IMG/VR virus record: IMGVR_UViG_2534681832_000017
Span: 1-37,193 of that record
Strand: one strand, 5' to 3'
Source of the DNA: a virus
Taxonomy: Duplodnaviria > Heunggongvirae > Uroviricota > Caudoviricetes
Length of the DNA stretch: 37,193 nt
In this document: piece after piece, positions 1 through 37,193 of the stretch
Numbering within the stretch: the first letter of the stretch is position 1
How the letters are laid out: each line of letters opens with the position of its first letter
Made by a program: the position numbers and the translations under genes
The notes under the pieces: generated by a model
The model's input: the letters and a program-made list of their open reading frames with translations, nothing else
Told to the model about the DNA's origin: nothing
The model's database searches: none

Positions 1-169
1 TATTCAGGTCTGCGCAGCACTCAACGGCATCGTCAAAATTATCAAAGCGCAGAGCTTCTGCGTCTTCTTCGTCAAAGAAGTCATCGTCGTGAAGCTTCAC
101 GACATAGCGGGGAAGTTTGCTTCTTTGAGGGGCAGGTTTTCGTTTACGGGGTTTAGCTGAACGGGACAT
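1..169 (-). CDS. hypothetical protein, N-terminal 56 codons only (gene runs off the left edge of the window)
   Basis: ATG at 167-169 (minus strand) with AGGT about 8 nt upstream; open to position 1; basic N-terminus MSRSAKPRKRKP; absent from ORF track because it is truncated. Confidence 0.3.
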   Translation of the reverse strand, partial: MSRSAKPRKRKPAPQRSKLPRYVVKLHDDDFFDEEDAEALRFDNFDDAVECCADLN

Positions 170-182
170 ATAACTACCTGAA

Positions 183-205
183 AGACAATGATATTGTCTG
201 TTTTT
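183..205 (+). terminator. putative rho-independent terminator
   Basis: 7-bp stem AGACAAT/ATTGTCT with 3-nt loop followed by GTTTTT. Confidence 0.3.
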
Positions 206-303
206 ATAACGGTAATTTCAGGCCATGACAAGCCGCAGCCGCCAGGCTGCCTACTCGAACTAAACGTATCTATATCAATGCCAGCGCGCGGCAGGCAGAG
301 GAT

Positions 304-768
304 ATGCTCGCGCTTATGCGTAAGTCTCTGGGTTCTCTTCCTGCTGTTCCCCTGAGTGTTGAAAATCCCATTGAATTAACGCTGACCGACTGGGTACGTG
401 ATGGTAGTGCTCCACAGGGATTTCAAATGGGGGATGCGGCAGAACTTAAGGCAGTGCTTGAGGATGGCGGTATTGCCCGAGTGAAAAAGCAGGATTTGGG
501 AAGCGATGAAATTTCCACACACCTGGAAGCTGGCAAGCTCGTCACTAAGTTGGCACTCGACTGGCAGAACCGCATTAAATTTACACTGGACCATAACTTC
601 AGCCTTACCAGCGTCAAATTTGCGGATGAATTGCTTGAGCAGAACTCTGATATTGATAGTGAAGATGTTGCGCAGCGACTGGACGCAGATTTCTTCCTGT
701 TGACCAGTGAAATTTCGTGCCTGGTTGATGCTCTGGTAAATGCCCTTGGCGGAGAGGCTAAGCAGTGA
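304..768 (+). CDS. RdgC-like recombination-associated protein, C-terminal half only (possible truncated hrdC-type gene)
   Basis: ORF track; recalled RdgC C-terminal signature ([25 protein letters not shown]...LGGEA); in-frame similarity continues upstream only to a stop at 226-228, so the N-terminal half is missing; GTGA overlap with next gene. Confidence 0.45.
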
Positions 769-3700
769 AAGAGCTGTGCTATGGATCTGTTTGCAGTGGA
801 ATTGAAGCCGCGAGTATTGCCTGGGAACCGTTGGGTATGCGTCCGGCGTGGTTTGCTGAAATCGAGCCTTTTCCATCGGCCGTTCTTGCGCTCCGCTGGC
901 CCCATGTTGCCAACCTTGGCGACATGAAAAAACTTGCCAAAAAAGTCTTGGCTGGGGAAATCGAATCCCCTGACGTGCTCGTCGGGGGAACACCATGTTT
1001 TACCGCGGGGCATATGGTTCTTTGTAAAAATGGCTATAAACCAATAGAAAATGTTTGCCCTGGTGATTACGTAGTCAGTCATCTCGGGCGGTTACAACAA
1101 GTAAAAAGAGTTGGTTCAAAAATAGCTAATACGGGGTTACTTAATGCCGTTGGGCAGCCTTTAGGTATAAGAACAACCAATGACCATCCCTTCCTGGCTG
1201 TTCGGTGGAAAGCCCAAAACACCCGGAAAAATGGCACATATTTTAAGAGAGAGTTGTTGTCTGAACCGGAATGGCGAGCAGCATGTGATATGCCGGGATA
1301 TCAATGGTGCGCTCTAACTAATTTCAATATTGCATTTCCAGATATTTGTTCTCGGTTCTTGTCTGAAGAACAGGCTATGTATCTTGCGGGCGCTTATGTT
1401 GGCGATGGATATATTAGGAGATGGAGAGGTAAATCTAAGAAGGCGGTTGTTTTTGGCATAAATTGCCAGAAATTGAGAAAGTTTCATTGCCGCATACCAG
1501 AAAACATATTTTCCGTGGCAAGCGAAATCCGAGGGAGCATCAAAGTAACCTTGAATGATACGTGTTATGCCAATTGGCTTAATGAACATTTTGGCGAGTT
1601 AAGCCATGCTAAGCGTATCCCTGCATGGGTGATGTCGCATCCATTGCGTCATGTGTTTTTACAAGGCTATCTTGATACTGATGGGACACCAAGTGGTAAA
1701 GCGGGATTTAGAATTAATAGTGTTAGTTCTGCGCTTGCTTGGGGCGTTGCGGGGTTGTCACAGACTTGTGGTTATGTTTCTTCGGTCAGCTTTATTGAAG
1801 TTGAGCCCAAAAAAGTGATCGAGGATCGCGTGGTAAATCAACGGAATTATTATCAGGTAACAATCTGCCCGCAGAAATTGTCACGTAAATCAAGATTGGC
1901 TCATGGAATGCTTTTACGAACAGTCAAAGAGTTTAAATCGGTAGGCCTAGATACTGTATACAACATAGAAGTCGAAGGTGATCATTCCTATATCCTCAAT
2001 GGTGCGGTGGTCCATAACTGTCAGGCATTCAGTATCGCGGGATTACGTGGTGGGCTTGATGATGAGCGTGGCGCGCTAACTTTAAAGTATGTGGAGCTTG
2101 CAAATGCAATTGACGACAAACGGGCTGAGTCATTTCTCAAACCAGCCGTTATCGTCTGGGAAAATGTCCCAGGAGTCTTGTCATCGGCAGATAACGCCTT
2201 CGGATGTTTCCTTGCCGGATTGGCTGGAGAAGATGTGCCATTTGAACCAGGTGATCGACCTGAATCAGGAAAAAGCAACGCGTTCTGGCGGTGGGATGGC
2301 AAAACCGGTTGCCATGTTCCAAAGTGGCCGCAGTGTGGTTGTATTTATGGACCGCAGCGAAAAGTGGCTTGGAGAATCCTTGATGCCCAATACTTCGGAG
2401 TGGCACAACGACGCCGACGCGTGTTTGTTGTCGCAAGTGCTCGAACAGATCTCGATCCCGCAACGGTACTTTTTGAGTTCGAAGGCGTGCGCCGGAATAT
2501 TGCGCCGAGCAGAGGCGAGGGGAAGGAAACTACCAGATATACTTCAAACATCGCTATCAGAACTTGCGATGATACAAACATAATTGCCATGGCACATGGG
2601 CAAGGAGGGGCTGAGATAAAAACCGATAATTCGGCACCAACTTTGACATGTAACCATGAAGCACCAATTGTATTGCTCGGCGACGGTAGAATGCGCCGTC
2701 TTACCCCTGTCGAATGTGAAAGGCTGCAAGGTTTTCCTGATTGGCATACGTTGATCCCTACGGAAAAGCGTAAAAAAGTTAATTCAGATGAACTGGCATA
2801 TCTGCACAATCACTATCCAGATTTAAGCGAAGAAGAGGCCGCAATGCTTGCAGCTGACGGACCGCGTTACAAAGCGATCGGCAATAGTATGGCAATACCA
2901 GTAATGCGCTGGATTGGCGATCGGATTACTAAGGCCGTATGTCGGCAGAAAGAAGGAAGTGAAACAAAAGAGCGAAAAGTTAAACCAGCGGCAGAATTCG
3001 AACGGTCCATATTCAAATGGGCTGGTGGAAAATTTGGTGTTCTGGAACAAATCTTTCGCTATTTGCCAGAAGGGAAGCGCCTGATTGAACCTTTCGTTGG
3101 TGGCGGAGCTGTCTTCATGAATGCCGGATACCAGGAAAATCTGCTAAATGATGTGAATGCTGACCTGATTAACTTTTACAAGACTCTGCAACGCGAGGCG
3201 CATTCACTTATCACTCTGGCACATCGTTTCTTCCAGGACTACAACACACAGGAAGGATACCTGGCAGTACGGAATGCGTTTAACAAACAAGTCTATGATG
3301 ATTTACATCGCGCAGCGGCGTTTTTGTTCCTGAACCGACATTGTTTTAACGGATTGACGCGTTACAACCAGGCCGGTGAGTTCAATGTCGGTTATGGGAA
3401 GTATAAAACTCCGTATTTCCCATTACAGGAGATGGAAGCCTTCCTCGGTGCGGAAGGGCGGTCTGAGTTTGTATGCGGTGATTTTGCAGCGGTGATTGAA
3501 GCTGCCGGAGAAGGAGATGTCATCTTTTGCGATCCGCCGTATGAACCGCTTCCAAATACAGAGGGATTCACGAACTATTCCGGTCATGACTTTAAGTTTG
3601 AAGAGCAAAAACGCCTGGTGTCTCTGTTGACGGATGCTCATCGTCGAGGTGCAAAGGTTCTCATTACTAACAGTGGCGCGCCAAACATCAGAGAGCTTTA

Positions 3701-3806
3701 TCATGACAGTGGCTTCAGAGTGGAACCTCTTTTTGCCAGACGTTCTGTGTCTTGTAAGGGGGACACTCGAGGTGTAGCTCATGACGTTTTTGGTATATTG
3801 CTCTAA
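765..3806 (+). CDS. dmt: bifunctional DNA methyltransferase: N-terminal C5-cytosine MTase (interrupted by intein) fused to C-terminal Dam-type N6-adenine MTase
   Basis: GTG start coupled to upstream gene; C5 motifs: GGTP|CQAFSIAG (PCQ, split by insert), [28 protein letters not shown]; Dam motifs: [24 protein letters not shown]. Confidence 0.85.
996..2018 (+). mobile_element. intein (341 codons) with LAGLIDADG homing-endonuclease domain, inserted at catalytic Cys of the C5-MTase PCQ motif
   Basis: Insert begins CFTAGHMV (Hint block A-like), contains TTNDHPF (block B-like), [12 protein letters not shown] (1380-1415) and [11 protein letters not shown] (1656-1688), ends NGAVVHN followed by Cys+1 (2019); excision restores [12 protein letters not shown]. 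Confidence 0.8.
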
Positions 3807-3813
3807 TAAATTT
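3797..3813 (+). promoter_or_regulatory. C1-type operator (exact 17/17 match to ATTGCTCTAATAAATTT), overlaps dmt stop codon
   Basis: Exact match to the asymmetric 17-bp P1 C1 operator consensus as I recall it. Confidence 0.6.
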
Positions 3814-3987
3814 ATTAGTGTAATATCGCCTCAATGAATCGTGATTTATAGAGCGATTTAGCTGTTAGCCGCGACAGGCGCGGCGGTAAGCATGGCTGGG
3901 CCTAGTCCTCCCAGACAAACCACCGAGTTGCCAGGTTGACCATGCGCCTAAGTGGCAACGCCGAAGTGCGTTACGAGCTTCCAGTTT

Positions 3988-4013
3988 GCCCATCTTCGGG
4001 TGGGCGTTTTTTT
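3988..4013 (+). terminator. rho-independent terminator
   Basis: Stem GCCCATC/GGTGGGC with TTCG tetraloop followed by T7 run. Confidence 0.6.
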
Positions 4014-4479
4014 CAGGGTTTTCGTCATGGTTAGCGACTTTGCGGCGGTTTAGAAACTGACCATTAAAGTAAATGCAAACGATGATCTGATGATGGTAGC
4101 GGCCTAAGAAGCCAGATGCCACGGGGTATGAGTCGTCCCCCGTCAAAAAAATCGACCGCAGAGTGTCCCCGTCTGTGTATTAGGGAACGGGGAGGCACAA
4201 CAGGTAAGGGCGCTGGTGTGATTAACCAGATGAACGAGAAGGGGCCATCTGTTGGTCAGCGTCCTTTCCTGTTGCGTTTTCTTTTCAGCGTAACAGCGGT
4301 GCTTAACAGCACTTTGGGTACAGTTCCACGAATTTACGGGTATATCCCGTCATGCTGAAGGCGCTAATCACGCTGGAAGCCAGGGTTGTGCATCCCCTGT
4401 TACCGAATTGCAGCTAGGGCGCGGTGCGCCGAAAAGCATACGGAGGTGGAAGCCCTCGCCGGAGACGTACCCGGCAAGT

Positions 4480-4555
4480 GATGGTGTAGCTCAGCGGTTA
4501 GAGCAGTTGGCTGTTAACCAACTGGTCGGTAGTTCGAATCCACCCACCATCGCCA
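4480..4555 (+). tRNA. tRNA-Asn (anticodon GUU)
   Basis: Cloverleaf: acceptor GATGGTG/CACCATC, D-arm GCTC-AGCGGTTA-GAGC, anticodon loop CTGTTAA, T-loop TTCGAAT, discriminator G, encoded CCA; one A-C mismatch in T-stem. Confidence 0.8.
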
Positions 4556-4560
4556 CTTTA

Positions 4561-4647
4561 GGGGAGTTAGTCCGTAGGGGTAGCGGGGTAGACTGTAAAT
4601 CTACTGTCATTGCGACTCGGGTGGTTCGACTCCATCACTCCCCACCA
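4561..4647 (+). tRNA. tRNA-Tyr-like (anticodon GUA), type II with long variable arm; non-canonical D-arm
   Basis: Acceptor GGGGAGT/ACTCCCC 7 bp, anticodon arm GTAGA-CTGTAAA-TCTAC, variable arm with GTC/GAC hairpin, T-arm GGTGG-TTCGACT-CCATC, encoded CCA; D-stem only forms with a 3-4 nt linker after the acceptor stem. Confidence 0.55.
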
Positions 4648-4651
4648 CATT

Positions 4652-4727
4652 GCCGATTTAGCTCAGTTGGTAGAGCAGTCGCTTTGTAAGCGAATGGTCA
4701 GCGGTTCGATCCCGTTAATCGGCACCA
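4652..4727 (+). tRNA. tRNA-Thr (anticodon UGU)
   Basis: Acceptor GCCGATT/AATCGGC, D-arm GCTC-AGTTGGTA-GAGC, anticodon loop TTTGTAA, T-loop TTCGATC, encoded CCA; resembles E. coli tRNA-Thr(UGU) from memory. Confidence 0.85.
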
Positions 4728-4731
4728 ACAT

Positions 4732-4807
4732 AACAGGTAAGAGCATTCTCCCTTATGGGGCCTGGCTTAAATGCATCGAGTGCTCTTACCGTTGTGATGA
4801 AGTGCAG
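4732..4807 (+). repeat. extended hairpin element A (stem about 13 bp, 35-nt loop, conserved 3-prime tail)
   Basis: AACAGGTAAGAGCA pairs with TGCTCTTACCGTTG; tail GTTGTGATGAAGTGC shared with elements B and C. Confidence 0.5.
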
Positions 4808-5098
4808 ATCTTAGAAGCAACCAGAAGATAAGCATCTGGCTTCACAACATAAACCGCAGGAACGACCAATAAACGGTAGTCCGTATGGAGAACACCCCGT
4901 TGAGGAAGAGGCCTGGCCGGAACCGTAACCGGCGACTGGTAATGTGTGTAAATGGAGCGAAATATGTGGGCGTTTAACGGGATACGGGTTGTAACAGCGA
5001 TTATTAACGGCGAACTTAAGTATTCACGTTTCGAGACAAATGAACGTGATGGGAAATGTATTGGTGTGCGGTTAGTAAGAGAATACGCATAACAACTA

Positions 5099-5203
5099 CA
5101 ACGTTGAGAACACTGGCGTAACGGGGTCATATCCCAATCTACGAATAAATGTTGCGTTGCCGCGTGACAACCAGTGTTCTCAACATTGTGGTGAATGCAC
5201 AGG
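5099..5203 (+). repeat. extended hairpin element C (perfect 14-bp stem, 54-nt loop with nested CGTA...TACG hairpin)
   Basis: GTTGAGAACACTGG (5103-5116) pairs with CCAGTGTTCTCAAC (5171-5184); loop contains GTAACGGGGTCATATCCCAATCTAC; tail ATTGTGGTGAATGCAC. Confidence 0.5.
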
Positions 5204-5373
5204 CTGATGTGCCGCAACTACAGTAGTGCGCGCTTTGCGGGGCTTGCTACAACCCTGTGTCGGAGTTCAGCACCGACCATCACAGTTTGATTCTCTGGCA
5301 TGAGCATAACGCTGAAATAAGTCCAGTCTGGTGCGGTCTGATCACCCGCCGTTAGCTCCACGAAACGGAGCAC

Positions 5374-5461
5374 GTAACAGGTAAGAGCATTCTCCTGTAA
5401 CGGGTTCATATCCCAATCTACAGGTCCACCAAGAATGCTCTTTCCGTTGCGGTGAATGCGG
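5374..5461 (+). repeat. extended hairpin element B (11-17 bp stem, nested CCTGTA...TACAGG hairpin)
   Basis: AAGAGCATTCT (5383-5393) pairs with AGAATGCTCTT (5432-5442); loop contains GTAACGGGTTCATATCCCAATCTAC; tail CCGTTGCGGTGAATGCGG. Confidence 0.5.
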
Positions 5462-5604
5462 CTAAGCGCACGCGGGGAAATGGTTATATCTGTCCATTAT
5501 TTCTCCTTGTTTCCACGTCCACGGTGGATAACCAGCCAAAGGACACCGGGAGGAACCCGGCACCGCAATCTAATAAATATGTCACTTTTATTGAGGGATA
5601 ACCA

Positions 5605-6039
5605 ATGTTCGGTAAATTGTTCGGCAAGAAAGTCGCTTCTGCAAAAGTAGAGCTGAAAAAAGTTGAGAATCGCGATCTGATGGAGGCCATTATCGGTGGC
5701 TGTTTGTTGGTGTCTGCCGCTGATGGTGAAATCGAAAAAGAAGAAACAGCGAAACTTGATCAGCTTGTCCGCTCTAATCCGCGTCTTAGTCATTTTGGTA
5801 ACGAAATTACTGCAACAATTACCCGCTTTACCGAGCAACTGGAAGCTGGCTTCCGTGTTGGTCGCATGAATATCCTTCGCGAAATTGAAGATATCAAAAA
5901 CGATCCAAAAGAAGCGGAAGAAGTATTCGTTAACATGCTGACAATTGCAGAAGCGGACGGTGAAATCGAGCCAGCAGAACACAAAGTACTGGAAGAAGTA
6001 GGCCGTCGTTTAGGTCTTCGTGTGGAAGATTATCTGTAA
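5605..6039 (+). CDS. tciA: TerB-like (tellurite-resistance family) protein
   Basis: ORF track; SD GAGGGA; repeated ADGEIE motifs (SAADGEIEKEE, IAEADGEIEPAE) typical of TerB-like proteins; position matches my recollection of P1 tciA. Confidence 0.6.
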   Translation: MFGKLFGKKVASAKVELKKVENRDLMEAIIGGCLLVSAADGEIEKEETAKLDQLVRSNPRLSHFGNEITATITRFTEQLEAGFRVGRMNILREIEDIKNDPKEAEEVFVNMLTIAEADGEIEPAEHKVLEEVGRRLGLRVEDYL

Positions 6040-6203
6040 TGGCAAGCAAGGCACGTATCGCAATCGCCATTGGTTTTCTCTTGCTGTCCGTGCTGGTGGA
6101 TTTCACCAGCACAATCCTGTCAGTTTTATCGGACGGGGCGTTGGTGGCAGTAGCTGTAACATTGGTATGGCCGATATTTAAAACAGCTTCGAAGGATCAG
6201 TGA
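6039..6203 (+). CDS. small membrane protein (54 aa)
   Basis: TAATG overlap with upstream gene; hydrophobic MASKARIAIAIGFLLLSVLV; not in ORF track (under 60 aa). Confidence 0.45.
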   Translation: MASKARIAIAIGFLLLSVLVDFTSTILSVLSDGALVAVAVTLVWPIFKTASKDQ

Positions 6204-6310
6204 TGGGCTTCTGGGATTTTGCTGACAAGTATCCAATTGTTCTCATTATTATTGTTGCCATAGTTGTAGGCGGCATTGTTAGCGCCATTGAAGCACTTAG
6301 TAAACAGTAA
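6203..6310 (+). CDS. small membrane protein (35 aa)
   Basis: TGATG overlap with upstream ORF; single hydrophobic helix PIVLIIIVAIVVGGIVSAI. Confidence 0.4.
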   Translation: MGFWDFADKYPIVLIIIVAIVVGGIVSAIEALSKQ

Positions 6311-6313
6311 TCC

Positions 6314-6389
6314 GGCCCCTTAGCTCAGTGGTTAGAGCTGGCGACTCATAATCGCACGGTCACCGGTTCAAGTCCGGTAGGGGCCACCA
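6314..6389 (+). tRNA. tRNA-Ile2-like (anticodon CAU; body resembles E. coli ileX rather than tRNA-Met)
   Basis: Acceptor GGCCCCT/AGGGGCC, D-arm GCTC-AGTGGTTA-GAGC, anticodon loop CTCATAA, T-loop TTCAAGT, encoded CCA. Confidence 0.75.
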
Positions 6390-6669
6390 TATTTGGTTGT
6401 AACACGGCGTCTGGCACATGCGTCGTTAGCGGTCTGGTGACGTTAAAGGGGTAACCTTTCCCCTAGCTCAGGCAACAAACCAGGTAGCCGGAATGTGCAA
6501 GCCCCGTTCATAGCGTCGGACTGCGGATTCACCATCCTGGCGATTCGGTGTGACAGCCGGGAAGAGTCCGGCGCATTAATCCTGATTTTCTGGTGATGAC
6601 TCATATCGTTAGGAGTGATTTGAGTATGCCGATTATATCTGACATTCAGCACGCCTGGGTGGAGTGCTA

Positions 6670-8034
6670 ATGTCTGCATCCCCTCTTGAATCCATGCCAA
6701 ATTCCCTTAGTGCAGAACAAGCTGTACTTGGTGGCTTAATGCTTGATAACTGCCGCTGGGATGAAGTTGCAGATCGTATAGTTGCTGATGATTTTTATAC
6801 CAGTGCTCATCGTGAAATTTTCAGTGAGATGGAGAGGTTATTAAGTCATGGCAAACCGATTGATTTGATAACACTTGCTGAAGCACTTGAACAGAACGGT
6901 AAATTAGAACGCGCCGGTGGTTTTGCGTACCTTGCGGAGATGTCAAAGAACACGCCCAGCGCGGCAAATATTTGTGCTTATGCGGATATCGTTCGTGAAC
7001 GCGCGGTTGTTCGTGAAATGATTTCCGTCGCAAATGAAATAGCTGAAGCTGGATATGCGCAGGATGGCAGGGGCAGCAATGAATTGCTGGATATGGCCGA
7101 GCGCCGCGTTTTTGAAATAGCTGAAAAACGACAAAAGAGCGGTAGTGGTCCAAAAGATATCGCCAGCATTCTCGATGCAACGGTATCTCGCATAGAAGAG
7201 TTGTTTCAGCGACCGCATGATGGTGTAACGGGGCTTGATACCGGATTTACCGATCTCAATAAGAAGACGGCAGGACTTCAGGCGTCCGATCTCATTATTG
7301 TCGCCGCCCGCCCATCGATGGGGAAGACTACGTTTGCGATGAATCTCGTCGAAAATGCCGCAGCCCGTAACGATAAGCCCGTATTGGTTTTTAGCCTTGA
7401 GATGCCGAGCCACCAGCTGATGATGCGCTCACTGGCTTCTCTTGCACGCGTTGATCAGACTCGTATTCGAACAGGGCAACTTAACGACGAGGATTGGGCG
7501 CGGGTTTCTGGCGCAATGGGGATTCTGTTGGACAAGCAGAATATTTTTATTGATGACTCAAGCGCCCTGACACCTACAGAGCTTCGTTCCCGCGCTCGTC
7601 GTGTTTATAAAGAAAATGGTGGTTTGAGCATGATTATGATCGACTACCTGCAACTTATGCGCGTCCCCGAGCTGCAAGATAACCGAACGCTGGAAATTGC
7701 CGAGATTTCTCGCTCACTGAAGGCTTTGGCGAAGGAATTACAAGTACCGGTGGTGGCATTGTCACAACTTAATCGATCGCTTGAACAGCGTGCGGACAAA
7801 CGACCGGTAAATTCAGATTTACGTGAATCAGGAGCAATTGAGCAGGACGCAGACCTGATCATGTTTCTGTATCGCGACGAAGTTTATCACCCGGATAGCG
7901 AAATGAAGGGCATTGCCGAGGTAATTATCGGAAAGCAACGAAATGGCCCAATTGGCACGGTGAGATTGGCTTTTAACGGCCAATACTCACGGTTTGATAA
8001 CTATGCCGGTGCTGACTGGCAAGAGGATTATTAA
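6670..8034 (+). CDS. ban: replicative DNA helicase, DnaB family
   Basis: ORF track (ATG 6670 with GGAG SD preferred over GTG 6664); Walker A ARPSMGKTTFA; DnaB-type N-terminus AEQAVLGGLMLDN; RecA-like C-terminal motifs. Confidence 0.85.
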   Translation: MSASPLESMPNSLSAEQAVLGGLMLDNCRWDEVADRIVADDFYTSAHREIFSEMERLLSHGKPIDLITLAEALEQNGKLERAGGFAYLAEMSKNTPSAANICAYADIVRERAVVREMISVANEIAEAGYAQDGRGSNELLDMAERRVFEIAEKRQKSGSGPKDIASILDATVSRIEELFQRPHDGVTGLDTGFTDLNKKTAGLQASDLIIVAARPSMGKTTFAMNLVENAAARNDKPVLVFSLEMPSHQLMMRSLASLARVDQTRIRTGQLNDEDWARVSGAMGILLDKQNIFIDDSSALTPTELRSRARRVYKENGGLSMIMIDYLQLMRVPELQDNRTLEIAEISRSLKALAKELQVPVVALSQLNRSLEQRADKRPVNSDLRESGAIEQDADLIMFLYRDEVYHPDSEMKGIAEVIIGKQRNGPIGTVRLAFNGQYSRFDNYAGADWQEDY

Positions 8035-19482: not shown

Positions 19483-20745
19483 ATGATCACTTCAGCACAA
19501 AACCAATCAATCGAAAATGTATCTATCCCTGACGTCCTGAATGCCGGTATCCCGGCCATTATCCAGAACATCCGGGCCGCGCAACGCCGCGTTAGTTGTG
19601 ATGACCTCACAGCGCGTTTTTTTGATAATGCGGTTCAGTCAGCGGAGATGCTTCACGCACAGCTTATTGATGTTTATAACGCAGAAGCTGATAGCCATAA
19701 CTCCCTGGTAGATGCAGCTGAAAATATGCAGTTGGATCTCGGTCTGAAGGGTAAAGAAATTGAAGAGCTTCAGCTACAAATTGAACATTTGAAACGCCAG
19801 CAACAGGACGCGATCGACGATGCGACGCATGACGCCAACCAGCGTGCTGATAATGCCGAACGTATAAGCATTGAGCTGGAAACAAAACTCAATGAAATGA
19901 CCGCGATGGTTGAACTGCGGAACTCACAGATTTCAACGCTAAAATCTCAATATAAAGAGATCATGAAACTTGATCCTTTTAACCTTGAGAAACGCTATAA
20001 CAAAGCTAAAAGCGAGCGACAGGAACTGCGTAAGCAGGTCGCCGACCTTAACCAACAGCTCAAAAAAACTATTAAAGATGCAAGCGAGGCGCGCGTGGCA
20101 TTTGCTAATAAAAAAGCAGAGGTTACCGCGCTGGTTAATGAGAATGCCAAATTTGCGACGCTCAAGAAGGAAATGTATGGCATTACTGAGCGCCGTTTCC
20201 CTGCAAGCAAACTTCATCCGACGTTAGGGCAAATCTCCTTCTTCCCGCGCCTCCTGGCTTATGGGATCTCATCGCCTAAAGAGTTCAATAACGAGCGTCC
20301 TTATATCGTTTCTAAGCTGGACTTTGCTTATCAGTTCTGCTGCGACATGGGCTATGCCATTGATATCCGAATCAACGAATGGTTGATGCCAAACTTCCAG
20401 CCGTTGGCAATTTTCCGCGAGTTCCAGCCGGAAGGTTGGGTAGAGTTCTTCCATGAATTGATCTGTAAAGAAATGGAAAGCCGCCGCCCGGAATTGGTCC
20501 GTCGAGTTGAGTGGGCGCAAGAGGTTATGTTGGCAGATGCAGAGCTGCCGTTCGAACCGGAATTCATTGATGATCTGGCAACTAAAGGGTTGCATACCCT
20601 GTTTGATGTGGTTACCCGCCGTCATGAGCAGTTGGTTGTCGAATTGGGTTTAGAGAAAACAGCGGCAAGAAGACTTCTTGATGTTTGCTATGCACGTAGC
20701 GATGCATGGGAAAAAGAGAACGGCGGCACTATTTACGTTCGCTGA
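19483..20745 (+). CDS. hypothetical protein with N-terminal coiled coil
   Basis: ORF track; 420 aa; heptad-rich N-terminal 200 aa. Confidence 0.6.
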   Translation: MITSAQNQSIENVSIPDVLNAGIPAIIQNIRAAQRRVSCDDLTARFFDNAVQSAEMLHAQLIDVYNAEADSHNSLVDAAENMQLDLGLKGKEIEELQLQIEHLKRQQQDAIDDATHDANQRADNAERISIELETKLNEMTAMVELRNSQISTLKSQYKEIMKLDPFNLEKRYNKAKSERQELRKQVADLNQQLKKTIKDASEARVAFANKKAEVTALVNENAKFATLKKEMYGITERRFPASKLHPTLGQISFFPRLLAYGISSPKEFNNERPYIVSKLDFAYQFCCDMGYAIDIRINEWLMPNFQPLAIFREFQPEGWVEFFHELICKEMESRRPELVRRVEWAQEVMLADAELPFEPEFIDDLATKGLHTLFDVVTRRHEQLVVELGLEKTAARRLLDVCYARSDAWEKENGGTIYVR

Positions 20746-20767
20746 TAGTTACAGTGTCACTTTTAAT

Positions 20768-20798
20768 GCTGGTGGAGTGCGCCCACCAGCATTTTTTT
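20768..20798 (+). terminator. rho-independent terminator
   Basis: Stem GCTGGTGG/CCACCAGC, 7-nt loop, followed by T7. Confidence 0.6.
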
Positions 20799-20817
20799 CG
20801 TCCAATGAGGAGGGCAT

Positions 20818-21324
20818 TTGAGTATTTTCAATAAACACGCACGCCAGGAACGTCCGTACATCGTCATAGTAGATATTGATGGGACGATATCAGAGGCAAC
20901 GGAAGACAGGCTGCATTTGCTTCCACCACCAGGTAAAGGTGCATTAACAAAGGACTGGAACGAGTTTAATCTCGCCTGTGACACCGATACTCCCATCACT
21001 CCAGTTATTGATATGGTGCGCCAGTTATTTAACGTTTACACGGTCTGGTTTGTAACCGGGCGCTGTGAGATCGCAAGGGATAAAACACGAGCCTGGTTGC
21101 GTAAGCACGTAACAAACGGGGCTGAGCCTTTGCTATCTATGCGTCCTGCCACCGATGACAGAAATGACGGCCCAGCAAAGATTGATCTCCTTAAGAAAAT
21201 TGGTCTAAGTAAAATTGCGTTCGCGCTGGAAGATAAGATTGAAGTGGCGCGTGTTTTCAGGAGACACGGCGTACTTACGTTAATGGTCAGGGAGTATGAA
21301 AATGCGCTTCTCCATCAGCAATAA
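20818..21324 (+). CDS. HAD-superfamily phosphatase-like protein
   Basis: ORF track (TTG start with SD GAGGAGGG); motif I VIVDIDGTI (DxDGT). Confidence 0.55.
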   Translation: MSIFNKHARQERPYIVIVDIDGTISEATEDRLHLLPPPGKGALTKDWNEFNLACDTDTPITPVIDMVRQLFNVYTVWFVTGRCEIARDKTRAWLRKHVTNGAEPLLSMRPATDDRNDGPAKIDLLKKIGLSKIAFALEDKIEVARVFRRHGVLTLMVREYENALLHQQ

Positions 21325-21340
21325 TTGCTCTAATAAATCT
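21324..21340 (+). promoter_or_regulatory. C1-type operator (16/17), overlapping stop of upstream gene
   Basis: ATTGCTCTAATAAATCT. Confidence 0.55.
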
Positions 21341-21518
21341 TGATTTTTAAAACAGAGAAAGTGAAAATAAAAACATGCCGCAAGACGCGGCATGTATCCA
21401 ATCAATCACAGGAGCTGAAAATATGAACACGGCATTCAAAATCATTATGGCCGCGATCTATTTCTGGCTGTTCTCTATCACTTTTGGCGGCATCGTCGCA
21501 CATGGGTAAGGGGGATGC

Positions 21519-22247
21519 ATGAAAGGCGAAGTGAAAGAGCGCGGCATGATTTTCAACGATGAGATGGTCCGGGCCATCCTCGAAGGAAGGAAAACGCAGA
21601 CGCGGCGGATAATGAAAAATCAGCCTGCGGAAGTTGGTCCAGAAGCACCAGTGATGGTTAGAAAAATTGGTGCAGGTTTTCAGTGGTACGGGGCTGATGG
21701 TGTAAGCAGTGTTTTCAATTGCCCCTTTGGTATCGTCGGCGATCGAATTTGGGTTCGTGAAACATGGGCGATATTAGGCAATGAGGATGGTTGCAGTGTG
21801 GACTGGAACGACAACCTTTGTCGTGGCGATGAGAAGAACGCAGCAAGGATTTATCGGGCCAGTTGCGAGCAAAAACCTGGTGATTACGGCTTATGGTCGA
21901 TACCCGATGATGCCGACTGGAAACCTCACACTGTGAATGAAAAGTTTGATGGTGGGTGGCGTCCATCAATTCACATGCCGCGATGGGCATCACGCATCCT
22001 GTTGGAAATTACCAACGTGCGCGTTGAGCGGTTGAACGATATCAGCGAATGCGATGCAAGGGCTGAGGGCGTTCCGCCTGCTGGGAGTTTGCTTCCTGAT
22101 CACCCGGGAACATTCCTTACTCCCAAGGGGGATTTCGCAATGGCCAAGGTTGCGTTCCAGCGCCTGTGGGAATCCATCTATGGTGAAGAAAGCTGGAACG
22201 CTAATCCCTTGGTGTGGGTAATCGAGTTTAAGCGCATTCAGGAATAA
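21519..22247 (+). CDS. conserved phage protein, ASCH/PUA-like N-terminus
   Basis: ORF track; N-terminal MIFNDEMVRAILEGRKTQTRR (GxKTxxxR) resembles ASCH-type fold (recalled). Confidence 0.5.
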   Translation: MKGEVKERGMIFNDEMVRAILEGRKTQTRRIMKNQPAEVGPEAPVMVRKIGAGFQWYGADGVSSVFNCPFGIVGDRIWVRETWAILGNEDGCSVDWNDNLCRGDEKNAARIYRASCEQKPGDYGLWSIPDDADWKPHTVNEKFDGGWRPSIHMPRWASRILLEITNVRVERLNDISECDARAEGVPPAGSLLPDHPGTFLTPKGDFAMAKVAFQRLWESIYGEESWNANPLVWVIEFKRIQE

Positions 22248-22330
22248 ACCGTGAGTATGCATCAAATCGTCAGTTTTTCAGGTGGACGAGCATCGGCCTG
22301 TCTCGTTCATCTGTTCGAAGAGGTAGTGGC

Positions 22331-22534
22331 ATGACAATCGTAAAAACCCATACCGGCACCGTGATCACCAAAGACGGGCCGCAGGTAAAAAAACTGCACC
22401 AAACAGAGCGGATGTGGGTCGTCGGCAAAAATGAGTTTTACCACAAAGATACCGGACGCCGCCACTTTGCAGAAAATACGCGCCGTCGACTGCTGTTAGA
22501 CACCATCAAGCCTATCGAGGTGAAGCATGTTTAA
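22331..22534 (+). CDS. hypothetical small protein
   Basis: ORF track. Confidence 0.4.
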   Translation: MTIVKTHTGTVITKDGPQVKKLHQTERMWVVGKNEFYHKDTGRRHFAENTRRRLLLDTIKPIEVKHV

Positions 22535-22766
22535 ACAGAACGAAAAAGCTATCGCTCAAATTGCTGATTATATCCCGCGTGCGTGCCGGGGTATGCAGTT
22601 GCAGGAAGCCAAAGCGCGCCTGGAGAAAAAAATTGCGCTCTATATTGATGACGGCTGTGATGCTGCCGTTCTTAACGCGGCGTTCGCACCAGCTCTTAAC
22701 AGTCATACTCGGGAGTCTTTTTTTTCGTGCATCGAAGCGCAACTCCGCAAAGGAGGCAGCCAGTGA
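22527..22766 (+). CDS. hypothetical small protein
   Basis: ORF track; stop overlaps GTG start of next gene. Confidence 0.45.
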   Translation: MFKQNEKAIAQIADYIPRACRGMQLQEAKARLEKKIALYIDDGCDAAVLNAAFAPALNSHTRESFFSCIEAQLRKGGSQ

Positions 22767-23464
22767 GCGAAATTAATTACCGGGCACTGCGTGAGATAGC
22801 AAAACAGGCAACACAGGGCGAATGGGTCGCATTTATTTCGCCGGGTACTGGTACGTATGCGGTGCACACGCCCGGTGATGAACGATGTGAAGACGTTATC
22901 AAATGGACCGGCTTTGATGGACAGAAAAATGCAGAGAACAACGCTCGTCATGTTGCCGCGTTCAACCCAAAGGTTGCACTGGAGCTGCTTGGTGAAATTA
23001 AGTGCTTGGAGGACACAAATATTGATGCCACGTGCCGAATTTCAGAGCTTGAGACTAATCTCGCGGCGCTGGTGGCAGAGAACGCCGGGCTGAAACACGC
23101 AATGGCCGTAACTCTTGAGCATGTGTCGGTCACGGATGCAGGGCAGGCTGGTGTTGCTGCAATGATTATCAACGATGCCCTACACCACAGCGAAACTCCA
23201 GCTACCGATGCTTTTCTGGCTGAAATTCGTGCGGAAGCACGCAACGAGGGGATTAACTATACCGCCAGCCGTCTTGCTGCTGCGTTCAATCACGGATTTA
23301 TCAATAAGTCTTTGCGTGAAGTTTTCGACGTTACACGCATGATTTTGTCAGCGAAAGAAGAGTTGGCTAATGAACCGTACCCGATTGATGGCCTGTCTGG
23401 TGAATATGCGGAGAAATCCCTTGAAGAATGGGCGGAACAGATTAGCAAAGGAGGCAACCAGTGA
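22763..23464 (+). CDS. Ead/Ea22-like protein, paralogue 1
   Basis: GTG start in AAGGAGGCAGCCAGTGA coupling motif; N-terminus VSEINYRALREIAKQATQGEW matches paralogue at 23943. Confidence 0.5.
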   Translation: MSEINYRALREIAKQATQGEWVAFISPGTGTYAVHTPGDERCEDVIKWTGFDGQKNAENNARHVAAFNPKVALELLGEIKCLEDTNIDATCRISELETNLAALVAENAGLKHAMAVTLEHVSVTDAGQAGVAAMIINDALHHSETPATDAFLAEIRAEARNEGINYTASRLAAAFNHGFINKSLREVFDVTRMILSAKEELANEPYPIDGLSGEYAEKSLEEWAEQISKGGNQ

Positions 23465-23946
23465 CTTTACATGCAGCAATCCTCGACATGTGCTGTGGCA
23501 GTCGCATGTTCTGGTTCGATAAGAAGGACGACCGGGCGATATTTAGCGATATCAGAAAGGAAGAGCACACATTGTGTGATGGACGACGGCTGATAATTAG
23601 CCCTGACCTGATAGCAGATTTTCGTGCATTACCATTTGCAGACGCATCGTTTCCGATTGTTGTATTCGACCCTCCGCATCTTGAGCGTGTTGGTGATAAC
23701 GCCTGGATGGGAAAGAAATATGGACGGCTGAATAAAGATACCTGGCGTGATGATTTGCGGCAGGGATTTAAAGAAGCCTTTCGTGTGTTGTGGCCATACG
23801 GCGTTCTGATTTTTAAATGGAATGAAACGCAAATACCTGTTCGCCAAATATTGGCACTGACCGACAGAAAGCCTGTTATCGGTCAACGAACAGGAAAGGG
23901 TGACAAGACCCACTGGATTATTTTTATGAAGGAGGGCAACCAGTGA
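23461..23946 (+). CDS. small putative DNA amino-methyltransferase (DPPH motif)
   Basis: GTG start, GTGA coupling; motif I-like ILDMCCGSRMFWFD and motif IV-like IVVFDPPH. Confidence 0.5.
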   Translation: MTLHAAILDMCCGSRMFWFDKKDDRAIFSDIRKEEHTLCDGRRLIISPDLIADFRALPFADASFPIVVFDPPHLERVGDNAWMGKKYGRLNKDTWRDDLRQGFKEAFRVLWPYGVLIFKWNETQIPVRQILALTDRKPVIGQRTGKGDKTHWIIFMKEGNQ

Positions 23947-24716
23947 GCGAGATTGACTATCAGGCGCTGCGTGAAGCAGCAGAGAAAGCAACTAAAGGAT
24001 GCTACATCGTAGGGCATACATCGGGCAATCAGCATGAGAATATAACAGGAGTTTTTGTTTGTCAAAAATGGAAAGGAGAACCCGGTGGCGTAATTGCAGA
24101 ATGTCATGTTAACTGCCTGATTGAATCAGATGATCAGGCTTATGCAAACGCTGAATTCATAGCAGAGGCTAACCCGGCTACCGTGCTGGCACTGCTGGAT
24201 GAACAGGAAAGAAACCAGCAATACATCAAACGCCGCGACCAGGAGAACGAGGAGATTGCGCTTACGGTTGGGAAGCTGCGTGTTGAGCTTGAAGCAGCAG
24301 AGAACAACCTTATTGATAGTGAATGCCATGTTGCTGAACTGGAAGAAGCTCTACGCGATAAGCAGGCGTTACTTGAAGCCTCAGAAAAGCGCAACGCAAA
24401 ATTACAAAGCGAGAATGCATACATCCGCAACCGGTACAAAGAACTGGACCTATTAATCGGGAAAAACATTCTGGTCATGCAGGCTGCCATTATCGAATGG
24501 CAGGCAACTGGCGACGCTAAGAGCGGACTAGCATGGATTTATAACACACTGTTTGGCCCTGGCGAATTACCGGACGAATCTGAGAAAGATGCTCAGGCCT
24601 ACTTTAATCGCAAATATGCACCGATTGACGAAAAGCTTATGGCGCTTCACAAGTGGTTTTGGGAACAAAGTGAAGCCGAGCGCGCCGCTGGCATTCGCAT
24701 CAAAGGAGGTGAGTAA
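23943..24716 (+). CDS. Ead/Ea22-like protein, paralogue 2
   Basis: GTG start in same AGGGCAACCAGTGA coupling motif; N-terminus MSEIDYQALREAAEKATKG; central coiled coil. Confidence 0.5.
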   Translation: MSEIDYQALREAAEKATKGCYIVGHTSGNQHENITGVFVCQKWKGEPGGVIAECHVNCLIESDDQAYANAEFIAEANPATVLALLDEQERNQQYIKRRDQENEEIALTVGKLRVELEAAENNLIDSECHVAELEEALRDKQALLEASEKRNAKLQSENAYIRNRYKELDLLIGKNILVMQAAIIEWQATGDAKSGLAWIYNTLFGPGELPDESEKDAQAYFNRKYAPIDEKLMALHKWFWEQSEAERAAGIRIKGGE

Positions 24717-24871
24717 TGCGTGTGGCATGTATCGGCTTGTTACCGTATCCGACTCGTTTTTGGGCTTCTGCGCTAATTGCAAAGAACATCATCCCGACAC
24801 CAAAGCGCCGCCATACCGGTATTGCAGCGGCACGACGAGCAGCAAAGAGATGCAGGAGAGCAAAACGATGA
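24716..24871 (+). CDS. hypothetical small basic protein (51 aa)
   Basis: TAATG overlap with upstream gene, SD AAGGAGGTGAG; ATGA overlap with next ORF. Confidence 0.35.
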   Translation: MRVACIGLLPYPTRFWASALIAKNIIPTPKRRHTGIAAARRAAKRCRRAKR

Positions 24872-25056
24872 AAAACCGTAAAGCAAAGATTCTGTTAGTT
24901 CGTAGAAACGCTCCTGGCGTCTGGCAGTGGGTGAGACTCAGCAACCGACGGATGGGGTTGATGAAATATTACGGGATGATGGATTGTGGTTTTTGCAAAA
25001 AGCCCAGCGCGGAGCAAAACCGCTGGAAAAACCACTTGCGCACTAAAGGAGAGTGA
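24868..25056 (+). CDS. hypothetical small protein (62 aa)
   Basis: Internal start of track ORF 24553-25056 chosen because the upstream part overlaps the preceding gene. Confidence 0.4.
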   Translation: MKNRKAKILLVRRNAPGVWQWVRLSNRRMGLMKYYGMMDCGFCKKPSAEQNRWKNHLRTKGE

Positions 25057-25057
25057 T

Positions 25058-25267
25058 ATGGCTATTGCTGCAAGTTACACCATGCATCTCTATTGTGATT
25101 GCCTCCAGTGTACAGATGGCAAATATAAGTCGCCAGACTTCGGTGAGTATATAGGTACGTCATGGGCTGGCTGTGCAAAAGAGGCGCGCAAGGATGGCTG
25201 GCGAATAAGCAAAGACAAAACGCGTGCTTTTGCGCCCGGGCATAAAGTTTTGAGGATTAACAAATGA
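25058..25267 (+). CDS. small Cys-rich protein
   Basis: ATG one nt after upstream stop, SD AAAGGAGAG; CDCLQC...C motif. Confidence 0.45.
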   Translation: MAIAASYTMHLYCDCLQCTDGKYKSPDFGEYIGTSWAGCAKEARKDGWRISKDKTRAFAPGHKVLRINK

Positions 25268-26106
25268 CCACTATTACCAAAGAGCGACTGCTGACAATCA
25301 AGCAGTGGCGCGAAACATACGGACCTGGTAGCAACGTTGTACTGCCAGCAGAAGAAGCGGAAGAACTGGCACGGATTGCTCTGGCAGCGCTGGAAGCTGA
25401 ACCTGTTCTGTATCAGTCCTGCACTCGCCCCACTTGGAATAGCGGTGTTCCGTGGACGGAATGGAAAGAACGTAGTCGTGAGGGCTACGAAAACGATTTG
25501 CGCTTTACAGACACGCCTGACCATGCCGGTTGGATAAACAAATGCCGAAAACTATATACCACTCCGCCAGTTCCGGTAATACAGGCTGATGTCGCGCAAG
25601 CAATTGAAAACCTCAAGCAGAAGTTAGTGGAATGCAATCGCTATAACTACTGCGCAGATGCAGTTAAAGGCGTAGAGGATGCCTGCCGTGCTGTTAGCTA
25701 TAGCCAAGCCGACAATCAACCAGCATCTGGCAACCAGGCTGCCGAATCCAATCGCGGTAATGAGTGGACTGGCAATCCTGATATTGATAACGCCATCATC
25801 ATGCTCGACCGCATAGATACGCTGGAAAATTGCGATGATGACCGTATTGAGGCTGTTAAGGCTGTTTTGCGTAGACTGGCTGGCAACTCTCCGGTAACTC
25901 CGGATAGTTGGATAAGCTGTAGTGAGCGAATGCCGGAAGAAACGGGTGACATTATTGTTGTTTCTGATGGCATTGTAATGTCAGGGATTTCTTATTCTCG
26001 TCGTGACGGGTTCTATATAGCCGCATTGGAGTACGACGACGATGAGCCAATTGGCGGTGTAACCCACTGGATGCCGTTACCAGAACCGCCGCAGGAGGCA
26101 AAATGA
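25264..26106 (+). CDS. phage protein with DUF551-like C-terminal domain
   Basis: ORF track; C-terminus WISCSERMPEE...GVTHWMPLPEPP. Confidence 0.55.
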   Translation: MTTITKERLLTIKQWRETYGPGSNVVLPAEEAEELARIALAALEAEPVLYQSCTRPTWNSGVPWTEWKERSREGYENDLRFTDTPDHAGWINKCRKLYTTPPVPVIQADVAQAIENLKQKLVECNRYNYCADAVKGVEDACRAVSYSQADNQPASGNQAAESNRGNEWTGNPDIDNAIIMLDRIDTLENCDDDRIEAVKAVLRRLAGNSPVTPDSWISCSERMPEETGDIIVVSDGIVMSGISYSRRDGFYIAALEYDDDEPIGGVTHWMPLPEPPQEAK

Positions 26107-26363
26107 TGGATGTAAAAGAGAAGGTTTTGCAGGTGATGCGTTCCCGTGCTGCCCTGCAAGAGAAAGCTCTCGGCGGGGAATATCCATTCAGGATGGCAAC
26201 CTGGAATTTGCGGTTGGCAATGGAGAAGGAATTTCCTGATGAAGAATGGCGTTCGGCAGATTTGCGCAAAATTCTTATGGAGCTGGCTAAAGACGGAGCA
26301 GTATCCAAAGATACCTATGCCAGCCGGATTGGTCAGGCGGTATGGAGACTGGAGGTGCGGTAA
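26103..26363 (+). CDS. hypothetical small protein
   Basis: ORF track; ATGA-type coupling on both sides. Confidence 0.5.
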   Translation: MMDVKEKVLQVMRSRAALQEKALGGEYPFRMATWNLRLAMEKEFPDEEWRSADLRKILMELAKDGAVSKDTYASRIGQAVWRLEVR

Positions 26364-26644
26364 TGGCTAACCTGCAACTTGCCGTTAAAGGTGAATACTT
26401 CGATGCCATGATTCGCGGGGAGAAAACGGAAGAGTATCGCCTGTGTAATGACTACTGGAATAAGCGCCTCGTTAACTGTAAGTATGACCGCCTGATTATC
26501 ACAAAGGGATATCCGAAGCGCGAAGACTTCAGTCGCAGAATTGACGTCCCGTATAACGGATATGAAATAAAAACAATCACACATCCACACTTCGGTGATA
26601 AACCGGTAAAGGTGTTCGCGATAAAAGTGAAGATTAATAGCTAA
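26363..26644 (+). CDS. ASCH-like small protein
   Basis: Start at internal ATG with SD GGAGGTG; MANLQLAVKGEYFDAMIRGEKTEEYR. Confidence 0.5.
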   Translation: MANLQLAVKGEYFDAMIRGEKTEEYRLCNDYWNKRLVNCKYDRLIITKGYPKREDFSRRIDVPYNGYEIKTITHPHFGDKPVKVFAIKVKINS

Positions 26645-26667
26645 ATTTCAATTAACACGGAGTAATT

Positions 26668-26961
26668 ATGTGGCGCGGTAATAATCATGGCGGAAGTCAG
26701 ATGATACTTACCGAATATACGTTCGACCACAAAACCAATAAATCACGTTCAGTATATTTGCTTCGGCACAATAGCCGCGTAAGAAATACCGTTCTGGAGC
26801 AAAATCTGACCGTTGAAATGGATAATTTGGGAAACTTCAAGCCAACAATATCGCTTGATGATTTTCCGTGTGGTTTAAGCGAAAGAGAAGCAATGCTGAA
26901 ATTAGCAGAATGGCTACAAAGATTAAGCATTGCTATTGAAGATAACTGGCCTGAACCTTAA
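26668..26961 (+). CDS. hypothetical small protein
   Basis: ORF track; SD GGAG. Confidence 0.5.
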   Translation: MWRGNNHGGSQMILTEYTFDHKTNKSRSVYLLRHNSRVRNTVLEQNLTVEMDNLGNFKPTISLDDFPCGLSEREAMLKLAEWLQRLSIAIEDNWPEP

Positions 26962-26967
26962 ATTAAT

Positions 26968-27342
26968 ATGATGACACTAAAACATTTTCTTGACCGCCCA
27001 TTATGGGCGGCAGCCGCAGGCTATGACTTTAATTATATGGATTGCATGTCTTATACTGCCAATGCATACGACCATTCGTTCAGCCTGCTGTTTAATTCTT
27101 TAAGAATATTGCCGGAAACAGAAGTTGGAGAGCTTCATTTATGGATATTGGGCTTTATCGCGGCTGGAGTTGGTATTGCCGTATGGCCTTTTATTTTCTG
27201 GCTGGTGGCTGTTGTAGTGTGGTTTAAGTGCAAGACGTACCGGAAAAAGTATTTCTTAGGTGATGGAATGACTGATATTGCCAAAATGAACATTGAAAAA
27301 TGGACTAAGGAATGTGAAAAGAAATGGCGCAAAAAGAAATGA
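26968..27342 (+). CDS. hypothetical membrane protein
   Basis: ORF track; two hydrophobic helices (LWILGFIAAGVGIAVWPFIFWLVAVVVWF). Confidence 0.5.
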   Translation: MMTLKHFLDRPLWAAAAGYDFNYMDCMSYTANAYDHSFSLLFNSLRILPETEVGELHLWILGFIAAGVGIAVWPFIFWLVAVVVWFKCKTYRKKYFLGDGMTDIAKMNIEKWTKECEKKWRKKK

Positions 27343-28013
27343 CTACTCTAACGACAGCATACTTACAGCAATTGGTATTTTTTGCAGGCGAGGCTACTTG
27401 TCATCCTGACGCAAACTATTTATTGGAATTTGAGAGGTTAGCGTCACCCGGTATCGTTCTGGAACTGGCCCAACAGGTGCTGGCCTTGAGACAAAAAGAG
27501 CAACATGAAAGTAATACGTGTAGATTGAATTTTGAGCAGTGGCTGGAACAGCAACGCGGAAAAATCGATGTGGACTGTGGTTGTGTGTCCACTGAAACAT
27601 TCATGCACTGGCTGCGGGTAGCTTACGAGGCTGGCAACTATCCGGATATTCCGGATATTCCGGATAGTTCGGTGCCAGCGCCAGGAAAGGGCGTCACAGG
27701 TGAACGTATCCGCATTAAGCCGCATGTTTATCGCGAACTGGTTAACCGTCTCCACGATACAGCGATCAAGTGTGCTGGCACCCAGCAATTACGAGAAAGA
27801 ATTAGCCGTGTTTTGGGCGACGTTATTACGCCAGACCATCATAAACAAGCCGAGAAAAGTGACCTGGAAAGGTGTCACCTTGAGGCGGCATTAAACATTA
27901 AGCCGGGGCATACGCTTGGCATTATCGATGCTCTGTTGGTTCATAAGATGGCCAGGGCTTTATTGCCGCTGGTGGCTGAAAAGCATGAGGCGGACCATGC
28001 CAACGAAAGCTGA
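27339..28013 (+). CDS. hypothetical protein
   Basis: ATGA overlap with upstream gene preferred over track start 27324. Confidence 0.5.
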   Translation: MTTLTTAYLQQLVFFAGEATCHPDANYLLEFERLASPGIVLELAQQVLALRQKEQHESNTCRLNFEQWLEQQRGKIDVDCGCVSTETFMHWLRVAYEAGNYPDIPDIPDSSVPAPGKGVTGERIRIKPHVYRELVNRLHDTAIKCAGTQQLRERISRVLGDVITPDHHKQAEKSDLERCHLEAALNIKPGHTLGIIDALLVHKMARALLPLVAEKHEADHANES

Positions 28014-28281
28014 GTTACAGGCGCGCATAGATATTCTTGAAAAAGAGAATGCGAGTCTAAAAGGAATGCTGGCGCGGGCGGAAAGGGAATTATCAGGCAA
28101 ATTATTGCCAGAAGAGCTGCCACCAGCAGATATACCTGATCGAGTGTCCTGGTGGATGAAGTATTTCCGTGCACCGTGGGAGGCGTTTTGGTGCTACGAC
28201 CATCGCAGATGGTGTGATGAGCTTGATAGCAGTTTCCCCTATTTTGCGGAAGGGAACTCTTGCCCTGAATGTAGGAGTTAA
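27997..28281 (+). CDS. hypothetical protein, paralogue A (Cys/His C-terminal motif)
   Basis: Internal ATG of track ORF; C-terminus PWEAFWCYDHRRWCDELDSSFPYFAEGNSCPEC. Confidence 0.45.
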   Translation: MPTKAELQARIDILEKENASLKGMLARAERELSGKLLPEELPPADIPDRVSWWMKYFRAPWEAFWCYDHRRWCDELDSSFPYFAEGNSCPECRS

Positions 28282-28586
28282 TGATGACCGGCGAGCTTTA
28301 TTTTAAAATGGCACGGGAGCGGCGTGTGCATCTGGATCGGATATTTCATCTCCAGAAGAGAGTAGAAGAACTGGAACGTCGTCTGAACTGTTATCCTGTT
28401 GATATGGTGTCTGCAATACCGCCGATTCCAATAGAAATGCAGATCCGCCTATGGATGGAAGAATATGGAATGCCGTGGGAGATATTTTTCTGCTTCGACC
28501 ATAAACAGTGGGTAGATGAGCTGGATAATAGTTTCCCATATTTCACAGAGAACACATGCCCAGTATGCAGGAAGAACGGAATATGA
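28281..28586 (+). CDS. hypothetical protein, paralogue B (Cys/His C-terminal motif)
   Basis: ORF track; TAATG coupling; C-terminus PWEIFFCFDHKQWVDELDNSFPYFTENTCPVC. Confidence 0.5.
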   Translation: MMTGELYFKMARERRVHLDRIFHLQKRVEELERRLNCYPVDMVSAIPPIPIEMQIRLWMEEYGMPWEIFFCFDHKQWVDELDNSFPYFTENTCPVCRKNGI

Positions 28587-29107
28587 CAAAATTTGGAAAG
28601 CTGGAAGCTCATTTGCTAACTCGTAACTACCGCCATGATATACACCCATATAGACAGTGGATCGATGAAAGTGAAGGAGTAGTTACATTCCCTCTATACA
28701 GGTTTGATGGGATGTTGGCTGGGTATCAGACATATAGACCAGGTGCTCCTAAGCAGCATAGCAATCCGAAGATGGCCCGGTATTTCACGCGATCACATGG
28801 CAGACAGTTACTTTGGGGAACCTATCTTCCTTTAAAAGATGGCCCAATATGGATAACTGAGTCTATTTTTAAGAGCGCAGCTGTACACAACGCGGGCGGC
28901 AATTCGTGGGCGCTGTTAGGTTCGACTTTCTCCGCAGGATTACGCCGTCAACTTGCGATGCTGCCGTATGACTTTCGTGTAATAGGTGACAATGATGCGG
29001 CTGGTGAATTACTTGTGAAGTCTTTCGGAAAAGGTTTTGTGGCCCCGGATCTTGACGAGCTACAACCACATGAAGTGTCTCATTTGATTTTTAGCCATAG
29101 CCAATAA
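28583..29107 (+). CDS. Toprim-domain-like protein
   Basis: ATGA overlap start; conserved Glu (IWITESIF) and DxD (VIGDNDAAGE) spacing typical of Toprim. Confidence 0.45.
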   Translation: MTKFGKLEAHLLTRNYRHDIHPYRQWIDESEGVVTFPLYRFDGMLAGYQTYRPGAPKQHSNPKMARYFTRSHGRQLLWGTYLPLKDGPIWITESIFKSAAVHNAGGNSWALLGSTFSAGLRRQLAMLPYDFRVIGDNDAAGELLVKSFGKGFVAPDLDELQPHEVSHLIFSHSQ

Positions 29108-29123
29108 GCATCTCTCCCCTTTG

Positions 29124-29142
29124 AGGCCACAATTAGTGGCCT
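29124..29142. terminator. hairpin between convergent genes (possible bidirectional terminator)
   Basis: Stem AGGCCAC/GTGGCCT with AATTA loop. Confidence 0.45.
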
Positions 29143-29167
29143 TAAACAATGTGTTTTCTACCTCGAT

Positions 29168-29383
29168 TTAGCCTCTATTATCGTTTTGCATTTCTCTAAT
29201 CCGGTTCAGAACTACTTCATGCTGGGCTTGGATAGCAGCTTTTTCGTTTTCAAGTCGGGCAATAGACATCTCTAATTCTTTGCTGTACCAGGCGAGTTGG
29301 GCCAGGTTCATCCGGTTGTGGTCGAGAGTTGGAGACACTTCGACGCGATCCCTTTCTTCCTGCTTTAATGAGAAGAGATTCAT
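29168..29383 (-). CDS. hypothetical small coiled-coil protein
   Basis: ORF track. Confidence 0.45.
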   Translation of the reverse strand: MNLFSLKQEERDRVEVSPTLDHNRMNLAQLAWYSKELEMSIARLENEKAAIQAQHEVVLNRIREMQNDNRG

Positions 29384-29413
29384 CTCATCCCTTGAGGAAA
29401 ATTCAGCAACAAT

Positions 29414-29749
29414 TTATTGTTGATGATCCGGTCGCTGCGGCATCCTCGCCAGTATAAATGGCGGTTCTTTTGAAAACATGAATGTCGGTTCAGACCGTGT
29501 TTTTACCCAGCTTGCCTGCTGTCTTTCGGCAAGTTCACAGGCTTCATCATAGTTATTTGCCAAACCAAGCACGGATGGACGGTCCCACGCGCCACCATTC
29601 AGACAATAAACAACAATTTTCCCGTCAGGTTGTGTAACCCCATAGGGATGGTCCCACCAGACGTCCAGCTGAGCTTTAGAGCGTTTCTCGTTAGGAGTGC
29701 AGTCAAAATTTTTGGGCAATACAGGATCGAGAGGAATGCGGGCAGGCAT
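29414..29749 (-). CDS. hypothetical protein, divergent from humD and sharing its SOS-box region
   Basis: ORF track; 111 aa. Confidence 0.5.
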   Translation of the reverse strand: MPARIPLDPVLPKNFDCTPNEKRSKAQLDVWWDHPYGVTQPDGKIVVYCLNGGAWDRPSVLGLANNYDEACELAERQQASWVKTRSEPTFMFSKEPPFILARMPQRPDHQQ

Positions 29750-29884
29750 AGCTAATTCCTTATTAACTGATTGGCAACGAGGTTACGCTGATCCGTTGGT
29801 GATGAATAGTAGCAAAGCGCACAAAATCATCAGCGGTGGTTGATGTACGTAACGCGTTTGCACCAAAGGTGTCTCTTTAATGTA

Positions 29885-29904
29885 TACTGTATAAATGAAC
29901 AGTA
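29885..29904. promoter_or_regulatory. LexA (SOS) box
   Basis: TACTGTATAAATGAACAGTA fits CTGT-N8-ACAG; lies 20 nt upstream of humD start in the divergent region. Confidence 0.7.
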
Positions 29905-29923
29905 TTGTTGAGGTGAAAACGCT

Positions 29924-30313
29924 ATGGGCTTCCCTTCTCCTGCGGCGGATTATGTTGAAAGCCGAATTTCTCTTGATCAGCAACTAATCAGGCATCCATC
30001 AGCGACCTACTTCATGCGGGCGGCAGACAGCCATCACCGTGAGGGAATATTGCAGGGTGCTTTGCTGGTGGTTGATTCCTCGCTTACTCCGGTTGATGGT
30101 TCGCTGCTTGTCTGCGCTATGGAGGGTGAATATCGCATAAAGAGATACCGAAAGTATCCGCGCCAGCACCTGGAGGATTTAAGCACCGGGAAGAAAGAGG
30201 CGTTACCAGTAGATGACGATGGTTACACGGGTAGTAATGCTGTTTTTGGTGTGATCACTCATGTCATCAATGATGCCCGAAGTGGGGAATTTGATGATTG
30301 TCCGGTGATTTAA
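29924..30313 (+). CDS. humD: UmuD'-like protein (pre-processed UmuD homologue; S24 peptidase fold)
   Basis: Begins MGFPSPAADYVE.RI.L.Q.LI.HPSATYF, i.e. at the residue after the UmuD Cys24-Gly25 cleavage site; Ser and Lys of the catalytic dyad region present. Confidence 0.8.
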   Translation: MGFPSPAADYVESRISLDQQLIRHPSATYFMRAADSHHREGILQGALLVVDSSLTPVDGSLLVCAMEGEYRIKRYRKYPRQHLEDLSTGKKEALPVDDDGYTGSNAVFGVITHVINDARSGEFDDCPVI

Positions 30314-30385
30314 GCTGCAAAGTGCTGGTGCTTTATGCCTGTGAAGTTTATAATTGTGTACACATAACGAGTACACGAGGTGTTT

Positions 30386-30607
30386 ATGCAATCCATTAAC
30401 TTCCGTACCGCGCGTGGCAACCTTTCTGAAGTGCTCAACAATGTTGAAGCCGGGGAAGAGGTTGAAATCACCCGCAGAGGCCGTGAGCCAGCAGTAATTG
30501 TCAGCAAGGCTACTTTCGAAGCCTACAAAAAAGCGGCGCTGGATGCTGAATTTGCATCCCTGTTTGACACCCTGGACTCCACCAACAAGGAACTGGTTAA
30601 CCGATAA
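30386..30607 (+). CDS. phd: Phd antitoxin
   Basis: 73 aa [39 protein letters not shown]... matches P1 Phd as I recall it; SD GAGGTG; ATGA-type coupling to doc. Confidence 0.9.
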
Positions 30608-30987
30608 TGAGGCATATATCACCGGAAGAACTTATTGCGCTTCATGATGCGAATATAAACCGCTACGGCGGCCTGCCGGGAATGTCAGATCCGGGTAGGG
30701 CAGAGGCCATTATCGGGAGAGTTCAGGCCAGAGTTGCCTACGAAGAGATCACCGACCTTTTCGAAGTCTCCGCCACCTACCTGGTGGCTACGGCGAGAGG
30801 GCATATATTCAATGATGCCAATAAGCGTACCGCGCTAAACAGTGCGCTGCTATTCCTACGCCGTAACGGGGTGCAGGTATTTGACTCACCTGAACTGGTA
30901 GACCTTACCGTAGGGGCTGCGACCGGAGAGATATCTGTATCTTCTGTCGCCGACACGTTACGTAGATTGTATGGTTCCGCGGAGTAG
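30607..30987 (+). CDS. doc: Doc toxin (Fic-fold kinase)
   Basis: 126 aa; [11 protein letters not shown] Fic-like motif; immediately follows phd. Confidence 0.9.
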
Positions 30988-30991
30988 ATTA

Positions 30992-31171
30992 ATGGCACGT
31001 AAATACAACAAATTGTCCCGTGAAGCGTTAAAGATGCTTCTTGATGGCGTGAGTCGCCGCAAGGTAAAGCAATACCTGGTTGGTAAGCAAATTGGAGCCA
31101 GGACTGCTATTGCTGTGTTATGCCGTCAGGAAATGGTTGTGCTTAAACAGAGAATGCCGGGCAGCAGATAA
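30992..31171 (+). CDS. hypothetical small basic protein (post-doc position)
   Basis: Internal ATG with GGAG SD directly after doc stop. Confidence 0.45.
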   Translation: MARKYNKLSREALKMLLDGVSRRKVKQYLVGKQIGARTAIAVLCRQEMVVLKQRMPGSR

Positions 31172-31198
31172 AGCCCAATCAGTGATGAAAGGTGTGAT

Positions 31199-32242
31199 GT
31201 GAAAGCCGTAATTACTCCCTTTGTACAAAAAGAGCTTGGCGTCGCCACATTCAAAGTGGATCAGGAAGTCAGAAAGCTGGTGGAGGCTGGCCGTAAATTT
31301 ATTATGGAGCCGGTGCCGCGTGAGTTAATCGAGCACATGGACGACGGCCTCGTTGTTTCCGAGCAAACTATGGCAACAAATGAGGCGTTGCAGCCGTTTT
31401 TTAACAGCGATGAACTGTTTCGCCGTATTGGTGGAATTGACGCGCTGGTGGCGTGGTTGCGCAGGAAAGAGGGGCAATGCCAGGCCGCAGATCGTAGCTG
31501 GTGTGACAACCATATTGTCCACGCAGAACGAGACAATAGCGCGGTGTTGTTGTGCTGGCATCACGATAACCATTACAGGATGCGTGGTTTTAATGAGCTG
31601 AAAGAAACGCTGCATAATAATCGCGTTAACTGGATACTGGATGTCGCCCGTCAGGAAATGGGGCTTTCAGATGGCCATGATTTAAGTATTCAGGAACTGT
31701 GCTGGTGGGCTTTCATGCGCGACATGATGCACCTTATGCCGGAAGAAGTCTGCCGTATATCAATAAATAAGATTAAGGCAGCAACGCAGGATAGCGGACC
31801 TCTGAAAGAGGCGGATATTCGCCCGTATGACGATCGCGCTACAGCATATGTTCAGATGATGGAAGAACGCGCCGCGCCGATGCGTGCAAAAGTATGCCCT
31901 GTGGATGTTGACTCCGACCCTGGCATGGCGCATTTCAAAATACCAAAACTGCAATCGCTAAAATTACCTGAGTACATGGACTTTGTTGCTTCCCGTCCAT
32001 GCTGTGGGTGTGGAGCTGCGGGAGCTGGCGCTCACATTACGCCTTATATCGTTCGTCATAGTCGATTATGCGCGCATGACATTTACGCAATTCCTCTGTG
32101 CCAGTCATGCCAGCGTGATATTGAGCGTGACCGCGATAATTGGGAGAAGACGCACGGTAGGCTGGCGATGCATCAACGATTGTTCTTTGATTACGCGCTT
32201 GGAGTCGGCGCTATCACAAGTCACTCGTCGAGTGTTAGATAA
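31199..32242 (+). CDS. hypothetical protein with Cys-rich C-terminal region
   Basis: ORF track (GTG start, SD AAAGGTG); C-terminal CCGCG...CAHD...CQSCQ cluster. Confidence 0.6.
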
Positions 32243-32243
32243 A

Positions 32244-32260
32244 ATTGCTCTAATGTGTTG
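32244..32260 (+). promoter_or_regulatory. C1-type operator, partial (12/17), upstream of lpa-like gene
   Basis: ATTGCTCTAATGTGTTG; left 11 nt match consensus. Confidence 0.4.
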
Positions 32261-32330
32261 CTATTTCTTTAATCGAGGGTATTATATTCCACGTTGATTA
32301 GTTGACATGGGCTAATCAGTAGGTGACAGG

Positions 32331-32783
32331 ATGTTACTTAACTGGCAGGGACGCCACTTCATGGAAATAAATCACTCACGAATAACATCGTACGAGATTG
32401 CGGATTACATGATCCGCACTAAATCTCTTCTATCAGCGAAAGAACTCGCAGCAATTCTTGAAAAGGAATACCCGCATCTGGATGTCGATAAGCGCGATGT
32501 TTATCTGCGCTTAAAGGCTATCGCTGTGTCTAAGTATTCGTCTGTTTTGATTGATGACAGTACACGCCCACGTAGATTTCAGATCCACTCTCTGAATCCT
32601 GAATTCTTTCGCCGTAGCCGCGCTCCGCGCCGGTTTGATGAAAAACTCCAGAACGAACTCTATATGACGCAGGACGAAAAGGAACGCCGGGAGCACCAGC
32701 CTTGGGTAATGGCGCGTCAACTTTTCAATAAGGTGGCCCGTCAGCACCGTCATTACGGTAATGCCACATCCGCACGTATCTGA
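32331..32783 (+). CDS. lpa: probable late-promoter activator
   Basis: ORF track; 150 aa; assignment from size, position before pacA and upstream operator-like site as recalled for P1, not from a recognised motif. Confidence 0.45.
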   Translation: MLLNWQGRHFMEINHSRITSYEIADYMIRTKSLLSAKELAAILEKEYPHLDVDKRDVYLRLKAIAVSKYSSVLIDDSTRPRRFQIHSLNPEFFRRSRAPRRFDEKLQNELYMTQDEKERREHQPWVMARQLFNKVARQHRHYGNATSARI

Positions 32784-32793
32784 TTGATTGCTT

Positions 32794-32811
32794 GCCCGTT
32801 CCGGGCCTTTT
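32794..32811 (+). terminator. rho-independent terminator
   Basis: GCCCG-TTC-CGGGC followed by CTTTTG. Confidence 0.5.
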
Positions 32812-32868
32812 GACATGTGACTTTCGTTACCCTCGCGTCAAAAAGAGTTTTTACGAAAGGAAGCATAA

Positions 32869-34062
32869 GTGACCTGGGACGATCACAAGAAGAATTTTGC
32901 TCGCCTGGCGCGAGATGGTGGTTACACCATCGCACAGTATGCCGCCGAGTTTAATCTTAACCCTAATACTGCACGTCGTTATCTCCGTGCCTTCAAAGAA
33001 GACACCAGGACAGCGGACAGCCGCAAGCCAAATAAGCCAGTCAGGAAGCCACTAAAAAGCATGATCATTGATCACTCTAATGATCAACATGCAGGTGATC
33101 ACATTGCGGCTGAAATAGCGGAAAAACAAAGGGTTAATGCCGTTGTCAGTGCCGCAGTCGAGAATGCGAAGCGCCAAAATAAGCGCATAAATGATCGTTC
33201 AGATGATCATGACGTGATCACCCGCGCCCACCGGACCTTACGTGATCGCCTGGAACGCGACACCCTGGATGATGATGGTGAACGCTTTGAATTCGAAGCG
33301 GGCGATTACCTGATAGATAACGTTGAAGCGCGGAAGGCCGCGCGCGCTATGTTGCGTCGTTCCGGAGCTGATGTTCTGGAAACCACTCTTCTGGAAAAGT
33401 CTCTTTCTCATCTCCTTATGCTGGAGAACGCCCGGGATACGTGTATTCGCTTGGTGCAGGAAATGCGCGATCAGCAAAAAGACGATGATGAAGGTACTCC
33501 GCCTGAATACCGTATCGCGAGCATGCTAAACAGCTGTTCCGCGCAGATAAGCAGCCTGATCAACACCATTTACAGCATCCGCAATAACTATCGAAAAGAA
33601 AGCCGGGAGGCGGAAAAGCACGCTTTATCTATGGGGCAAGCTGGCATTGTTAAGCTGGCATACGAACGAAAGCGTGAAAATAACTGGTCAGTGCTGGAAG
33701 CGGCTGAATTCATCGAGGCGCATGGAGGGAAAGTGCCGCCCCTGATGCTGGAGCAAATCAAAGCCGATCTGCGTGCTCCTAAGACAAATGCCGATGATGA
33801 GGAAAGGCAAACTGCCGTCGGTGGCCCTTCTCTTGAAGATCTGGACAAAGTTGCGCGAGAACGGGCCGCCAACCGCCGCGCCGATGCTGCATTGTGGATT
33901 GAGCAACGTAGGGAAGAAATCGCCGATATCGTTGATACAGGCGGTTATGGAGATGTTGATACTGAAGGTGTATCAAACGACCCATGGCTGGAACAAGACC
34001 TGGACGAAGACGAGGAGGAAGACGAAGAAGTTACCCGCAAGCTATACGGGGATGATGATTAA
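32869..34062 (+). CDS. pacA: terminase small (pac-recognition) subunit
   Basis: ORF track (GTG start, SD GAAAGGAAG); contains the hexamer-repeat pac site; acidic C-terminus. Confidence 0.8.
33062..33220. other. pac packaging site: 4 + 3 TGATCR hexamers, each containing a Dam GATC
   Basis: TGATCA at 33062, 33069, 33081, 33096; TGATCG at 33192; TGATCA at 33204, 33215; about 90-bp spacer between clusters. Confidence 0.75.
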
Positions 34063-35546
34063 TGGCCAGAAGTTGCGTAACGGATCCACGTTGGCGCGAG
34101 CTGGTGGCGCTATATCGTTATGACTGGATTGCTGCCGCTGATGTTTTGTTCGGCAAAACACCTACCTGGCAGCAGGATCTGATTATTGAGTCTGTGCAGG
34201 AACAGGGTAGCAAGACATCTGTTTCGTCTGGTCACGGTACCGGGAAATCAGACATGACTTCTATCATGATCATGTTGTTCATAATCATGTATCCCGGTGC
34301 CCGCGCCATTATCGTTGCGAACAAAATTCAGCAGGTAATGACCGGTATATTCAAGTACATCAAGATAAACTGGGCTACTGCCACCAGCCGTTTTCCATGG
34401 CTTGCTGATTATTTTGTTCTGACAGAAACCGCTTTCTATGAGGTTACTGGTAAAGGTGTATGGACTGTAGTACCGAAGGGCTTTCGTCTGGGAAGTGAAG
34501 AAGCTCTCGCCGGTGAACACGCAGATCATCTTCTGTATATTATCGATGAAGCCTCCGGTGTCAGTGATAGAGCTTTCGGTATCATCACCGGTGCTCTTAC
34601 CGGACAGGATAACCGCATCTTATTACTGTCACAGCCTACACGCCCAAGCGGCTATTTCTACGATACTCACCATAAACTGGCCAAGCGTCCTGGTAACCCT
34701 GATGGCGTTTATACGGCGATCACGCTTAACAGTGAGGAATCACCGCTGGTAACGCCAGCATTTATCAAAATGAAGCTGGCGGAGTACGGCGGGCGTGATA
34801 ACCCTATGTACATGATTAAGGTACGCGGACTATTCCCTAAATCACAGGATGGCTTCCTTCTTGGACGTGATGAGGTTGAACGTGCGACGCGGCGGAAAGT
34901 CAAGATTGCCAAAGGATGGGGCTGGCTTGCATGTGTGGACGTTGCTGGTGGTACGGGACGGGATAAGTCCGTTATCAATATCATGATGGTGTCCGGCCAG
35001 AGAAATAAACGCCGTGTAATCAACTATCGAATGCTGGAATACACAGACGTTACAGAAACGCAGCTTGCCGCCAAAATTTTCGCAGAATGTAATCCTGAGC
35101 GATTCCCAAATATCACCATAGCTATTGATGGCGATGGCTTGGGGAAATCGACGGCTGATCTGATGTACGAACGCTATGGTATTACCGTCCAGCGTATCCG
35201 CTGGGGTAAAAAGATGCACAGCCGTGAAGATAAAAGCCTTTATTTCGATATGCGCGCTTTCGCGAATATTCAGGCGGCAGAAGCTGTAAAATCAGGTCGT
35301 ATGAGGCTGGATAAGGGGGCTGCGACTATAGAGGAAGCATCAAAGATACCGGTAGGGATAAATTCCGCAGGTCAATGGAAGGTGATGTCAAAGGAAGATA
35401 TGAAGAAAAAACTCAACCTGCACTCACCGGACCATTGGGATACATATTGTTTCGCTATGTTGGCGAACTATGTTCCCCAAGATGAAGTGCTTAGCGTCGA
35501 AGACGAAGCGCAGGTTGATGAAGCTCTGGCATGGCTTAATGAATGA
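34062..35546 (+). CDS. pacB: terminase large subunit
   Basis: ORF track; 494 aa; ATGA-type coupling to pacA; ATPase-like N-terminal region and DxD-containing C-terminal region. Confidence 0.75.
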
Positions 35547-35549
35547 ATA

Positions 35550-35566
35550 TTTGCTCTAATAAATTG
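35550..35566 (+). promoter_or_regulatory. C1-type operator (15/17) upstream of c4 module 3
   Basis: TTTGCTCTAATAAATTG directly after pacB stop. Confidence 0.5.
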
Positions 35567-35748
35567 TGTTTTTTAACTACCGATGTTACATTGAGCCTGA
35601 CCTCTTGCGCCTTGAGGCATTTTCGGTTTATGCTTATCAGGCACCTCATTAAAACGGGTGCCGGGATTGGCCTCCCGCTTAAGTCTAAGGCGATACAGAC
35701 GCCGCTCGCGTCTTTTTTTGTATCGGCGTACACGCACACCTCTACAAT

Positions 35749-35824
35749 GGTGGGCTGTATGGGGCTACCTTCGGGTAGGCTGGTTACCTTGGACGCCAGT
35801 AAGGCCAACTCCGTACAGTCCACC
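35749..35824 (+). ncRNA. c4-type antisense RNA, module 3 (divergent specificity)
   Basis: Same scaffold as c4 module 1 (GGTGGG...TTCG stem-loop...GCCAGT...GTCCACC) with compensated stem CTACC/GGTAG; b-prime CCTTGGA (35787-35793), a-prime AGGCCAA (35802-35808). Confidence 0.5.
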
Positions 35825-35884
35825 GCCAGCAAGATTGGTCTCTTCTGCGGTGGTTACATACCAACGTCTAAGGAGGCTGCCAAT

Positions 35885-36019
35885 ATGGCTACTATCCCTA
35901 CCCCAACTCATCCTGAATTTATCTGGCGCTTTTACTCCTGCCAAAAACGTCACTATCACTTCGTTATTGCACCAACAGAAGATGAGGCTCGCTCTTCAAG
36001 CGTACCCTGCACGTTTTGA
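35885..36019 (+). pseudogene. truncated icd homologue (44 codons)
   Basis: MATIPTPTHPEFIWRFYSCQKRHYHFVIAPTEDEARS then diverges and stops; SD AGGAGG overlapped by the module-3 b2 target. Confidence 0.5.
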
Positions 36020-36453
36020 TGGCGCATTCCTGGGGCATTTCTGATTGAGTCAATGCCATTTCTTCCAACATCTTCTTTATTAACGGCATTGCTAGCCACC
36101 AGCACCCCCCAGCTAGGGATAGCAAAATCAGGAGCGGTTTCGCATGCCTTTACCATATAATCGAAAGTGCTTCGATTGATCTCGTTTGCGTCGGGATTTA
36201 ATAGGCGAGAATATTGATATTTAGCATTTTCGTTGGTTGCGACTTTATATAGTTCTTGCTGCACCATCGCTTCAGAAAGTTTAAGACGTTTCATATCTGA
36301 CAGTAACTTCTTGCGCATGGATTCGTCTTGACTGACAGCAAAGCCGTAAACGTGCCCAAGGTATTTCGTATAATCGGTACAAATCTCCTTTACGCTTGAT
36401 GCTGCATTAACAGCCCCAGCTATAAATAATAACGGTAGTAATAGTTTTCTCAT
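35956..36453 (-). CDS. secreted/periplasmic hypothetical protein (signal peptide)
   Basis: Start at internal ATG with SD AGGTGAGG; MRKLLLPLLFIAGAVNAASS signal peptide with AxA site; 3-prime end overlaps truncated icd. Confidence 0.55.
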   Translation of the reverse strand: MRKLLLPLLFIAGAVNAASSVKEICTDYTKYLGHVYGFAVSQDESMRKKLLSDMKRLKLSEAMVQQELYKVATNENAKYQYSRLLNPDANEINRSTFDYMVKACETAPDFAIPSWGVLVASNAVNKEDVGRNGIDSIRNAPGMRHQNVQGTLEERASSSVGAITK

Positions 36454-36549
36454 TATAACCTCACCTGCCTTATAACTCATTTAGGGTACATATTTTCGCC
36501 TTTAAAAAAAAGAGGTTATTAGATCCAATTGTGTATTTATTAAGCACAC

Positions 36550-36566
36550 AATGCTCTAATAAATTT
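36550..36566 (+). promoter_or_regulatory. C1-type operator (16/17) upstream of c4 module 2
   Basis: AATGCTCTAATAAATTT; partial inverted copy just upstream. Confidence 0.55.
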
Positions 36567-36753
36567 GTATTTTTAAGTCGCGAATGCTATCTTTTCGCAT
36601 CATATTGACCTTTTAATCGTTCAGGCTTATAGTTCCGCCGTCGTAGCAAATTCTGCGACCGGGTTTAGCAGCCTGAATGTTAGTGCGGACAACCGCAGAT
36701 ATCCGATATTGCGGTATTTTTGTGTCCGTAAAACCGCGTTACGCCCAAATTAT

Positions 36754-36830
36754 GGTGGGGCGTGATGGGGAGGCTTCGGCCTGCTGGTTTCACTAACGCC
36801 AGTCTGCTAACCCCGTCACGTCCTGCCACC
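36754..36830 (+). ncRNA. c4: c4-type antisense repressor RNA, module 2 (altered specificity)
   Basis: 77 nt, identical scaffold to module 1 except b-prime CACTAAC (36791-36797) and a-prime CTGCTAA (36804-36810), matched by targets TTAGCAG / GTTAGTG upstream and in the icd leader. Confidence 0.65.
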
Positions 36831-36880
36831 TGTTTAGCAGCGGGTAGCAGGTTGTTAAACCTGTTAGTGAGGCCGTAACT

Positions 36881-37102
36881 ATGGTTAATGCCAATCCTTG
36901 CGCACGCCAAGAATTCATCTGGCGTTTCTATTCCTGTAAAAAACACCACTATCACTTCGTTATCGCAGCAACTGAAGACGAAGCACGCTCTCAATTGCCT
37001 GATGGCCCCTGCATTTTTACTGCCCGTTTTTCAACTAACTCGCGCAATTCACTTAGTTACTGGAGCCTCCCCTTCTCTGCCGACGTTCAGGGGGTTTTAT
37101 GA
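36881..37102 (+). CDS. icd: Icd-like small protein, module 2
   Basis: ORF track; 73 aa; paralogue of 9413-9634; ATGA coupling to downstream ant-like start. Confidence 0.65.
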   Translation: MVNANPCARQEFIWRFYSCKKHHYHFVIAATEDEARSQLPDGPCIFTARFSTNSRNSLSYWSLPFSADVQGVL

Positions 37103-37193
37103 AAAAACCTCTCGTCACCCGTAATGACATAGCCGAAGCGATCGCCCTGCATACTGCCTGTATGCCGACACGGGAGATCCCCGGCGCAATTGC
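37099..37193 (+). CDS. ant: antirepressor, module 2, N-terminal 31 codons only (runs off right edge)
   Basis: MKKPLVTRNDIAEAIALHTACMPTREIPGAIA parallels module-1 Ant N-terminus MRTSLVTREEMIEAIEQHTACISTRDIPGVIA. Confidence 0.6.
   Translation, partial: MKKPLVTRNDIAEAIALHTACMPTREIPGAI

Follow-up and report, generated by a model that had tools for sequence, protein, structure and literature searches.

The open reading frame at positions 765..3806 (+ strand) of the window, by which we mean the whole 37,193-nucleotide stretch of viral DNA analysed, is very probably dmt, carried by a P1-like phage-plasmid (Punavirus), in an allele that combines a short target-recognition region of the P7 type with a LAGLIDADG intein placed between Pro77 and the predicted catalytic cysteine in motif IV of a C5-cytosine methyltransferase (MTase). 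The frame is uninterrupted, opens with a GTG codon that overlaps the hrdC stop codon (GTGA, 765-768), ends with TAA at 3804-3806 and encodes a precursor of 1013 residues. Its start position and context match those of the annotated dmt genes of P1, P7, OP279344 and Ro157c2YLVW, and the site is conserved as in P1: dmt follows hrdC with overlapping stop and start codons and is itself followed by the operator Oban, by tRNA genes (4480-4727 in the window) and by the ban operon. The window is that of a P1-like phage-plasmid, with exteins 96-99.6% identical in DNA to the dmt/dam genes of P1-group records, and the kinship with P1 dmt suggested by an earlier note on this DNA is borne out by both synteny and identity. 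Alignment of five alleles gave protein identities of 91-98% and an identical domain order, from C5 to Dam, which rules out an order unlike that of P1 Dmt. The lengths compared (754 residues for P1 Dmt, 672 for P7 Dam, 1013 for OP279344 Dmt and 1095 for the Dmt of Ro157c2YLVW and RCS47) differ only by two independent indels, the intein (+341 residues) and the variable region (+82 residues). The exact 1013-residue protein is present in NCBI/UniRef, in 38 contigs, and its NCBI name is simply that of a Dam family enzyme.

The proposal that one polypeptide joins a C5 MTase to a Dam-like MTase held, as PF00145 and PF02086 both match within the single open frame, without frameshift or stop between the two domains. 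The motifs that the earlier note had named were found in the protein (a 13-residue motif at aa 701-713, nt 2865-2903; FKWAGGK at 750-756; a 10-residue motif at 775-784; DPPY at 923-926), and removal of aa 78-418 (341 residues) gives a product of exactly the 672 residues that it had predicted without the intein. Such a fusion is already known and is ordinary for the family of P1-type phages; P1 Dmt is said to have been annotated as a bifunctional C5/Dam enzyme ever since the P1 genome paper.

The C5 half is divided by the intein into an N-extein (aa 1-77; 765..995, + strand), which covers the N-terminal end of C5, has motif I (VCSGIEAAS) and supplies the opening GGTP half of motif IV, and a C-extein part (aa 419-725; 2019..2939, + strand), which begins with the predicted catalytic Cys419, the +1 residue of the intein, within the CQAFS of motif IV. 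Further on lie ENV (aa 466-468), QRRRR (548-552), a further motif (644-658) and the GNS of motif X (706-708), and C5 motifs I, IV, VI, VIII, IX and X are all intact and in order. The Pfam C5 MTase profile (PF00145) matched the precursor in four broken stretches (E 7e-30, 104.9 bits against a cut-off of 22), and splicing in silico lifted the score to 125.8 bits, the junction now being spanned by a stretch at aa 8-135; the NCBIfam model TIGR00675 scored 95.5 bits on the precursor against a cut-off of 100.65. Between motifs VIII and IX sits the variable, target-recognition region (aa 584-643; 2514..2693, + strand), which by alignment is the short P7-type allele and for which a short and a long type can be told apart. 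The variable region of P1, Ro157c2YLVW and RCS47 is unrelated to the short type and 82 residues longer, 184 of the 400 matching plasmid records cover the short type in full, and a third type occurs in L007. As to what the C5 half recognizes, the P1 record credits Dmt with methylation of GATC and 'perhaps' of C5 cytosine, the P7 record is likewise limited to 'perhaps' on C5, and literature searches on the cytosine specificity of Dmt gave no paper with a C5 motif. We suggest that the swappable variable region would determine which cytosine motif this half methylates, probably for protection against restriction.

A Lys/Glu-rich linker (aa 726-747; 2940..3005, + strand), seen as the gap between the domain matches, leads to the C-terminal 266 residues (aa 748-1013; 3006..3803, + strand), an N6-adenine MTase domain of the Dam type and the D12 class, which carries its DPPY at nt 3531-3542. 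The assignment is firm for the D12 class (PF02086 at aa 752-984, E 1.9e-56, 192.1 bits against a Pfam cut-off of 22) and for the 'dam' model TIGR00571 (248.7 bits against an NCBIfam cut-off of 114.85); NF008152, the equivalog model of chromosomal Dam, reached 242.7 bits against a cut-off of 441, and the domain is therefore a member of the Dam family and not an orthologue of the housekeeping enzyme. Compared with E. coli Dam (PDB 2g1p/4gbe; E 5e-57, 40% identity over 259 aligned positions), the AdoMet-binding FxGxG (here PFVGGG) and the catalytic DPPY are conserved, so that a C-terminal domain stripped of its Dam catalytic residues, which would have undone the earlier reading, is not what the alignment revealed. 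Counterparts of EcoDam K9, N120, L122 and R124 are likewise conserved, while two DNA-contact positions are changed (Y119 to F and P134 to G); the DNA-contact roles of these EcoDam residues were reportedly described by Horton and colleagues in 2006. The Dam domain is ~99% identical to that of P1 Dmt. Estimated from five sequences and a few dozen substitutions, dN/dS was 0.13-0.18 for the C5 part and 0.05-0.16 for the Dam part.

The intein (aa 78-418, 341 residues; 996..2018, + strand) was delimited by profile matches and by its precise absence from the dmt genes of P1 and P7. It splits motif IV as GGTP/C...HN/CQAFS. In the alleles of P1 and P7, which lack it, GGTP is followed directly by CQAFS; an intein-less junction reads GTCGGGGGTACGCCT/TGTCAGGCATTCAGT in DNA, and the intein-plus flank carries the synonymous codons GGA ACA CCA. 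All canonical class-1 splicing residues are present in the predicted intein: Cys78 as Cys1, the block B T138-x-x-H141, the C-terminal His417-Asn418 and Cys419 at +1. It also holds two LAGLIDADG motifs (LAGAYVGDG at nt 1383-1409 and LQGYLDTDG at nt 1659-1685), and the GC content of the insert is 42.7%, against 47-55% in the exteins. Among the Pfam profiles, LAGLIDADG_3 scored 30.2 bits on the precursor and 34.2 on the intein alone (cut-off 22.5), Hint_2 reached 28.1-28.2 bits (cut-off 28.4) and Intein_splicing 18-21.7 bits (cut-off 35.8); the NCBIfam model of the intein C-terminus, TIGR01443, scored 28.9 bits against a cut-off of 15.6. Relatives of the intein (29-53% identity) share the same insertion point within motif IV of other C5 MTases, and Cys1, T-x-x-H, the Asp/Gly of LAGLIDADG, the terminal Asn and Cys+1 are invariant in all seven relatives compared, down to 29% identity. 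The 1013-residue precursor would self-splice, with Cys78 attacking, Asn418 cyclizing and Cys419 serving as the +1 nucleophile, a role in which it would double as the future catalytic cysteine of the MTase. The predicted products are a 672-residue bifunctional enzyme and a free homing endonuclease, and the latter would spread the intein into intein-less dmt alleles.

Indirect signs of such splicing and homing can be read from the alleles. The intein allele was found in 129 of the 471 plasmid records with a P1-type dmt and in 152 of the 480 complete E. coli genomes that carry one (~27-32%), and it occurs with both variable-region types. Around the insertion, from about -120 to +160 nt, seven SNPs in the N-extein and eleven in the C-extein go with the intein without exception; three of them are synonymous and fall in the last three codons of the N-extein. 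Among three alleles, the intein itself differs at only 5 of 1023 nt, against ~2% in the flanking exteins. Within a comparison of five sequences and a few dozen substitutions, the linked SNPs look like a co-conversion tract. The records of OP279344, Ro157c2YLVW and RCS47 leave the intein unannotated, and literature searches for an intein in the dmt of P1, P1-like phages or Punavirus found no specific paper. It is conceivable that, of the natural inteins that circulate in E. coli, the dmt intein is the main one; it is present in ~3% of complete genomes and apparently undescribed in the searchable literature.

The flanks of the gene bear on its expression. Downstream, the dmt stop codon is overlapped by a perfect C1 operator at 3797-3813 (ATTGCTCTAATAAATTT), which forms part of a divalent site (3797..3824) made up of Oban a at 3797-3813 (+) and Oban b at 3808-3824 (-), identical to the annotated P1 operator. 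The P1 record has Oban a/b overlapping the promoters P1ban and P2ban and controlling the downstream ban operon, and by this identity the site here is the predicted regulator of the downstream tRNA/tci/ban operon and not of dmt. A regulation of dmt by the downstream operator was rejected on this ground. In P1 and P7, C1 acts on dmt by way of another operator, Odmt/Op68, upstream of uhr, and the position of Odmt/Op68, together with uhr and Pdmt, falls outside the window. Upstream, hrdC (an rdgC homologue) survives as a 3' remnant (258..768, + strand), in which homology to P1 hrdC is limited to the final ~170 codons and stop codons interrupt the frame upstream. It is abutted by the end of an IS91-family element (1..261, - strand), made up of the 5' part of a 121-residue ORF and terminal sequence. 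This end truncates hrdC 500 nt upstream of dmt and separates dmt from the Pdmt/Odmt position; dmt may therefore be poorly expressed or removed from its native promoter. A sigma-70 promoter scan of positions 1-4500 gave no + strand candidate upstream of dmt, which is weak negative evidence. The IS91-family end had no match in phage records, and the same IS91-hrdC junction was found in none of 5,426 complete E. coli genomes. This end and the intein are the least-described items of the region.

The Dam half can be placed beside the packaging site. The pac site lies inside pacA (33062..33220, + strand), ~29 kb from dmt, where four TGATCA hexamers (33062, 33069, 33081 and 33096) and three TGATCA/G hexamers (33192, 33204 and 33215) flank the IHF and cleavage region. 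GATC is clustered over it (eight sites per 200 bp against ~0.8 expected), and the site is 98.2% identical to P1 pac, in which IHF and cleavage sites are annotated. P1 dmt is required for the use of pac in dam- hosts (review PMC12707154), and the dependence of pac cleavage on Dam methylation goes back to Sternberg & Coulby 1990, as cited in that review (PMC12707154). As in P1, the Dam half would methylate GATC, including the seven pac sites that need methylation for cleavage by pacase, and would in this way make packaging independent of host Dam; for the window, both GATC methylation and support of pac are judged from the ~99% identity of the Dam domain to that of P1.

The earlier note had gone further and joined the fusion, the 3' C1 operator and the GATC-rich pac into a control of packaging by methylation, weighed here as a circuit that is unrecognized and specific to this element. 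All three elements do exist within the window, but all three are conserved and annotated features of P1, and nothing in their arrangement differs from P1; the operator, Oban a/b, acts on ban, pac is ~29 kb away and 98% identical to its P1 counterpart, and, according to the review (PMC12707154), Dam-dependent cleavage of pac was published in 1990. We therefore give hardly any credence to a new circuit, and the link between methylation and packaging is established P1 biology, no fresh deduction from this sequence. Less improbable, though still unlikely, is that an active Dam is made separately from an internal start within the C5 region, with the fusion being neither the only nor perhaps the main form, a reading that is compatible with our preferred one. 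The P7 record predicts a late promoter, LPdam2, at gene nt 989-1007, downstream of which lie the in-frame codons Met694, Met709 and Met714; the exact 19-mer of LPdam2 recurs in OP279344 and Ro157c2YLVW, and the relative P0024 has a Dam-only ORF of 351 residues annotated 'DNA adenine methylase'. LPdam2 is, however, a prediction only, the -22 box of the window has two mismatches (AAGTTAATT against AAGTTTCTT) and the P1 reference lacks an exact copy, while all alleles examined keep an open frame across the domain junction, which is also retained in relatives of 46-53% identity from Salmonella and Phytobacter. Homologues of ~400 residues, with a C5 remnant joined to Dam, were considered as natural split enzymes and set aside: P0038 is truncated where its contig stops, and P0020 comes from a frameshifted dmt, of which it is the second half, so that they provide no evidence for a natural short form.

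Slightly less likely than a separate Dam is that the intein splices poorly or no longer, which would leave the C5 half without function and the 1013-residue protein working only as a Dam enzyme with a long stretch added at its N-terminus. The records' 'perhaps' on the C5 activity of P1 Dmt, the sub-threshold Hint and Intein_splicing scores and the plain Dam name given by NCBI are what such a view would lead one to expect; against it, the class-1 splicing residues are complete and remain invariant in distant relatives, dN/dS of the C5 extein is the same as that of the Dam half, the C5 motifs from I to X are intact, and the intein allele is both frequent and nearly invariant. Since the Dam half lies wholly downstream of the intein, it should fold and act whether or not the precursor is spliced. 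One could then imagine, as a long shot, that the intein is a post-translational switch, the precursor methylating GATC and licensing pac and cytosine methylation arising only upon splicing, which could depend on the redox state of Cys78/Cys419 or on growth phase; if true, a single gene would thereby provide P1-like elements with two methylation programmes set apart in time.

In light of these results, P1-type dmt can be described as a mosaic of three modules, namely an intein that is present or absent, a variable region of at least three types and a conserved Dam domain. A common homing intein of E. coli phage-plasmids has remained unannotated in records that speak only of a 'Dam family' methyltransferase, and the mosaic is of relevance to annotation, to P1 laboratory strains with differing dmt alleles and to methylome searches for the m5C motifs of the variable regions.

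Akin to E. coli Dam (2g1p, 4gbe) and M.DpnII (2dpm), the Dam half has the fold signature of the D12 class, the same motif order and DPPY, but unlike them it is a domain of a larger protein. The DNA-methylase inteins of mycobacteriophages are comparable in kind, as they combine LAGLIDADG homing with orphan phage methylases, a patchy occurrence and horizontal transfer (Kelley et al. 2016, PMC5050341; Gosselin et al. 2023, PMC9957025). Their insertion sites differ from that of the dmt intein, to which they are ~27% identical over the intein part only (tblastn), and Kelley et al. 2016 (PMC5050341) assign their exteins to the N6_N4 MTases and not to the C5 class, which rules them out as the same insertion. 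Same-site LAGLIDADG inteins with the same blocks, 27-52% identical to that of dmt and likewise placed between Pro and Cys in motif IV, occur in Mannheimia phage vB_MhS_587AP2, Propionibacterium phage B22, EBPR siphovirus 2 and E. coli jumbo phages, where the hosts are stand-alone C5 MTases of other phage lineages and not C5-Dam fusions. Within the P1 group, P1 Dmt (YP_006537.1, 754 aa; NC_005856), which its record calls a bifunctional DNA methyltransferase, shares the uhr-hrdC-dmt-Oban context and, within the protein, the C5 catalytic motifs at the N-terminus as well as linker and Dam domain, but it has no intein, carries the unrelated, 82-residue-longer variable region, presumably with a different cytosine target, and in the reference has Trp for Gly at aa 74, beside motif IV. 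P7 Dam/Dmt (YP_009914544.1, 672 aa; NC_050152) agrees in position, C5-to-Dam order, short variable region, linker and Dam domain and is colinear with the spliced product of the window residue for residue (97% identity), differing by the absence of the intein and at the intein-linked SNPs by the insertion site. The Dmt of Ro157c2YLVW and RCS47 (1095 aa) has the same intein at the same site but the long P1-type variable region, and that of OP279344 ('P1 del res del mod'; 1013 aa) shares intein, site and short variable region in an identical architecture, the inteins of all three being 98-100% identical to that of the window.

A single uninterrupted open reading frame (765..3806, + strand, GTG start, 1013 aa) encodes the methyltransferase, and Pfam searches with its product found a C5-cytosine MTase domain split into four stretches (PF00145, E 7e-30) and a D12-class N6-adenine MTase domain at aa 752-984 (PF02086, E 1.9e-56); LAGLIDADG_3 and Hint/intein models match between the two. 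In NCBIfam, TIGR00571 'dam' scored 248.7 bits (cut-off 114.85) and an intein C-terminal model 28.9 bits (cut-off 15.6). The C5-Dam fusion on one polypeptide, put forward in an earlier note from sequence alone, is thus borne out, both domains lying in one open frame; the protein motifs quoted there all lie where it placed them, and splicing in silico yields the same 672 aa. Removal of the intein raised the PF00145 score from 104.9 to 125.8 bits, one PF00145 stretch (aa 8-135) now spanning the junction, and C5 motifs I, IV (PCQ), VI (ENV), VIII (QRRRR), IX and X are all present. Akin to E. coli Dam, as the note had stated, the Dam half aligns with structures 2g1p and 4gbe (E 5e-57, 40% identity, 259 aligned positions) and conserves FxGxG and DPPY, along with residues equivalent to K9, N120, L122 and R124; Y119 is replaced by Phe and P134 by Gly. 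It shares ∼99% identity with the corresponding domain of P1 Dmt, to which the P1 record credits GATC methylation. Both halves appear constrained, with dN/dS between alleles of 0.13-0.18 (C5 part) and 0.05-0.16 (Dam part) by Nei-Gojobori on small counts.

The fusion is the known Dmt of P1 and P7, and the allele is a common one, already deposited. By megablast against phage records, the frame matched P1-group phages only (96-99.6% identity, annotated dmt or dam), and the identical 1013-aa protein occurs in NCBI and UniRef (38 contigs) as 'Dam family site-specific DNA-(adenine-N6)-methyltransferase'. The neighbourhood is likewise of P1 type: hrdC lies upstream with a GTGA stop/start overlap, and Oban, tRNA genes, tciA-C and ban follow in order downstream. 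We consider the assignment of identity and architecture to a P1/P7-type Dmt highly probable. Beyond the P1 group, relatives from Salmonella and Phytobacter (46-53% identity) also join C5 motif X to the Dam N-terminus, and the fusion therefore predates this group. One such fusion, on a Salmonella contig (L006, 74-1354), is 53% identical across the junction and cut by the contig end; it lies ∼1.2 kb from a phage integrase gene, so the fusion also resides in integrated prophages outside the P1 group.

Alignment of five dmt alleles (window, OP279344 'P1', Ro157c2YLVW, the P1 reference and P7) addressed domain order and length, for which the note had advised comparison with P1. The order is C5-to-Dam in all five, and the lengths (672 aa in P7, 754 in P1, 1013 in the window, 1095 in Ro157c2YLVW and RCS47) differ through two independent indels only, the intein and a variable region between C5 motifs VIII and IX. 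The window, OP279344 and P7 share the short form of this region; P1 and Ro157c2YLVW carry an unrelated type, 82 aa longer. A third, unrelated type occurs in a P1-like contig (GCA_020002795.1; L007, 2800-5224), where the annotation splits dmt into two overlapping ORFs (420 and 407 aa), owing to a frameshift or a sequencing error within that region. OP279344.1, deposited as 'Escherichia phage P1 isolate del res del mod', has an intein as well as the short type of variable region (1013 aa), as opposed to the 754 aa of the P1 reference, and 'P1' strains therefore differ in dmt modules. At aa 74 the P1 reference dmt (L002, 3001-5265) encodes Trp in place of an otherwise invariant Gly in VLVGGTPCQ, adjoining C5 motif IV; the C5 activity of this lab strain might be impaired.

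The hrdC homology (an rdgC homologue) begins only at nt 258, with in-frame stop codons upstream, and this 5'-truncated gene (258-768) abuts the end of an IS91-family element (1-261). The latter is 99-100% identical to a repeat that 1,481 plasmid records contain, frequently in several copies each, and that is absent from phage records; in pE2855-2 it forms the end of an element with a 121-aa ORF and an IS91-family transposase. None of 5,426 complete E. coli genomes searched shares the junction. The uhr-hrdC-dmt genes of P1 and P7, among which dmt comes third, are transcribed from Pdmt under operator Odmt, and the abutting IS91-family end therefore cuts dmt off here from the usual position of Pdmt/Odmt. 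A simple scan of the + strand between this end and dmt gave no sigma-70-like promoter. Within dmt, nt 2776-2794 are the counterpart of LPdam2, an internal late promoter predicted in the P7 record, with two mismatches in the -22 box; the exact 19-mer occurs in OP279344 and Ro157c2YLVW and is absent from the P1 reference.

The C1 operator at the 3' end of dmt was rejected as a control element of this gene. ATTGCTCTAATAAATTT at 3797-3813 and its inverted partner at 3808-3824 are identical to the divalent P1 operator Oban a/b, which in the P1 record lies across promoters P1ban/P2ban and regulates the operon downstream of it rather than dmt. The pac site (33062-33220, inside pacA) contains the classic set of four plus three TGATCA/G hexamers, and its identity to P1 pac is 98.2%. 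According to PMC12707154, which cites Sternberg and Coulby (1990), it has been known since that work that cleavage at pac depends on methylated adenine and that in dam- hosts P1 dmt provides this methylation. Of the methylation-coupled packaging proposed earlier, the link between methylation and pac is thus correct, though not new, and the operator invoked serves a different operon. Downstream of Oban and ahead of the tRNA genes lies a strong terminator-like hairpin (3984-4016; GC-rich stem, then T7), at the end of a region named dicF-like in the P1 record; Rfam at gathering threshold gave no non-tRNA match there. A tRNA-Tyr (GTA; 4561-4647) is flanked by tRNA-Asn and tRNA-Thr, an arrangement shared with phage Ro157c2YLVW, whereas P1 and P7 annotations show only Asn and Thr there.

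The intein (aa 78-418, nt 996-2018, + strand, 341 aa; boundaries GGTP/CFTAGH...VVHN/CQAFS) interrupts dmt in the window, OP279344 and Ro157c2YLVW, whereas P1 and P7 lack exactly this segment. Its hallmarks are Cys1, block B T138-x-x-H141, a terminal His-Asn and two LAGLIDADG motifs (LAGAYVGDG, LQGYLDTDG), and its +1 residue, Cys419, doubles as the C5 MTase catalytic cysteine; these key residues, Cys419 included, are invariant in seven relatives (29-53% identity), each of which interrupts motif IV of a PF00145 protein at this same position. We infer protein splicing and homing. Most likely, the 1013-aa precursor would be translated and the intein would excise itself, giving a free homing endonuclease and a 672-aa enzyme whose Dam half would methylate GATC at pac and whose C5 half would methylate a cytosine motif set by the variable region, activities that we hold with less confidence than the identity and architecture of the gene. 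The intein has a GC content of 42.7% (exteins, 47-55%) and occurs with both variable-region types. Across three alleles it varies at 5 of 1023 nt, against ∼2% divergence in their exteins. Eighteen SNPs, ∼-120 to +160 nt from the insertion (885-995 and 2019-2180), are perfectly linked to its presence among the five alleles; three of them fall in the final three N-extein codons and are synonymous (GGT ACG CCT to GGA ACA CCA). These flanks resemble a co-conversion tract, or else a homing site shielded from being cut again, and together the features fit a mobile element that is homing now or did so recently. The intein is frequent: it occurs in 129 of 471 PLSDB plasmids with P1-type dmt, and in 152 of the 480 complete E. 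coli genomes that carry such a gene, among 5,426 genomes in total.

The intein, annotated in none of the records inspected and described in no paper that we found, adds modestly to this picture, as does the modularity of the variable region. Related phage inteins occur in Mannheimia phage 587AP2 (48% identity), Propionibacterium phage B22 and E. coli jumbo phages. P7 Dam has the short variable region of the window without its intein, whereas P1 Dmt lacks the intein and has the longer, unrelated region; the window allele is therefore a P7-type Dmt plus an intein.

What the first reader, a model, noticed from the sequence alone, without database searches (positions are those of the whole stretch)
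996..2018. Intein with LAGLIDADG homing endonuclease inserted at the catalytic cysteine of the dmt C5-methyltransferase
The 1013-codon dmt ORF has every C5-cytosine MTase motif, but the PCQ motif is split: the N-extein ends VLVGGTP at nt 995 and the C-extein starts [12 protein letters not shown] at nt 2019. The 341 codons between them begin Cys-Phe-Thr-Ala-Gly-His-Met-Val (Hint block A-like), contain TTNDHPF (block B-like) and two LAGLIDADG-type motifs ([12 protein letters not shown] 1380-1415, [11 protein letters not shown] 1656-1688), and end NGAVVHN immediately before Cys+1. Excision would recreate [12 protein letters not shown], essentially the M.HhaI motif GFPCQAFSISG. The +1 nucleophile is the methyltransferase catalytic Cys, so splicing would be required for cytosine methylation. 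I am not aware of a described intein at this position in a P1-family methyltransferase, but I cannot search databases.
Basis: partly seen in the sequence, partly recalled or inferred. Interest (0 to 1): 0.9.

Follow-up and report, generated by a model that had tools for sequence, protein, structure and literature searches.

The report
Mobile intein splitting phage P1 methyltransferase
The P1-family DNA methyltransferase gene dmt is interrupted, exactly at its catalytic cysteine, by an intact self-splicing protein element (intein) that carries its own DNA-cutting enzyme; it is real, unannotated and apparently still spreading among E. coli phage-plasmids, but it belongs to a known kind of element.

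Summary
ORF 765-3806 (1013 codons) is P1-family Dmt, and nt 996-2018 (341 codons) is a clean in-frame insert between GGTP and CQAFSIAG.

- The insert has Cys1, block B TxxH, a terminal His-Asn and Cys+1.
- It has two LAGLIDADG motifs, each with its catalytic Asp.
- The AlphaFold model (pLDDT 91.6) matches PI-SceI and other intein endonucleases (E 3e-17).
- P7 and reference P1 lack exactly these 1023 nt.
- Removing the insert restores the M.HhaI-like motif IV.

Among 5426 complete E. coli genomes, 152 carry the intein and 337 carry the empty site. It also sits in a laboratory P1vir stock, and no record annotates it. The intein is 3-7 times less diverse than its own flanks. It lies on several dmt backgrounds and is tied to private flank variants, which fits recent homing.

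It is not a new kind of element. At least 137 clusters at 26-56% identity occupy the same P|C site in C5-methyltransferases across many phyla, and C-5 methylase inteins are already listed for actinobacteriophages.

Two features are mildly unusual: a native Pro at -1 and Asn at block F position 4.

Verdict: a new member of a known kind, of moderate interest.

The parts
765..3806 (+). dmt precursor ORF: 1013 codons, GTG start overlapping the hrdC stop, predicted 113.1 kDa
   Evidence: It is 98.9% identical to dmt of P1vir OP279344.
765..995 (+). N-extein, 77 aa: C5-MTase motif I region up to ...VLVGGTP. The Pro(-1) codon is CCA at 993-995.
   Evidence: The third base of the Pro(-1) codon is A in 12/12 intein-plus alleles and T in 11/11 intein-minus alleles.
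996..2018 (+). Intein, 341 aa, 38.3 kDa: a class 1 HINT splicing domain with a nested LAGLIDADG homing endonuclease
   Evidence: GC is 0.427 against 0.545 in the N-extein and 0.483 in the C-extein.
996..1325 (+). HINT N-terminal lobe (approx. intein aa 1-110). It includes block A (Cys1-Phe-Thr-Ala-Gly, 996-1010) and block B (TTNDHPF, 1173-1193; Thr61 and His64).
   Evidence: The beta-strand region is taken from the model. Cys1, Thr61 and His64 are invariant in 133/133 family clusters.
1353..1874 (+). LAGLIDADG endonuclease domain (approx. intein aa 120-293). Motif 1 is at 1380-1415 (catalytic Asp137) and motif 2 at 1656-1688 (catalytic Asp229).
   Evidence: Pfam LAGLIDADG_3 is above its cut-off. 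The alpha/beta elements are in the model. Foldseek matches PI-SceI, I-SceI and I-DmoI. Asp137 is kept in 126/133 clusters, Asp229 in 130/133 and Lys206 in 131/133.
1881..2018 (+). HINT C-terminal lobe (approx. intein aa 296-341) with blocks F and G: [23 protein letters not shown] (1950-2018). It holds Asn323 at F:4, His340 and Asn341.
   Evidence: TIGR01443 matches here. The region aligns with the Spl DnaX mini-intein C-terminus. Asn341 is kept in 133/133 clusters and His340 in 119/133; F:4 is Asn in 115 and Asp in 17.
2019..2021 (+). Cys+1 codon (TGT). It is both the splice-junction nucleophile and the motif IV catalytic cysteine of the C5-MTase.
   Evidence: It aligns with the PCQ cysteine of M.HhaI. 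Cys+1 is kept in 132/133 family clusters.
2019..2999 (+). C-extein, first part: the rest of the C5-cytosine methyltransferase (motifs IV-X, with the short P7-type variable region)
   Evidence: Pfam PF00145. The variable region is compared.
3000..3779 (+). C-extein, second part: Dam-type N6-adenine methyltransferase domain
   Evidence: TIGR00571 at 8e-74 and PF02086 at 2e-56.

Best explanation
Nt 996-2018 encode a functional class 1 intein with a nested LAGLIDADG homing endonuclease. It sits in motif IV (PCQ) of the C5-cytosine methyltransferase half of P1-family Dmt.

Proposed mechanism; none of these steps has been observed, and all are inferred from conserved residues and fold.
1. The 113-kDa precursor is translated.
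2. Cys78 (intein Cys1) attacks the Pro77 carbonyl in an N-S acyl shift, assisted by Thr/His of block B.
3. Cys419 (+1) takes over the N-extein by trans-thioesterification.
4. Asn418 cyclises and releases the 38-kDa intein.
5. An S-N shift leaves a normal Pro-Cys bond. This recreates [12 protein letters not shown] and a 75-kDa Dmt whose +1 cysteine can then serve as the methyltransferase nucleophile.
6. The freed intein is predicted to cut intein-less dmt alleles around ...GGAACACCT|TGTCAGGCATTC... when two P1-like elements share a cell. Repair from the intein-bearing copy then copies the intein in (homing).

The C5-methylation function should depend on splicing. The Dam domain, which lies wholly in the C-extein, may not.
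For: Anatomy
- The insert has Cys1, TxxH, HN|C and two LAGLIDADG motifs ending in Asp.
- The model has pLDDT 91.6 and pTM 0.88. Its top 16 PDB matches are all intein-associated LAGLIDADG endonucleases: PI-SceI E 3e-17, TliVMA TM 0.62, PI-PfuI, PhoVMA and PI-PkoII.

Clean indel
- There is a 341-aa indel against P7 and P1.
- The spliced sequence restores a contiguous M.HhaI-like motif IV.

Selection
- 12/12 sampled copies are intact with identical catalytic motifs, and pN/pS is 0.27.
- Across 133 clusters at 26-56% identity, Cys1, Thr and His of block B and the terminal Asn are 133/133.
- In the same clusters Cys+1 is 132/133 and both endonuclease acidic residues are kept in 125/133.

Mobility
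- 152 of 5426 E. coli genomes carry the intein and 337 carry the empty site.
- It occurs in Escherichia coli, E. albertii, E. fergusonii, Salmonella and Shigella plasmids.
- All four combinations of intein presence or absence with short or long variable region exist.
- Intein pi is 0.0066, against 0.047 for the N-extein and 0.019 for the C-extein in the same alleles.
- The intein sits on two C-extein haplotypes, each shared with intein-less alleles, and the haplotype switch lies within 25 nt of the intein.
- The -1 base separates the two classes perfectly: 12 A against 11 T.
- None of the 337 empty sites comes closer than 98.0% or 95.8% to the intein-linked flanks.
- GC is 0.43 against about 0.50 in the exteins.
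Against: - No experiment exists; splicing, cleavage and homing are all inferred.
- Pro at -1 is reported to block or slow most tested inteins (PMC6486613).
- Block F position 4 is Asn rather than the usual Asp (PMC4031507).
- For this sequence Hint_2 falls 0.3 bits below Pfam's cut-off and Intein_splicing is well below it.
- The two intein-plus flank haplotypes carry different, non-overlapping private variants: -22, -48 and -104 in one, and -7 to -16 in the other. The N-extein differs by 7.1% between groups while the intein differs by 0.9%. One donor with simple co-conversion tracts does not explain this.
- P1-like phage-plasmids recombine readily anyway, so ordinary recombination could move the segment without the endonuclease.
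- The allele panel has 23 sequences that are not phylogenetically independent.
Confidence: 0.75

Rival explanations
1. The element is a true intein that still splices, but its endonuclease no longer drives spread. The patchy distribution would come from ordinary homologous recombination among P1-like phage-plasmids and from clonal expansion.
For: No cleavage data exist. P1-like elements exchange segments freely; the variable region and the C-extein haplotypes are already shuffled. The private flank variants do not fit a single simple co-conversion tract.
Against: Both catalytic Asp residues and Lys206 are intact in all 12 copies, and are kept in 125-131 of 133 distant relatives. The intein is 3-7 times less diverse than its own flanks. 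Haplotype switches lie within 25 nt of the intein boundary. Truncated copies are rare: 3 of 129 plasmid records cover less than 80% of the intein.
Confidence: 0.15
2. The element is a decayed intein that no longer splices. The C5-methyltransferase half would then be dead in intein-plus alleles, and the gene would be kept only for its C-terminal Dam domain.
For: Pro(-1) and Asn at F:4 are both unfavourable or atypical. Dam is the only Dmt activity I found tied to a phenotype, namely pac-site packaging (PMC12707154). The P1 and P7 records call the C5 activity only 'perhaps'. dmt is sometimes truncated by IS elements.
Against: All splice-site residues are invariant in 12/12 local copies and in 132-133 of 133 distant relatives, which share the same Pro(-1) and mostly the same Asn. 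That pattern is not expected without selection for splicing. The extein C5 motifs are under purifying selection, with pN/pS 0.12-0.15.
Confidence: 0.07
3. The insert is not an intein but another kind of in-frame insertion, such as a ShiLan-type homing insert with a hidden out-of-frame nuclease, a bacterial intein-like domain, or a plain domain insertion tolerated by the enzyme.
For: In-frame, non-splicing homing insertions in phage methylases do exist (PMC11855218).
Against: Full splicing motifs and the HINT fold are present. The nuclease is in frame. The only other ORF of at least 60 aa overlapping the insert is a 91-aa minus-strand ORF. The +1 nucleophile is conserved. A 341-aa insert inside the catalytic PCQ loop is unlikely to be tolerated.
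Confidence: 0.02

Closest known systems
PI-SceI (yeast VMA1 intein) and the archaeal VMA, PI-PfuI and PI-PkoII inteins
   Same: Class 1 splicing residues (Cys1, TxxH, HN, Cys+1). The HINT domain is split by a double-motif LAGLIDADG endonuclease. These are the best structural matches.
   Different: Sequence identity is only 10-17%. At 341 aa it is smaller than PI-SceI (454 aa); whether it has an extra DNA-recognition region was not examined. The host is a phage-plasmid methyltransferase. It has Pro at -1 and Asn at F:4.
Inteins of actinobacteriophage DNA methylases, both N6/N4 and C-5 (PMC5050341; bioRxiv 10.1101/2025.01.02.630785)
   Same: Phage-borne LAGLIDADG inteins in DNA methyltransferase genes with sporadic distribution.
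   Different: Those papers do not mention enterobacterial or P1-family hosts in the text I read. The main texts I searched list these inteins by host protein only; I did not look for their insertion sites or check the supplements.
The wider C5-MTase motif IV (PCQ) intein family seen in public data, auto-named 'Hint domain-containing protein' or 'DOD-type homing endonuclease'
   Same: Same insertion point, xxP|CF...HN|CQxxSxAG. 137 of 148 representatives are inserted after Pro, and 60/60 scanned carry PF00145 plus Hint_2. The family spans Proteobacteria, Chloroflexota, Clostridia, Actinomycetota and Bacteroidota.
   Different: The nearest non-P1 relatives are only 47-56% identical. The P1 copy sits in a C5+Dam fusion protein. 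One other such fusion, P0022, has a 56%-identical intein.
Ssp DnaX intein
   Same: It is reported as an exception that splices with Pro at -1 (PMC6486613). A related DnaX mini-intein (Spl DnaX, 7cfv) is the best PDB sequence match to blocks F/G.
   Different: The aligned DnaX mini-intein (Spl DnaX) has Asp at F:4 (VYDIEV against VYNIEV). In Ssp DnaX, Pro(-1) tolerance was shown with proline placed at the junction of a model fusion protein; here Pro(-1) is the native, conserved context.
ShiLan domain of actinobacteriophage methylases (PMC11855218)
   Same: [quoted passage not shown]
   Different: ShiLan has no splicing motifs and hides an out-of-frame HNH nuclease. The P1 element has full splicing motifs and an in-frame LAGLIDADG nuclease.

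Membership tests
Class 1 intein (HINT splicing domain) | Cys or Ser at intein position 1 | tested here: met
   Cys78 of Dmt; invariant in 133/133 relatives.
Class 1 intein (HINT splicing domain) | Block B Thr-x-x-His | tested here: met
   T-N-D-H at intein residues 61-64; Thr and His are 133/133.
Class 1 intein (HINT splicing domain) | C-terminal (His-)Asn followed by Cys, Ser or Thr at +1 | tested here: met
   VVHN|C. TIGR01443 scores 25.9-28.9 bits against a 15.6 cut-off. Asn is 133/133 and Cys+1 is 132/133.
Class 1 intein (HINT splicing domain) | HINT fold formed by the N- and C-terminal parts of the insert | tested here: met
   Model pLDDT 91.6. Whole-length matches to PI-SceI, TliVMA and PI-PfuI at E 3e-17 to 3e-11.
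Class 1 intein (HINT splicing domain) | Curated Hint/intein profile above its threshold | tested here: inconclusive
   Hint_2 scores 28.1 against a 28.4 cut-off and Intein_splicing 21.7 against 35.8; only TIGR01443 passes. Relatives match Hint_2 at E <= 0.001 in 60/60.
Class 1 intein (HINT splicing domain) | In-frame insertion at a conserved site, with orthologues that lack exactly the insert | tested here: met
   A 341-aa indel at P|C against P7, MH422554 and reference P1. 337 E. coli genomes have the empty site.
Class 1 intein (HINT splicing domain) | Autocatalytic excision with ligation of the exteins | not testable with these tools
   Needs a protein experiment. Predicted sizes are 113.1 -> 74.8 + 38.3 kDa.
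LAGLIDADG homing endonuclease (monomeric, two motifs) | Two LAGLIDADG helices, each ending in a catalytic acidic residue | tested here: met
   LAGAYVGDG (Asp137) and LQGYLDTDG (Asp229). Pfam LAGLIDADG_3 scores 34.2 bits against a 22.5 cut-off. Both acidic residues are kept in 125/133 relatives.
LAGLIDADG homing endonuclease (monomeric, two motifs) | LAGLIDADG endonuclease fold | tested here: met
   Foldseek matches to I-SceI, I-DmoI, I-OnuI and I-AniI over the central ~180 residues, E 4e-5 to 1e-3.
LAGLIDADG homing endonuclease (monomeric, two motifs) | Site-specific cleavage of the intein-less allele | not testable with these tools
   Needs an enzyme assay on the P7 or P1 empty site.
LAGLIDADG homing endonuclease (monomeric, two motifs) | Population signature of homing: presence/absence polymorphism, an element younger than its host gene, linked flank markers | tested here: met
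   152 intein-plus against 337 intein-minus genomes. Pi is 0.0066 against 0.019-0.047. The -1 A/T split is 12:0 against 0:11, with private flank variants. Dependence on the nuclease itself is not shown.
C5-cytosine DNA methyltransferase (PF00145), as host protein | Motif IV Pro-Cys-Gln with the catalytic Cys, contiguous with motifs I-X | tested here: met
   This holds only after conceptual splicing: [12 protein letters not shown] aligns with M.HhaI aGfPCQAFSIsG, and PF00145 scores 129.9 bits over residues 8-135.
Bacterial intein-like (BIL) domain | A HINT domain, usually without a +1 nucleophile or a nested endonuclease, found in variable non-conserved proteins | tested here: not met
   Cys+1 is conserved, a LAGLIDADG domain is present and the host site is a catalytic motif. 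PDB BIL 2lwy matches only at E 0.18.
ShiLan-type in-frame homing insert | No splicing motifs; nuclease encoded out of frame | tested here: not met
   Splicing motifs are present and the nuclease is in frame. The only other-frame ORF of at least 60 aa is a 91-aa minus-strand ORF at 1314-1589.

The most novel reading that the evidence does not exclude
The motif IV inteins of C5-methyltransferases, this one included, may be a mechanistically specialised subgroup. They would have evolved to splice after a native Pro(-1), with Asn instead of Asp at block F position 4. In P1 the intein might also act as a conditional switch, for example redox-sensitive through its 11 cysteines and the Cys1/Cys+1 pair. 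Such a switch would time C5 methylation separately from the Dam activity of the same polypeptide.
Probability: 0.12. Interest if true: 0.7.

Novelty: new member of a known kind. Interest (0 to 1): 0.45.

Why it matters
- An intact, apparently mobile intein sits unannotated in about 3% of complete E. coli genomes and about 31% of those that carry P1-type dmt. It is also in a laboratory P1vir stock. Genome annotation pipelines call the protein simply a Dam-family methyltransferase.
- It offers a convenient E. coli-native system for measuring intein homing between phage-plasmids.
- It means the C5-methylation activity of Dmt should depend on protein splicing in these alleles. That is relevant to anyone studying P1 methylation or anti-restriction.
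- The family natively splices after proline, a junction that most engineered inteins handle badly. Its members could therefore be useful for protein engineering if the activity is confirmed.

Tried and rejected
Literature
- Searches for a described P1/dmt intein found nothing specific. They found only general listings of methylase inteins in actinobacteriophages.
- Searches failed on input limits.

Sequence-only PDB search
- It gave weak hits: Spl DnaX at 1.5e-3 and PI-PkoII at 0.024. The fold comparison was needed to settle the matter.

Readings considered and rejected
- Group I/II intron: the reading frame is continuous and protein-level motifs are present.
- Bacterial intein-like domain and ShiLan-type insert: see the membership test.
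- An ancestral intein with repeated precise loss: the intein is far less diverse than its flanks, and no empty site carries the intein-linked -1 A or flank variants.
- A single donor with simple co-conversion tracts: the two intein-plus flank groups carry non-overlapping private variants. Two introductions, or unsampled recipient lineages, are more likely. This remains unresolved.

Internal late promoter
- The P7 record annotates a predicted internal late promoter, LPdam2. I checked it as a possible route to intein-independent Dam expression. Its -22 box differs in the window (AAGTTAATT against AAGTTTCTT), and it is only a prediction, so I drew no conclusion.
- The sigma-70 scan found nothing informative.
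Full report
**1. The observation**

ORF 765-3806 on the plus strand has 1013 codons. Its GTG start overlaps the stop codon of the upstream hrdC/rdgC gene. The N-terminal part ends ...DVLVGGTP at nt 995. Nt 996-2018 encode 341 residues that start CFTAGHMV and end NGAVVHN. They contain TTNDHPF (1173-1193), [12 protein letters not shown] (1380-1415) and [11 protein letters not shown] (1656-1688). The sequence resumes [12 protein letters not shown] at 2019. Every coordinate in the finding is exact.

The window is a P1-like phage-plasmid. Its first 25 kb are 98-99% identical over about 80% of their length to Punavirus records. The ORF is dmt, 98.9% identical to dmt of OP279344.

**2. What the insert is**

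*Profile searches.* LAGLIDADG_3 scores 34.2 bits against a 22.5 cut-off. Hint_2 covers the first 49 residues at 28.1 bits, just under its 28.4 cut-off. Intein_splicing matches at 2e-4, below its cut-off. NCBIfam TIGR01443, the intein C-terminal splicing region, scores 25.9-28.9 bits against 15.6. Weaker matches fall on the intein parts of intein-containing RNR, GyrA, RFC, RtcB and DnaB models.

*Structure.* An AlphaFold2 model built on ten relatives has mean pLDDT 91.6 and pTM 0.88. It shows beta-rich N- and C-terminal parts around an alpha/beta core. Foldseek against the PDB puts intein homing endonucleases in the top 16 places: PI-SceI E 3e-17, TliVMA E 6e-17 with TM 0.62, then PI-PfuI, PhoVMA and PI-PkoII. 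Free-standing LAGLIDADG enzymes (I-SceI, I-DmoI, I-OnuI) match the central part.

*Class.* The residues needed for class 1 splicing are all present: Cys1, Thr61 and His64 of block B, His340-Asn341 and Cys+1. Each LAGLIDADG motif ends in Asp-Gly.

**3. The host gene with and without the insert**

The three intein-less Dmt/Dam proteins examined (P7, MH422554 and reference P1) lack exactly residues 78-418. Joining the exteins gives [12 protein letters not shown], which aligns with M.HhaI aGfPCQAFSIsG. The Pfam DNA_methylase match rises from 104.9 bits in four pieces to 129.9 bits, with one stretch over residues 8-135.

The +1 cysteine is therefore the motif IV catalytic cysteine. The inference that C5 methylation requires splicing is sound, because a 341-residue domain inside the catalytic loop should prevent it from forming. 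The Dam domain (residues 746-1005) lies wholly in the C-extein. The only Dmt phenotype I found in the literature, pac-site packaging in dam-minus hosts, belongs to that domain (PMC12707154). Selection for splicing must therefore come from the C5 half.

**4. Distribution**

- The 1023-nt insert occurs in 152 of 5426 complete E. coli genomes, at 148 plasmid and 5 chromosomal places, at 95-100% identity.
- It occurs in 129 PLSDB plasmids: Escherichia (including E. albertii and E. fergusonii), Salmonella and Shigella.
- It always lies inside dmt and is never annotated as an intein. PGAP calls the protein a Dam-family methyltransferase.
- A 400-nt query spanning the empty site shows that 492 genomes carry dmt and 337 have the uninterrupted junction. 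About 31% of dmt-carrying genomes are therefore occupied.
- OP279344, which has the intein, is the P1vir stock of a laboratory collection (PMC10250240). The reference P1 sequence and P7 lack the intein.

**5. Signs of mobility**

I compared 12 intein-plus and 11 intein-minus alleles.

- All four combinations of intein presence with the short (P7-type) or long (P1-type) variable region exist.
- Mean pairwise diversity is 0.0066 in the intein. In the same 12 alleles it is 0.047 in the 231-nt N-extein and 0.019 in the first 480 nt of the C-extein. All 12 copies are open, their catalytic motifs are identical, and pN/pS is 0.27.
- Downstream, the intein sits on two C-extein haplotypes. Each is shared with intein-less alleles, and the switch lies within 25 nt of the intein end.
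- The third base of the Pro(-1) codon is A in 12/12 intein-plus alleles and T in 11/11 intein-minus alleles (Fisher 7e-7, not corrected for relatedness).
- Upstream, intein-plus alleles carry private variants over about 100 nt. One group has them at -22, -48 and -104. The other has them at -7, -10, -13 and -16.
- Artificially spliced junctions from the two groups match none of the 337 empty sites better than 98.0% and 95.8%. These variants are therefore strictly intein-linked in this collection.
- GC is 0.427 in the intein, against 0.545 and 0.483 in the exteins.

Together this fits an element younger than its host gene that has entered several dmt lineages, carrying short stretches of donor flank with it. 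The two different flank haplotypes next to nearly identical inteins (0.9% against 7.1% divergence) are not explained by one donor. Two introductions, or unsampled recipient lineages, are possible. I leave this open.

**6. The wider family**

An exhaustive HMMER search with the intein found 4287 clusters at E <= 1e-3 and 186 at E <= 1e-30.

- Of 148 full-length representatives, 137 are inserted after Pro and 117 end HN|CQ.
- All 60 representatives scanned carry PF00145 plus Hint_2.
- In species-representative genomes the same GGxP|C...HN|CQ junction appears in Alpha-, Beta- and Epsilonproteobacteria, Chloroflexota, Clostridia, Actinomycetota and Bacteroidota. More distant relatives sit in other host genes.
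- Across 133 clusters at 26-56% identity, Cys1, block B Thr and His and the terminal Asn are invariant. Cys+1 is 132/133 and both endonuclease acidic residues are kept in 125/133.
- One mini-intein without the nuclease occupies the same site (P0019).

This deep conservation is the strongest indirect evidence that these inteins splice and that most still cut DNA.

**7. What is unusual**

The native -1 residue is proline in 137 of 148 representatives. Published work states that natural and engineered inteins generally fail or splice poorly with Pro at -1, with Ssp DnaX as an exception (PMC6486613).

Block F position 4 is Asn in the P1 copy and in 115 of 133 relatives, and Asp in 17. A review gives Asp, then Cys, then Trp as the common residues there, and implicates Asp in activating Cys+1 (PMC4031507). 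Whether these two traits are connected is speculation.

**8. Comparison with what is known**

Inteins with LAGLIDADG nucleases in phage replication and modification genes are well known. Mycobacteriophage N6/N4 methylase inteins (PMC5050341) and actinobacteriophage C-5 methylase inteins (bioRxiv 10.1101/2025.01.02.630785) are already listed. Automatic annotation labels some relatives 'Hint domain-containing' or 'DOD-type homing endonuclease'.

I found no paper that describes the P1-family element, or that discusses the PCQ site. The library does not cover most subscription journals, and I could not consult InBase.

I therefore class this as a new member of a known kind. It is of moderate interest because of where it sits (the classical P1 family, including a laboratory P1vir stock) and because of its Pro(-1) junction.

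**9. Confidence**

- That the insert is an intein with a LAGLIDADG domain: about 0.97.
- That it splices: about 0.85.
- That the nuclease is still driving spread: about 0.7.
- The combined statement: 0.75.

Noticed in passing
L004 (AF234172, reference P1) locus 1720-1722; corresponds to window 984-986: Reference P1 mod749::IS5 c1.100 alone among 23 alleles has GGG->TGG, giving VLVWGTP (Gly->Trp three residues before the catalytic PCQ), 12 nt upstream of the intein insertion point. It could impair C5 activity or alter the endonuclease target.
   Followed up: partly
window approx. 2510-2700 (dmt residues ~583-645); L002, L004, L014, L018: The region between the conserved C5-MTase blocks is modular. 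There is a short P7-type and a long P1-type (82 residues longer), plus other gene lengths of 2289 nt (L018) and 3447 nt (L014). It assorts independently of the intein.
   Followed up: partly
window 4480-4727 and 6314-6389: tRNA genes Asn(gtt), Tyr(gta, 87 nt) and Thr(tgt) lie just downstream of dmt, and there is a tRNA-Met(cat). Reference P1 and P7 are annotated with only Asn and Thr at this spot. Phage Ro157c2YLVW has the same three as the window.
   Followed up: no
L001 (OP279344.1) 1501-4542: A laboratory P1vir stock used in Argonaute studies carries the intein-bearing dmt with the short variable region. It therefore differs from the reference P1 sequence at this locus.
   Followed up: yes
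L037, L039, L041, L048; L045, L081; L049, L054; L052, L066, L091, L095: More distant relatives of this intein (22-31% identity) sit at other junctions: xSP(D/E)|C...HN|C(T/K)HxS(K/Q)A, HPP|C...HN|CTxLCNSGVRWL, PHA|C...HN|CFxxSV and YIEG|C...HN|C(T/S)AP. These are possible cases of inteins switching host genes.
   Followed up: no
P0010 (Mannheimia haemolytica, 578 contigs), P0020 (Rodentibacter), P0019: Different decay states occur at the same site. P0010 has an intact intein whose C-extein is replaced after CQ by 18 unrelated residues. P0020 is an ORF that starts inside a ~52-residue intein remnant followed by a full C-extein. P0019 is a mini-intein lacking the nuclease.
   Followed up: no
L012 4488-5023; L017 3794-4400; L022 1125-1829; H88 (NZ_CP070953.1): dmt is truncated next to IS elements in some plasmids: IS200/IS605 with TnpB, and IS3. 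In L022 it is truncated with an IS26 copy just upstream. One E. fergusonii plasmid keeps only the first 320 nt of the intein. The gene is evidently dispensable in the plasmid state.
   Followed up: no
window 2776-2784 vs L003 (P7) 2489-2497: The -22 box of the internal late promoter LPdam2 predicted in the P7 record (AAGTTTCTT) reads AAGTTAATT in the window. If the P7 promoter is real, it could express the Dam part independently of the intein.
   Followed up: partly
P0022 (1148 aa): A second C5+Dam fusion methyltransferase from an unidentified source carries a 56%-identical intein at the same site. The fusion architecture with a resident intein is therefore not limited to the P1 lineage.
   Followed up: no

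Follow-up and report, generated by a model that had tools for sequence, protein, structure and literature searches.

The stretch of DNA analysed here (the window) covers all 37,193 nucleotides of the IMG/VR virus record IMGVR_UViG_2534681832_000017 and represents a P1-like (Punavirus) element of a lineage other than that of P1. ARAGORN identified four tRNA genes in the window, all on the plus strand, namely tRNA-Asn(GUU) at 4480–4555, tRNA-Tyr(gta) at 4561–4647, tRNA-Thr(UGU) at 4652–4727, and a tRNA with a CAU anticodon at 6314–6389. The Asn and Thr genes, which flank the Tyr gene upstream and downstream, respectively, were also recovered with Rfam, and the CAU gene occupies the position of P1 trnI, whose tRNA-Ile2 reads AUA after lysidine modification. 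Downstream of the cluster lie plp/upl-like ORFs, a TerB-like tciA, a DUF3927 tciB, the CAU tRNA, and ban.

The tRNA-Tyr gene comprises 87 nt including an encoded CCA, and every feature listed for it in the original prediction was found, i.e. a perfect acceptor stem, a GUA anticodon arm, a long variable arm, a T arm, and the CCA end. The 5′ strand of the 7-bp acceptor stem, GGGGAGU (4561–4567), pairs with ACUCCCC (4637–4643), followed by A73 (4644) and CCA (4645–4647). The anticodon arm, GUAGA-CUGUAAA-UCUAC (4588–4604), has a 5-bp stem and a 7-nt loop that presents GUA (4595–4597) between U33 and A37, as in class II tRNA-Tyr, and this loop is that of E. coli tyrT/tyrV. The long, class II variable arm, U-GUC-AUUGC-GAC-UCG (4605–4619), forms a 3-bp stem with a 5-nt loop, and together with the G at 4620 it makes up a 16-nt sequence, UGUCAUUGCGACUCGG, that is identical in the tRNA-Tyr of T5 and T6. 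The T arm, GGUGG-UUCGACU-CCAUC (4620–4636), was delimited by Infernal and by covariation and has a 5-bp stem with a loop of the UUCRANY type. Each of the 24 helix pairs is standard, with no disrupted pair in the sequence or in the minimum-free-energy fold, and U8, A14, G18, G19, A21, and the T-loop are kept. The set of identity elements for tyrosyl-tRNA synthetase (TyrRS) is complete, consisting of G4561–C4643 (G1–C72), A73, and the long variable arm; A73 and G1–C72 are established bacterial Tyr identity elements (PMC9976931). The modification contexts A36-A37-A38 and U33-G34-U35 are likewise conserved. Positions 4561–4647 are thus an intact tRNA-Tyr(GUA) gene of a phage type that is common in E. 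coli phages. The suppressor function entertained in the original prediction, or a recoding function more generally, could appeal to the unusual structure of this tRNA and to nothing further, and it is refuted by the anticodon, which is GUA, within a loop of the standard 7 nt, both in the window and in every relative examined; its probability is negligible.

The unusual structure concerns the D arm and the connector that precedes it. Four nucleotides, UAGU (4568–4571), lie between the acceptor and D stems, comprising U8, A9, and two extra nucleotides that Infernal placed as a 'gu' insertion, whereas a review of non-canonical tRNAs, in which phages are unmentioned, gives two connector bases as the rule (PMC7609411). 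The D arm itself (4572–4586) is a 4-bp stem, CCGU (4572–4575) with GCGG (4583–4586), whose last pair is U–G, closed by a 7-nt loop, AGGGGUA (4576–4582), that bears the equivalents of A14, G18, and G19. The ViennaRNA minimum-free-energy fold is a cloverleaf with the same 4-nt connector and the same D arm. The 'CCG/CGG' stem with a 4-nt linker that had been proposed from the sequence was therefore correct, except that both Infernal and ViennaRNA extend it by one pair. With 4 bp and 7 nt, the arm also departs from the E. coli tyrT type, which has a 3-bp D stem and a loop of ~11 nt. Two alternative folds were rejected. In the register with a canonical 2-nt connector, 56.8% of D-stem cells pair, against 100% in the shifted stem, and the fold drawn by ARAGORN, with a forced 2-nt spacer and a 2-bp GU/GC D stem, is an artefact of that program's model.

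The odd connector is accompanied by a lower covariance score. Rfam/Infernal matched RF00005 to 4561–4644 over model positions 1–71 of 71 with 41.9 bits, above the gathering score of 29 (E-value of 1e-5 in the whole window and 3.5e-8 locally), while the neighbouring Asn, Thr, and CAU tRNAs reached 66–70 bits, some 25 bits more. Both properties could be read as signs of a decaying pseudo-tRNA, i.e. a horizontally acquired remnant whose function has been lost, and some GenBank records do call relatives 'tRNA-OTHER' or 'tRNA-Pseudo-GTA'. Against this reading, the tRNAY gene of T5 (locus L132, 7341–7428), which is functional, gave no RF00005 match at the gathering threshold. Since this functional copy scores even worse, the modest score of the window gene reflects its architecture and not damage. 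ARAGORN, for its part, reported nothing at the locus of Enterococcus phage KEN16 (L133, about 151–232), where GenBank has a tRNA-Tyr annotation. Neither a low covariance score nor a 'wrong' D arm, then, makes this gene a pseudogene; together they are typical of a tRNA-Tyr architecture that is widespread but poorly served by generic tRNA models.

How widespread the type is among phages was apparent from BLAST with the 87 nt, which returned 1530 phage records, 1359 of them at 80% query cover or more. Identity was 93% in rV5-like phages, 90–92% in T4-like phages, 85–86% in Klebsiella Jiaodavirus, ~80% in T5-like phages, and 78% in FelixO1-like and Enterococcus phages. Copies with the same architecture in T4-, T5-, rV5-, and FelixO1-like phages are 76–93% identical, and pairwise comparison with the window gene gave 93% for the rV5-like phage LL12, 90% for T6, 86% for T5, and 74% for E. 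coli tyrT. In particular, the tRNA-Tyr of T6 (MH550421; Tequatrovirus) is identical at 78 of 87 positions and shares the 4-nt connector, the CCGU/GCGG D stem, and the entire variable arm, but has UC in place of GU in the connector and U26 in place of G26. Its setting differs as well, for it adjoins the segB homing endonuclease gene in a virulent phage, whereas the window copy lies in a C1-controlled operon of a temperate phage-plasmid. The T5 tRNAY(GUA) (NC_005859, T5t22; 76/88 identical) agrees with the window gene in the length of its connector (4 nt, UAUU), in having a shifted D stem of 4 bp, and in the whole variable arm, and differs in its compensated D stem (CUGU/GCAG), an 8-nt D loop, and a G1–U72 pair. 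The host genes tyrT/tyrV resemble the window gene in being class II, with the same anticodon loop, G1–C72, A73, and the variable stem GUC/GAC, and the total length from position 8 to position 26 is equal in both. They are nevertheless identical at only 64 of 87 positions. Their connector has the canonical 2 nt, their D stem (CCC/GGG) has 3 bp and a loop of 11 nt, their variable loop is limited to 3 nt (AUC, as against AUUGC in the window), and their T-loop reads UUCGAAU. As a separate observation, the rV5-like phage LL12 carries a 99-nt tRNA-like gene (L004, 992–1090) annotated 'tRNA-Lys, isotype prediction inconsistent', which ARAGORN reports as tRNA-??? with a 4-base anticodon (atcc).

Further tRNA-Tyr genes were collected from IMG/VR with a search pattern that left the D arm untouched, yielding 120 loci, 30 of them in this clade, and pairs were counted on a MAFFT alignment of 22 diverse relatives. 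Three sequences (L011, L101, and phage Stitch) were excluded from the counts because MAFFT put their fifth connector nucleotide at the 5′ end. When the cloverleaf is drawn with the shifted D stem, the 22 sequences pair in 99.1% of cells and 15 of the 24 pairs show double-sided changes, and none of 500 shuffles attained any of these measures; when the 3′ partners were slid by 1–3 columns as a control, just 42–54% of cells paired. Double compensatory changes occur in six of the seven acceptor pairs, and the variable stem covaries. The shifted D stem itself is paired in 22/22 sequences, with a compensatory C–G to U–A change in T5 and in L038, and the excluded phage Stitch provides a second compensatory D-stem variant, UCGU/GCGA, behind a 5-nt connector. 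The common layout of the relatives is an acceptor stem, UA, two extra nucleotides (three in some), and CCGU-loop-GCGG, where UA is invariant across the family and the extra 2–3 nt are variable. By these comparisons, the odd D arm is a conserved family trait and no mark of decay, so the suggestion in the original prediction that it might betray a decaying pseudo-tRNA is not supported for this copy.

The variable part of the connector may have a partner. Position 4571 (column 11), the second extra nucleotide, shares most mutual information, 0.73 bit, with position 26 (4587, column 28), and the 22 sequences combine the two as A/G (11), C/U (4), U/A (3), U/G (2), A/U (1), and U/U (1). This could mean that the two nucleotides stack as a pair that closes the D stem, or it could reflect the phylogeny of the family; with 22 sequences and a statistic that ignores kinship, the covariation is suggestive only. 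The second extra nucleotide of the connector may stack opposite position 26.

The same architecture extends to bacterial chromosomes. Scanning one genome per bacterial species with a D-arm and anticodon pattern gave 87 loci, mostly in Lachnospiraceae and including the complete chromosomes of [Clostridium] asparagiforme and Blautia producta, and in most of them a perfect 7-bp acceptor stem can be placed with a 4-nt connector. The chromosomal tRNA-Tyr genes of [Clostridium] asparagiforme DSM 15981, Blautia producta DSM 2950, and Tahibacter have the same succession of acceptor stem, UA-NN, and CCGU...GCGG, but they differ in their T-loop (UUCAAGU) and in their acceptor and variable sequences, and they are genes of cells, not of mobile elements. 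The gene of the Enterocloster group stands beside tRNA-Ser(GCU) amid TetR, MatE, phosphoesterase, and hydrolase genes, which is an ordinary chromosomal context, and Infernal scored it at 33.9 bits, only by mis-registering the acceptor stem. An architecture restricted to phages was accordingly rejected.

Conservation with covariation in several phage families and in bacterial chromosomes speaks against a pseudo-tRNA and places the window gene in a distinct structural subclass of bacterial class II tRNA-Tyr, an assignment that forms part of our best explanation. The subclass is characterised by a 4–5-nt connector between acceptor and D stem, a 4-bp D stem ending in U–G, and a short, class I-like D loop. 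The expanded connector, as the trait that defines a coherent tRNA-Tyr subclass, is the only mildly novel residue of this analysis, and our search of the searchable literature found it nowhere described. We propose only tentatively, and regard as rather doubtful, that the combination of a long connector, a class I-like D arm, and a long variable arm constitutes a hitherto unrecognised tRNA-Tyr subclass present in many virulent phages, some P1-like plasmids, and Lachnospiraceae chromosomes. If the subclass is real, its altered core geometry could change recognition by tRNA-targeting nucleases or by modification enzymes.

Within P1-like elements, the gene itself is already known and annotated in close relatives. 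Over 401 bp around it, the window shares 99.5% identity with the P1-like phage vB_EcoM-Ro157c2YLVW (Punavirus; MH160767/NC_050153), in which the same 87 nt occur at 100% identity, annotated as tRNA-Tyr(gta), in the Asn-Tyr-Thr slot downstream of dmt; what differs is the distance from tRNA-Thr to tRNA(CAT), which is ~345 nt shorter in the window. The original prediction had found a Tyr-like gene unexpected in this place. Its premise was right, since in both P1 and P7 just 2 nt separate Asn from Thr and leave no room for a Tyr gene, but the identical sequence already bears a tRNA-Tyr annotation in P1 relatives, and by the standard that the prediction itself had set, the claim of an unexpected gene fails. 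Copies that are 95–100% identical were found in 269 of 5426 complete E. coli genomes in RefSeq, every one of them on a plasmid, and BLAST with the element detected no chromosomal copy in these 5426 genomes. Among the matches listed, which come from P1-like E. coli plasmids, PGAP had labelled 39 of 40 copies as tRNA-Tyr. In PLSDB, 750 plasmids match the region, and ~115 of these, or about one in seven, have the gene. The searchable literature held no relevant account of phage Ro157c2YLVW or of the tRNAs in the P1 ban operon.

This distribution bears on the question of decay from both sides. Because it is absent from P1 and P7 and present in only ~115 of the 750 matching plasmids, the tRNA-Tyr gene must be dispensable, and its absence from P1 and P7 could be cited in favour of a pseudo-tRNA. 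So could the copy on the E. coli P1-like plasmid NZ_LR882992 (L141, 121–207), in which a G3-to-A substitution creates an A3–C70 mismatch in the acceptor stem and a G12-to-U substitution breaks a D-stem pair (U12–C23), and where PGAP made no annotation. That copy seems to be an allele of this gene that is in decay, and its two stem-breaking substitutions suggest relaxed selection in some lineages. The window copy, by contrast, has all its helices intact, and it is matched at 99% identity or more by no fewer than 80 E. coli records, 12 of which, among the matches listed, reach 100%. A remnant without function is consequently a very improbable description of the gene at 4561–4647.

Comparison with P1 further revealed that the Tyr gene is not the only part of the cluster that differs. 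The 720 nt upstream of tRNA-Asn (3760–4479) are identical to P1 at 715 of 721 positions, whereas tRNA-Asn is identical to P1 trnA at only 68/76 positions (and to N4-like Asn at 71/76) and tRNA-Thr to P1 trnT at 68/76. A simple insertion of Tyr into a P1 backbone is unsupported by these values; since Asn and Thr diverge from P1 while the upstream flank is nearly identical, the whole tRNA module is a different allele. N4-like phages (vB_EcoP_3HA13, L009 601–850, and other Enquatrovirus) have an Asn-Ser(UGA)-Thr cluster with the same 5-nt and 4-nt spacers, and this cluster is 75.7% identical overall to the Asn-Tyr-Thr cluster of the window. Judging by such alignments, the middle position of the cluster behaves like an exchangeable cassette slot, and the cluster as a whole is a recombining cassette array with tRNA genes common to virulent phages. 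The ban-operon tRNA cluster of P1-like phage-plasmids is a mosaic that shares tRNA genes with virulent coliphages. On another E. coli P1-like plasmid, NZ_CP076307 (L140, 382–458), the tRNA-Asn slot holds a tRNA in which an anticodon arm with UCU (Arg) is combined with acceptor and T arms of the Asn kind, and the same genes for Tyr and Thr come next; this tRNA is either a chimeric/recombinant tRNA or an anticodon-arm swap.

Upstream of the cluster, the bivalent C1 operator Oban was identified at 3797–3824 by sites that fit the C1 operator consensus either exactly or with two mismatches. It overlaps the P1ban/P2ban promoters, as annotated in P1, and lies ~650 nt upstream of the tRNA cluster, and in the P7 record the tRNAs are said to be under the control of Op(ban). 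Since Oban and the ban promoters are conserved and the P7 record ties Op(ban) to the tRNAs, tRNA-Tyr would be expressed upon derepression, i.e. during lytic growth. A strong terminator-like hairpin with a T-run (3984–4006, plus strand) stands between the ban promoters and the tRNAs, also in P1, where it sits at the end of a region annotated 'dicF-like'. How much transcription gets to the tRNAs is thereby in question.

Taken together, the gene is very probably a functional phage-type tRNA-Tyr(GUA) of a distinct subclass that supplies Tyr-tRNA in lytic growth from the C1-controlled ban operon. Its integrity, the conservation and covariation of its family, its homology to experimentally tested tRNAs, and the upstream operator are all observed here; from them we infer, for this element, expression, charging, and a counter-defence benefit. 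According to this proposal, the Asn, Tyr, and Thr tRNAs would be co-transcribed from the C1-repressed ban-operon promoters on entry into lytic growth, the transcript would be processed, and tRNA-Tyr would be charged by host TyrRS and would read UAU and UAC. As its anticodon is the same as that of the host tRNA, the benefit would be extra supply and not a new decoding capacity. By analogy with the tested homologues, the most probable benefit is that Tyr-tRNA is kept available when host tRNA-Tyr is depleted or cleaved, possibly buffering the element against tRNA-Tyr-cleaving defences such as Septu and Retron-Eco7 PtuAB.

The homologues in question are the tRNA-Tyr of T5, SP15, and T6, to which the window gene is related by 86–90% identity and the same architecture. 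The T5 tRNAY(GUA) with a replaced anticodon is recorded as an 'effective amber suppressor' (GenBank record NC_005859). The T6 tRNA-Tyr has been seen by northern blot, and its over-expression, or amplification of its gene driven by segB, rescues T6 from Septu, a defence that cuts tRNA-Tyr in the variable arm and cleaves the T6 tRNA-Tyr at C48, within a GUC|A site (PMC13096335). Similarly, the T5/SP15 tRNA-Tyr rescues phage from Retron-Eco7 PtuAB, and mutations in its anticodon or stems abolish the rescue (PMC11555353). The functional tRNA that the original prediction had considered as one option is supported by intact helices, family covariation, Tyr identity elements, and homologues in T5 and T6 that work experimentally. 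The GUC|A site, which Septu cleaves in the tRNA-Tyr of both E. coli and T6, is also present in the window tRNA-Tyr. Because the T6 tRNA-Tyr is itself cleaved by Septu at this site, any protection would be by dosage, not by resistance.

The variable arm of the window gene, being that of T6, would also suit an uncharged decoy or sponge that soaks up tRNA-Tyr-directed nucleases instead of serving as a translational adaptor, which had been another option in the original prediction. The altered anticodon that abolished rescue by the SP15 tRNA (PMC11555353) implies that decoding function is needed for rescue, the T5 tRNAY works as a suppressor (GenBank record), and the TyrRS identity elements and modification contexts kept in the window gene would be needless for a mere decoy. 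We therefore disfavour the decoy and hold it to be improbable.

A translational role for tRNA-Tyr does not by itself require a link to defence. The gene could act as a general translation booster or serve codon-usage adaptation, with faster translation of phage genes in late infection, and the other tRNAs of the cluster fit such a role. In the long ORFs of the window, ATA and ACA amount to 12.2 and 12.4 per 1000 codons, respectively, which exceeds the E. coli averages, and this enrichment fits the Ile2-like tRNA(CAU) and tRNA-Thr(UGU). Tyr codons, at 29.9 per 1000 in the same ORFs, are not elevated, being roughly at the E. coli average, and a codon-usage demand for Tyr was rejected on this ground. 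With average use of Tyr codons and an anticodon identical to that of the host, which leaves no codon-specific gap, codon-specific compensation is unlikely. P1 and P7, moreover, are without the gene although their gene complement is essentially the same. Boosting translation is the classical view of phage tRNAs (PMC13096335), but as an account of tRNA-Tyr in this element we consider it unlikely, and a supply of Tyr-tRNA that matters when the host pool is depleted or cleaved remains the preferred reading. The kind of tRNA-Tyr that in T5 and T6 blunts tRNA-Tyr-cleaving defences is present in roughly one in seven matching PLSDB plasmids, an incremental extension of published work.

PADLOC and Pfam searches of the ORFs between tRNA-Thr and tRNA(CAT), and of several other window ORFs, detected no tRNA-targeting defence gene beside the cluster; they gave only matches to the Dmt methyltransferase, TerB, DUF3927, and DnaB. 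A linked tRNA-targeting defence or self-immunity module is hence unsupported by these searches.

Apart from the tRNA cluster, two other features of the window deserve mention. Rfam located three C4 antisense RNA genes (9280–9365, 35743–35830, and 36748–36833), two c4-a1b1 target elements (9159–9211 and 36627–36679), and an isrK-like sRNA (35641–35718). From P1, only one c4, that of immI, is known. In the window, C4 copies two and three lie just after a pacB-like ORF, with C1-operator-like sites at 35550 and 36550, which suggests that the extra copies are duplicated or additional immunity (antirepressor-control) modules. The Dmt methyltransferase ORF (765–3806, plus strand) encodes 1013 aa, compared with 754 aa in P1 (a gene of 2265 nt), and shows Hint_2 and LAGLIDADG_3 matches at approximately aa 77–361, before its C5 and N6 methylase domains. 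It seems that Dmt has acquired an intein that contains a homing endonuclease.

Follow-up and report, generated by a model that had tools for sequence, protein, structure and literature searches.

The ban operon leader and its modules

The window (the whole stretch of DNA analyzed, 37,193 nucleotides) belongs by its sequence to a P1-family phage or plasmid. Positions 4100–5620 are 94–99% identical to P1, P7, RCS47, and Ro157c2YLVW and likewise match hundreds of P1-type plasmids. In the P1 record, the homologous stretch lies downstream of dmt and of the C1-controlled ban promoters, and the order is a "dicF-like region", trnA, trnT, plp and upl on the minus strand, tciABC, trnI, and ban. The gene order in the window is the same, which places the hairpins described here in a predicted leader transcribed on the plus strand. 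Positions 3800–6660 correspond to the leader of the ban operon, and 3800–5600 (~1.8 kb) to its long untranslated stretch. On its plus strand, this untranslated stretch carries small structured RNA modules arranged as an array, namely three tRNAs, four hairpins of one family (H hairpins), and two modules of a second kind (S modules) (Table 1). A strong intrinsic terminator is positioned between the ban promoters and the hairpin array, so transcription of the array needs either read-through or an unmapped promoter. The first-pass annotation had taken the only open reading frames across the hairpins for shadow frames, and the pattern of substitutions agrees: the plp- and upl-like frames lack third-codon bias (3:4:8 and 2:9:9) compared to 1:1:23 for tciA. 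P1 plp and upl are probably not genes.

Table 1. Features of the predicted ban leader in the window and the genes around it
Feature	Position	Strand	z	Sequence and remarks
dmt	ends 3806			
Intrinsic terminator	3987–4013	+		Closes the region that the P1 record names dicF-like
H-D	4196–4276	+	−5.2	Arms CACAACAGGTAAGGGCGCTG / CAGCGTCCTTTCCTGTTGCG; upstream of tRNA-Asn; from repeat finding and folding
Mini-hairpin ACGGGUAUAUCCCGU	4337–4351	+	−2.6	
tRNA-Asn, tRNA-Tyr, tRNA-Thr	4480–4727	+		Same strand and same leader as the hairpins
H-A	4729–4796	+	−5.6	CAUAAC-A-GGUAAGAGCAUUC ... GAGUGCUCUUACC-GUUGUG
Short domain past H-A	4791–4853	+	−1.9	Closed by GUUGUGAUGAAG / CUUCACAAC; contains the tail of A
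H-C	5095–5192	+	−6.6	Different stem ACUACAAC-G-UUGAGAACACUGG / CCAGUGUUCUCAA-C-AUUGUGGU; two apical hairpins
Inner hairpin of C	5118–5142	+		GUAACGGGGUCAUAUCCCAAUCUAC; also in B
S module 1	5183–5289	+	+0.7	R1 75 bits (training copy); closing helix UGUGGUG 5187–5193 / CAUCACA 5278–5284
Hairpins of S module 1	5197–5212 and 5259–5277	+		GCACAGGCUGAUGUGC after AAU; variable middle; GUCGGAGUUCAGCACCGAC
H-B	5373–5451	+	−6.4	CGUAAC-A-GG-U-AAGAGCAUUCU ... AGAAUGCUCUU-U-CC-GUUGCG
Inner hairpin of B	5397–5421	+		96% identity to that of C; crossover point in phage SJ46
S module 2, STnc100-like	5444–5572	+		R1 27 bits, E 3e-5; closing helix UGCGGUG / CACCGCA
tciA	5605			
CAT-anticodon tRNA	6314			
ban	6664			

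Three hairpins, A, B, and C, had been described in the first-pass annotation. All three are present where it placed them and their arm sequences were quoted correctly, but a fourth copy, H-D, had been overlooked. The folding energies on the plus strand are −32.6 kcal/mol for A, −45.2 kcal/mol for C, and −33.4 kcal/mol for B, and none of 200 shuffles of each folds as well. The minus strand is less stable than the plus strand in all four cases, A–D. H-A begins 2 nt past the CCA of tRNA-Thr. Hairpins A, B, and D fit the scaffold sequence of the family given below, whereas C has the same layout in another sequence. H-B is of the commonest scaffold type, with a bulged A and a U•U mismatch, as in lambda LPR2. 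Compensatory changes had been claimed for all three stems. The claim holds for C compared to A or B and fails for A compared to B, which carry an identical 5' arm AACAGGTAAGAGCATTCTCC and are therefore homologous copies rather than an instance of compensation. The nested inner hairpin said to be common to B and C is exact at both positions, with no chance matches. The mini-hairpin upstream of tRNA-Asn had been proposed as a relative; its folding signal is weak (4 of 200 shuffles fold as well), and it is a doubtful member of the family.

The apical part of H-D contains the conserved loop UGUGAUUAA of an adjacent tmRNA-tag-like module. The tmRNA-tag-like reading frame at 4075–4107 merits study of its own. 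ARAGORN at default settings returned no tmRNA; at thresholds of 80–90% it returned permuted tmRNAs with exactly the tag-like peptides, plus many false calls.

The H hairpin family

The H scaffold is a ~20-bp stem, usually CACAAC-A-GGUAAGAGCA.../...UGCUCUUUCC-GUUGUG, around an exchangeable apical payload of 25–60 nt. It is built from a 6-bp basal helix (CAYAAC/GUUGYG), a bulged A, GG/CC, and ~10 further base pairs (AAGAGCA.../...UGCUCUU). The 78 hairpins collected fall into 20 stem classes and 44 payload classes. The main scaffold bears 27 unrelated payloads, and four payloads recur with different, compensated stems. The H-A payload CCCUUAUGGGGCCUGGCUUAAAUGCA is also found in lambdoid prophages, and it is enclosed by other stems in the virulent phage Felix O1 and in contig L148. 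A pattern scan of viral contigs gave 71 distinct GGUAAG-type sequences, 70 of which fold at −23 to −42 kcal/mol; the exception, at −9.4 kcal/mol, matches by chance. Rfam searches of the window and 22 related loci, at gathering and at permissive thresholds, placed no family on any hairpin.

A second scan was anchored on a 22-nt sequence 3' of the hairpins so that the stem was not selected for. This sample contains at least 20 unrelated stems, each of which keeps ~18–22 bp of pairing. Among the cells that are not Watson–Crick, 69 are G•U and 8 are A•C in an ungapped test whose scoring slightly favors G•U. The excess of G•U over A•C together with the greater stability of the plus strand indicates selection on one RNA strand, the plus strand. 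The earlier argument for selection on RNA structure is thus strongly supported, chiefly by the pairing retained among the relatives and less by the copies in the window. Controls based on duplex energy and hairpin counts were noisy, since structured regions such as these pair well even in randomly chosen windows, and the stem-class count, the ungapped test, and pair counting were used instead.

The family is large. E. coli genomes contain 923 places (655 plasmid and 268 chromosomal), and P1-type, lambdoid, Felix O1-like, and rV5-like phages have the same modules in common. The three chromosomal places inspected out of the 268 lie between the Q antiterminator and holin genes of lambdoid prophages, directly past a tR'-type terminator. 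Scanning DLP12 and Qin, cryptic prophages of K-12, gave no H copy. A tRNA gene lies within 300 nt of 11 of 100 sampled tail-motif sites on viral contigs, compared to 2.5% of random positions, and these tRNA genes are always on the same strand (31:0). The specific tie to a tRNA transcript suggested by the first-pass annotation is therefore weak: tRNA genes are enriched and co-oriented, but they are usually absent. The genes upstream of the tail motif include Q antiterminators and CI-type repressors. In the CI-type-repressor cases, the tail motif follows a nutL-like boxB and is without the long hairpin.

The first hairpin of P1 has a different, fully complementary stem (GGUAAGGGUA/UACCCUUACC) and a payload with a perfect T-arm sequence. 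In a Massilia genome, the stem encloses an entire tRNA.

Comparison of six relatives showed that the differences between genomes start and stop at the hairpins. An insertion at 4934–5094 abuts C. In P7 and D6, the stretch from C to the 3' arm of B is replaced by a tRNA-Ser cassette and another hairpin with G•U pairs, and CMS-2020a is without A. SJ46 has a hybrid of the 5' side of C and the 3' side of B, formed across the common inner hairpin, that no longer folds (z +1.1). This recombination cost SJ46 both C and B, and those copies are therefore dispensable there. An origin as the remnant of a mobile RNA element, one of the earlier candidates, gains no support as such, but modules were clearly swapped between phages at the hairpin arms.

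These exchanges raise the alternative that the arms act in DNA, either as recombination linkers or as cassette or MITE-like ends that shuffle modules, and that RNA folding is incidental. The mosaic breakpoints between the window and P1, P7, D6, SJ46, RCS47, and CMS-2020a fall at the arms or the common inner hairpin, as such a role would predict, and the 27 unrelated payloads on one scaffold and the occurrence of the same modules in four kinds of phage fit it as well. However, a DNA element would not account for the preponderance of G•U over A•C or for a plus strand that is always the stabler, and stems that change wholly yet stay paired are unlike the linkers of homologous recombination. The copies inspected (3 of 268 chromosomal ones and those in the phages inspected) are in phage leader or tRNA regions, the nearby tRNAs share their strand, and the lambda copy accumulates as RNA. 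A DNA-level role for the arms is improbable on this evidence.

Two related readings were tried and rejected. A dispersed repeat or MITE was set aside because the inspected chromosomal copies (3 of 268) are all in prophage Q–holin regions and the tRNA genes near tail-motif sites on viral contigs are on the same strand 31:0. An integron attC-like reading (inverted cores RYYYAAC/GTTRRRY) was dropped because GUUGUGA misfits the core and the evidence favors one RNA strand.

Selection on the RNA could also reflect a function during transcription, with the hairpins shielding the leader from Rho or serving as Nus-factor sites. The common 3' arm CAGUGCUCUUUCC-GUUGUGGUG resembles rrn boxA (UGCUCUUUAACA) followed by a GU-rich boxC. 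The 3' arms are pyrimidine-rich, and the elements are in long untranslated leaders, beside nutL-like boxB sites in some phages. Nevertheless, the boxA-like stretch is base-paired in a stem of very high stability, it is missing from many members whose stems are unrelated, and the lambda late leaders already have a termination-resistant, Q-modified polymerase. We judge this function to be highly improbable.

The payloads suggest a further alternative, in which the hairpins are decayed tRNA genes or YrlA-type tRNA mimics recognized by tRNA enzymes or Rsr instead of RNase III. Several payloads have T-arm-like hairpins. The first hairpin of P1 combines GGGUUCGAAUCCC with an anticodon-arm-like hairpin, AGAGUUCGACUCUCU and GUGGGUUCAACUCCCAC are found in other payloads, and the tRNA inside the Massilia copy is complete. 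Conversely, neither ARAGORN nor the Rfam models for tRNA (RF00005) and YrlA (RF02553) match any of hairpins A–D, and RF02553 gives only weak matches across true tRNA genes. YrlA resembles some H hairpins in its long stem formed from both ends and its T-arm, but the four window payloads are without a canonical T-loop (B and C have UCAUAU), and most payload classes have nothing tRNA-like. Recognition as a tRNA mimic is quite improbable as an explanation of the family.

The conserved tail and the S modules

The 12-nt tail RTTGYGRTGAAK occurs exactly three times in the 37 kb, each time at the 3' end of a hairpin, compared to 0.15 occurrences expected. The first-pass annotation had noted a conserved tail following all three hairpins. 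The conservation stands for the 12-nt sequence, whereas the 15-nt consensus originally given was mis-registered and fits only A. The tail is also not an appendix to the hairpins. Its GUUGYG pairs with the 5' CAYAAC, which makes this part of the tail the basal helix, and its UGYGGUG-AAU starts a structured module downstream. The tail of C is the 5' end of S module 1 and the tail of B is the 5' end of S module 2. The short domain past H-A, which contains the third tail, has a weak energy signal (10 of 200 shuffles fold as well).

Genomes from many orders of Proteobacteria, and a few metagenome-assembled genomes labeled as other phyla, contain the 22-nt sequence GUGAAUGCRCAGRCUGAUGYGC without change. 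One Halomonas genome has the 22-nt tail sequence inside a CRISPR spacer. A second conserved hairpin, GCCGGAGAUCAGCACCGGC, is found 60–150 nt downstream of the 22-nt sequence and is followed by CAC. In the closing helix of the S module, the 7 nt whose last three are the GUG of the tail pair with the 7 nt past the second hairpin. Pairing is complete in 127 of 140 unique copies and involves ~40 different sequence combinations. An alignment of 50 copies has 98.2% of cells paired compared to 25–50% when the partners are slid, and it contains 77 double-change cells compared to 17 after shuffling. Within the closing helix, compensatory cells in the four free columns number 17, 20, 17, and 7. The loops of the two hairpins are complementary, and their sole variable pair covaries (GC 39, GU 9, AU 2). 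These data define the S module as a ~105–130 nt domain that is closed by a covarying 7-bp helix and contains two hairpins with complementary loops.

A covariance model, R1, was built from S modules with a training set that included 5183–5289 and not 5444–5572; the R1 score of S module 2 is therefore that of a copy outside the training set. The loops of S module 1, GCUGA and UCAGC, are complementary. By folding energy alone, S module 1 is no better than shuffles, and it was accepted because of comparative covariation and not energy. S module 2 is directly upstream of tciA. Positions 5448–5567 match Rfam STnc100 (RF02076) at model positions 31–147 with 38 bits (E 5e-6 to 6e-7), and the gathering score of the family is 47. 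RF02076 did not match 5183–5289. With one score below the gathering threshold and no match for the other copy, the S modules are classed as STnc100-like and not as members.

STnc100 and PasD are related prophage small RNAs reported to lie near Q antiterminator genes, and PasD is beside Q genes in >98% of cases (2026 preprint). The S module and STnc100/PasD share a closing helix ending in GUG, the AAU, a first hairpin, a last hairpin CCGG...CCGG, and CAC. They differ in that the form at 5183–5289 has a near-invariant GUGAAUGCGCAGGCUGAUGCGC ... GCCGGAGAUCAGCACCGGCCAC and is spread far beyond Enterobacteria. No description of this GUGAAUGCGCAGGCUGAUGCGC ... GCCGGAGAUCAGCACCGGCCAC form was found in Rfam or the literature searched. 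The S module belongs with prophage small RNAs of the STnc100/PasD kind or is closely related to them.

Lambda LPR2 and a proposed maturation scheme

Lambda has one H copy, at 44787–44862, directly past tR'. LPR2 is a lambda RNA detected as a single ~63-nt band in the lytic cycle; it is Hfq-enriched and encoded near 6S RNA (Silverman et al., bioRxiv 10.1101/2024.10.31.621285). The LPR2 northern probe, P844 in the supplement of that preprint, is the exact reverse complement of lambda 44816–44850, which lies within the hairpin. Removing the basal helix and bulged A from the lambda hairpin leaves a GG...CC segment of exactly 63 nt, which matches the LPR2 band. The lambda H copy is the ~63-nt LPR2 RNA, and the window hairpins are its homologues. 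This homology supports the suggestion that the window elements are small RNAs, and the P1 copies may accumulate as RNAs too.

RIL-seq recovered only PreS and fliC as partners of LPR2, and LPR2–PreS chimeras were found (bioRxiv 10.1101/2024.10.31.621285). The lambda payload at 44810–44830 pairs with PreS 33983–33963 through 15 Watson–Crick and 4 G•U pairs of 21, a level reached by only 2 of 300 random lambda segments. A search for RNAs complementary to payloads A–D in the window and the first 50 kb of the closest phage genome gave none above shuffles. An essential role is argued against by the loss of two hairpins from SJ46, the lack of payload targets in this search, and the terminator before the array.

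The length of H stems suits RNase III, which acts on about two helical turns of near-continuous double-stranded RNA; the stems are 19–22 bp with one bulge or mismatch. RNase III processing sites in the lambda Q-dependent late transcript are the subject, according to its title, of an earlier report (Daniels, Subbarao, Blattner, Lozeron, Virology 1988). The size of LPR2, equal to the hairpin minus its basal helix, the stems of at least 20 bp, and this title make RNase III plausible. The late-transcript RNase III sites of the 1988 Daniels study are reportedly in the hairpin just past the 6S terminator, which would be where the lambda H copy is found. We give cleavage of the H stems by RNase III even odds. 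Trimming by RNase E and exonucleases may yield the hairpin RNAs instead.

The scheme that we propose to account for these observations begins with the H hairpin as a scaffold, with its basal CAYAAC/GUUGYG, bulged A, and ~13 bp enclosing a payload. The H hairpin would fold first. RNase III would then cut the stem near the bulged A and free the upper part of the hairpin, a stable small RNA that would be ~55–85 nt long in the window and LPR2 in lambda, and the same cuts would part the flanking tRNA precursors and S modules. The freed 5' GUUGYG strand could extend the closing helix of the S module by pairing with a CACAAC 3' of the module. This alternative pairing of GUUGYG is apparent from the lambda sequence (GUUGUGCUG ... 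CAGCACAAC) and from the covariation of the closing helix. The released hairpins may act by base pairing of their payloads; some payloads resemble tRNA arms instead. The structures, the covariation, the strand, the LPR2 homology, the relation to STnc100, and the exchange of modules at the arms are components that we hold with high confidence. The complete explanation (a leader array, LPR2 homology, STnc100-like modules, RNase III maturation, and payload action) has a probability that we put at roughly 0.55. Action of the hairpins in trans is its tentative part, and we consider it doubtful.

The payloads would have no such action if the hairpins were purely cis-acting processing or insulating elements that part tRNAs, small RNAs, and mRNAs or block exonucleases or RNase E. 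The excised RNAs would then be functionless and the payloads neutral filler. This idea fits the extreme variability of the payloads (44 classes in 78 hairpins), the absence of targets for those of the window, the ability of SJ46 to manage without two hairpins, and the position of hairpins against tRNA ends, with H-A next to tRNA-Thr and the Massilia stem around a tRNA. It does not explain why the A payload is kept across P1-type, lambdoid, and Felix O1 phages and on different stems, or why 19 of 21 positions of the lambda payload are complementary to PreS, with which it forms chimeras on Hfq. A purely cis-acting role is unlikely in our view.

In its most general form, the proposed scheme would make the H hairpin a programmable small-RNA scaffold of temperate and some virulent Proteobacteria phages. 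The stem would be cut by RNase III, comparable to Drosha and pri-miRNA, the payloads would be antisense sponges, as that of lambda LPR2 may be for PreS, or tRNA-arm mimics, and the leaders would be non-coding RNA operons. This generalization is speculative and rather unlikely. If it is true, the P1 ban and lambda late leaders would co-mature H hairpins, STnc100-like modules, tRNAs, and a tmRNA-tag-like module.

The hairpins and S modules of the window are new copies of phage small RNAs of two kinds, both reported before and both poorly understood. The new elements here are the placement of LPR2 in a scaffold-plus-payload family, the placement of the tail in a widely conserved STnc100-like module, and the probable dismissal of P1 plp and upl as genes. 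Although few phages are as well studied as P1 and lambda, the P1 annotation of this stretch still includes the doubtful plp and upl, and reading the stretch as an array of small RNAs corrects this annotation. LPR2 gains a family with dozens of variants that makes its function accessible to comparative and genetic tests, and the STnc100-like module with its near-invariant 22-nt core extends to prophages of many bacterial orders. The maturation scheme for phage leader RNAs is concrete and testable.

The early genes of phage T7 are separated by RNase III sites, and processing stalks flank 16S and 23S rRNA. The H hairpins resemble these elements as long stems in a polycistronic transcript that part functional RNAs, and some H stems flank a whole tRNA. 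They differ in having no sequence kinship with them and in that the excised H hairpin itself accumulates, at least in lambda. A close known relative is LPR2, which its authors did not present as a member of a family (bioRxiv 10.1101/2024.10.31.621285). LPR2 and the window hairpins have in common the scaffold CACAAC-A-GG-U-AAGAGCAUUG ... CAGUGCUCUU-U-CC-GUUGUG and lie in long phage leaders, on the strand that is transcribed. B is of the same type as LPR2, and A is of the same type with a U-A pair instead of the U•U mismatch. The payloads are unrelated, and the window has, as known from sequence, a four-copy array beside tRNA genes in a P1-type ban leader.

Features in the window, with one stem from another genome
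Feature	Position	Strand or size	Remarks
dmt ORF	765-3806	1013 aa	
tmRNA-tag-like frame	4075-4107		inside conserved module ~4030-4195; read from sequence
Inserted segment	4934-5094	161 bp	P1 lacks the segment
46-codon ORF	4952-5092	+	inside the 161-bp insert
C4-type RNA genes and sites	9159-9365, 35641-35830, 36627-36833		all above Rfam thresholds
tRNA-enclosing stem	Massilia sp. TS11, ~80 nt 5' of locus position 4563		CACACA-GCGGCCATAGCTCAGCAGGTAGAGCA...TTCGAATCTCGTTGGCCGC-TGTGTG

Inserts in dmt and upstream of hairpin C

The Dmt methyltransferase encoded in the window is much longer than its P1 counterpart. Direct reading of the translation shows that its cytosine-methylase motif is interrupted between GGTPC and QAFS by an insert that begins CFTAGHMV, has LAGLIDADG-like blocks, and ends VVHN-C. 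The insert resembles an intein. The insertion point of the 161-bp segment is precisely the 5' base of hairpin C, one of the extended hairpins in the untranslated ban-operon leader. The ORF in this segment has a second ATG at 4964 preceded by GGAG, and the counterpart in the close relative Ro157c2YLVW is annotated as hypothetical.

A tag-like frame and C4-type RNAs

The codons of the tag-like frame (GCA AAC GAT GAT CTG ATG ATG GTA GCG GCC TAA) read ANDDLMMVAA*, a peptide very like the Escherichia coli tmRNA (SsrA) tag ANDENYALAA. The 10-codon frame is also present in lambdoid late leaders and Felix O1, and its variants include ANDDVVLMAA, ANDDLMLMAA, ANDEQFLAVA, ANEEMYLAVA, ANEEVYLAVA, and ANDNVFLAVA. 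The final alanine codon varies synonymously, all three stop codons are used among the copies, and a hairpin with compensatory changes sits 3' of the frame. Rfam tmRNA matches are weak (24-26 bits), ARAGORN at default settings found no tRNA-like domain, and no acceptor or T-arm partner was identified.

The three C4-type regions contain matches to three C4 antisense RNA genes, two c4-a1b1 target sites, and one isrK-like RNA. All exceed the thresholds, so the window has more than one immI-type antirepressor control region.

Modules around tRNA genes and in a CRISPR spacer

The same modules are present in two virulent phages with tRNA arrays, rV5 (1395-1575) and Felix O1 (1480-1635). The tRNA-Ser of rV5 precedes a hairpin around the UAAUUAAGCGAA.GCCGGAAGCAGAACCGGAU module; in lambda this module comes 3' of LPR2, the small RNA homologous to the window's hairpins. 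Felix O1 has an A-type hairpin and, after it, a tRNA-like gene that carries no annotation, contains a G3.U70 pair and ends in CCA. In Massilia sp. TS11, a long stem 5' of the S module, an STnc100-like RNA domain, encloses a whole tRNA gene; this stem would act as a stalk on both sides of the tRNA.

In Halomonas olivaria (AP019416.1, ~1139-1160 of the locus compared), a CRISPR spacer contains the S module's 22-nt core, GTGAATGCGCAGGCTGATGCGC; the repeats of the array are GTTCCCCGCAGGCGCGGGGATGAACCG. The presence of the core in a spacer points to targeting of this conserved phage sequence by hosts.

Complementarity of LPR2 and PreS in lambda

The apical part of LPR2 (NC_001416, 44810-44830) is complementary over 21 nt to the small RNA PreS/LPR1 (33983-33963), with 15 Watson-Crick pairs, 4 G.U pairs, and 2 mismatches. 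The site in PreS lies right beside the published seed-probe region, on its 3' side. The authors of the lambda small-RNA study suggested that LPR2 acts as a sponge (bioRxiv 10.1101/2024.10.31.621285), and the predicted pairing fits their proposal.

Follow-up and report, generated by a model that had tools for sequence, protein, structure and literature searches.

HumD of a P1-type phage-plasmid: a pre-truncated UmuD' homologue behind a conserved LexA operator, next to an interrupted lxr gene

Overview

The window analysed here, a continuous stretch of 37,193 nucleotides of viral DNA, carries the humD gene of a P1-type phage-plasmid (29924..30313, + strand), which encodes a UmuD'-like protein of 129 residues and stands immediately downstream of a LexA operator that is conserved across seven phage loci, with no umuC in the ORFs scanned. 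It is very probable that this gene is repressed by LexA, that it supplies a ready-made UmuD' form, and that its product partners the UmuC of the host; for LexA binding, the promoter and the partnership with UmuC, this account leans on inference and on the literature. Since 1999, HumD has served as the textbook case of pre-activated UmuD' provided by a mobile element, by which the RecA-dependent timing step of SOS mutagenesis is skipped. Both humD and its LexA operator are already known, from McLenigan et al. 1999 and from the P1 and P7 genome annotations, and the main use of the present result is as a positive control, since gene, truncation and operator had been correctly recognised from raw sequence. 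Minor leads are a seemingly decaying allele of the divergent gene lxr, an uncharacterised Lxr domain family and an apparent intein within the Dmt methyltransferase.

Genomic setting of humD

Similarity and gene order identify the window as part of a P1-type phage-plasmid (Punavirus). A megablast search with 29100..30700 returned P1, P7, SJ46 and JL22 at ~98% identity, with lxr, humD, phd and doc as the annotated features, and synteny across lxr-humD-phd-doc is common to the window, P1, P7 and SJ46. The longer order lxr-humD-phd-doc-pdcA-pdcB-lpa-pacAB is the same as in P1; the window has in common with P1 (AF234172) and P7 (AF503408) the HumD protein, its LexA operator and the downstream run phd-doc-pdcA-pdcB-lpa-pacAB. 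Next to humD, the antitoxin gene phd (30386..30607, +) and the toxin gene doc (30607..30987, +) were assigned by the Pfam families PhdYeFM_antitox and Fic/DOC, respectively, together with the P1 annotation, and Pfam matches elsewhere in the window include DUF968/PdcB, Dmt, DnaB/Ban and KilA-type proteins. At full length, the window is matched most closely by non-mobilisable E. coli plasmids of 92-100 kb, which are P1-like phage-plasmids.

A preceding sequence-only reading of the same DNA had remarked on the missing umuC partner, and this was upheld for the set that was covered: the Pfam domain of Y-family polymerases (IMS) occurs in none of the 20 ORFs scanned, these being all ten ORFs of at least 330 aa and ten of the thirteen ORFs of 200-330 aa, and the immediate neighbours of humD are lxr on one side and phd-doc on the other. 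By gene order and by the same 20-ORF scan, an operon with umuC is absent at humD.

To the left of lxr, the window departs from P1. The stretch 27916..29107 (+) stands where P1 has hot and upfM-O, and it contains adjacent small paralogous ORFs of 121 and 101 aa that have in common the C-terminal motif W..F..DH..W.DELD.SFPYF...CP.CR; the 183-aa ORF that follows this pair bears the RefSeq name 'toprim domain-containing protein' in sister plasmids. Farther to the left, tandem Ead/Ea22-like paralogues of 245 and 257 aa (22727..24716, +) and a gene for a DUF551 protein (25264..26106) are accessory content that is not found at that position in the P1 reference.

HumD as a pre-truncated UmuD' homologue

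The coding sequence of humD begins with an ATG and yields 129 residues, the N-terminus of which reads MGFPSPAADYVE. A Shine-Dalgarno sequence, GAGGTG (29910..29915, +), lies 8 nt 5' of the start codon, and an in-frame TGA (29909..29911, +) stands four codons 5' of it, both of these being direct readings of the letters; because of this TGA, a longer N-terminus or a UmuD-type tail is excluded. The protein is identical to HumD of P7 over all 129 residues (100%) and to HumD of P1 over 128 of 129 (99%), the sole change being at residue 103, which is Gly in the window and in P7, unlike the Cys of P1. The likeness to P1 humD that had been pointed out from the letters alone is therefore literally correct. 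Compared with E. coli UmuD, to which it is 45% identical, HumD begins its alignment at G25, so that Met1 takes the place of Cys24 in the Cys24-Gly25 cleavage site, and its first 11 residues after the cleavage point, GFPSPAADYVE, are the same as those of UmuD'. The positions of the Ser-Lys dyad are likewise in register, with Ser36 and Lys73 of HumD aligning with Ser60 and Lys97 of UmuD. As a separate observation, the residue that follows the nucleophile position (Ser36 in the window, codon at 30029..30031) is His in the HumD family, as opposed to the Met found in UmuD and LexA.

Two statements of the sequence-only reading, namely that the ORF starts with the first residues of UmuD' and that it encodes the activated form directly, are borne out by the start of the alignment at G25 and by the stop codon four codons before the ATG. 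In the UmuD alignment, the N-terminal arm with its Cys/Ala-Gly cleavage site is absent from HumD, which therefore is UmuD'-like and not a full-length UmuD; by Pfam and NCBIfam, an N-terminal helix-turn-helix (HTH) DNA-binding domain is absent as well, and the 129 residues consist of the S24 domain only.

Searches against structures and curated families lead to the same assignment. In the PDB, HumD matched UmuD' in 1umu (E=2.4e-23, residue 1 of the chain being aligned with residue 2 of HumD) and 1i4v (E=1.2e-22) and full-length UmuD in 8gmt_B (E=2.6e-22, aligned over residues 25-136), and the best LexA value was that of 8gms_A (E=4.6e-4). The NCBIfam equivalog model NF051876, 'HumD family translesion DNA polymerase', scored 220.2 bits against a curated cut-off of 120 bits, spanning residues 1-129 of a 129-position profile, and the other NCBIfam models gave 88 bits (Pol V UmuD subfamily) and 28 bits (LexA). 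The matching PHROG is 811, 'UmuD-like protein', and Pfam gives PF00717 (Peptidase_S24) with E=5.7e-9, the generic S24 domain alone.

The family was sampled as the best 120 clusters at 90% identity found with HumD, which come from Escherichia, Citrobacter, Salmonella, Enterobacter, Kluyvera and Klebsiella. Within this sample, 104 of the 120 clusters start with MGFPSP and 100 have a length of 127-130 aa; many bear the name 'HumD family translesion DNA polymerase', and some are entitled 'LexA family transcriptional regulator'. The few longer entries that were inspected contain an internal MGFPSP or MDFPSP and look like over-extended gene calls. When the 120 clusters were aligned together with the window protein (121 sequences), the S24 nucleophile position was occupied by Ser in 83, by Thr in 37 and by Ala in one, and the general-base Lys (Lys73) was retained in 117. 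This pattern of Ser-to-Thr replacement fits a family that would have no further need for self-cleavage.

Relation to other UmuD-type proteins

With E. coli UmuD and UmuD' (1umu, 1i4v, 1ay9 and 8gmt), HumD shares the S24 fold, the Ser/Lys dyad and an upstream TACTGT-N8-ACAGTA. It differs from UmuD in having neither the 24-residue N-terminal tail nor the Cys-Gly site, and therefore needs no RecA-dependent activation step. Other differences from UmuD are its position outside a umuC operon, a 4-residue insertion and a 10-residue acidic C-terminal extension. Members of the umuD family that are SOS-controlled and located on mobile elements include, according to PMC7092418 and PMC8460599, MucA (pKM101), ImpA, RumA (R391) and SamA. 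By their descriptions, these are set apart from HumD as full-length proteins that are cleaved to the prime form, and each, unlike HumD, is encoded together with a polymerase gene of its own (mucB, impB, rumB and samB). The NF051876 proteins of N15-type and other enterobacterial prophages, for their part, are of the same length class as HumD, have the MGFPSP start and are 67-75% identical to it; the P1 annotation similarly gives 69% identity between HumD and N15 gp26. Unlike HumD, these prophage proteins stand in other genomic contexts, and ~30% carry Thr at the nucleophile position instead of Ser.

The LexA operator

The operator, TACTGTATAAATGAACAGTA, occupies 29885..29904, and its CTGT-N8-ACAG core is 29887..29902. 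An SOS box about 20 bp upstream of the ORF had been proposed, and by direct count the 20-mer ends 19 nt, and the core 21 nt, before the humD ATG. Relative to the LexA 20-mer consensus TACTGTATATATATACAGTA, 17 of 20 positions agree, with all three mismatches in the AT-rich spacer and both half-sites perfect. A search of the window for that consensus at up to three mismatches returned this one match, at 29885, and returned none in any of 100 dinucleotide-preserving shuffles. The site aligns with the P1 feature protein_bind 87545..87564 (AF234172), which is described there as a site for LexA in the DNA that regulates lxr and humD, and with the corresponding P7 feature, which is assigned to the control of humD expression; the only operator difference from P1 is one base just outside the 20-mer. 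In PMC9603915, humD is given as a LexA-regulated SOS gene. The Ref paper, PMC4713147, uses humD only as a control gene outside C1 regulation and contains no LexA data on humD.

The shorter motif CTGT-N8-ACAG was seen twice in the window, against 0.34 expected. The second copy (3862..3877, CTGTTAGCCGCGACAG) lies just 3' of the dmt stop codon; it was rejected as a LexA site on account of its GC-rich spacer and the lack of a 20-mer consensus match at up to three mismatches, and is probably a chance occurrence.

Conservation of the operator was followed by aligning the 145 nt that precede humD in the window, P1, P7, RCS47, D6, Cyrano and CMS-2020a. All seven loci have TACTGT and ACAGTAT unchanged; between the half-sites, the 8 nt of spacer read ATAAATGA, ATGAATAA, ATGTGTAT or GTAAATGA; and the distance from operator to ATG differs by at most 3 nt. 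5' of the box, the phage groups have unrelated DNA and different neighbouring genes: P1, P7 and the window have lxr there, in the opposite orientation; RCS47 and D6 have hot, in the same orientation as humD; and Cyrano has no gene within 800 bp 5' of humD. Invariant half-sites combined with variable spacer and flanks make up the footprint that would be expected for a LexA operator belonging to the humD module.

Candidate promoters

A strict consensus scan of 29350..30400 detected no sigma-70 promoter. The best match of a relaxed scan was a weak one, agreeing at 8 of 12 positions, and forms the candidate sigma-70 promoter of humD (29858..29888, +), with TTGCAC at 29858..29863, a 19-nt spacer and TATACT at 29883..29888; the left half-site of the LexA box shares bases with this candidate -10. 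In RCS47, D6 and CMS-2020a as well, TATACT follows a -35-like element at the same spacing. On the opposite strand, the relaxed scan gave a weak candidate (TCAACA, a 16-nt spacer and CAGTAT; 29911..29884), with which the operator would fall between the two hexamers, -35 and -10, of a leftward promoter. The P1 annotation predicts PhumD at 87080..87106, ~460 bp further upstream and within lxr. That region is missing from RCS47, D6 and Cyrano, and hence is not the conserved promoter. From the overlap at the proximal candidate, occlusion of the -10 would be the most likely mechanism of repression by LexA, and a weak promoter would fit the poor natural expression that McLenigan et al. 1999 reportedly found for HumD.

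Downstream of the gene, the scan located no intrinsic terminator in 30314..30385, between the humD stop codon and phd, and for this reason SOS-induced humD transcripts might read through the Pphd operator region into phd-doc.

The divergent gene lxr

On the other side of the operator, the sequence-only reading had placed a divergent gene of 111 aa. The ORF exists (29414..29749, -), but it is no gene in its own right: it belongs to lxr, of which it forms the 5' part, cut off by a premature TAA at 29414..29416. In the DNA alignment, base 29416 is A in the window versus C in P1 and P7, which turns GAA into TAA at codon 112, and the 111 remaining codons correspond to positions 1-111 of the 194 of PHROG 6164. 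The 3' remainder (29168..29413, -) continues in the same frame and includes an ORF of 71 aa (29168..29383, -) that represents Lxr residues 123-193, a coiled coil. The window thus encodes no full-length Lxr of 190-194 aa, the TAA splitting it into the 111-aa and 71-aa ORFs, and in this it is unlike P1 and P7, where lxr is intact; intact products are P1 Lxr (190 aa), P7 Upf94.2 (194 aa) and the protein of pSBF45b, the closest plasmid (193 aa).

The same TAA is present in plasmid CP027590, the annotation pattern of ten further E. coli plasmid records, three O111 among them, suggests that lxr is split there in the same way, and the two pieces are kept apart as PHROG families 17145 and 10721. This recurrence across records shows the stop to be a true allele that is passed on by inheritance, and no sequencing error. 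In an AlphaFold2 (AF2) model of Lxr, the stop deletes a β-strand (112-117) and a helix (120-131), both of which are present in stand-alone homologues, and a long helix spans residues 149-192. Moreover, position 3 of Lxr is Ala in the window and Asn in at least 90% of 38 homologues. The lxr copy of the window is read as a pseudogene in early decay.

The P1 annotators supposed lxr to be under LexA and named it a 'LexA regulated function', which agrees with the sequence-only reading, where a second LexA-regulated gene had been envisaged as the divergent partner; the lxr ATG lies 135 nt from the SOS box. Shared control of lxr by LexA is proposed at the level of annotation, and the box is also kept with humD in phages that have no lxr. 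As to what Lxr might be, no Pfam or NCBIfam family was matched, a PDB sequence search gave nothing at E<0.1, and a Foldseek comparison of the Lxr model with viral models gave nothing at E<=0.001. PGAP names it a 'DNA-binding protein', and the N-terminal domain of the AF2 model is confident (pLDDT 88) and without a convincing fold match. The N-terminal ~125-130 aa are 49-66% identical to stand-alone proteins of 129-143 aa in Salmonella, Enterobacter, Burkholderia, Mesorhizobium, Xanthobacteraceae and Bradyrhizobium, which in the five genera of this list are carried on plasmids and phage-plasmids; in Bradyrhizobium, the gene lies between repA and the traI-trb genes of a repABC plasmid. This Lxr-N family is strongly conserved, with 27 invariant columns that include a WWDxP motif and CLxGG.

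LexA control as a trait of the whole Lxr-N family was considered and rejected, given that CTGT-N8-ACAG, the E. coli-type motif, from which the LexA motif of alphaproteobacteria differs, is absent from the 5.3-8.4 kb loci of stand-alone homologues on Salmonella and Bradyrhizobium plasmids. Were both strands under the control of the operator at 29885..29904, Lxr might act beside HumD as a mobile-element effector of a novel type, induced in the SOS response, a proposal that must be regarded as rather a long shot; were it true, the nonsense allele described here would be a natural knock-out. Both lxr and humD are dispensable for lytic growth of P1 in the CRISPRi screen of PMC10695390.

Function of HumD

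In the mechanism that is favoured here, host LexA bound at 29885..29904 would hold off transcription of humD by overlapping the -10 of the likeliest promoter, and DNA damage, through cleavage of LexA, would lead to the synthesis of HumD. Since HumD begins exactly where UmuD begins after RecA-stimulated self-cleavage, it would be in its active form without processing, and the RecA-dependent delay in the conversion of UmuD to UmuD' would be bypassed. A dimer of HumD with the UmuC of the host would then constitute a Pol V-like enzyme, the phage, in whose 20 scanned ORFs no umuC was found, presumably borrowing that of the host. The original study of 1999 is said to have found that HumD dimerises and binds both UmuC and RecA filaments, that it is poorly expressed, and that good complementation of UmuD' functions is obtained only from a high-copy plasmid; by the published work, HumD takes the place of UmuD' in translesion synthesis of the Pol V type. 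The P1 annotation of humD, too, states that it complements E. coli UmuD' functionally. The natural role of HumD may be other than mutagenesis as such.

In a different account, the main task of HumD would be to modulate the replisome or the SOS checkpoint of the host, to the advantage of the plasmid prophage, in concert with the theta homologue Hot. Like UmuD and UmuD', which are known to do so, it could bind, for example, alpha or beta of Pol III, RecA filaments or, in heterodimers, host UmuD. Arguing for such a role, hot, which encodes a Pol III theta homologue, directly precedes humD in the same orientation in RCS47 and D6, and in P1 it lies just past lxr. The occurrence of Thr as nucleophile in 37 of 121 sequences, with Lys73 kept in 117 of 121, similarly suggests selection on surfaces and not on catalysis, and the weak natural expression and weak low-copy complementation that the 1999 study reportedly found would fit as well. 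However, what was published on HumD in McLenigan et al. 1999, as paraphrased in PMC7092418, is that it complements UmuD' functions and binds UmuC. The two roles are indistinguishable by sequence and may hold together, but the replisome or checkpoint role as the main one is considered unlikely, and the Pol V-type partnership with host UmuC is retained as the preferred account.

Other alternatives concern not the role of HumD but its identity and its control. That the ORF is the C-terminal S24 half of a CI/LexA-type repressor minus its DNA-binding domain, i.e. a remnant without UmuD'-like function, would be in keeping with the generic Peptidase_S24 match of Pfam and with those homologue entries that are titled after LexA, and an alignment of the protein as a phage repressor C-terminal domain was what the sequence-only reading would have accepted against its UmuD' assignment. 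The scores came out on the side of UmuD', with UmuD' closer than LexA by ~19 orders of magnitude in the PDB search (2.4e-23 versus 4.6e-4) and the HumD model at 220 bits versus 28 for LexA, and these values rule out a repressor half as the identity of HumD. The shared GFPSPAADYVE at the N-terminus, the fixed length of 127-130 aa with its own Shine-Dalgarno sequence and ATG across many Enterobacteriaceae, and the conserved LexA operator also argue against a remnant, which is exceedingly improbable. Nearly as hard to sustain is the idea that the palindrome arose by chance or serves another regulator, and that transcription of humD is constitutive or starts at a remote promoter, for instance the PhumD predicted in lxr. 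The lack of a strong promoter at the box and the P1-annotated PhumD at its ~460-bp remove speak in its favour, but the 20-mer is absent from all 100 shuffles, and Cyrano, CMS-2020a, RCS47 and D6 keep TACTGT-N8-ACAGTA equally far from the start codon of humD although their DNA upstream of it, with the stretch of the distal predicted promoter, is unrelated; a chance palindrome is accordingly very unlikely.

An apparent intein in Dmt

Apart from the humD region, the Dmt methyltransferase ORF (765..3806, +) has a length of 1013 aa and contains Hint and LAGLIDADG domains. The insertion point is exactly at the catalytic PCQ motif of the C5-methylase (GGTP / CFTAGH...VVHN / CQAFS), and the insert of ~340 aa is an apparent intein, the +1 residue of which would be the catalytic Cys. 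In the literature searched, no paper on a Dmt intein was found. The P1 isolate OP279344 has an annotated dmt of equal length, 3042 nt.

Follow-up and report, generated by a model that had tools for sequence, protein, structure and literature searches.

A very probable P1-type packaging site within the pacA gene of a phage-plasmid, and the natural variation of its GATC hexamers

The DNA analyzed here (hereafter the window) is a stretch of 37,193 nucleotides, positions 1 to 37,193 of the IMG/VR virus record IMGVR_UViG_2534681832_000017. The gene order around the site of interest is collinear with that of phage P1: dmt, ban, the tail and head genes, pdcB, lpa, pacA and pacB. Inside pacA lies a dense array of TGATCA and TGATCG hexamers, with an IHF site and a cleavage zone predicted between its two halves. 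The following features are referred to throughout, in the order of their coordinates:

765..3806, + strand: dmt, bifunctional DNA methyltransferase (1013 amino acids versus 754 in P1; assigned by Pfam and by BLASTP against P1 Dmt)
32331..32783, + strand: lpa, late promoter activator of LPpac (150 amino acids; Pfam BPP1_LPA, E = 3e-57; P1 annotation)
32815..32833, + strand: Lpa-dependent late promoter LPpac, -22 box and -10 (P1 annotation 90475-90493)
32869..34062, + strand: pacA, pacase/terminase A subunit (397 amino acids, GTG start; P1 pacA is 90529-91722)
33062..33101: left hexamer cluster (HEX4), four copies of TGATCA at 33062-33067, 33069-33074, 33081-33086 and 33096-33101, exactly 40 bp
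33102..33191: spacer between the hexamer clusters, 90 bp
33124..33136, + strand: predicted IHF site AAACAAAGGGTTA, a 12/13 match to WATCAANNNNTTR, transferred from AF234172 90784-90796
33144..33153: predicted pac cleavage zone, transferred from the annotation of the P1 record (AF234172)
33192..33220: right hexamer cluster (HEX3), TGATCG at 33192-33197 and TGATCA at 33204-33209 and 33215-33220
33243..33248, + strand: eighth hexamer, TGATCG, 23 bp to the right of the seven-hexamer array
34062..35546, + strand: pacB, pacase/terminase B subunit (494 amino acids; length and position as in P1 pacB)

The seven hexamers of the two clusters span 159 bp (33062-33220), arranged as four, a 90-bp spacer and three, and each of the seven contains a GATC (at 33063, 33070, 33082, 33097, 33193, 33205 and 33216). 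The array occupies nucleotides 194-352 of pacA, within the 5′ third of the gene, and all seven hexamers fall inside the open reading frame. An initial annotation of this DNA had already described four TGATCA hexamers within 40 bp, a spacer of roughly 90 bp, and then one TGATCG and two TGATCA, all within pacA. That description is accurate: the left cluster is correct to the base, the spacer measures exactly 90 bp, the right-hand hexamers start at 33192, 33204 and 33215, and the reading frame encloses the whole array. The eighth hexamer is an addition to it. By analogy with P1, the left hexamers are presumed to be recognition elements for the pacase (PacA/PacB).

Is such a cluster expected by chance? 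Scanning the + strand of the whole window for TGATCR gives 37 sites per 37,193 bp, and the densest 160-bp stretch is the pac array, with seven. The next-densest 160 bp is far lower, and the scan of the whole window reveals no other pac-like cluster. In 500 shuffles preserving base composition, the maximum number of TGATCR per 160 bp never exceeded three; the Poisson probability of at least seven in 159 bp is approximately 1e-10, or approximately 2e-8 when all windows are allowed for. We also considered a general richness in GATC as the source of the cluster and ruled it out: GATC occurs 128 times in the whole window versus 144 expected, so there is no enrichment, and the TGATCR cluster is therefore local.

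The region is nearly identical to that of P1. Positions 33030-33270 align to the P1 genome (AF234172) without gaps and share 240 of 241 bases, and a megablast search with 32800-33500 returns P1, P7, RCS47, SJ46 and others at 95.6-98.4% identity, with the matching features annotated as pacA. The curated P1 record AF234172 places LPpac, pacA, the IHF site, four primary pac cleavage positions and pacB at the homologous coordinates. The likeness to P1 pac (AF234172/NC_005856, 90722-90880) thus comprises the 4+3 layout, the 90-bp spacer, the IHF site, the sequence of the cleavage zone, the place within pacA, and the accompanying LPpac, pacB and dmt. P1 pac has been described as a 161-bp segment in pacA with seven TGATCA/G repeats containing Dam sites (HEX4 and HEX3), an IHF site and a cleavage site (PMC10028697). 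The proposed match to the arrangement of the P1 packaging site is thus borne out by base identity, by curated annotation and by this published description alike. We found no sequence evidence against reading the site as P1 pac, and we regard 33062-33220 as very probably the pac at which a P1-family (Punavirus) phage-plasmid starts to package its DNA. P1 pac itself is already known, and in this respect the feature is canonical and ordinary.

Since the alignments are gap-free, window coordinates are obtained by subtracting 57660 from those of P1. The primary lower-strand cuts of P1 (90804/5 and 90810/11) transfer to 33144/5 and 33150/1, and the primary upper-strand cuts (90806/7 and 90812/13) to 33146/7 and 33152/3; positions 33140-33191 are identical to P1. 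The sole base that differs from P1 in the pac region is 33132, an A to G change that is synonymous (AGA to AGG) and sits in the unspecified N4 of the IHF consensus. The G variant is common to the window and phage 673R5.

The hexamers themselves are invariant among close relatives. In P7, SJ46, phiW39, RCS47, JL22 and P1-like plasmids, all seven hexamers and the eighth are unchanged and substitutions fall only between them; other punaviruses show only scattered point differences from the pac region of the window (94-98% identity). HEX3 is identical in P1, P7, SJ46, phiW39 and 673R5. The eighth hexamer is invariant in the same five phages and in E. coli copies at approximately 94% identity, which keep all eight. 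A 221-bp segment containing pac is present in 558 of 5,426 complete E. coli genomes, at 563 places (548 on plasmids and 15 on chromosomes), and PacA has matches on 601 plasmids in PLSDB.

The genes needed for a P1-like packaging module accompany the site. PacA is 96.5% identical in amino acids to P1 PacA and 99% to that of RCS47, and it matches PHROG 1711, terminase (E = 3e-204); its N-terminus has a weak helix-turn-helix match. PacB is 98% identical to RCS47 PacB. A Pfam search assigned neither PacA nor PacB to a terminase family. The segment 32784-32880, which holds LPpac and the start of pacA, is 100% identical to both P1 and P7. As a side observation, pacA of phage vB_EcoM-673R5 (ON470615.2, L005) is annotated as two CDS, Pac1 and Pac2, the gene being apparently split downstream of pac.

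It had also been proposed that the element encodes a Dam-type activity of its own in dmt, and the predicted protein agrees with this. The D12-class N6-adenine methyltransferase domain covers residues 752-984 (Pfam, E = 1.9e-56) and has a DPPY motif at residue 923. By BLASTP, the C-terminal 400 residues are approximately 92% identical to P1 Dmt, with the Dam part nearly identical, and this C-terminal domain is predicted to methylate GATC. The N-terminal half contains a C5-cytosine methylase domain (Pfam) that is interrupted by an insert. The insert is 340 amino acids long (approximately 996-2018), begins with CFTAGHMV, ends with AVVHN followed by Cys, and contains Hint and LAGLIDADG domains; its insertion point in the C5 half coincides exactly with the catalytic Cys of the PCQ motif. 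It is probably an intein with a homing endonuclease. The same insert occurs in RCS47, vB_EcoM-Ro157c2YLVW and OP279344, where the gene is annotated simply as dmt, and is absent from P1 AF234172. The central (target-recognition) part of the C5 half is also unlike P1. The insert would have to splice for a P1-like polypeptide to form; host Dam would suffice in E. coli.

Compared with P1, the element in the window is an RCS47-like mosaic that differs in the region after pacB. Megablast against P1, P7 and RCS47 covers 67-81% of the window at 96-99% identity, and similarity to P1 stops at approximately 35544, at the pacB stop codon. There is no c1 repressor gene in the remaining 1.6 kb after pacB. 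Where P1 has c1/coi, the window has an ORF of the Ash family (35543-36019, + strand), and on the minus strand of the segment 35543-37193 lies a 174-amino acid ORF whose Pfam match to a phosphatase-like domain (PTPlike_phytase) falls below threshold. The DNA from approximately 35986 is found elsewhere on other P1-like plasmids, in an Icd-like/KilAC antirepressor region; as a single piece, 35543-37193 occurs in no PLSDB record. RCS47 matches the right end of the window only to approximately 35995 and has ant between pacB and c1. At 9631-10665 there is a 344-amino acid ORF with a KilAC/ANT antirepressor domain, in an area only partly covered by P1 AF234172; this is one of several mosaic insertions relative to P1.

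Could the pac sequence be a silent relic in a defective P1-like plasmid that forms no particles? P1-like plasmids are very common in E. coli, as the 558 genomes carrying the segment illustrate, and many of them are rearranged. The right end of the window is not P1-like and no plasmid record has it whole, and pacA is split in some relatives, 673R5 with its Pac1 and Pac2 being an example. Against this, lpa, LPpac, pacA, pacB, dmt and the tail and head genes are all full length in the window and 96-99% identical to those of functional phages. We therefore consider a relic very unlikely and continue to read the site as an intact pac.

A different objection is that the hexamers could be a by-product of PacA coding, reflecting a repeated Asp-His/Asp-Gln linker motif and having no role at the DNA level. 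The linker encoded here is charged and of low complexity, and in five of the hexamers (hexamers 2-6) the first base is the third of a codon (xxT GAT CAx), so that each specifies Asp and then His, Gln or Arg. In hexamers 1 and 7, however, the first base is the second of a codon (xTG ATC Axx), and the residue specified is Ile (M-I-I and V-I-T); because two reading-frame registers are used, no single peptide motif can account for the array.

Diverged lineages allow a more direct separation of DNA from protein. The phage collection has only one diverged PacA, that of Cronobacter phage JK004, and the comparison set was therefore drawn from plasmids as well: Salmonella plasmids pCVMN1543, CP053320 and p21-SA00706-0, with PacA approximately 70% identical. 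Residues 58-110 are the most diverged part of PacA in these lineages. Nevertheless, hexamers 2-7 occur at identical gene positions (201, 213 and 228 on the left; 324, 336 and 347 on the right). The 36 nucleotides of these six hexamers are 97-100% identical, versus 48-51% for the other 134 nucleotides of pac, and a permutation test puts the chance of six random 4-mers all being identical at P of approximately 1e-4. Synonymous third positions within the hexamers are 100% kept, versus approximately 50% around them. In other words, the surrounding residues are largely replaced, but the nucleotide positions of the hexamers are retained, synonymous thirds included. Furthermore, when the hexamers of P1 were recoded synonymously, the titre fell approximately 9-fold (PMC10028697). 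The coding explanation is largely refuted by the two registers and the conservation of synonymous positions in diverged lineages, and we consider it vanishingly improbable. The comparison supports a constraint on the hexamers as DNA, independent of the encoded protein, as expected of pac.

The same lineages differ from P1 in some details. Hexamer 1 is missing from JK004 and the Salmonella plasmids, which means that a natural 3+3 site exists; judging from these genomes, a natural lineage can dispense with hexamer 1, and the family does not strictly require the 4+3 layout. At gene position 213 the Salmonella copies read CGATCA. JK004 and the Salmonella plasmids share an A-rich AAAACA element that resembles an IHF site, and, as in the window, their pacA is directly followed by pacB. 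The eighth hexamer is displaced in the JK004 lineage to gene nucleotide 390, with another GATC at 365. In addition, Salmonella plasmids CP053320, NZ_CP146848 and NZ_CP009570 (L007-L009) carry an extra TGATCA at gene nucleotides 275-280, homologous to the cleavage zone of P1 (GTGATCAG versus GTTGTCAG in P1), which would place a Dam site at the cut site itself.

How widely is the array distributed among more distant pacA-like genes? Genes at 25-35% identity, each followed by a terminase gene, were found in Xenorhabdus, Serratia, Citrobacter, Leclercia, Pantoea and Enterobacter (L010-L015), on plasmids of 85-95 kb and on a 177-kb Xenorhabdus megaplasmid. They carry bipartite TGATCA arrays at gene nucleotides approximately 145-255 and 320-380. 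The counts in the two halves are 7+2 in Pantoea (with a 12-nucleotide spacing between six of the seven copies in the left cluster), 6+3 in Serratia, 3+2 in Xenorhabdus and 4+1 in E. kobei, and the arrays of Citrobacter and Leclercia are weaker. Compared with the remainder of each locus, TGATCA is enriched with P values between 1e-10 and 0.04, which are descriptive only because the zone (130-400 nucleotides) was chosen post hoc, after the arrays had been seen. A group of E. coli genes annotated as "DNA pacase A subunit" (L016) has no TGATCA array and is thus an exception to any claim about the whole family.

GATC clusters also characterize oriC, the P1 plasmid origin and sequestration by SeqA, and the cluster in the window lies within an operon. 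One could therefore propose that its main role is a different one dependent on Dam or SeqA, for instance as a methylation-sensitive origin or in controlling the transcription of pacA and pacB. At oriC, at the P1 plasmid origin and at the promoter and end of the IS10 transposase, activity is likewise set by the methylation state of GATC (full, hemi or none) and coupled to replication; unlike pac, these sites govern the initiation of replication or transposition rather than cleavage by a terminase. The P1 record, however, places the cleavage termini and the IHF site exactly at this location, and its annotation shows neither an origin nor transposon features at pac. The hexamers have been assigned to recognition by the pacase (PMC11260489, PMC10028697, PMC12707154), the first of these sources mentioning the seven hexanucleotide repeats of pac. 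Moreover, even in distant phage-plasmids, it is specifically the 5′ third of pacA-like genes, beside a terminase gene, in which the bipartite array reappears. We consider a different Dam/SeqA role highly improbable, and return to packaging initiation as the function of the array.

In a proposed model for P1, the pacase binds hemimethylated pac and further methylation promotes cleavage (PMC10028697). P1 depends on Dam methylation of pac, and in dam- hosts it cannot do without dmt (PMC12707154). Neither the cut positions nor the direction of packaging is given in PMC9024508, PMC10999674 or PMC2841073.

Because the sequences are nearly identical, we carry the P1 mechanism over to the element in the window; its protein binding, methylation dependence, cut positions and direction of packaging are all inferred in this way. 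During late lytic growth, Lpa would switch on LPpac, and PacA and PacB would be made. The pacase would then recognize both hexamer clusters only if host Dam or phage Dmt had methylated the adenines of their GATC sites, while IHF (with HU) would bend the spacer at 33124-33136. Staggered cuts would follow over approximately 10 bp, at 33144-33153. The end on the pacB side would enter the prohead, and processive headful packaging would proceed in the direction of pacB, toward the location that lox/cre has in P1. Newly replicated, hemimethylated pac sites would be bound and left uncut, which would limit cutting to a subset of the pac sites on a concatemer. The papers of Sternberg and Coulby from 1987 and 1990 and of Skorupski and colleagues from 1994 reportedly establish packaging toward pacB and, in P1, lox, as well as the requirement for HU, and are said to contain deletion data.

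A signal inside the gene of the DNA-recognition subunit of the terminase is familiar from other headful phages. In P22, SPP1 and Sf6, pac lies in or near the gene for the small terminase, and packaging is, as in P1, unidirectional, processive and headful. Unlike P1, to our knowledge, the pac sites of these phages have no methylatable GATC hexamers and are not regulated by Dam, and their small terminases are unrelated.

Pac-like DNA also occurs in a chromosomal island. This integrase-bounded island of approximately 18 kb holds a 2+2 pac (L021, 1463-1879; L022, approximately 12700-30200, in E. coli Z1323CEC0012, NZ_CP148435.1; and L023, fS10a). In Z1323CEC0012 the island lies between dinD and yicC. 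Its cleavage zone is identical to that of P1 and its IHF-like element differs by one base; hexamers 2, 4, 5 and 7 keep their sequence and the P1 spacing, and hexamers 3 and 6 are mutated. The host ORF of this copy is 138 amino acids long and is, by PHROGs, a chimera of PacA (positions 65-126) and the N-terminus of Ant. Among 5,426 complete E. coli genomes, 45 have this ORF at full length; the island is described from the two examples that we inspected. The island also encodes Rha, AntA/B, an Icd-like protein, a DUF927 primase, SSB and ProQ/FinO, and its large ORFs match PHROG families labelled endolysin and virion structural protein. The island may be a hitcher or satellite packaged by P1; searching the literature for a P1 satellite known to carry pac returned nothing specific. 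Together with the natural variants above, it is tempting to ask whether P1 pac, instead of being a fixed 4+3 site, is a cassette that can move and evolve, an idea that we put forward tentatively and think somewhat unlikely.

The site bears out that the element in the window is a P1-family phage-plasmid with an apparently complete, Dam-gated packaging module. Packaged DNA would be expected to start at approximately 33144-33153 and to read toward pacB, and knowing this start helps annotation, the construction of P1 phagemids and the prediction of which flanking genes would be the first to be transduced. For the window itself the finding matters little, and the comparative by-products are more informative. 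Natural variation provides evidence for constraint at the DNA level on six of the seven hexamers and supplies a natural 3+3 site, and TGATCA arrays appear to be a trait of PacA-type terminase genes across the family, with the E. coli group L016 as the exception. The island family with its trimmed P1 pac offers a testable route by which islands could be mobilized by P1-like phages. If the island copy of pac is functional, these islands would be hitchers, packaged and transduced at high frequency by P1-type phages.

Follow-up and report, generated by a model that had tools for sequence, protein, structure and literature searches.

An apparently RNA-intact c4-type immunity module cut from its antirepressor gene in a P1-like phage-plasmid

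Introduction

What remains of a phage immunity module when its regulatory RNAs are kept but its antirepressor gene is gone? In phages P1 and P7, the c4 RNA is excised from a longer transcript by RNase P. This RNA is reportedly released from the operon transcript and, by pairing with the a2 and b2 sites, is said to block the translation of icd and thereby of ant; the heteroimmunity of P1 and P7 reportedly depends on the a and b sites. The annotation of P1 gives the precedent for such a module, in the order Oc4, a1, b1, c4, a2, b2, icd, and ant.

The whole stretch of DNA analysed here (the window; 37,193 nt, IMG/VR record IMGVR_UViG_2534681832_000017) is a segment of a P1-like (Punavirus) phage-plasmid, running from dmt, the tRNAs and ban to pacB in P1 gene order. 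An original prediction, made from the letters of this window, placed a third c4-type module with a truncated icd and no ant at 35550-36019, and left it as either a decayed immunity module or a c4 RNA retained as a stand-alone regulator. In this study, the parts of this locus, its origin, its distribution, and the readings that could account for it were assessed.

Results

A third c4-type module follows pacB

Three matches to the Rfam C4 family were found in the window, at 9280-9365 (module 1, after dbn), 35743-35830 (module 3), and 36748-36833 (module 2), and that of module 3 scored highest (75.9 bits). The third module was thus borne out, and every element that had been listed for it was located, base for base. 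The features of the locus are as follows.

35550-35566, + strand: C1 operator-like site TTTGCTCTAATAAATTG, directly after the pacB stop codon; 15/17 positions agree with the P1 operator consensus ATTGCTCTAATAAATTT
35564-35592, + strand: candidate promoter TTGTGT-17-TACATT, read by eye; overlaps the operator
35605-35634, + strand: candidate promoter TTGCGC-18-TATGCT, read by eye; 7 nt ahead of the IsrK 5' end
35564-35640, + strand: putative promoter region of module 3
35641-35718, + strand: IsrK-family leader RNA (hairpin 1, hairpin 2 with a1 in its loop, b1 segment, terminator)
35667-35673, + strand: a1 target TTGGCCT, exact complement of a'
35683-35689, + strand: b1 target GTCTAAG (GTCTAAGG at 35683-35690); pairs with b', one G-U
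35697-35720, + strand: intrinsic terminator AGACGC CGCTC GCGTCT plus T7 (hairpin 35697-35713), ending the IsrK-like RNA
35749-35824, + strand: c4 antisense RNA, predicted mature form of 76 nt (Rfam match 35743-35830)
35787-35794, + strand: b' recognition sequence CCTTGGAC, in the loop of c4 hairpin 2
35802-35808, + strand: a' recognition sequence AGGCCAA, in the unpaired joint that follows c4 hairpin 2
35835-35841, + strand: a2 target TTGGTCT; pairs with a', one G-U
35866-35872, + strand: b2 target GTCTAAG (GTCTAAGG, site 35866-35876), overlapping the icd Shine-Dalgarno sequence AAGGAGG
35885-36019, + strand: icd stump of 44 aa, with 36-37 icd codons and a foreign tail of 7-8 codons (SSSVPCTF); intact copies have 73 aa
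35986-35995, no strand: predicted recombination junction with 10-nt microhomology GGCTCGCTCT; GGCCCGCTCT in both parental contexts
35956-36480, - strand: 3'-truncated sim-like secreted-protein gene, with an ORF of 174 aa against 224 aa when intact; arrived with module 2

The operator-like site lies right behind pacB, as had been proposed. Ten such sites were found in the window where 0.11 were expected, and the P1 annotation carries an equivalent operator, Oc4/Op51. From its sequence, module 3 has a predicted C1 operator ahead of its operon, which is what membership in the P1-type immI group requires. A consensus promoter scan returned no promoter for module 3 at its threshold. The segment 35564-35640 appears to be specific to the P1-like context, because homology with Stx-converting phages (see below) begins only at 35642.

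The c4 RNA of module 3 retains the family fold

The original prediction also held that a 76-nt c4-like RNA is built on the scaffold common to the modules. The c4 of module 3, hereafter c4(3), matched Rfam C4 (RF01695) at 75.9 bits against a gathering threshold of 45, over the full model (1-87 of 87), and its mature ends were placed by analogy with the 77-nt c4 annotated in P1. The predicted fold is canonical (-40.1 kcal/mol, z = -4.3), and the minimum free energy structure is identical to the centroid. In this structure, a long closing stem surrounds two hairpins; the loop of hairpin 2 holds b', and a' lies unpaired 3' of that hairpin. When the c4 candidates were aligned by covariance model, the compensated helix that had been noted (CTACC/GGTAG) was recovered: hairpin 1 reads CUACC/GGUAG in c4(3) versus AGGC/GCCU in module 2, with three pairs altered on both sides, and the outer stem differs from that of module 2 by three more two-sided and five one-sided changes. 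All six two-sided pair changes, and the one-sided changes as well, still give standard pairs. Judged by sequence and predicted structure, every feature that defines the C4 family is present in c4(3). By analogy with c4 of P1 and P7, c4(3) would be excised from a longer transcript and would act as a translational repressor.

The leader upstream of c4 is of the IsrK type

The a1/b1-like sites predicted upstream of c4 are present as described; the element that carries them, however, is a full IsrK RNA with a terminator rather than a c4-a1b1 element of the P1 type. The match to IsrK (RF01394) at 35641-35718 reached 60.8 bits (gathering 50) and covered model positions 1-77 of 77, with two 5' hairpins and a Rho-independent terminator (35697-35713 plus T7). 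This terminator (35697-35720) was the only terminator-like site detected in 35450-36900, and it is conserved in homologous units. The c4-a1b1 motif (RF03163) scored 20.5 bits at 35628-35681, below its gathering threshold of 46.7, whereas modules 1 and 2 scored 52 and 55.5 bits with the same motif. Because this sub-threshold match spans the same two hairpins, IsrK and c4-a1b1 look related.

Between the 5' end of IsrK and the opening codons (MATIP...) of the gene that follows, the IsrK-c4 unit shares ~79% identity with units of Stx-converting phages that lie ahead of Rha-type antirepressors, and one Stx-phage record annotates both IsrK and C4 RNAs. The IsrK match and this similarity together suggest that module 3 is an RNA unit of the lambdoid type sitting behind a P1 C1 operator. 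In Gifsy-1, IsrK exists as a terminated 77-nt RNA and as a read-through transcript, from which an RNA of ~80 nt is processed (PMC4825925). Both Hfq binding and trans-activation are known from Gifsy-1 experiments, in which IsrK supplied in trans activates translation of the downstream antirepressor (PMC4825925).

Loops and targets of module 3 pair with each other and co-vary among relatives

The original prediction had been staked on a complementarity that should survive recomputation, and the pairing persisted at 7/7 positions. As claimed, a' (AGGCCAA) is the exact complement of a1, and b' (CCUUGGAC, 35787-35794) pairs with GTCTAAGG, and so with b1, with one G-U. The repetition of both targets in the icd leader was likewise recovered, a2 at 35835-35841 and b2 at 35866-35872, the latter overlapping AAGGAGG. 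All four sites pair at 7/7 with zero or one G-U each. When the window was searched for a composite target (an a-target, 5-30 nt, and a b-target, G-U allowed), the + strand matched only at 35667 and 35835, while shuffles of the window gave 0.4 matches per window on both strands together. No other pair of c4(3) a and b targets was found in the window or in the whole of a closed 95.8-kb relative, p88_1577-1 (NZ_CP074805.1); the only further composite matches in the latter were a weak, unrelated one and the complementary strand of c4. A candidate target at 21200, TTGGTCTAAG, was taken as a chance match, its two sites overlapping inside an ORF.

The loops of module 3 had also been called new. They do differ from those of modules 1 and 2, cross-pairing with which reached at most 5/7 positions against 7/7 for the module's own sites (between c4(3) and the module-2 leader, 4/7 for a and 3+2/7 for b, that is, no complementarity), but among P1-like plasmids this specificity is not new. 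With RNAduplex on isolated loop segments, the b interaction of c4(3) with its own leader gave -13.9, compared with -5.6 to -7.8 for others. The same calculation failed to separate a'(3), the GGCC palindrome of which meets GAGGCC of P1-type leaders (-8.8), so that register and covariation, and not energy, are what support orthogonality of the a site. The a2 site and both b sites of type 3 each contain a G-U, identical in every intact copy; the type-3 pairing is thus not the strongest possible.

The relative p88_1577-1 carries five C4 genes. Each of its five c4 modules fits its own a and b sites at 7/7, and the sites vary between modules. The site types compared were the following.

Canonical immI of p88_1577-1: a TTAGCAG, b GATTGTG
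p88_1577-1 module beside cre: a TTAGCAG, b GTACATG
Window module 1: a TTGACAG, b GTACATG
Window module 2: a TTAGCAG, b GTTAGTG
Window module 3: a TTGGYCT, b GTCTAAG
P1: a TTGACAG, b GTTAGTG
P7: a TTAGCAG, b GATTGTG
D6: a TTGACAG, b ACTTACG

Given its site pair, the canonical immI of p88_1577-1 is of the P7 type. As a separate observation, up to five c4 modules are stacked in one plasmid, with a and b sites mixed and matched.

Covariation was examined in 84 distinct IsrK-c4-leader units, taken from IMG/VR together with the loci in hand. These units comprised 37 specificity combinations, with 13 a types and 29 b' loops. Across the 37 variants, own pairing was 7/7 for a'-a1 in 36, for a'-a2 in all 37, for b'-b1 in 36, and for b'-b2 in 34; full pairing between mismatched partners occurred at 1.3%, 7.9%, 9.9%, and 22%, in the same order. 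Thus, a'/a1/a2 and b'/b1/b2 co-vary almost perfectly among IsrK-type units. In an alignment with RCS47 (TTGAGAC/GTCAAAG) and Stx phages (TTAGGAC/CAATCAAG), the three-way compensation is visible. The 7/7 fit to own sites in five modules of one plasmid, combined with the covariation over 37 variants, indicates that the pairing predicted for module 3 is real. Moreover, with the shared hairpins and the near-perfect covariation with the c4 loops, IsrK resembles the a1/b1 element of a c4 system.

One recombination replaced the end of icd and all of ant

The icd frame of 44 codons that had been predicted was confirmed at 35885-36019. The NCBIfam profile phage_ICD_like (NF033153) covers this stump only at profile positions 1-36 of 48; where an immI-type region has a complete icd (~73 aa, translationally coupled to ant), module 3 has 44 aa. 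It likewise has no downstream antirepressor under the control of its c4, and the next ant downstream is that of module 2, of another specificity. The absence of ant from module 3 therefore stands: the next gene is a convergent sim-like gene. That a convergent secreted-protein gene overlaps icd also proved correct (35956-36480, - strand), with the amendment that this gene is itself 3'-truncated. Its product has a signal-peptide-like N-terminus, the 5' part of the gene shares 94% identity with the simA/Op51 region of P1, and the ORF has 224 aa in plasmid U2501 versus 174 aa in the window; in p88_1577-1, PGAP labels it 'simA domain protein'. The only Pfam match, PTPlike_phytase, was borderline and was not relied on. 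A sim-like gene normally sits upstream of the canonical immI region.

The BLAST alignment breaks at 35986-35995. To the left of this breakpoint, the sequence continues in vB_EcoM-673R5, RCS47, pLH85-a-A, and many plasmids into a 73-aa icd, ant, and then c1. The junction was examined in a three-way comparison of the window with an intact icd (673R5, locus L001) and an intact sim-like gene (plasmid U2501, locus L003). Since both parental sequences share GGCCCGCTCT at the crossover, the junction is of the microhomology type, and it gives both convergent ORFs short foreign tails. The incoming cassette consists of the 3'-truncated sim-like gene, an operator, a1b1, c4, icd, and ant (that is, module 2); it matches the canonical immI region of plasmid U2501 at 96% identity as far as the end of ant, and in relatives it ends after ant and then rejoins c1. 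Module 2 is thus found away from the canonical immI site, having taken the place of the 3' end of icd and of ant in module 3. Homologous recombination between two icd genes was rejected as the cause, as the right-hand partner is the antisense of the sim-like gene and only 10 nt of homology are present.

The decay that the original prediction had considered was not borne out. Up to the junction, module 3 is 100% identical to intact modules, and the break is a single recombination at a 10-nt microhomology. To judge from these comparisons, one illegitimate recombination at 35986-35995 almost certainly replaced the final 36 codons of icd together with the whole of ant. What lies at 35550-36019 is, by its sequence match to intact copies, the complete RNA part of an old module plus an icd stump.

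Intact type-3 modules are common and the junction is rare

Intact modules were found in vB_EcoM-673R5 (99.1% identity), RCS47 (81.5%), and pLH85-a-A. The 244-nt type-3 RNA unit occurs at ≥99% identity in 102 PLSDB plasmids and in 28 IMG/VR loci. In all of the IMG/VR loci with type-3 loops and enough downstream sequence (28), a 73-aa icd follows, and in all but one of the 28 an ant of 340-372 aa comes after icd. In the exception, pO111_2 (L042), an IS3-family element interrupts ant while IsrK, c4, and icd are kept; read from the sequence, this is a second, independent loss of the type-3 ant with the RNAs retained. The c4, IsrK, a1, b1, a2, and b2 of the stump are identical to those of intact copies. 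The sequenced P1-like phage-plasmids commonly carry a predicted accessory immunity module between pacB and c1, the intact parts of which are a C1 operator, an IsrK-type leader (a1, b1, terminator), c4, the a2/b2 sites at the ribosome-binding site of icd, a 73-aa icd, and ant.

The junction itself was found in the closed plasmid NZ_CP074805.1 (100% identity over 301 nt), which belongs to the 1 of 5426 complete E. coli genomes that has it, and also in three further independent assemblies; no record of it was found in PLSDB, where about 775 records matched, or in the phage collection. Among the junction-bearing relatives, 35200-37100 is ~100% identical while pacB is only about 85% identical, with up to about 25-35 substitutions per 100 nt over pacB 34100-34900; this contrast places the junction block on different backbones, at least three of them. 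Compared with p88_1577-1, the window is 95.6% identical in pacB, and its ends have no exact match there. In junction-bearing copies, modules 3 and 2 were always found as one travelling block. These copies differ by 0-2 in 449 nt, and because they are nearly identical, their conservation says nothing on selection.

Discussion

We consider the probable explanation of this locus to be an RNA-intact module that was cut from its genes by one recombination and now persists in a repressor-only state, with c4(3) possibly acting in trans. Within this explanation, transcription from the C1-controlled promoter region would either stop at the terminator, giving an IsrK-like RNA of ~78 nt with a1/b1, or read through into c4, which would then be cut out as a 76-nt RNA. 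By pairing of its b' and a' with b2 and a2, c4(3) would hide the Shine-Dalgarno sequence and silence the icd stump, and the a1/b1 RNA would compete for the c4 loops and so buffer free c4. Because the plasmid has no other type-3 target, the sole remaining role of c4(3) would be in trans, where it would silence the icd-ant of incoming or co-resident P1-like elements with an intact type-3 module; about 100 sequenced plasmids with such a module are potential targets. With the foreign antirepressor silenced, the resident prophage would not be induced, and the stump would provide 'defence without offence'.

The functional parts of this explanation are held less firmly than its origin. By analogy with P1 and P7, the stump may still make c4(3) and a competing a1/b1 RNA, with c4(3) mattering only in trans, a reading we put forward tentatively. 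More doubtful, although conceivable, is that the stump is a functioning repressor-only immunity determinant, which keeps the shield without the risk of self-induction. If that held, each ant would serve as a weapon against lysogens without its cognate c4, and each c4 would shield against its cognate ant. The two independent losses of a type-3 ant with c4 kept, and the occurrence of the block on at least three backbones, fit the repressor-only reading but do not prove it. Of the two outcomes originally envisaged, a stand-alone regulator is a possible one, and it is the functional reading of the retained c4(3) that we prefer.

The main rival to a trans-acting c4(3) is a neutral, young relic, with the same origin, that hitch-hikes with module 2 and whose RNAs are not usefully made or are without consequence. 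We regard this as rather unlikely. The arrangement is seldom seen and its copies hardly differ, with no sign of long retention, and the scan returned no consensus promoter, all of which favours a relic. The 3' end of the sim-like gene is missing, and the search for terminators detected none on the minus strand between this truncated gene and c4, so that convergent antisense transcription could run through and dampen c4(3). On the other hand, none of the operator, leader, terminator, c4, or four target sites has been altered, each being identical to its counterpart in ~100 intact modules, the block is present on at least three different backbones, and the independent loss of ant through an IS in pO111_2 likewise kept IsrK, c4, and icd.

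Much less probable is a tandem control in cis, in which c4(3) would block translation of the icd stump and, via polarity, gate read-through into c4(2)-icd-ant, placing two locks on ant. No + strand terminator was found between 35720 and 36900, and the two modules always move as a single block, both of which are in its favour. However, module 2 is served by an operator (36550-36566) and a strong promoter (TTGACC-17-TATAGT, 36605-36633) of its own, and its leader shows no complementarity to c4(3). Moreover, some 530 nt of untranslated antisense follow the stop codon of the stump, where Rho would be expected to end read-through regardless of c4(3). Gradual decay, with icd and ant lost through accumulated mutations and deletions, would account for the short icd and the missing ant, but it is very improbable given the 100% identity to intact modules up to a sharp microhomology breakpoint, beyond which a recognisably different cassette begins. 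Finally, a chimera assembled from reads of two repeated icd regions, a risk with short reads in a family carrying up to five similar c4-icd modules, has a negligible chance of being the explanation, since the junction joins icd to the antisense of a sim-like gene rather than icd to icd, and recurs in a closed complete plasmid and three other assemblies.

Among the closest known counterparts of module 3 is the immI region of P1/P7 (Oc4/Op51, a1-b1, c4, a2-b2, icd, ant1/2). Module 3 resembles it in the order of parts, the type of C1 operator, the c4 fold (b' in a hairpin loop, a' in the single strand next to it), the position of b2 over the Shine-Dalgarno sequence of icd, and a homologous icd. 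Unlike the P1/P7 region, which lies at sim-kilA, module 3 lies at pacB-c1, has a leader of the IsrK type rather than a c4-a1b1 motif (20.5 vs 46.7 bits), uses the sites TTGGYCT/GTCTAAGG instead of TTGACAG/GTTAGTG (P1) or TTAGCAG/GATTGTG (P7), and has a truncated icd and no ant. The Gifsy-1 IsrK-orf45-anrP unit and the IsrK plus C4 units of Stx phages are alike in having both Rfam families adjacent and in the same order. They differ from module 3, which is in a P1-like plasmid under a C1 operator; the intact type-3 copies control icd-ant and not a directly fused antirepressor, and the copy in the window controls nothing. For Gifsy-1, the region after IsrK was described as a 45-codon ORF and not as a c4 RNA (PMC4825925); coordinates only, in this case, suggest that orf45 and a c4 overlap.

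In locus and module family, module 3 corresponds to the extra ant of RCS47, pTZ20_1P, and other P1-like plasmids, which is located between pacB and c1. This extra ant was noted earlier as 'two short hypothetical orfs and ant', the RNAs not being mentioned (PMC6906374), and the RCS47 record annotates an ant at this locus. The RCS47 module has another specificity (TTGAGAC/GTCAAAG), whereas in the window copy ant and the icd 3' end have been replaced. The intact type-3 module is a widespread, poorly described member of a known family, and the window copy is a truncated derivative of it.

The stump itself, as a recombination scar in a well-known regulatory family, changes little. Of wider interest is that the 'extra ant' common at pacB-c1 turns out to be an IsrK-type c4 module that has a specificity set of its own, which existing annotations have missed. 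In addition, the data link IsrK RNAs with the a1/b1 element of c4 systems, two entities that the searched literature keeps separate, a 2025 review listing IsrK and c4 apart (PMC12197685). If IsrK indeed served as an a1/b1 decoy that titrates c4, the published IsrK-orf45-anrP mechanism would be re-read as a c4 system. The stump is also a natural experiment in which a c4 RNA has been parted from its antirepressor, and immunity conferred in trans by c4 alone could be tested with it. Such immunity is the logic of P1/P7 heteroimmunity, and probably also that of stacking up to five modules in one plasmid.

As regards current annotation, PGAP calls a 158-aa ORF that extends across both RNAs.

IsrK as a possible a1/b1 element

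In module 3 (35550-36019), the same two hairpins (within 35641-35718) were matched by the IsrK family (RF01394) and, below threshold, by the c4-a1b1 family, which represents the upstream a1/b1 targets of c4 RNA. In Gifsy-1, the first AUG of orf45 lies at nt 107, and the compensated pairs G28-C162 and G31-C159 have been shown experimentally (PMC4825925). When numbered from the 5′ end of IsrK on the window, a comparison of coordinates only, the nt-107 AUG corresponds to the AUG of AAUGGUGGG at the c4 5′ end (35747), and the two compensated pairs fall in a1 (within 35641-35718) and in or next to the recognition sequence a′ of c4 (within 35743-35830). This correspondence suggests that IsrK trans-activation in Gifsy-1 may be a titration of c4 RNA. 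The 158-aa ORF at 35543-36019 (plus strand), which begins at the pacB stop codon, spans both IsrK and c4 in the reading frame of the icd stump and is labelled 'Icd-like protein' by PGAP in the closed relative plasmid p88_1577-1 (NZ_CP074805.1), is an over-extended gene call.

Possible other pairing of the module 3 c4 RNA

The sequence TTGGTCTAAG, in which a2 and b overlap, was found within an ORF at 21200-21209, about 120 nt upstream of a C1 operator-like site (21324-21340). This match probably arose by chance, the expected number of such 10-mers in the window being about 0.07. In all P1-type icd leaders, GAGGCC at the Shine-Dalgarno sequence (for example at 36866-36871; leaders of modules 1 and 2 were compared) is a potential pairing partner of the GGCC palindrome in a′ of module 3 (35801-35808). 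RNAduplex gave -8.8 kcal/mol for this pairing, equal to that of a′ with its own a2; by these computed energies, weak cross-talk with P1-type icd leaders may occur.

Stacked c4 modules and combinations of a and b sites

Five C4 RNA genes were found on p88_1577-1, with icd-ant intact in four of the five.

C4 RNA genes of p88_1577-1 (comparison loci L009 and L010) and of the window
L009 15029-15114, minus strand, C4 RNA gene
L010 1299-1384, plus strand, C4 RNA gene
L010 7733-7818, minus strand, C4 RNA gene
L010 8736-8823, minus strand, C4 RNA gene
L010 34094-34179, minus strand, C4 RNA gene
Window 9280-9365, C4 RNA gene of module 1
Window 36748-36833, C4 RNA gene of module 2

The a and b sites of these modules occur in mix-and-match combinations. 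Module 1 of the window has a P1-type a site and a non-P1 b site (GTACATG), and module 2 a P7-type a site and a P1-type b site; on p88_1577-1, the canonical immI operon (c4-icd-ant) is P7-type, and the cre-adjoining module joins a P7 a site to the b site GTACATG. Since two modules can have one site in common, the question arises whether a single site is sufficient for cross-repression.

IsrK-c4 units elsewhere

In pO111_2 (NC_013370; L042 7415-8760), an IS3-family element interrupts ant of a module with the module 3 specificity (type 3) at about codon 10, leaving IsrK, c4 and a 73-aa icd intact beside it. A single IMG/VR contig carries a tandem pair of complete type-3 c4-icd-ant modules spaced about 1.5 kb apart (L024 975-1002 and 2541-2568, minus strand). 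Among the IMG/VR loci L044-L153 (for example L133, L047 and L053), three kinds of cargo were observed downstream of IsrK-c4 units: icd together with ant; a long Rha/antirepressor ORF that is directly fused; and a conserved 76-aa protein starting MANRKQ(H/Q)RA, with no adjoining long ORF. In addition to its canonical c4, phage D6 (MF356679.1) has an IsrK-like element beside a second icd (75117-75443); a second module of IsrK type is therefore not confined to the P1/P7 group.

pacB and tRNA genes

Comparison of the window with L005, L006 and L007 showed pacB to be strongly mosaic (34100-34900): in its 5′ two-thirds, plasmids with about 100% identity at 35200-37100 differ from one another by about 20-37 nt in every 100. 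P1 has three tRNA genes. Rfam detected four in the window (4480-4724 and 6314-6386), which are Asn, Tyr, Thr and Ile by the annotation of the relative plasmid; the Tyr-like tRNA (4561-4644) scored only 41.9 bits.

Follow-up and report, generated by a model that had tools for sequence, protein, structure and literature searches.

Heteroimmunity set by an antisense RNA has its textbook case in phages P1 and P7, and that picture is based on one c4-icd-ant module per phage and on two alleles. The window analyzed here, a 37,193-nt stretch of viral DNA taken as a whole, carries a module of this kind at its right-hand end (36550-37193; module 2) and another one (9079-10665; module 1) within the same stretch. 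The locus raises the question of how a second module came to stand there, and whether a single prophage can hold more than one immunity specificity.

At 36550-37193, we found a P1-type immI module consisting of a C1 operator, a promoter, a1/b1 sites, c4, a2/b2 sites, icd, and the start of ant. Its features are listed below.

36550..36566, + strand: putative C1 repressor operator (AATGCTCTAATAAATTT), one mismatch against the C1 operator consensus
36605..36633, + strand: sigma-70 promoter-like site TTGACC-17-TATAGT, a match in a consensus scan only
36627..36679, + strand: c4-a1b1 leader motif (Rfam RF03163, 55.5 bits against a gathering score of 46.7)
36665-36671 and 36679-36685, + strand: a1 (TTAGCAG) and b1 (GTTAGTG), by direct reading
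36754..36830, + strand: c4 antisense RNA, 77 nt, ends set by alignment with the annotated P1 and P7 c4 RNAs
36791-36797 and 36804-36810: boxes of c4, b' (CACTAAC) in the hairpin loop and a' (CTGCTAA) in the single-stranded joint
36834..36872, + strand: icd-leader target sites, by direct reading, homologous to the annotated P1 a2/b2; a2 (TTAGCAG) at 36834-36840 and b2 (GTTAGTG) at 36863-36869
36881..37102, + strand: icd, 73 aa, cell-division inhibitor homologue, from the list of open reading frames
37099..37193, + strand: 5' end of ant (antirepressor), from the sequence, about 31 codons before the window ends

The operator has the same sequence as the annotated P1 operator Oc4/Op51, and the promoter-like site aligns to the P1 promoter P1c4 (former P51b). 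Ten C1 operator-type sites were observed in the window against 0.11 expected by chance, and putative C1 operators precede each of modules 1, 2, and 3, the last of which is described below. The b1 site extends 6 nt beyond the RF03163 match. c4 was matched by the Rfam C4 family (RF01695, 36748-36833; 70.0 bits against a gathering score of 45), and it differs from P7 c4 at 2 of 77 nt and from P1 c4 at 3 nt. A 77-nt segment offset by 2 nt from c4 (36752-36828) was predicted to fold at -45.1 kcal/mol (z = -5.8) with both boxes unpaired; the c4 folds leave a' and b' unpaired, and that of module 2 is the same as the P1/P7 type. All six boxes are present and exactly concordant, and b2 runs into the GAGG Shine-Dalgarno sequence (36869-36872), 9 nt upstream of the icd ATG (36881), in line with the position given for it in the preliminary description. 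Icd of module 2 shares 97% identity with the P7 protein, 95% with that of P1, and 81% with that of module 1, and the icd stop is overlapped by the ant start (ATGA). The same description had called the module complete, but ant is cut at 37193 and is whole only in sister records, where the gene at this site encodes 344 aa with a Pfam ANT/KilAC domain, has a 3' end of the isrK-module type, and is followed by c1 33 bp downstream.

Module 2 was then compared with the annotated P1 and P7 loci. P7 immI (c4-icd-ant1/2; NC_050152 50853-52448) shows 98.1% DNA identity over window positions 36552-37193, has the operator, scaffold, and a-box TTAGCAG in common with module 2, and encodes an Ant whose first 31 residues are identical to those of module 2 Ant. 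The P7 b-box is GATTGTG, whereas module 2 has GTTAGTG, the P1 type, in b1, b', and b2. P1 immI (sim-c4-icd-ant1/2; NC_005856 48140-49731) shows 96% DNA identity with module 2 and has the same Oc4 operator, b-box GTTAGTG, and a1-b1-c4-a2-b2-icd-ant layout, but all three copies of the a-box read TTGACAG in P1 and TTAGCAG in module 2. The surroundings differ as well. P7 immI sits between upstream membrane-protein genes and kilA-repL, and the upstream gene in P1 is simABC; by contrast, module 2 sits between pacB and c1, with a truncated gene of a 215-aa type upstream and an ectopic location. Instead of the canonical order (sim ... c4 icd ant kilA repL), the window has pacB and an isrK-type remnant on one side of module 2 and c1 on the other, and in a related complete plasmid the canonical immI copy sits elsewhere. 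Because modules 1 and 2 both lie off the canonical site, they are ectopic copies of the operon rather than the immI locus proper. By its sequence, module 2 is a copy of the P1/P7 immI operon that sits at an ectopic site and looks functional, and the replicon carrying it is a P1-like phage-plasmid of E. coli.

Module 1 (9079..10665, + strand), with the code a = TTGACAG and b = GTACATG, has the following parts.

9079-9095, + strand, and 9095-9111, - strand: C1 operator-like sites
9159-9211, + strand: c4-a1b1 motif (Rfam RF03163, above the gathering score)
9286-9362, + strand: c4 (RF01695 at 9280-9365, 70.7 bits), carrying CATGTAC (b') and CTGTCAA (a')
9366-9372 and 9395-9401, + strand: a2 and b2
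9413-9634 and 9631-10665, + strand: icd and ant

Its ant is complete (ANT domain, E = 7e-32). Relative to P1, P7, and Ro157c2YLVW, module 1 is an insert of about 1.65 kb between dbn and gene 5.

The 262-nt scaffolds of the two modules (9151-9412 and 36619-36880) were aligned without gaps and showed 18 differences, 15 of which fall within the 42 positions of the six 7-nt boxes (hypergeometric P = 6e-11). All 15 are compensatory, each box change being mirrored in both other copies of the same box. Together with the Rfam matches, these results bear out what the preliminary description had reported of a second c4-icd-ant module on a near-identical scaffold, of short blocks changing together, and of box sequences in both modules, which direct reading reproduced exactly; the kind of difference is also, as proposed there, that which separates P1 from P7. 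The blocks had been described as reciprocally swapped, which is right in that they co-vary but understates a repertoire of two a-alleles and at least five b-alleles, with further codes in isrK-type modules. Alignment with the annotated records did not support the presence of both the P1 and the P7 allele. Module 2 joins the P7 a-box (TTAGCAG) to the P1 b-box (GTTAGTG) as a hybrid, and module 1 combines the P1 a-box (TTGACAG) with GTACATG, a b-box absent from both phages. The P1 specificity (a TTGACAG, b GTTAGTG) is found in neither module, and the P7 specificity (a TTAGCAG, b GATTGTG) differs from module 2 in b and from module 1 in both boxes. The same alignment ruled out the assignment of module 2 as the P7 allele and module 1 as the P1 allele.

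To place these codes among relatives, we counted 550 c4-bearing records and sampled 60 c4-bearing E. coli records evenly. Boxes were extracted by alignment, except for two modules of about 70% identity (L017 and L018), which were read by eye. Among 37 sampled P1-type modules, two a-alleles and five b-alleles were seen in 10 of 10 combinations, and the six boxes were concordant in 36. Box copies also matched in the distant C4 modules L017, L018, L023, and L024 (by eye), the b boxes of L024 only approximately. Exact-pattern scans returned 4 loci in IMG/VR, 2 in metagenome contigs, and 2 in contigs from a one-genome-per-species set. At the level of sequence, specificity follows a two-box code, in which a1 and a2 are identical to each other and complementary to a', and b1 and b2 likewise to b'; in function, this code would presumably decide which c4 RNA acts on which leader. 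The code is modular, in that a-box and b-box combine freely.

The preliminary description had counted two modules only. A third C4, of the isrK type (35641-35830), was missed just upstream of module 2; C4 genes number three in the window and five in p88_1577-1, the closest complete plasmid. The features of this region are as follows.

35550..36019, + strand: isrK-type module 3, a remnant (Rfam isrK 60.8 bits, C4 75.9 bits; boxes; fold)
35550-35566: C1 operator-like site of module 3
35641-35718: isrK-like leader with its own terminator, a1 TTGGCC and b1 GTCTAAGG
35743-35830: C4 RNA of module 3, b' CCTTGGAC and a' GGCCAA
35835-35840 and 35866-35873: a2 (TTGGTC) and b2 (GTCTAAGG)
35885-36019: truncated icd, 37 native codons and 7 foreign ones
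35956..36480, - strand: simA-domain-like or hypothetical gene, a copy truncated at its 3' end, from the list of open reading frames
35986..35995, no strand: recombination junction (GGCTCGCTCT), a 10-nt overlap of pO111_2-type and immI-type matches

Module 3 is not an intact isrK-C4 antirepressor module: its icd-like ORF ends after codon 37, and the antirepressor gene is gone. An intact isrK-type module lies between pacB and c1 in pO111_2 and pUTAK-15-2. At the junction, the 5' part of icd from the isrK-type module meets the truncated sim-like gene over an imperfect microhomology (8 of 10 positions); the junction is situated in unique, non-homologous sequence outside any repeat. The intact form of the sim-like gene encodes 215 aa and normally lies upstream of c4 at the canonical immI site; from window position 35986 on, the truncated copy matches Ro157c2YLVW gp35 and many plasmids. 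This gene also gave a weak match to the Pfam family PTPlike_phytase. A scaffold 100% identical to that of module 2 is the sole immI of NZ_CP009168.1.

These observations show how module 2 arrived. The donor was a P1-like plasmid with the module 2 allele as its single canonical immI, as in E. coli 1303, and the transferred block extended from the truncated sim-like gene across c4 and icd and into ant. It was received by another c4-icd-ant module, of the isrK type, whose usual place is between pacB and c1. On the left, the junction (35986-35995) is illegitimate, and the right crossover falls within the homologous 3' part of ant. Because module 2 was recombined into an isrK-type module, the window has three C4 RNAs with three recognition codes.

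By homology to P1, a promoter under C1 control would drive each operon, and the c4 RNA of 77 nt would be excised from the transcript. Through its unpaired a' and b' boxes, c4 would bind the a2 and b2 sites of transcripts of this kind, and since the icd ribosome-binding site is thereby masked, icd would be blocked, and so would ant, which is coupled to it in translation. In the P1/P7 scheme, this repression would act in trans, and Ant would inactivate C1; background on RNase P processing, Rho-dependent polarity, and the Ant-C1 complex draws in part on the P1 GenBank annotation and on PMC8546580. Each a+b pair is confined to its own module within the window, and modules 1, 2, and 3 have no box in common; each c4 should thus silence its own icd and ant only. 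RNAduplex energies, a crude estimate on isolated boxes calibrated with the single known heteroimmune pair, were -24.3 to -25.2 kcal/mol for cognate pairs, -13.5 and -11.9 kcal/mol for cross pairs between modules 1 and 2, and -12.3 and -15.2 kcal/mol for the heteroimmune pair P1/P7. The same estimate gave -6.6 and -7.7 kcal/mol for module 3 c4 on the leaders of modules 1 and 2, and -8.4 and -11.0 kcal/mol for the c4 RNAs of modules 1 and 2 on the module 3 leader. As cross-pairing between modules 1 and 2 is predicted to be as weak as that between P1 and P7, it is plausible that the two are orthogonal. On whole plasmids, certain modules have one box in common: the a-box of module 4 in p88_1577-1 and pUTAK-15-2 (TTAGCAG) is also that of module 2 and the canonical module, its b-box (GTACATG) is also that of module 1, and pairs sharing one box in this way are predicted at -14.5 to -22 kcal/mol. 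Such sharing makes cross-talk likely and full orthogonality of all switches doubtful.

Stacks of mutually distinct modules were also found in pUTAK-15-2 (4) and in a D6-like plasmid from ETEC (3), and the multi-module replicons examined, which are few and phylogenetically related, were all non-redundant in code. At the module 2 site, the code varies by isolate and includes the P7/P7 code, which is the canonical immI code in both complete STEC plasmids examined. This variation suggests gene conversion and weakens the case for obligatorily distinct codes among co-resident modules.

Four other explanations were weighed against these data. That a misassembly at repeats put together two modules from separate molecules is next to inconceivable. 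The replicon does hold five repeats of 80-98% identity, and the junction occurs in just 1 of 5426 complete E. coli genomes, but it lies outside the repeats in non-homologous sequence. The exact 158-aa fusion ORF that it creates is indexed in 337 blocks of public assemblies, which means that the junction is no assembly artefact; read at ten loci in ten independent assemblies, it stands in the same gene order, with 2-5% divergence from the window over matched pieces covering 80-100% of the last 10 kb. The junction is also present in the complete RefSeq plasmid NZ_CP074805.1, which is a distinct plasmid, since the window is 97.9-99.8% identical to it where aligned and has other accessory segments. 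Module 1 lies 26 kb from module 2 on the same contiguous P1 backbone, at the site that it occupies in many complete plasmids. The chimeric contig considered in the preliminary description was excluded on these grounds. The extra copies could instead be neutral recombination debris of a highly mosaic plasmid, without a selected role, only the canonical immI being of consequence. In favor of such debris, the illegitimate junction of module 2 destroyed two genes, the module 3 remnant has lost ant and carries a truncated icd, other copies have decayed (IS1203 between icd and ant in pO111_2; a truncated ant in locus L015), and more than one P1-type module was found in just 11 of the 60 sampled E. 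coli records, the median per genome being 1. We nevertheless regard it as unlikely: dN/dS in the extra copies was 0.06 for icd and 0.09-0.22 for ant, also between isolates, pointing to strong purifying selection and retained function, and operators, promoter, and six boxes are intact and concordant across dozens of isolates. Moreover, hundreds of assembly blocks with backbones 2-5% divergent show this arrangement, and stacking arose independently in D6-like plasmids.

A cross-regulated network in place of independent switches, with pairwise-shared boxes, partial repression of other modules, and a hierarchy among them, deserves more weight, although we consider it the less probable course for this locus. 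It is favored by the boxes that module 4 shares with module 1 and with module 2 and the canonical module (p88_1577-1, pUTAK-15-2), by the -19 to -22 kcal/mol predicted for b-sharing pairs, b2 being the box that covers the Shine-Dalgarno sequence, and by the leader of locus L009, whose b2 (ACTTACG) mismatches its own c4 and equals the b-allele of other modules, as though another c4 were in control of it; against it, modules 1-3 inside the window are without any shared box. It is very improbable that each c4/icd pair works mainly as an addiction or abortive-infection cassette of the toxin-antitoxin kind, with Icd as toxin and c4 as antidote, kept for plasmid stabilization rather than phage immunity. 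The annotation given to Icd homologues is that of cell-division inhibitors, dN/dS is lowest in icd, and D6-like plasmids couple the same c4-icd scaffold to a Rha-family regulator, a different payload that marks c4-icd as the conserved core; but c4 and icd lie on one C1-controlled transcript, which is atypical for a stable toxin and an unstable antidote, and the plasmid already has phd-doc and hok-sok.

The explanation that we favor, with better than even confidence, is an ectopic recombined immI copy with two-box specificity, in which multiple c4 RNAs have broader immunity as their likely consequence. One prophage would then probably hold several independent immunity specificities, against one each in P1 and P7. 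A lysogen making several c4 species would pre-silence the antirepressors of matching incoming P1-like phages, and would thereby widen its immunity and be protected against trans-induction. When it infects, the same element would bring several antirepressor operons, all of which a resident prophage would have to match to stay repressed. More tentatively, and short of an even chance, a combinatorial two-box RNA code may set immunity across P1/D6 phage-plasmids, with 3-5 differently coded modules stacked per plasmid. If that reading of the code is true, a set-inclusion rule would apply, a resident being immune only to invaders whose ant modules are all matched by its own set of c4 RNAs, and an arms race would be expected in module number and in code diversification by short-patch exchange on a near-invariant scaffold. 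P1-like plasmids are common in Shiga-toxin-producing and other E. coli, and natural ones carry several such modules with different codes. If the modules are orthogonal, this would explain mutual exclusion or induction of related phage-plasmids in the same host populations, would give a simple, testable rule for superinfection outcomes, and would provide at least ten natural near-isogenic antisense-RNA/target pairs usable for synthetic regulation; if they are not, the shared boxes would amount to a cross-regulation network among antirepressors.

The full-text literature within our reach contains passing mentions of extra icd/ant genes only, and in that scope we found no analysis of co-resident c4 boxes, combinatorial alleles, a hybrid module, or a cross-regulation network. 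An ant gene between pacB and c1 was described in pTZ20_1P and RCS47, and icd-ant1/2 homologues at the res-mod site of pSvP1 (Venturini et al. 2019, PMC6906374); these are the sites of modules 3/2 and of module 4, respectively, and are treated there in remarks on gene content. In phage P4, the CI immunity RNA is processed from the transcript that it controls and pairs with seqA and seqC upstream and downstream (PMC4825925). By this description it resembles c4; the outcome in P4 is transcription termination of replication genes, and icd and ant have no counterpart. Module 3 resembles the isrK-orf45-anrP locus of Gifsy-1 in Salmonella (RF01394; PMC4825925), since in module 3, too, the isrK-like leader has a terminator of its own, and after it come a processed RNA resembling C4 and a short ORF that is targeted at its ribosome-binding site; the antirepressor gene that follows this ORF in Gifsy-1 is present in intact relatives of module 3 and lost in the window. 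Unlike the Gifsy-1 locus, module 3 belongs to a P1-like plasmid and is preceded by a C1 operator-like site; its short ORF is homologous to icd, and the intact form in pUTAK-15-2 is 88% identical to module 1 Icd.

By every sequence criterion applied, the c4-icd-ant copy at 36550-37193 (module 2) belongs to the P1/P7 immI family. It sits outside the immI locus, and its specificity is that of neither P1 nor P7. The preliminary description had counted two modules in the window; both are present, but a third, of the isrK type (module 3), lies directly upstream of module 2. Rfam matches and the elements of module 2 are as follows.

9159-9211: c4-a1b1 motif (one of two; Rfam)
9280-9365: C4 antisense RNA (one of three; Rfam, above gathering score)
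35641-35718: isrK-like RNA (Rfam)
35743-35830: C4 antisense RNA (Rfam, above gathering score)
36550-36566: module 2 C1 operator, identical to P1 Oc4
36605-36633: module 2 promoter-like TTGACC-17-TATAGT
36627-36679: c4-a1b1 motif (Rfam)
upstream of c4: module 2 a1 and b1 sites
36748-36833: C4 antisense RNA (Rfam, above gathering score)
36754-36830: module 2 c4, 77 nt, ends taken by alignment from the P1 and P7 RNA annotations
36834-36840: module 2 a2 site
36863-36869: module 2 b2 site, overlapping the GAGG Shine-Dalgarno
36881-37102: module 2 icd
from the icd stop, overlapped by its ATG: module 2 ant, initial ~31 codons

Because ant is cut, module 2 is not complete inside the window, contrary to the preliminary description; outside it, ant encodes 344 aa in p88_1577-1 (NZ_CP074805.1), the complete record closest to the window, and in ten further assemblies, where c1 starts 33 bp past ant. 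Operator-like sites number ten in the window (3797, 3808, 9079, 9095, 15560, 19183, 19232, 21324, 35550 and 36550), against 0.11 expected. Module 1 has two inverted C1 operator-like sites with one base in common, 9079-9095 (+) and 9095-9111 (-), whereas module 2 and P1 each have a single site.

The box sequences quoted earlier for modules 1 and 2 were exact. When the modules were aligned to the annotated records of the two phages, their reading as P1 and P7 alleles in one genome fell away, as each module is neither.

Target boxes of P1, P7 and modules 1 and 2
P1: a-box TTGACAG, b-box GTTAGTG
P7: a-box TTAGCAG, b-box GATTGTG
Module 2: a-box TTAGCAG (as in P7), b-box GTTAGTG (as in P1)
Module 1: a-box TTGACAG (as in P1), b-box GTACATG (new)

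The scaffolds of modules 1 and 2 align over 262 nt without gaps and differ at 18 positions, 15 of which fall inside the six 7-nt boxes (P = 6e-11), and every box change is mirrored in both other copies of the same box, a pattern far beyond chance. Outside the boxes, the scaffold (9151-9412 and 36619-36880) differs at 3 of 220 nt, whereas icd (9413-9634 and 36881-37102) shows near-saturated synonymous divergence (pS 0.68, dS ~1.7); its initial ~30 nt are also identical. This disparity suggests that the leader RNA as a whole is extremely constrained, or that repeated homogenisation spared the boxes. When a 77-nt stretch from each module, offset by 2 nt from the mature ends, was folded, both c4 RNAs gave the same structure (-45.1 kcal/mol, z ~-5.8), in which the complementary boxes b' and a' are predicted to lie in a hairpin loop and a single-stranded joint, respectively.

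Module 3 has a-boxes TTGGCC/TTGGTC, b-boxes GTCTAAGG, and C4 loops GGCCAA and CCTTGGAC. Its icd is truncated past codon 37, and the remnant has no antirepressor gene. A 158-aa ORF at 35543-36019 (+) starts at the pacB stop and spans the isrK-like and C4 RNAs as well as the truncated icd; it matches Pfam Phage_ASH (E = 1.5e-11) and is labeled 'ash family' or 'Icd-like' in RefSeq. At least at 35543-36019, the 'Ash' match seems to represent translated C4/isrK RNA genes and no real protein.

An isrK-type module in intact form (isrK, C4 and icd, with a 370-aa Ant) separates pacB from c1 in pO111_2 and pUTAK-15-2, and the four-module layout of pUTAK-15-2 is presumably ancestral. A canonical immI segment has replaced the 3' part of the isrK-module icd and the 5' two-thirds of its ant in the window lineage. 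The incoming segment comprises the operator, c4, icd and most of ant, preceded by the 5' portion of the gene that lies before c4. On the left it joins at an imperfect microhomology of 10 nt (35986-35995, GGCTCGCTCT) between otherwise unrelated sequences, and the right crossover lies within the homologous 3' part of ant, yielding an Ant that is P7-type at its N-terminus and isrK-module-type at its C-terminus. NZ_CP009168.1, whose single, canonical immI has a scaffold 100% identical to that of module 2, is the kind of donor expected. Misassembly, a concern raised in the preliminary description as a chimeric contig, was weighed against public assemblies: the junction-spanning 158-aa fusion ORF occurs in 337 indexed blocks, and all ten loci examined have the order pacB, remnant, truncated sim-like gene, icd, ant, c1, while differing from the window by 2-5% over matched backbone segments (80-100% of its last 10 kb). 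The arrangement is real. Module 1 is a ~1.65 kb insertion in the dbn/gene 5 interval relative to P1, P7 and Ro157c2YLVW.

By homology with P1 (P1 record annotation, PMC8546580, and otherwise background from Schuster laboratory work), a C1-controlled promoter would drive transcription of the operon, from which c4 would be processed; its a' and b' would pair with a2 and b2 and block the icd ribosome-binding site and, by coupling, ant, whose products Ant1/Ant2 would inactivate C1. Pairing was estimated crudely, with RNAduplex on isolated boxes. Cognate pairs gave -24.3 to -25.2 kcal/mol, the heteroimmune P1 and P7 -12.3 and -15.2, and modules 1 and 2 against each other -13.5 and -11.9. Module 3 c4 on the leader of module 1 or 2 gave -6.6 and -7.7 kcal/mol, and the reverse combinations -8.4 and -11.0. 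Pairs with only b in common reached -19 to -22 kcal/mol, and those with only a in common -14.5 to -18.7. These rough energies predict that none of the three c4 RNAs of the window would act on another's module; in the full plasmid some cross-talk is likely. A cross-regulated network of modules is a rival view.

Purifying selection, including between isolates (dN/dS 0.06 for icd, 0.09-0.22 for ant), and the C1 operator-like sites preceding modules 1, 2 and 3 argue that all three are in use rather than neutral debris. A toxin-antitoxin-like role for c4/icd is a further alternative. The most likely benefit of modules in use would be twofold: pre-made c4 RNAs of several codes could silence the antirepressors of several kinds of incoming P1-like phage, and differently coded ant operons could let an invading element escape the resident's c4.

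Among 37 extracted P1-type modules, we found two a-alleles (TTGACAG, TTAGCAG) and five b-alleles (GTTAGTG, GATTGTG, GTACATG, ACGAATG, ACTTACG), in all ten of the ten combinations. In 36 of 37, a1 and a2 are identical and complementary to a', as are b1 and b2 to b'. The sole mismatch, L009, a module at the module 2 site (GCA_031530125.1, contig ABMJYW010000018.1, 11077-11337), carries a1, b1, b', a' and a2 of the TTAGCAG/GATTGTG code with b2 and flank of the ACTTACG allele, and looks like a crossover between a2 and b2. Its own c4 should therefore be unable to pair at the ribosome-binding site, and the module could represent a natural escape, with icd/ant constitutive, or have a leader under another module's c4. 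Four distant C4 modules (IMG/VR contigs; Achromobacter and Rugamonas MAGs), inspected by eye, also had matched triplets of boxes, in one of them (L024) only approximately for b. Because the box order is interleaved (a1, b1, b', a', a2, b2), one crossover cannot produce a new combination; exchange of short patches, or compensatory change acquired stepwise under selection, would be implied. Isolates differ in their code at the module 2 site (TTAGCAG/GTTAGTG, TTAGCAG/GATTGTG or TTGACAG/GATTGTG) and show patchy sequence differences there, consistent with ongoing conversion.

Of 5426 complete E. coli genomes, 537 contain a P1-type scaffold, at 666 places spread over 550 records (per genome median 1, maximum 5), and 11 of 60 evenly sampled records have at least two such modules. 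p88_1577-1 has five C4 genes.

C4 genes of p88_1577-1
Canonical immI, adjoining kilA-repL: TTAGCAG/GATTGTG (P7 code)
Module adjoining cre: TTAGCAG/GTACATG
Module 2: TTAGCAG/GTTAGTG
isrK-type remnant
Module 1: TTGACAG/GTACATG

A D6-like ETEC plasmid has three C4-icd modules (TTAGCAG/GTTAGTG, TTAGCAG/ACGAATG and isrK-type TTGGAAC/GCAAAAGG), each with a Rha-family gene in the place of ant, and the c4-icd unit looks like a portable cassette controlling different payloads. The order P1-type c4 scaffold, icd and Rha-family regulator was seen at D6-like plasmid loci (L036 26710-27200 and 46735-48158; L037, NZ_CP122809.1, 28691-30112; L033-L035). Extra icd/ant genes have been mentioned in passing at just these positions, in the pacB-c1 interval and at the res-mod site (PMC6906374), and a second c4-icd region for a D6-like plasmid (PMC6799933); in the searchable literature, which only partly covers key older papers, no analysis of co-resident modules' recognition boxes or combinatorial alleles was found. 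Module 2 is of interest to specialists in phage immunity and RNA regulation and directly testable, and is not a new principle.

The island adjoining cre, the res-mod place in P1, is variable (~16100-20477 in L007-L016, the module 2-site isolates; 47479-52313 in the p88_1577-1 record). Its cargo varies by isolate: a c4-icd-ant module, whose 370-aa Ant has ORF6N and ANT domains, SIR2, a RecA-dependent nuclease, PIN-domain proteins, RelA/SpoT, type III R-M and an EAL-domain gene. This makeup suggests a defence hot spot, with an immunity module among the cargos.

The window is a portion of an E. coli P1-like phage-plasmid with P1/P7 backbone genes (dam-type methylase, tRNA cluster, ban/dnaB, tail genes, phd-doc, lpa and pacAB), matched at 97-99% by many complete plasmids from E. 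coli, Shiga-toxin producers among them. It is not p88_1577-1 itself (97.9-99.8% aligned identity, accessory segments partly different). Its 21610-29876 segment, which matches the closest complete plasmid only piecewise, is a variable small-gene block (ead/Ea22-like, DUF551, DUF4752, ASCH and others) between replication/tail genes and humD-phd-doc. Four tRNA genes (4480-4724 and 6314-6386) are annotated as Asn, Tyr, Thr and Ile in a sister plasmid; the one at 4561-4644 has a much lower Rfam tRNA model score (41.9 bits). At 10067-10391 and 30357-30555, p88_1577-1 also has hok/sok, with 114.8 bits for Rfam sok, and an IS009 RNA match (192.4 bits) inside the tail-fibre region.
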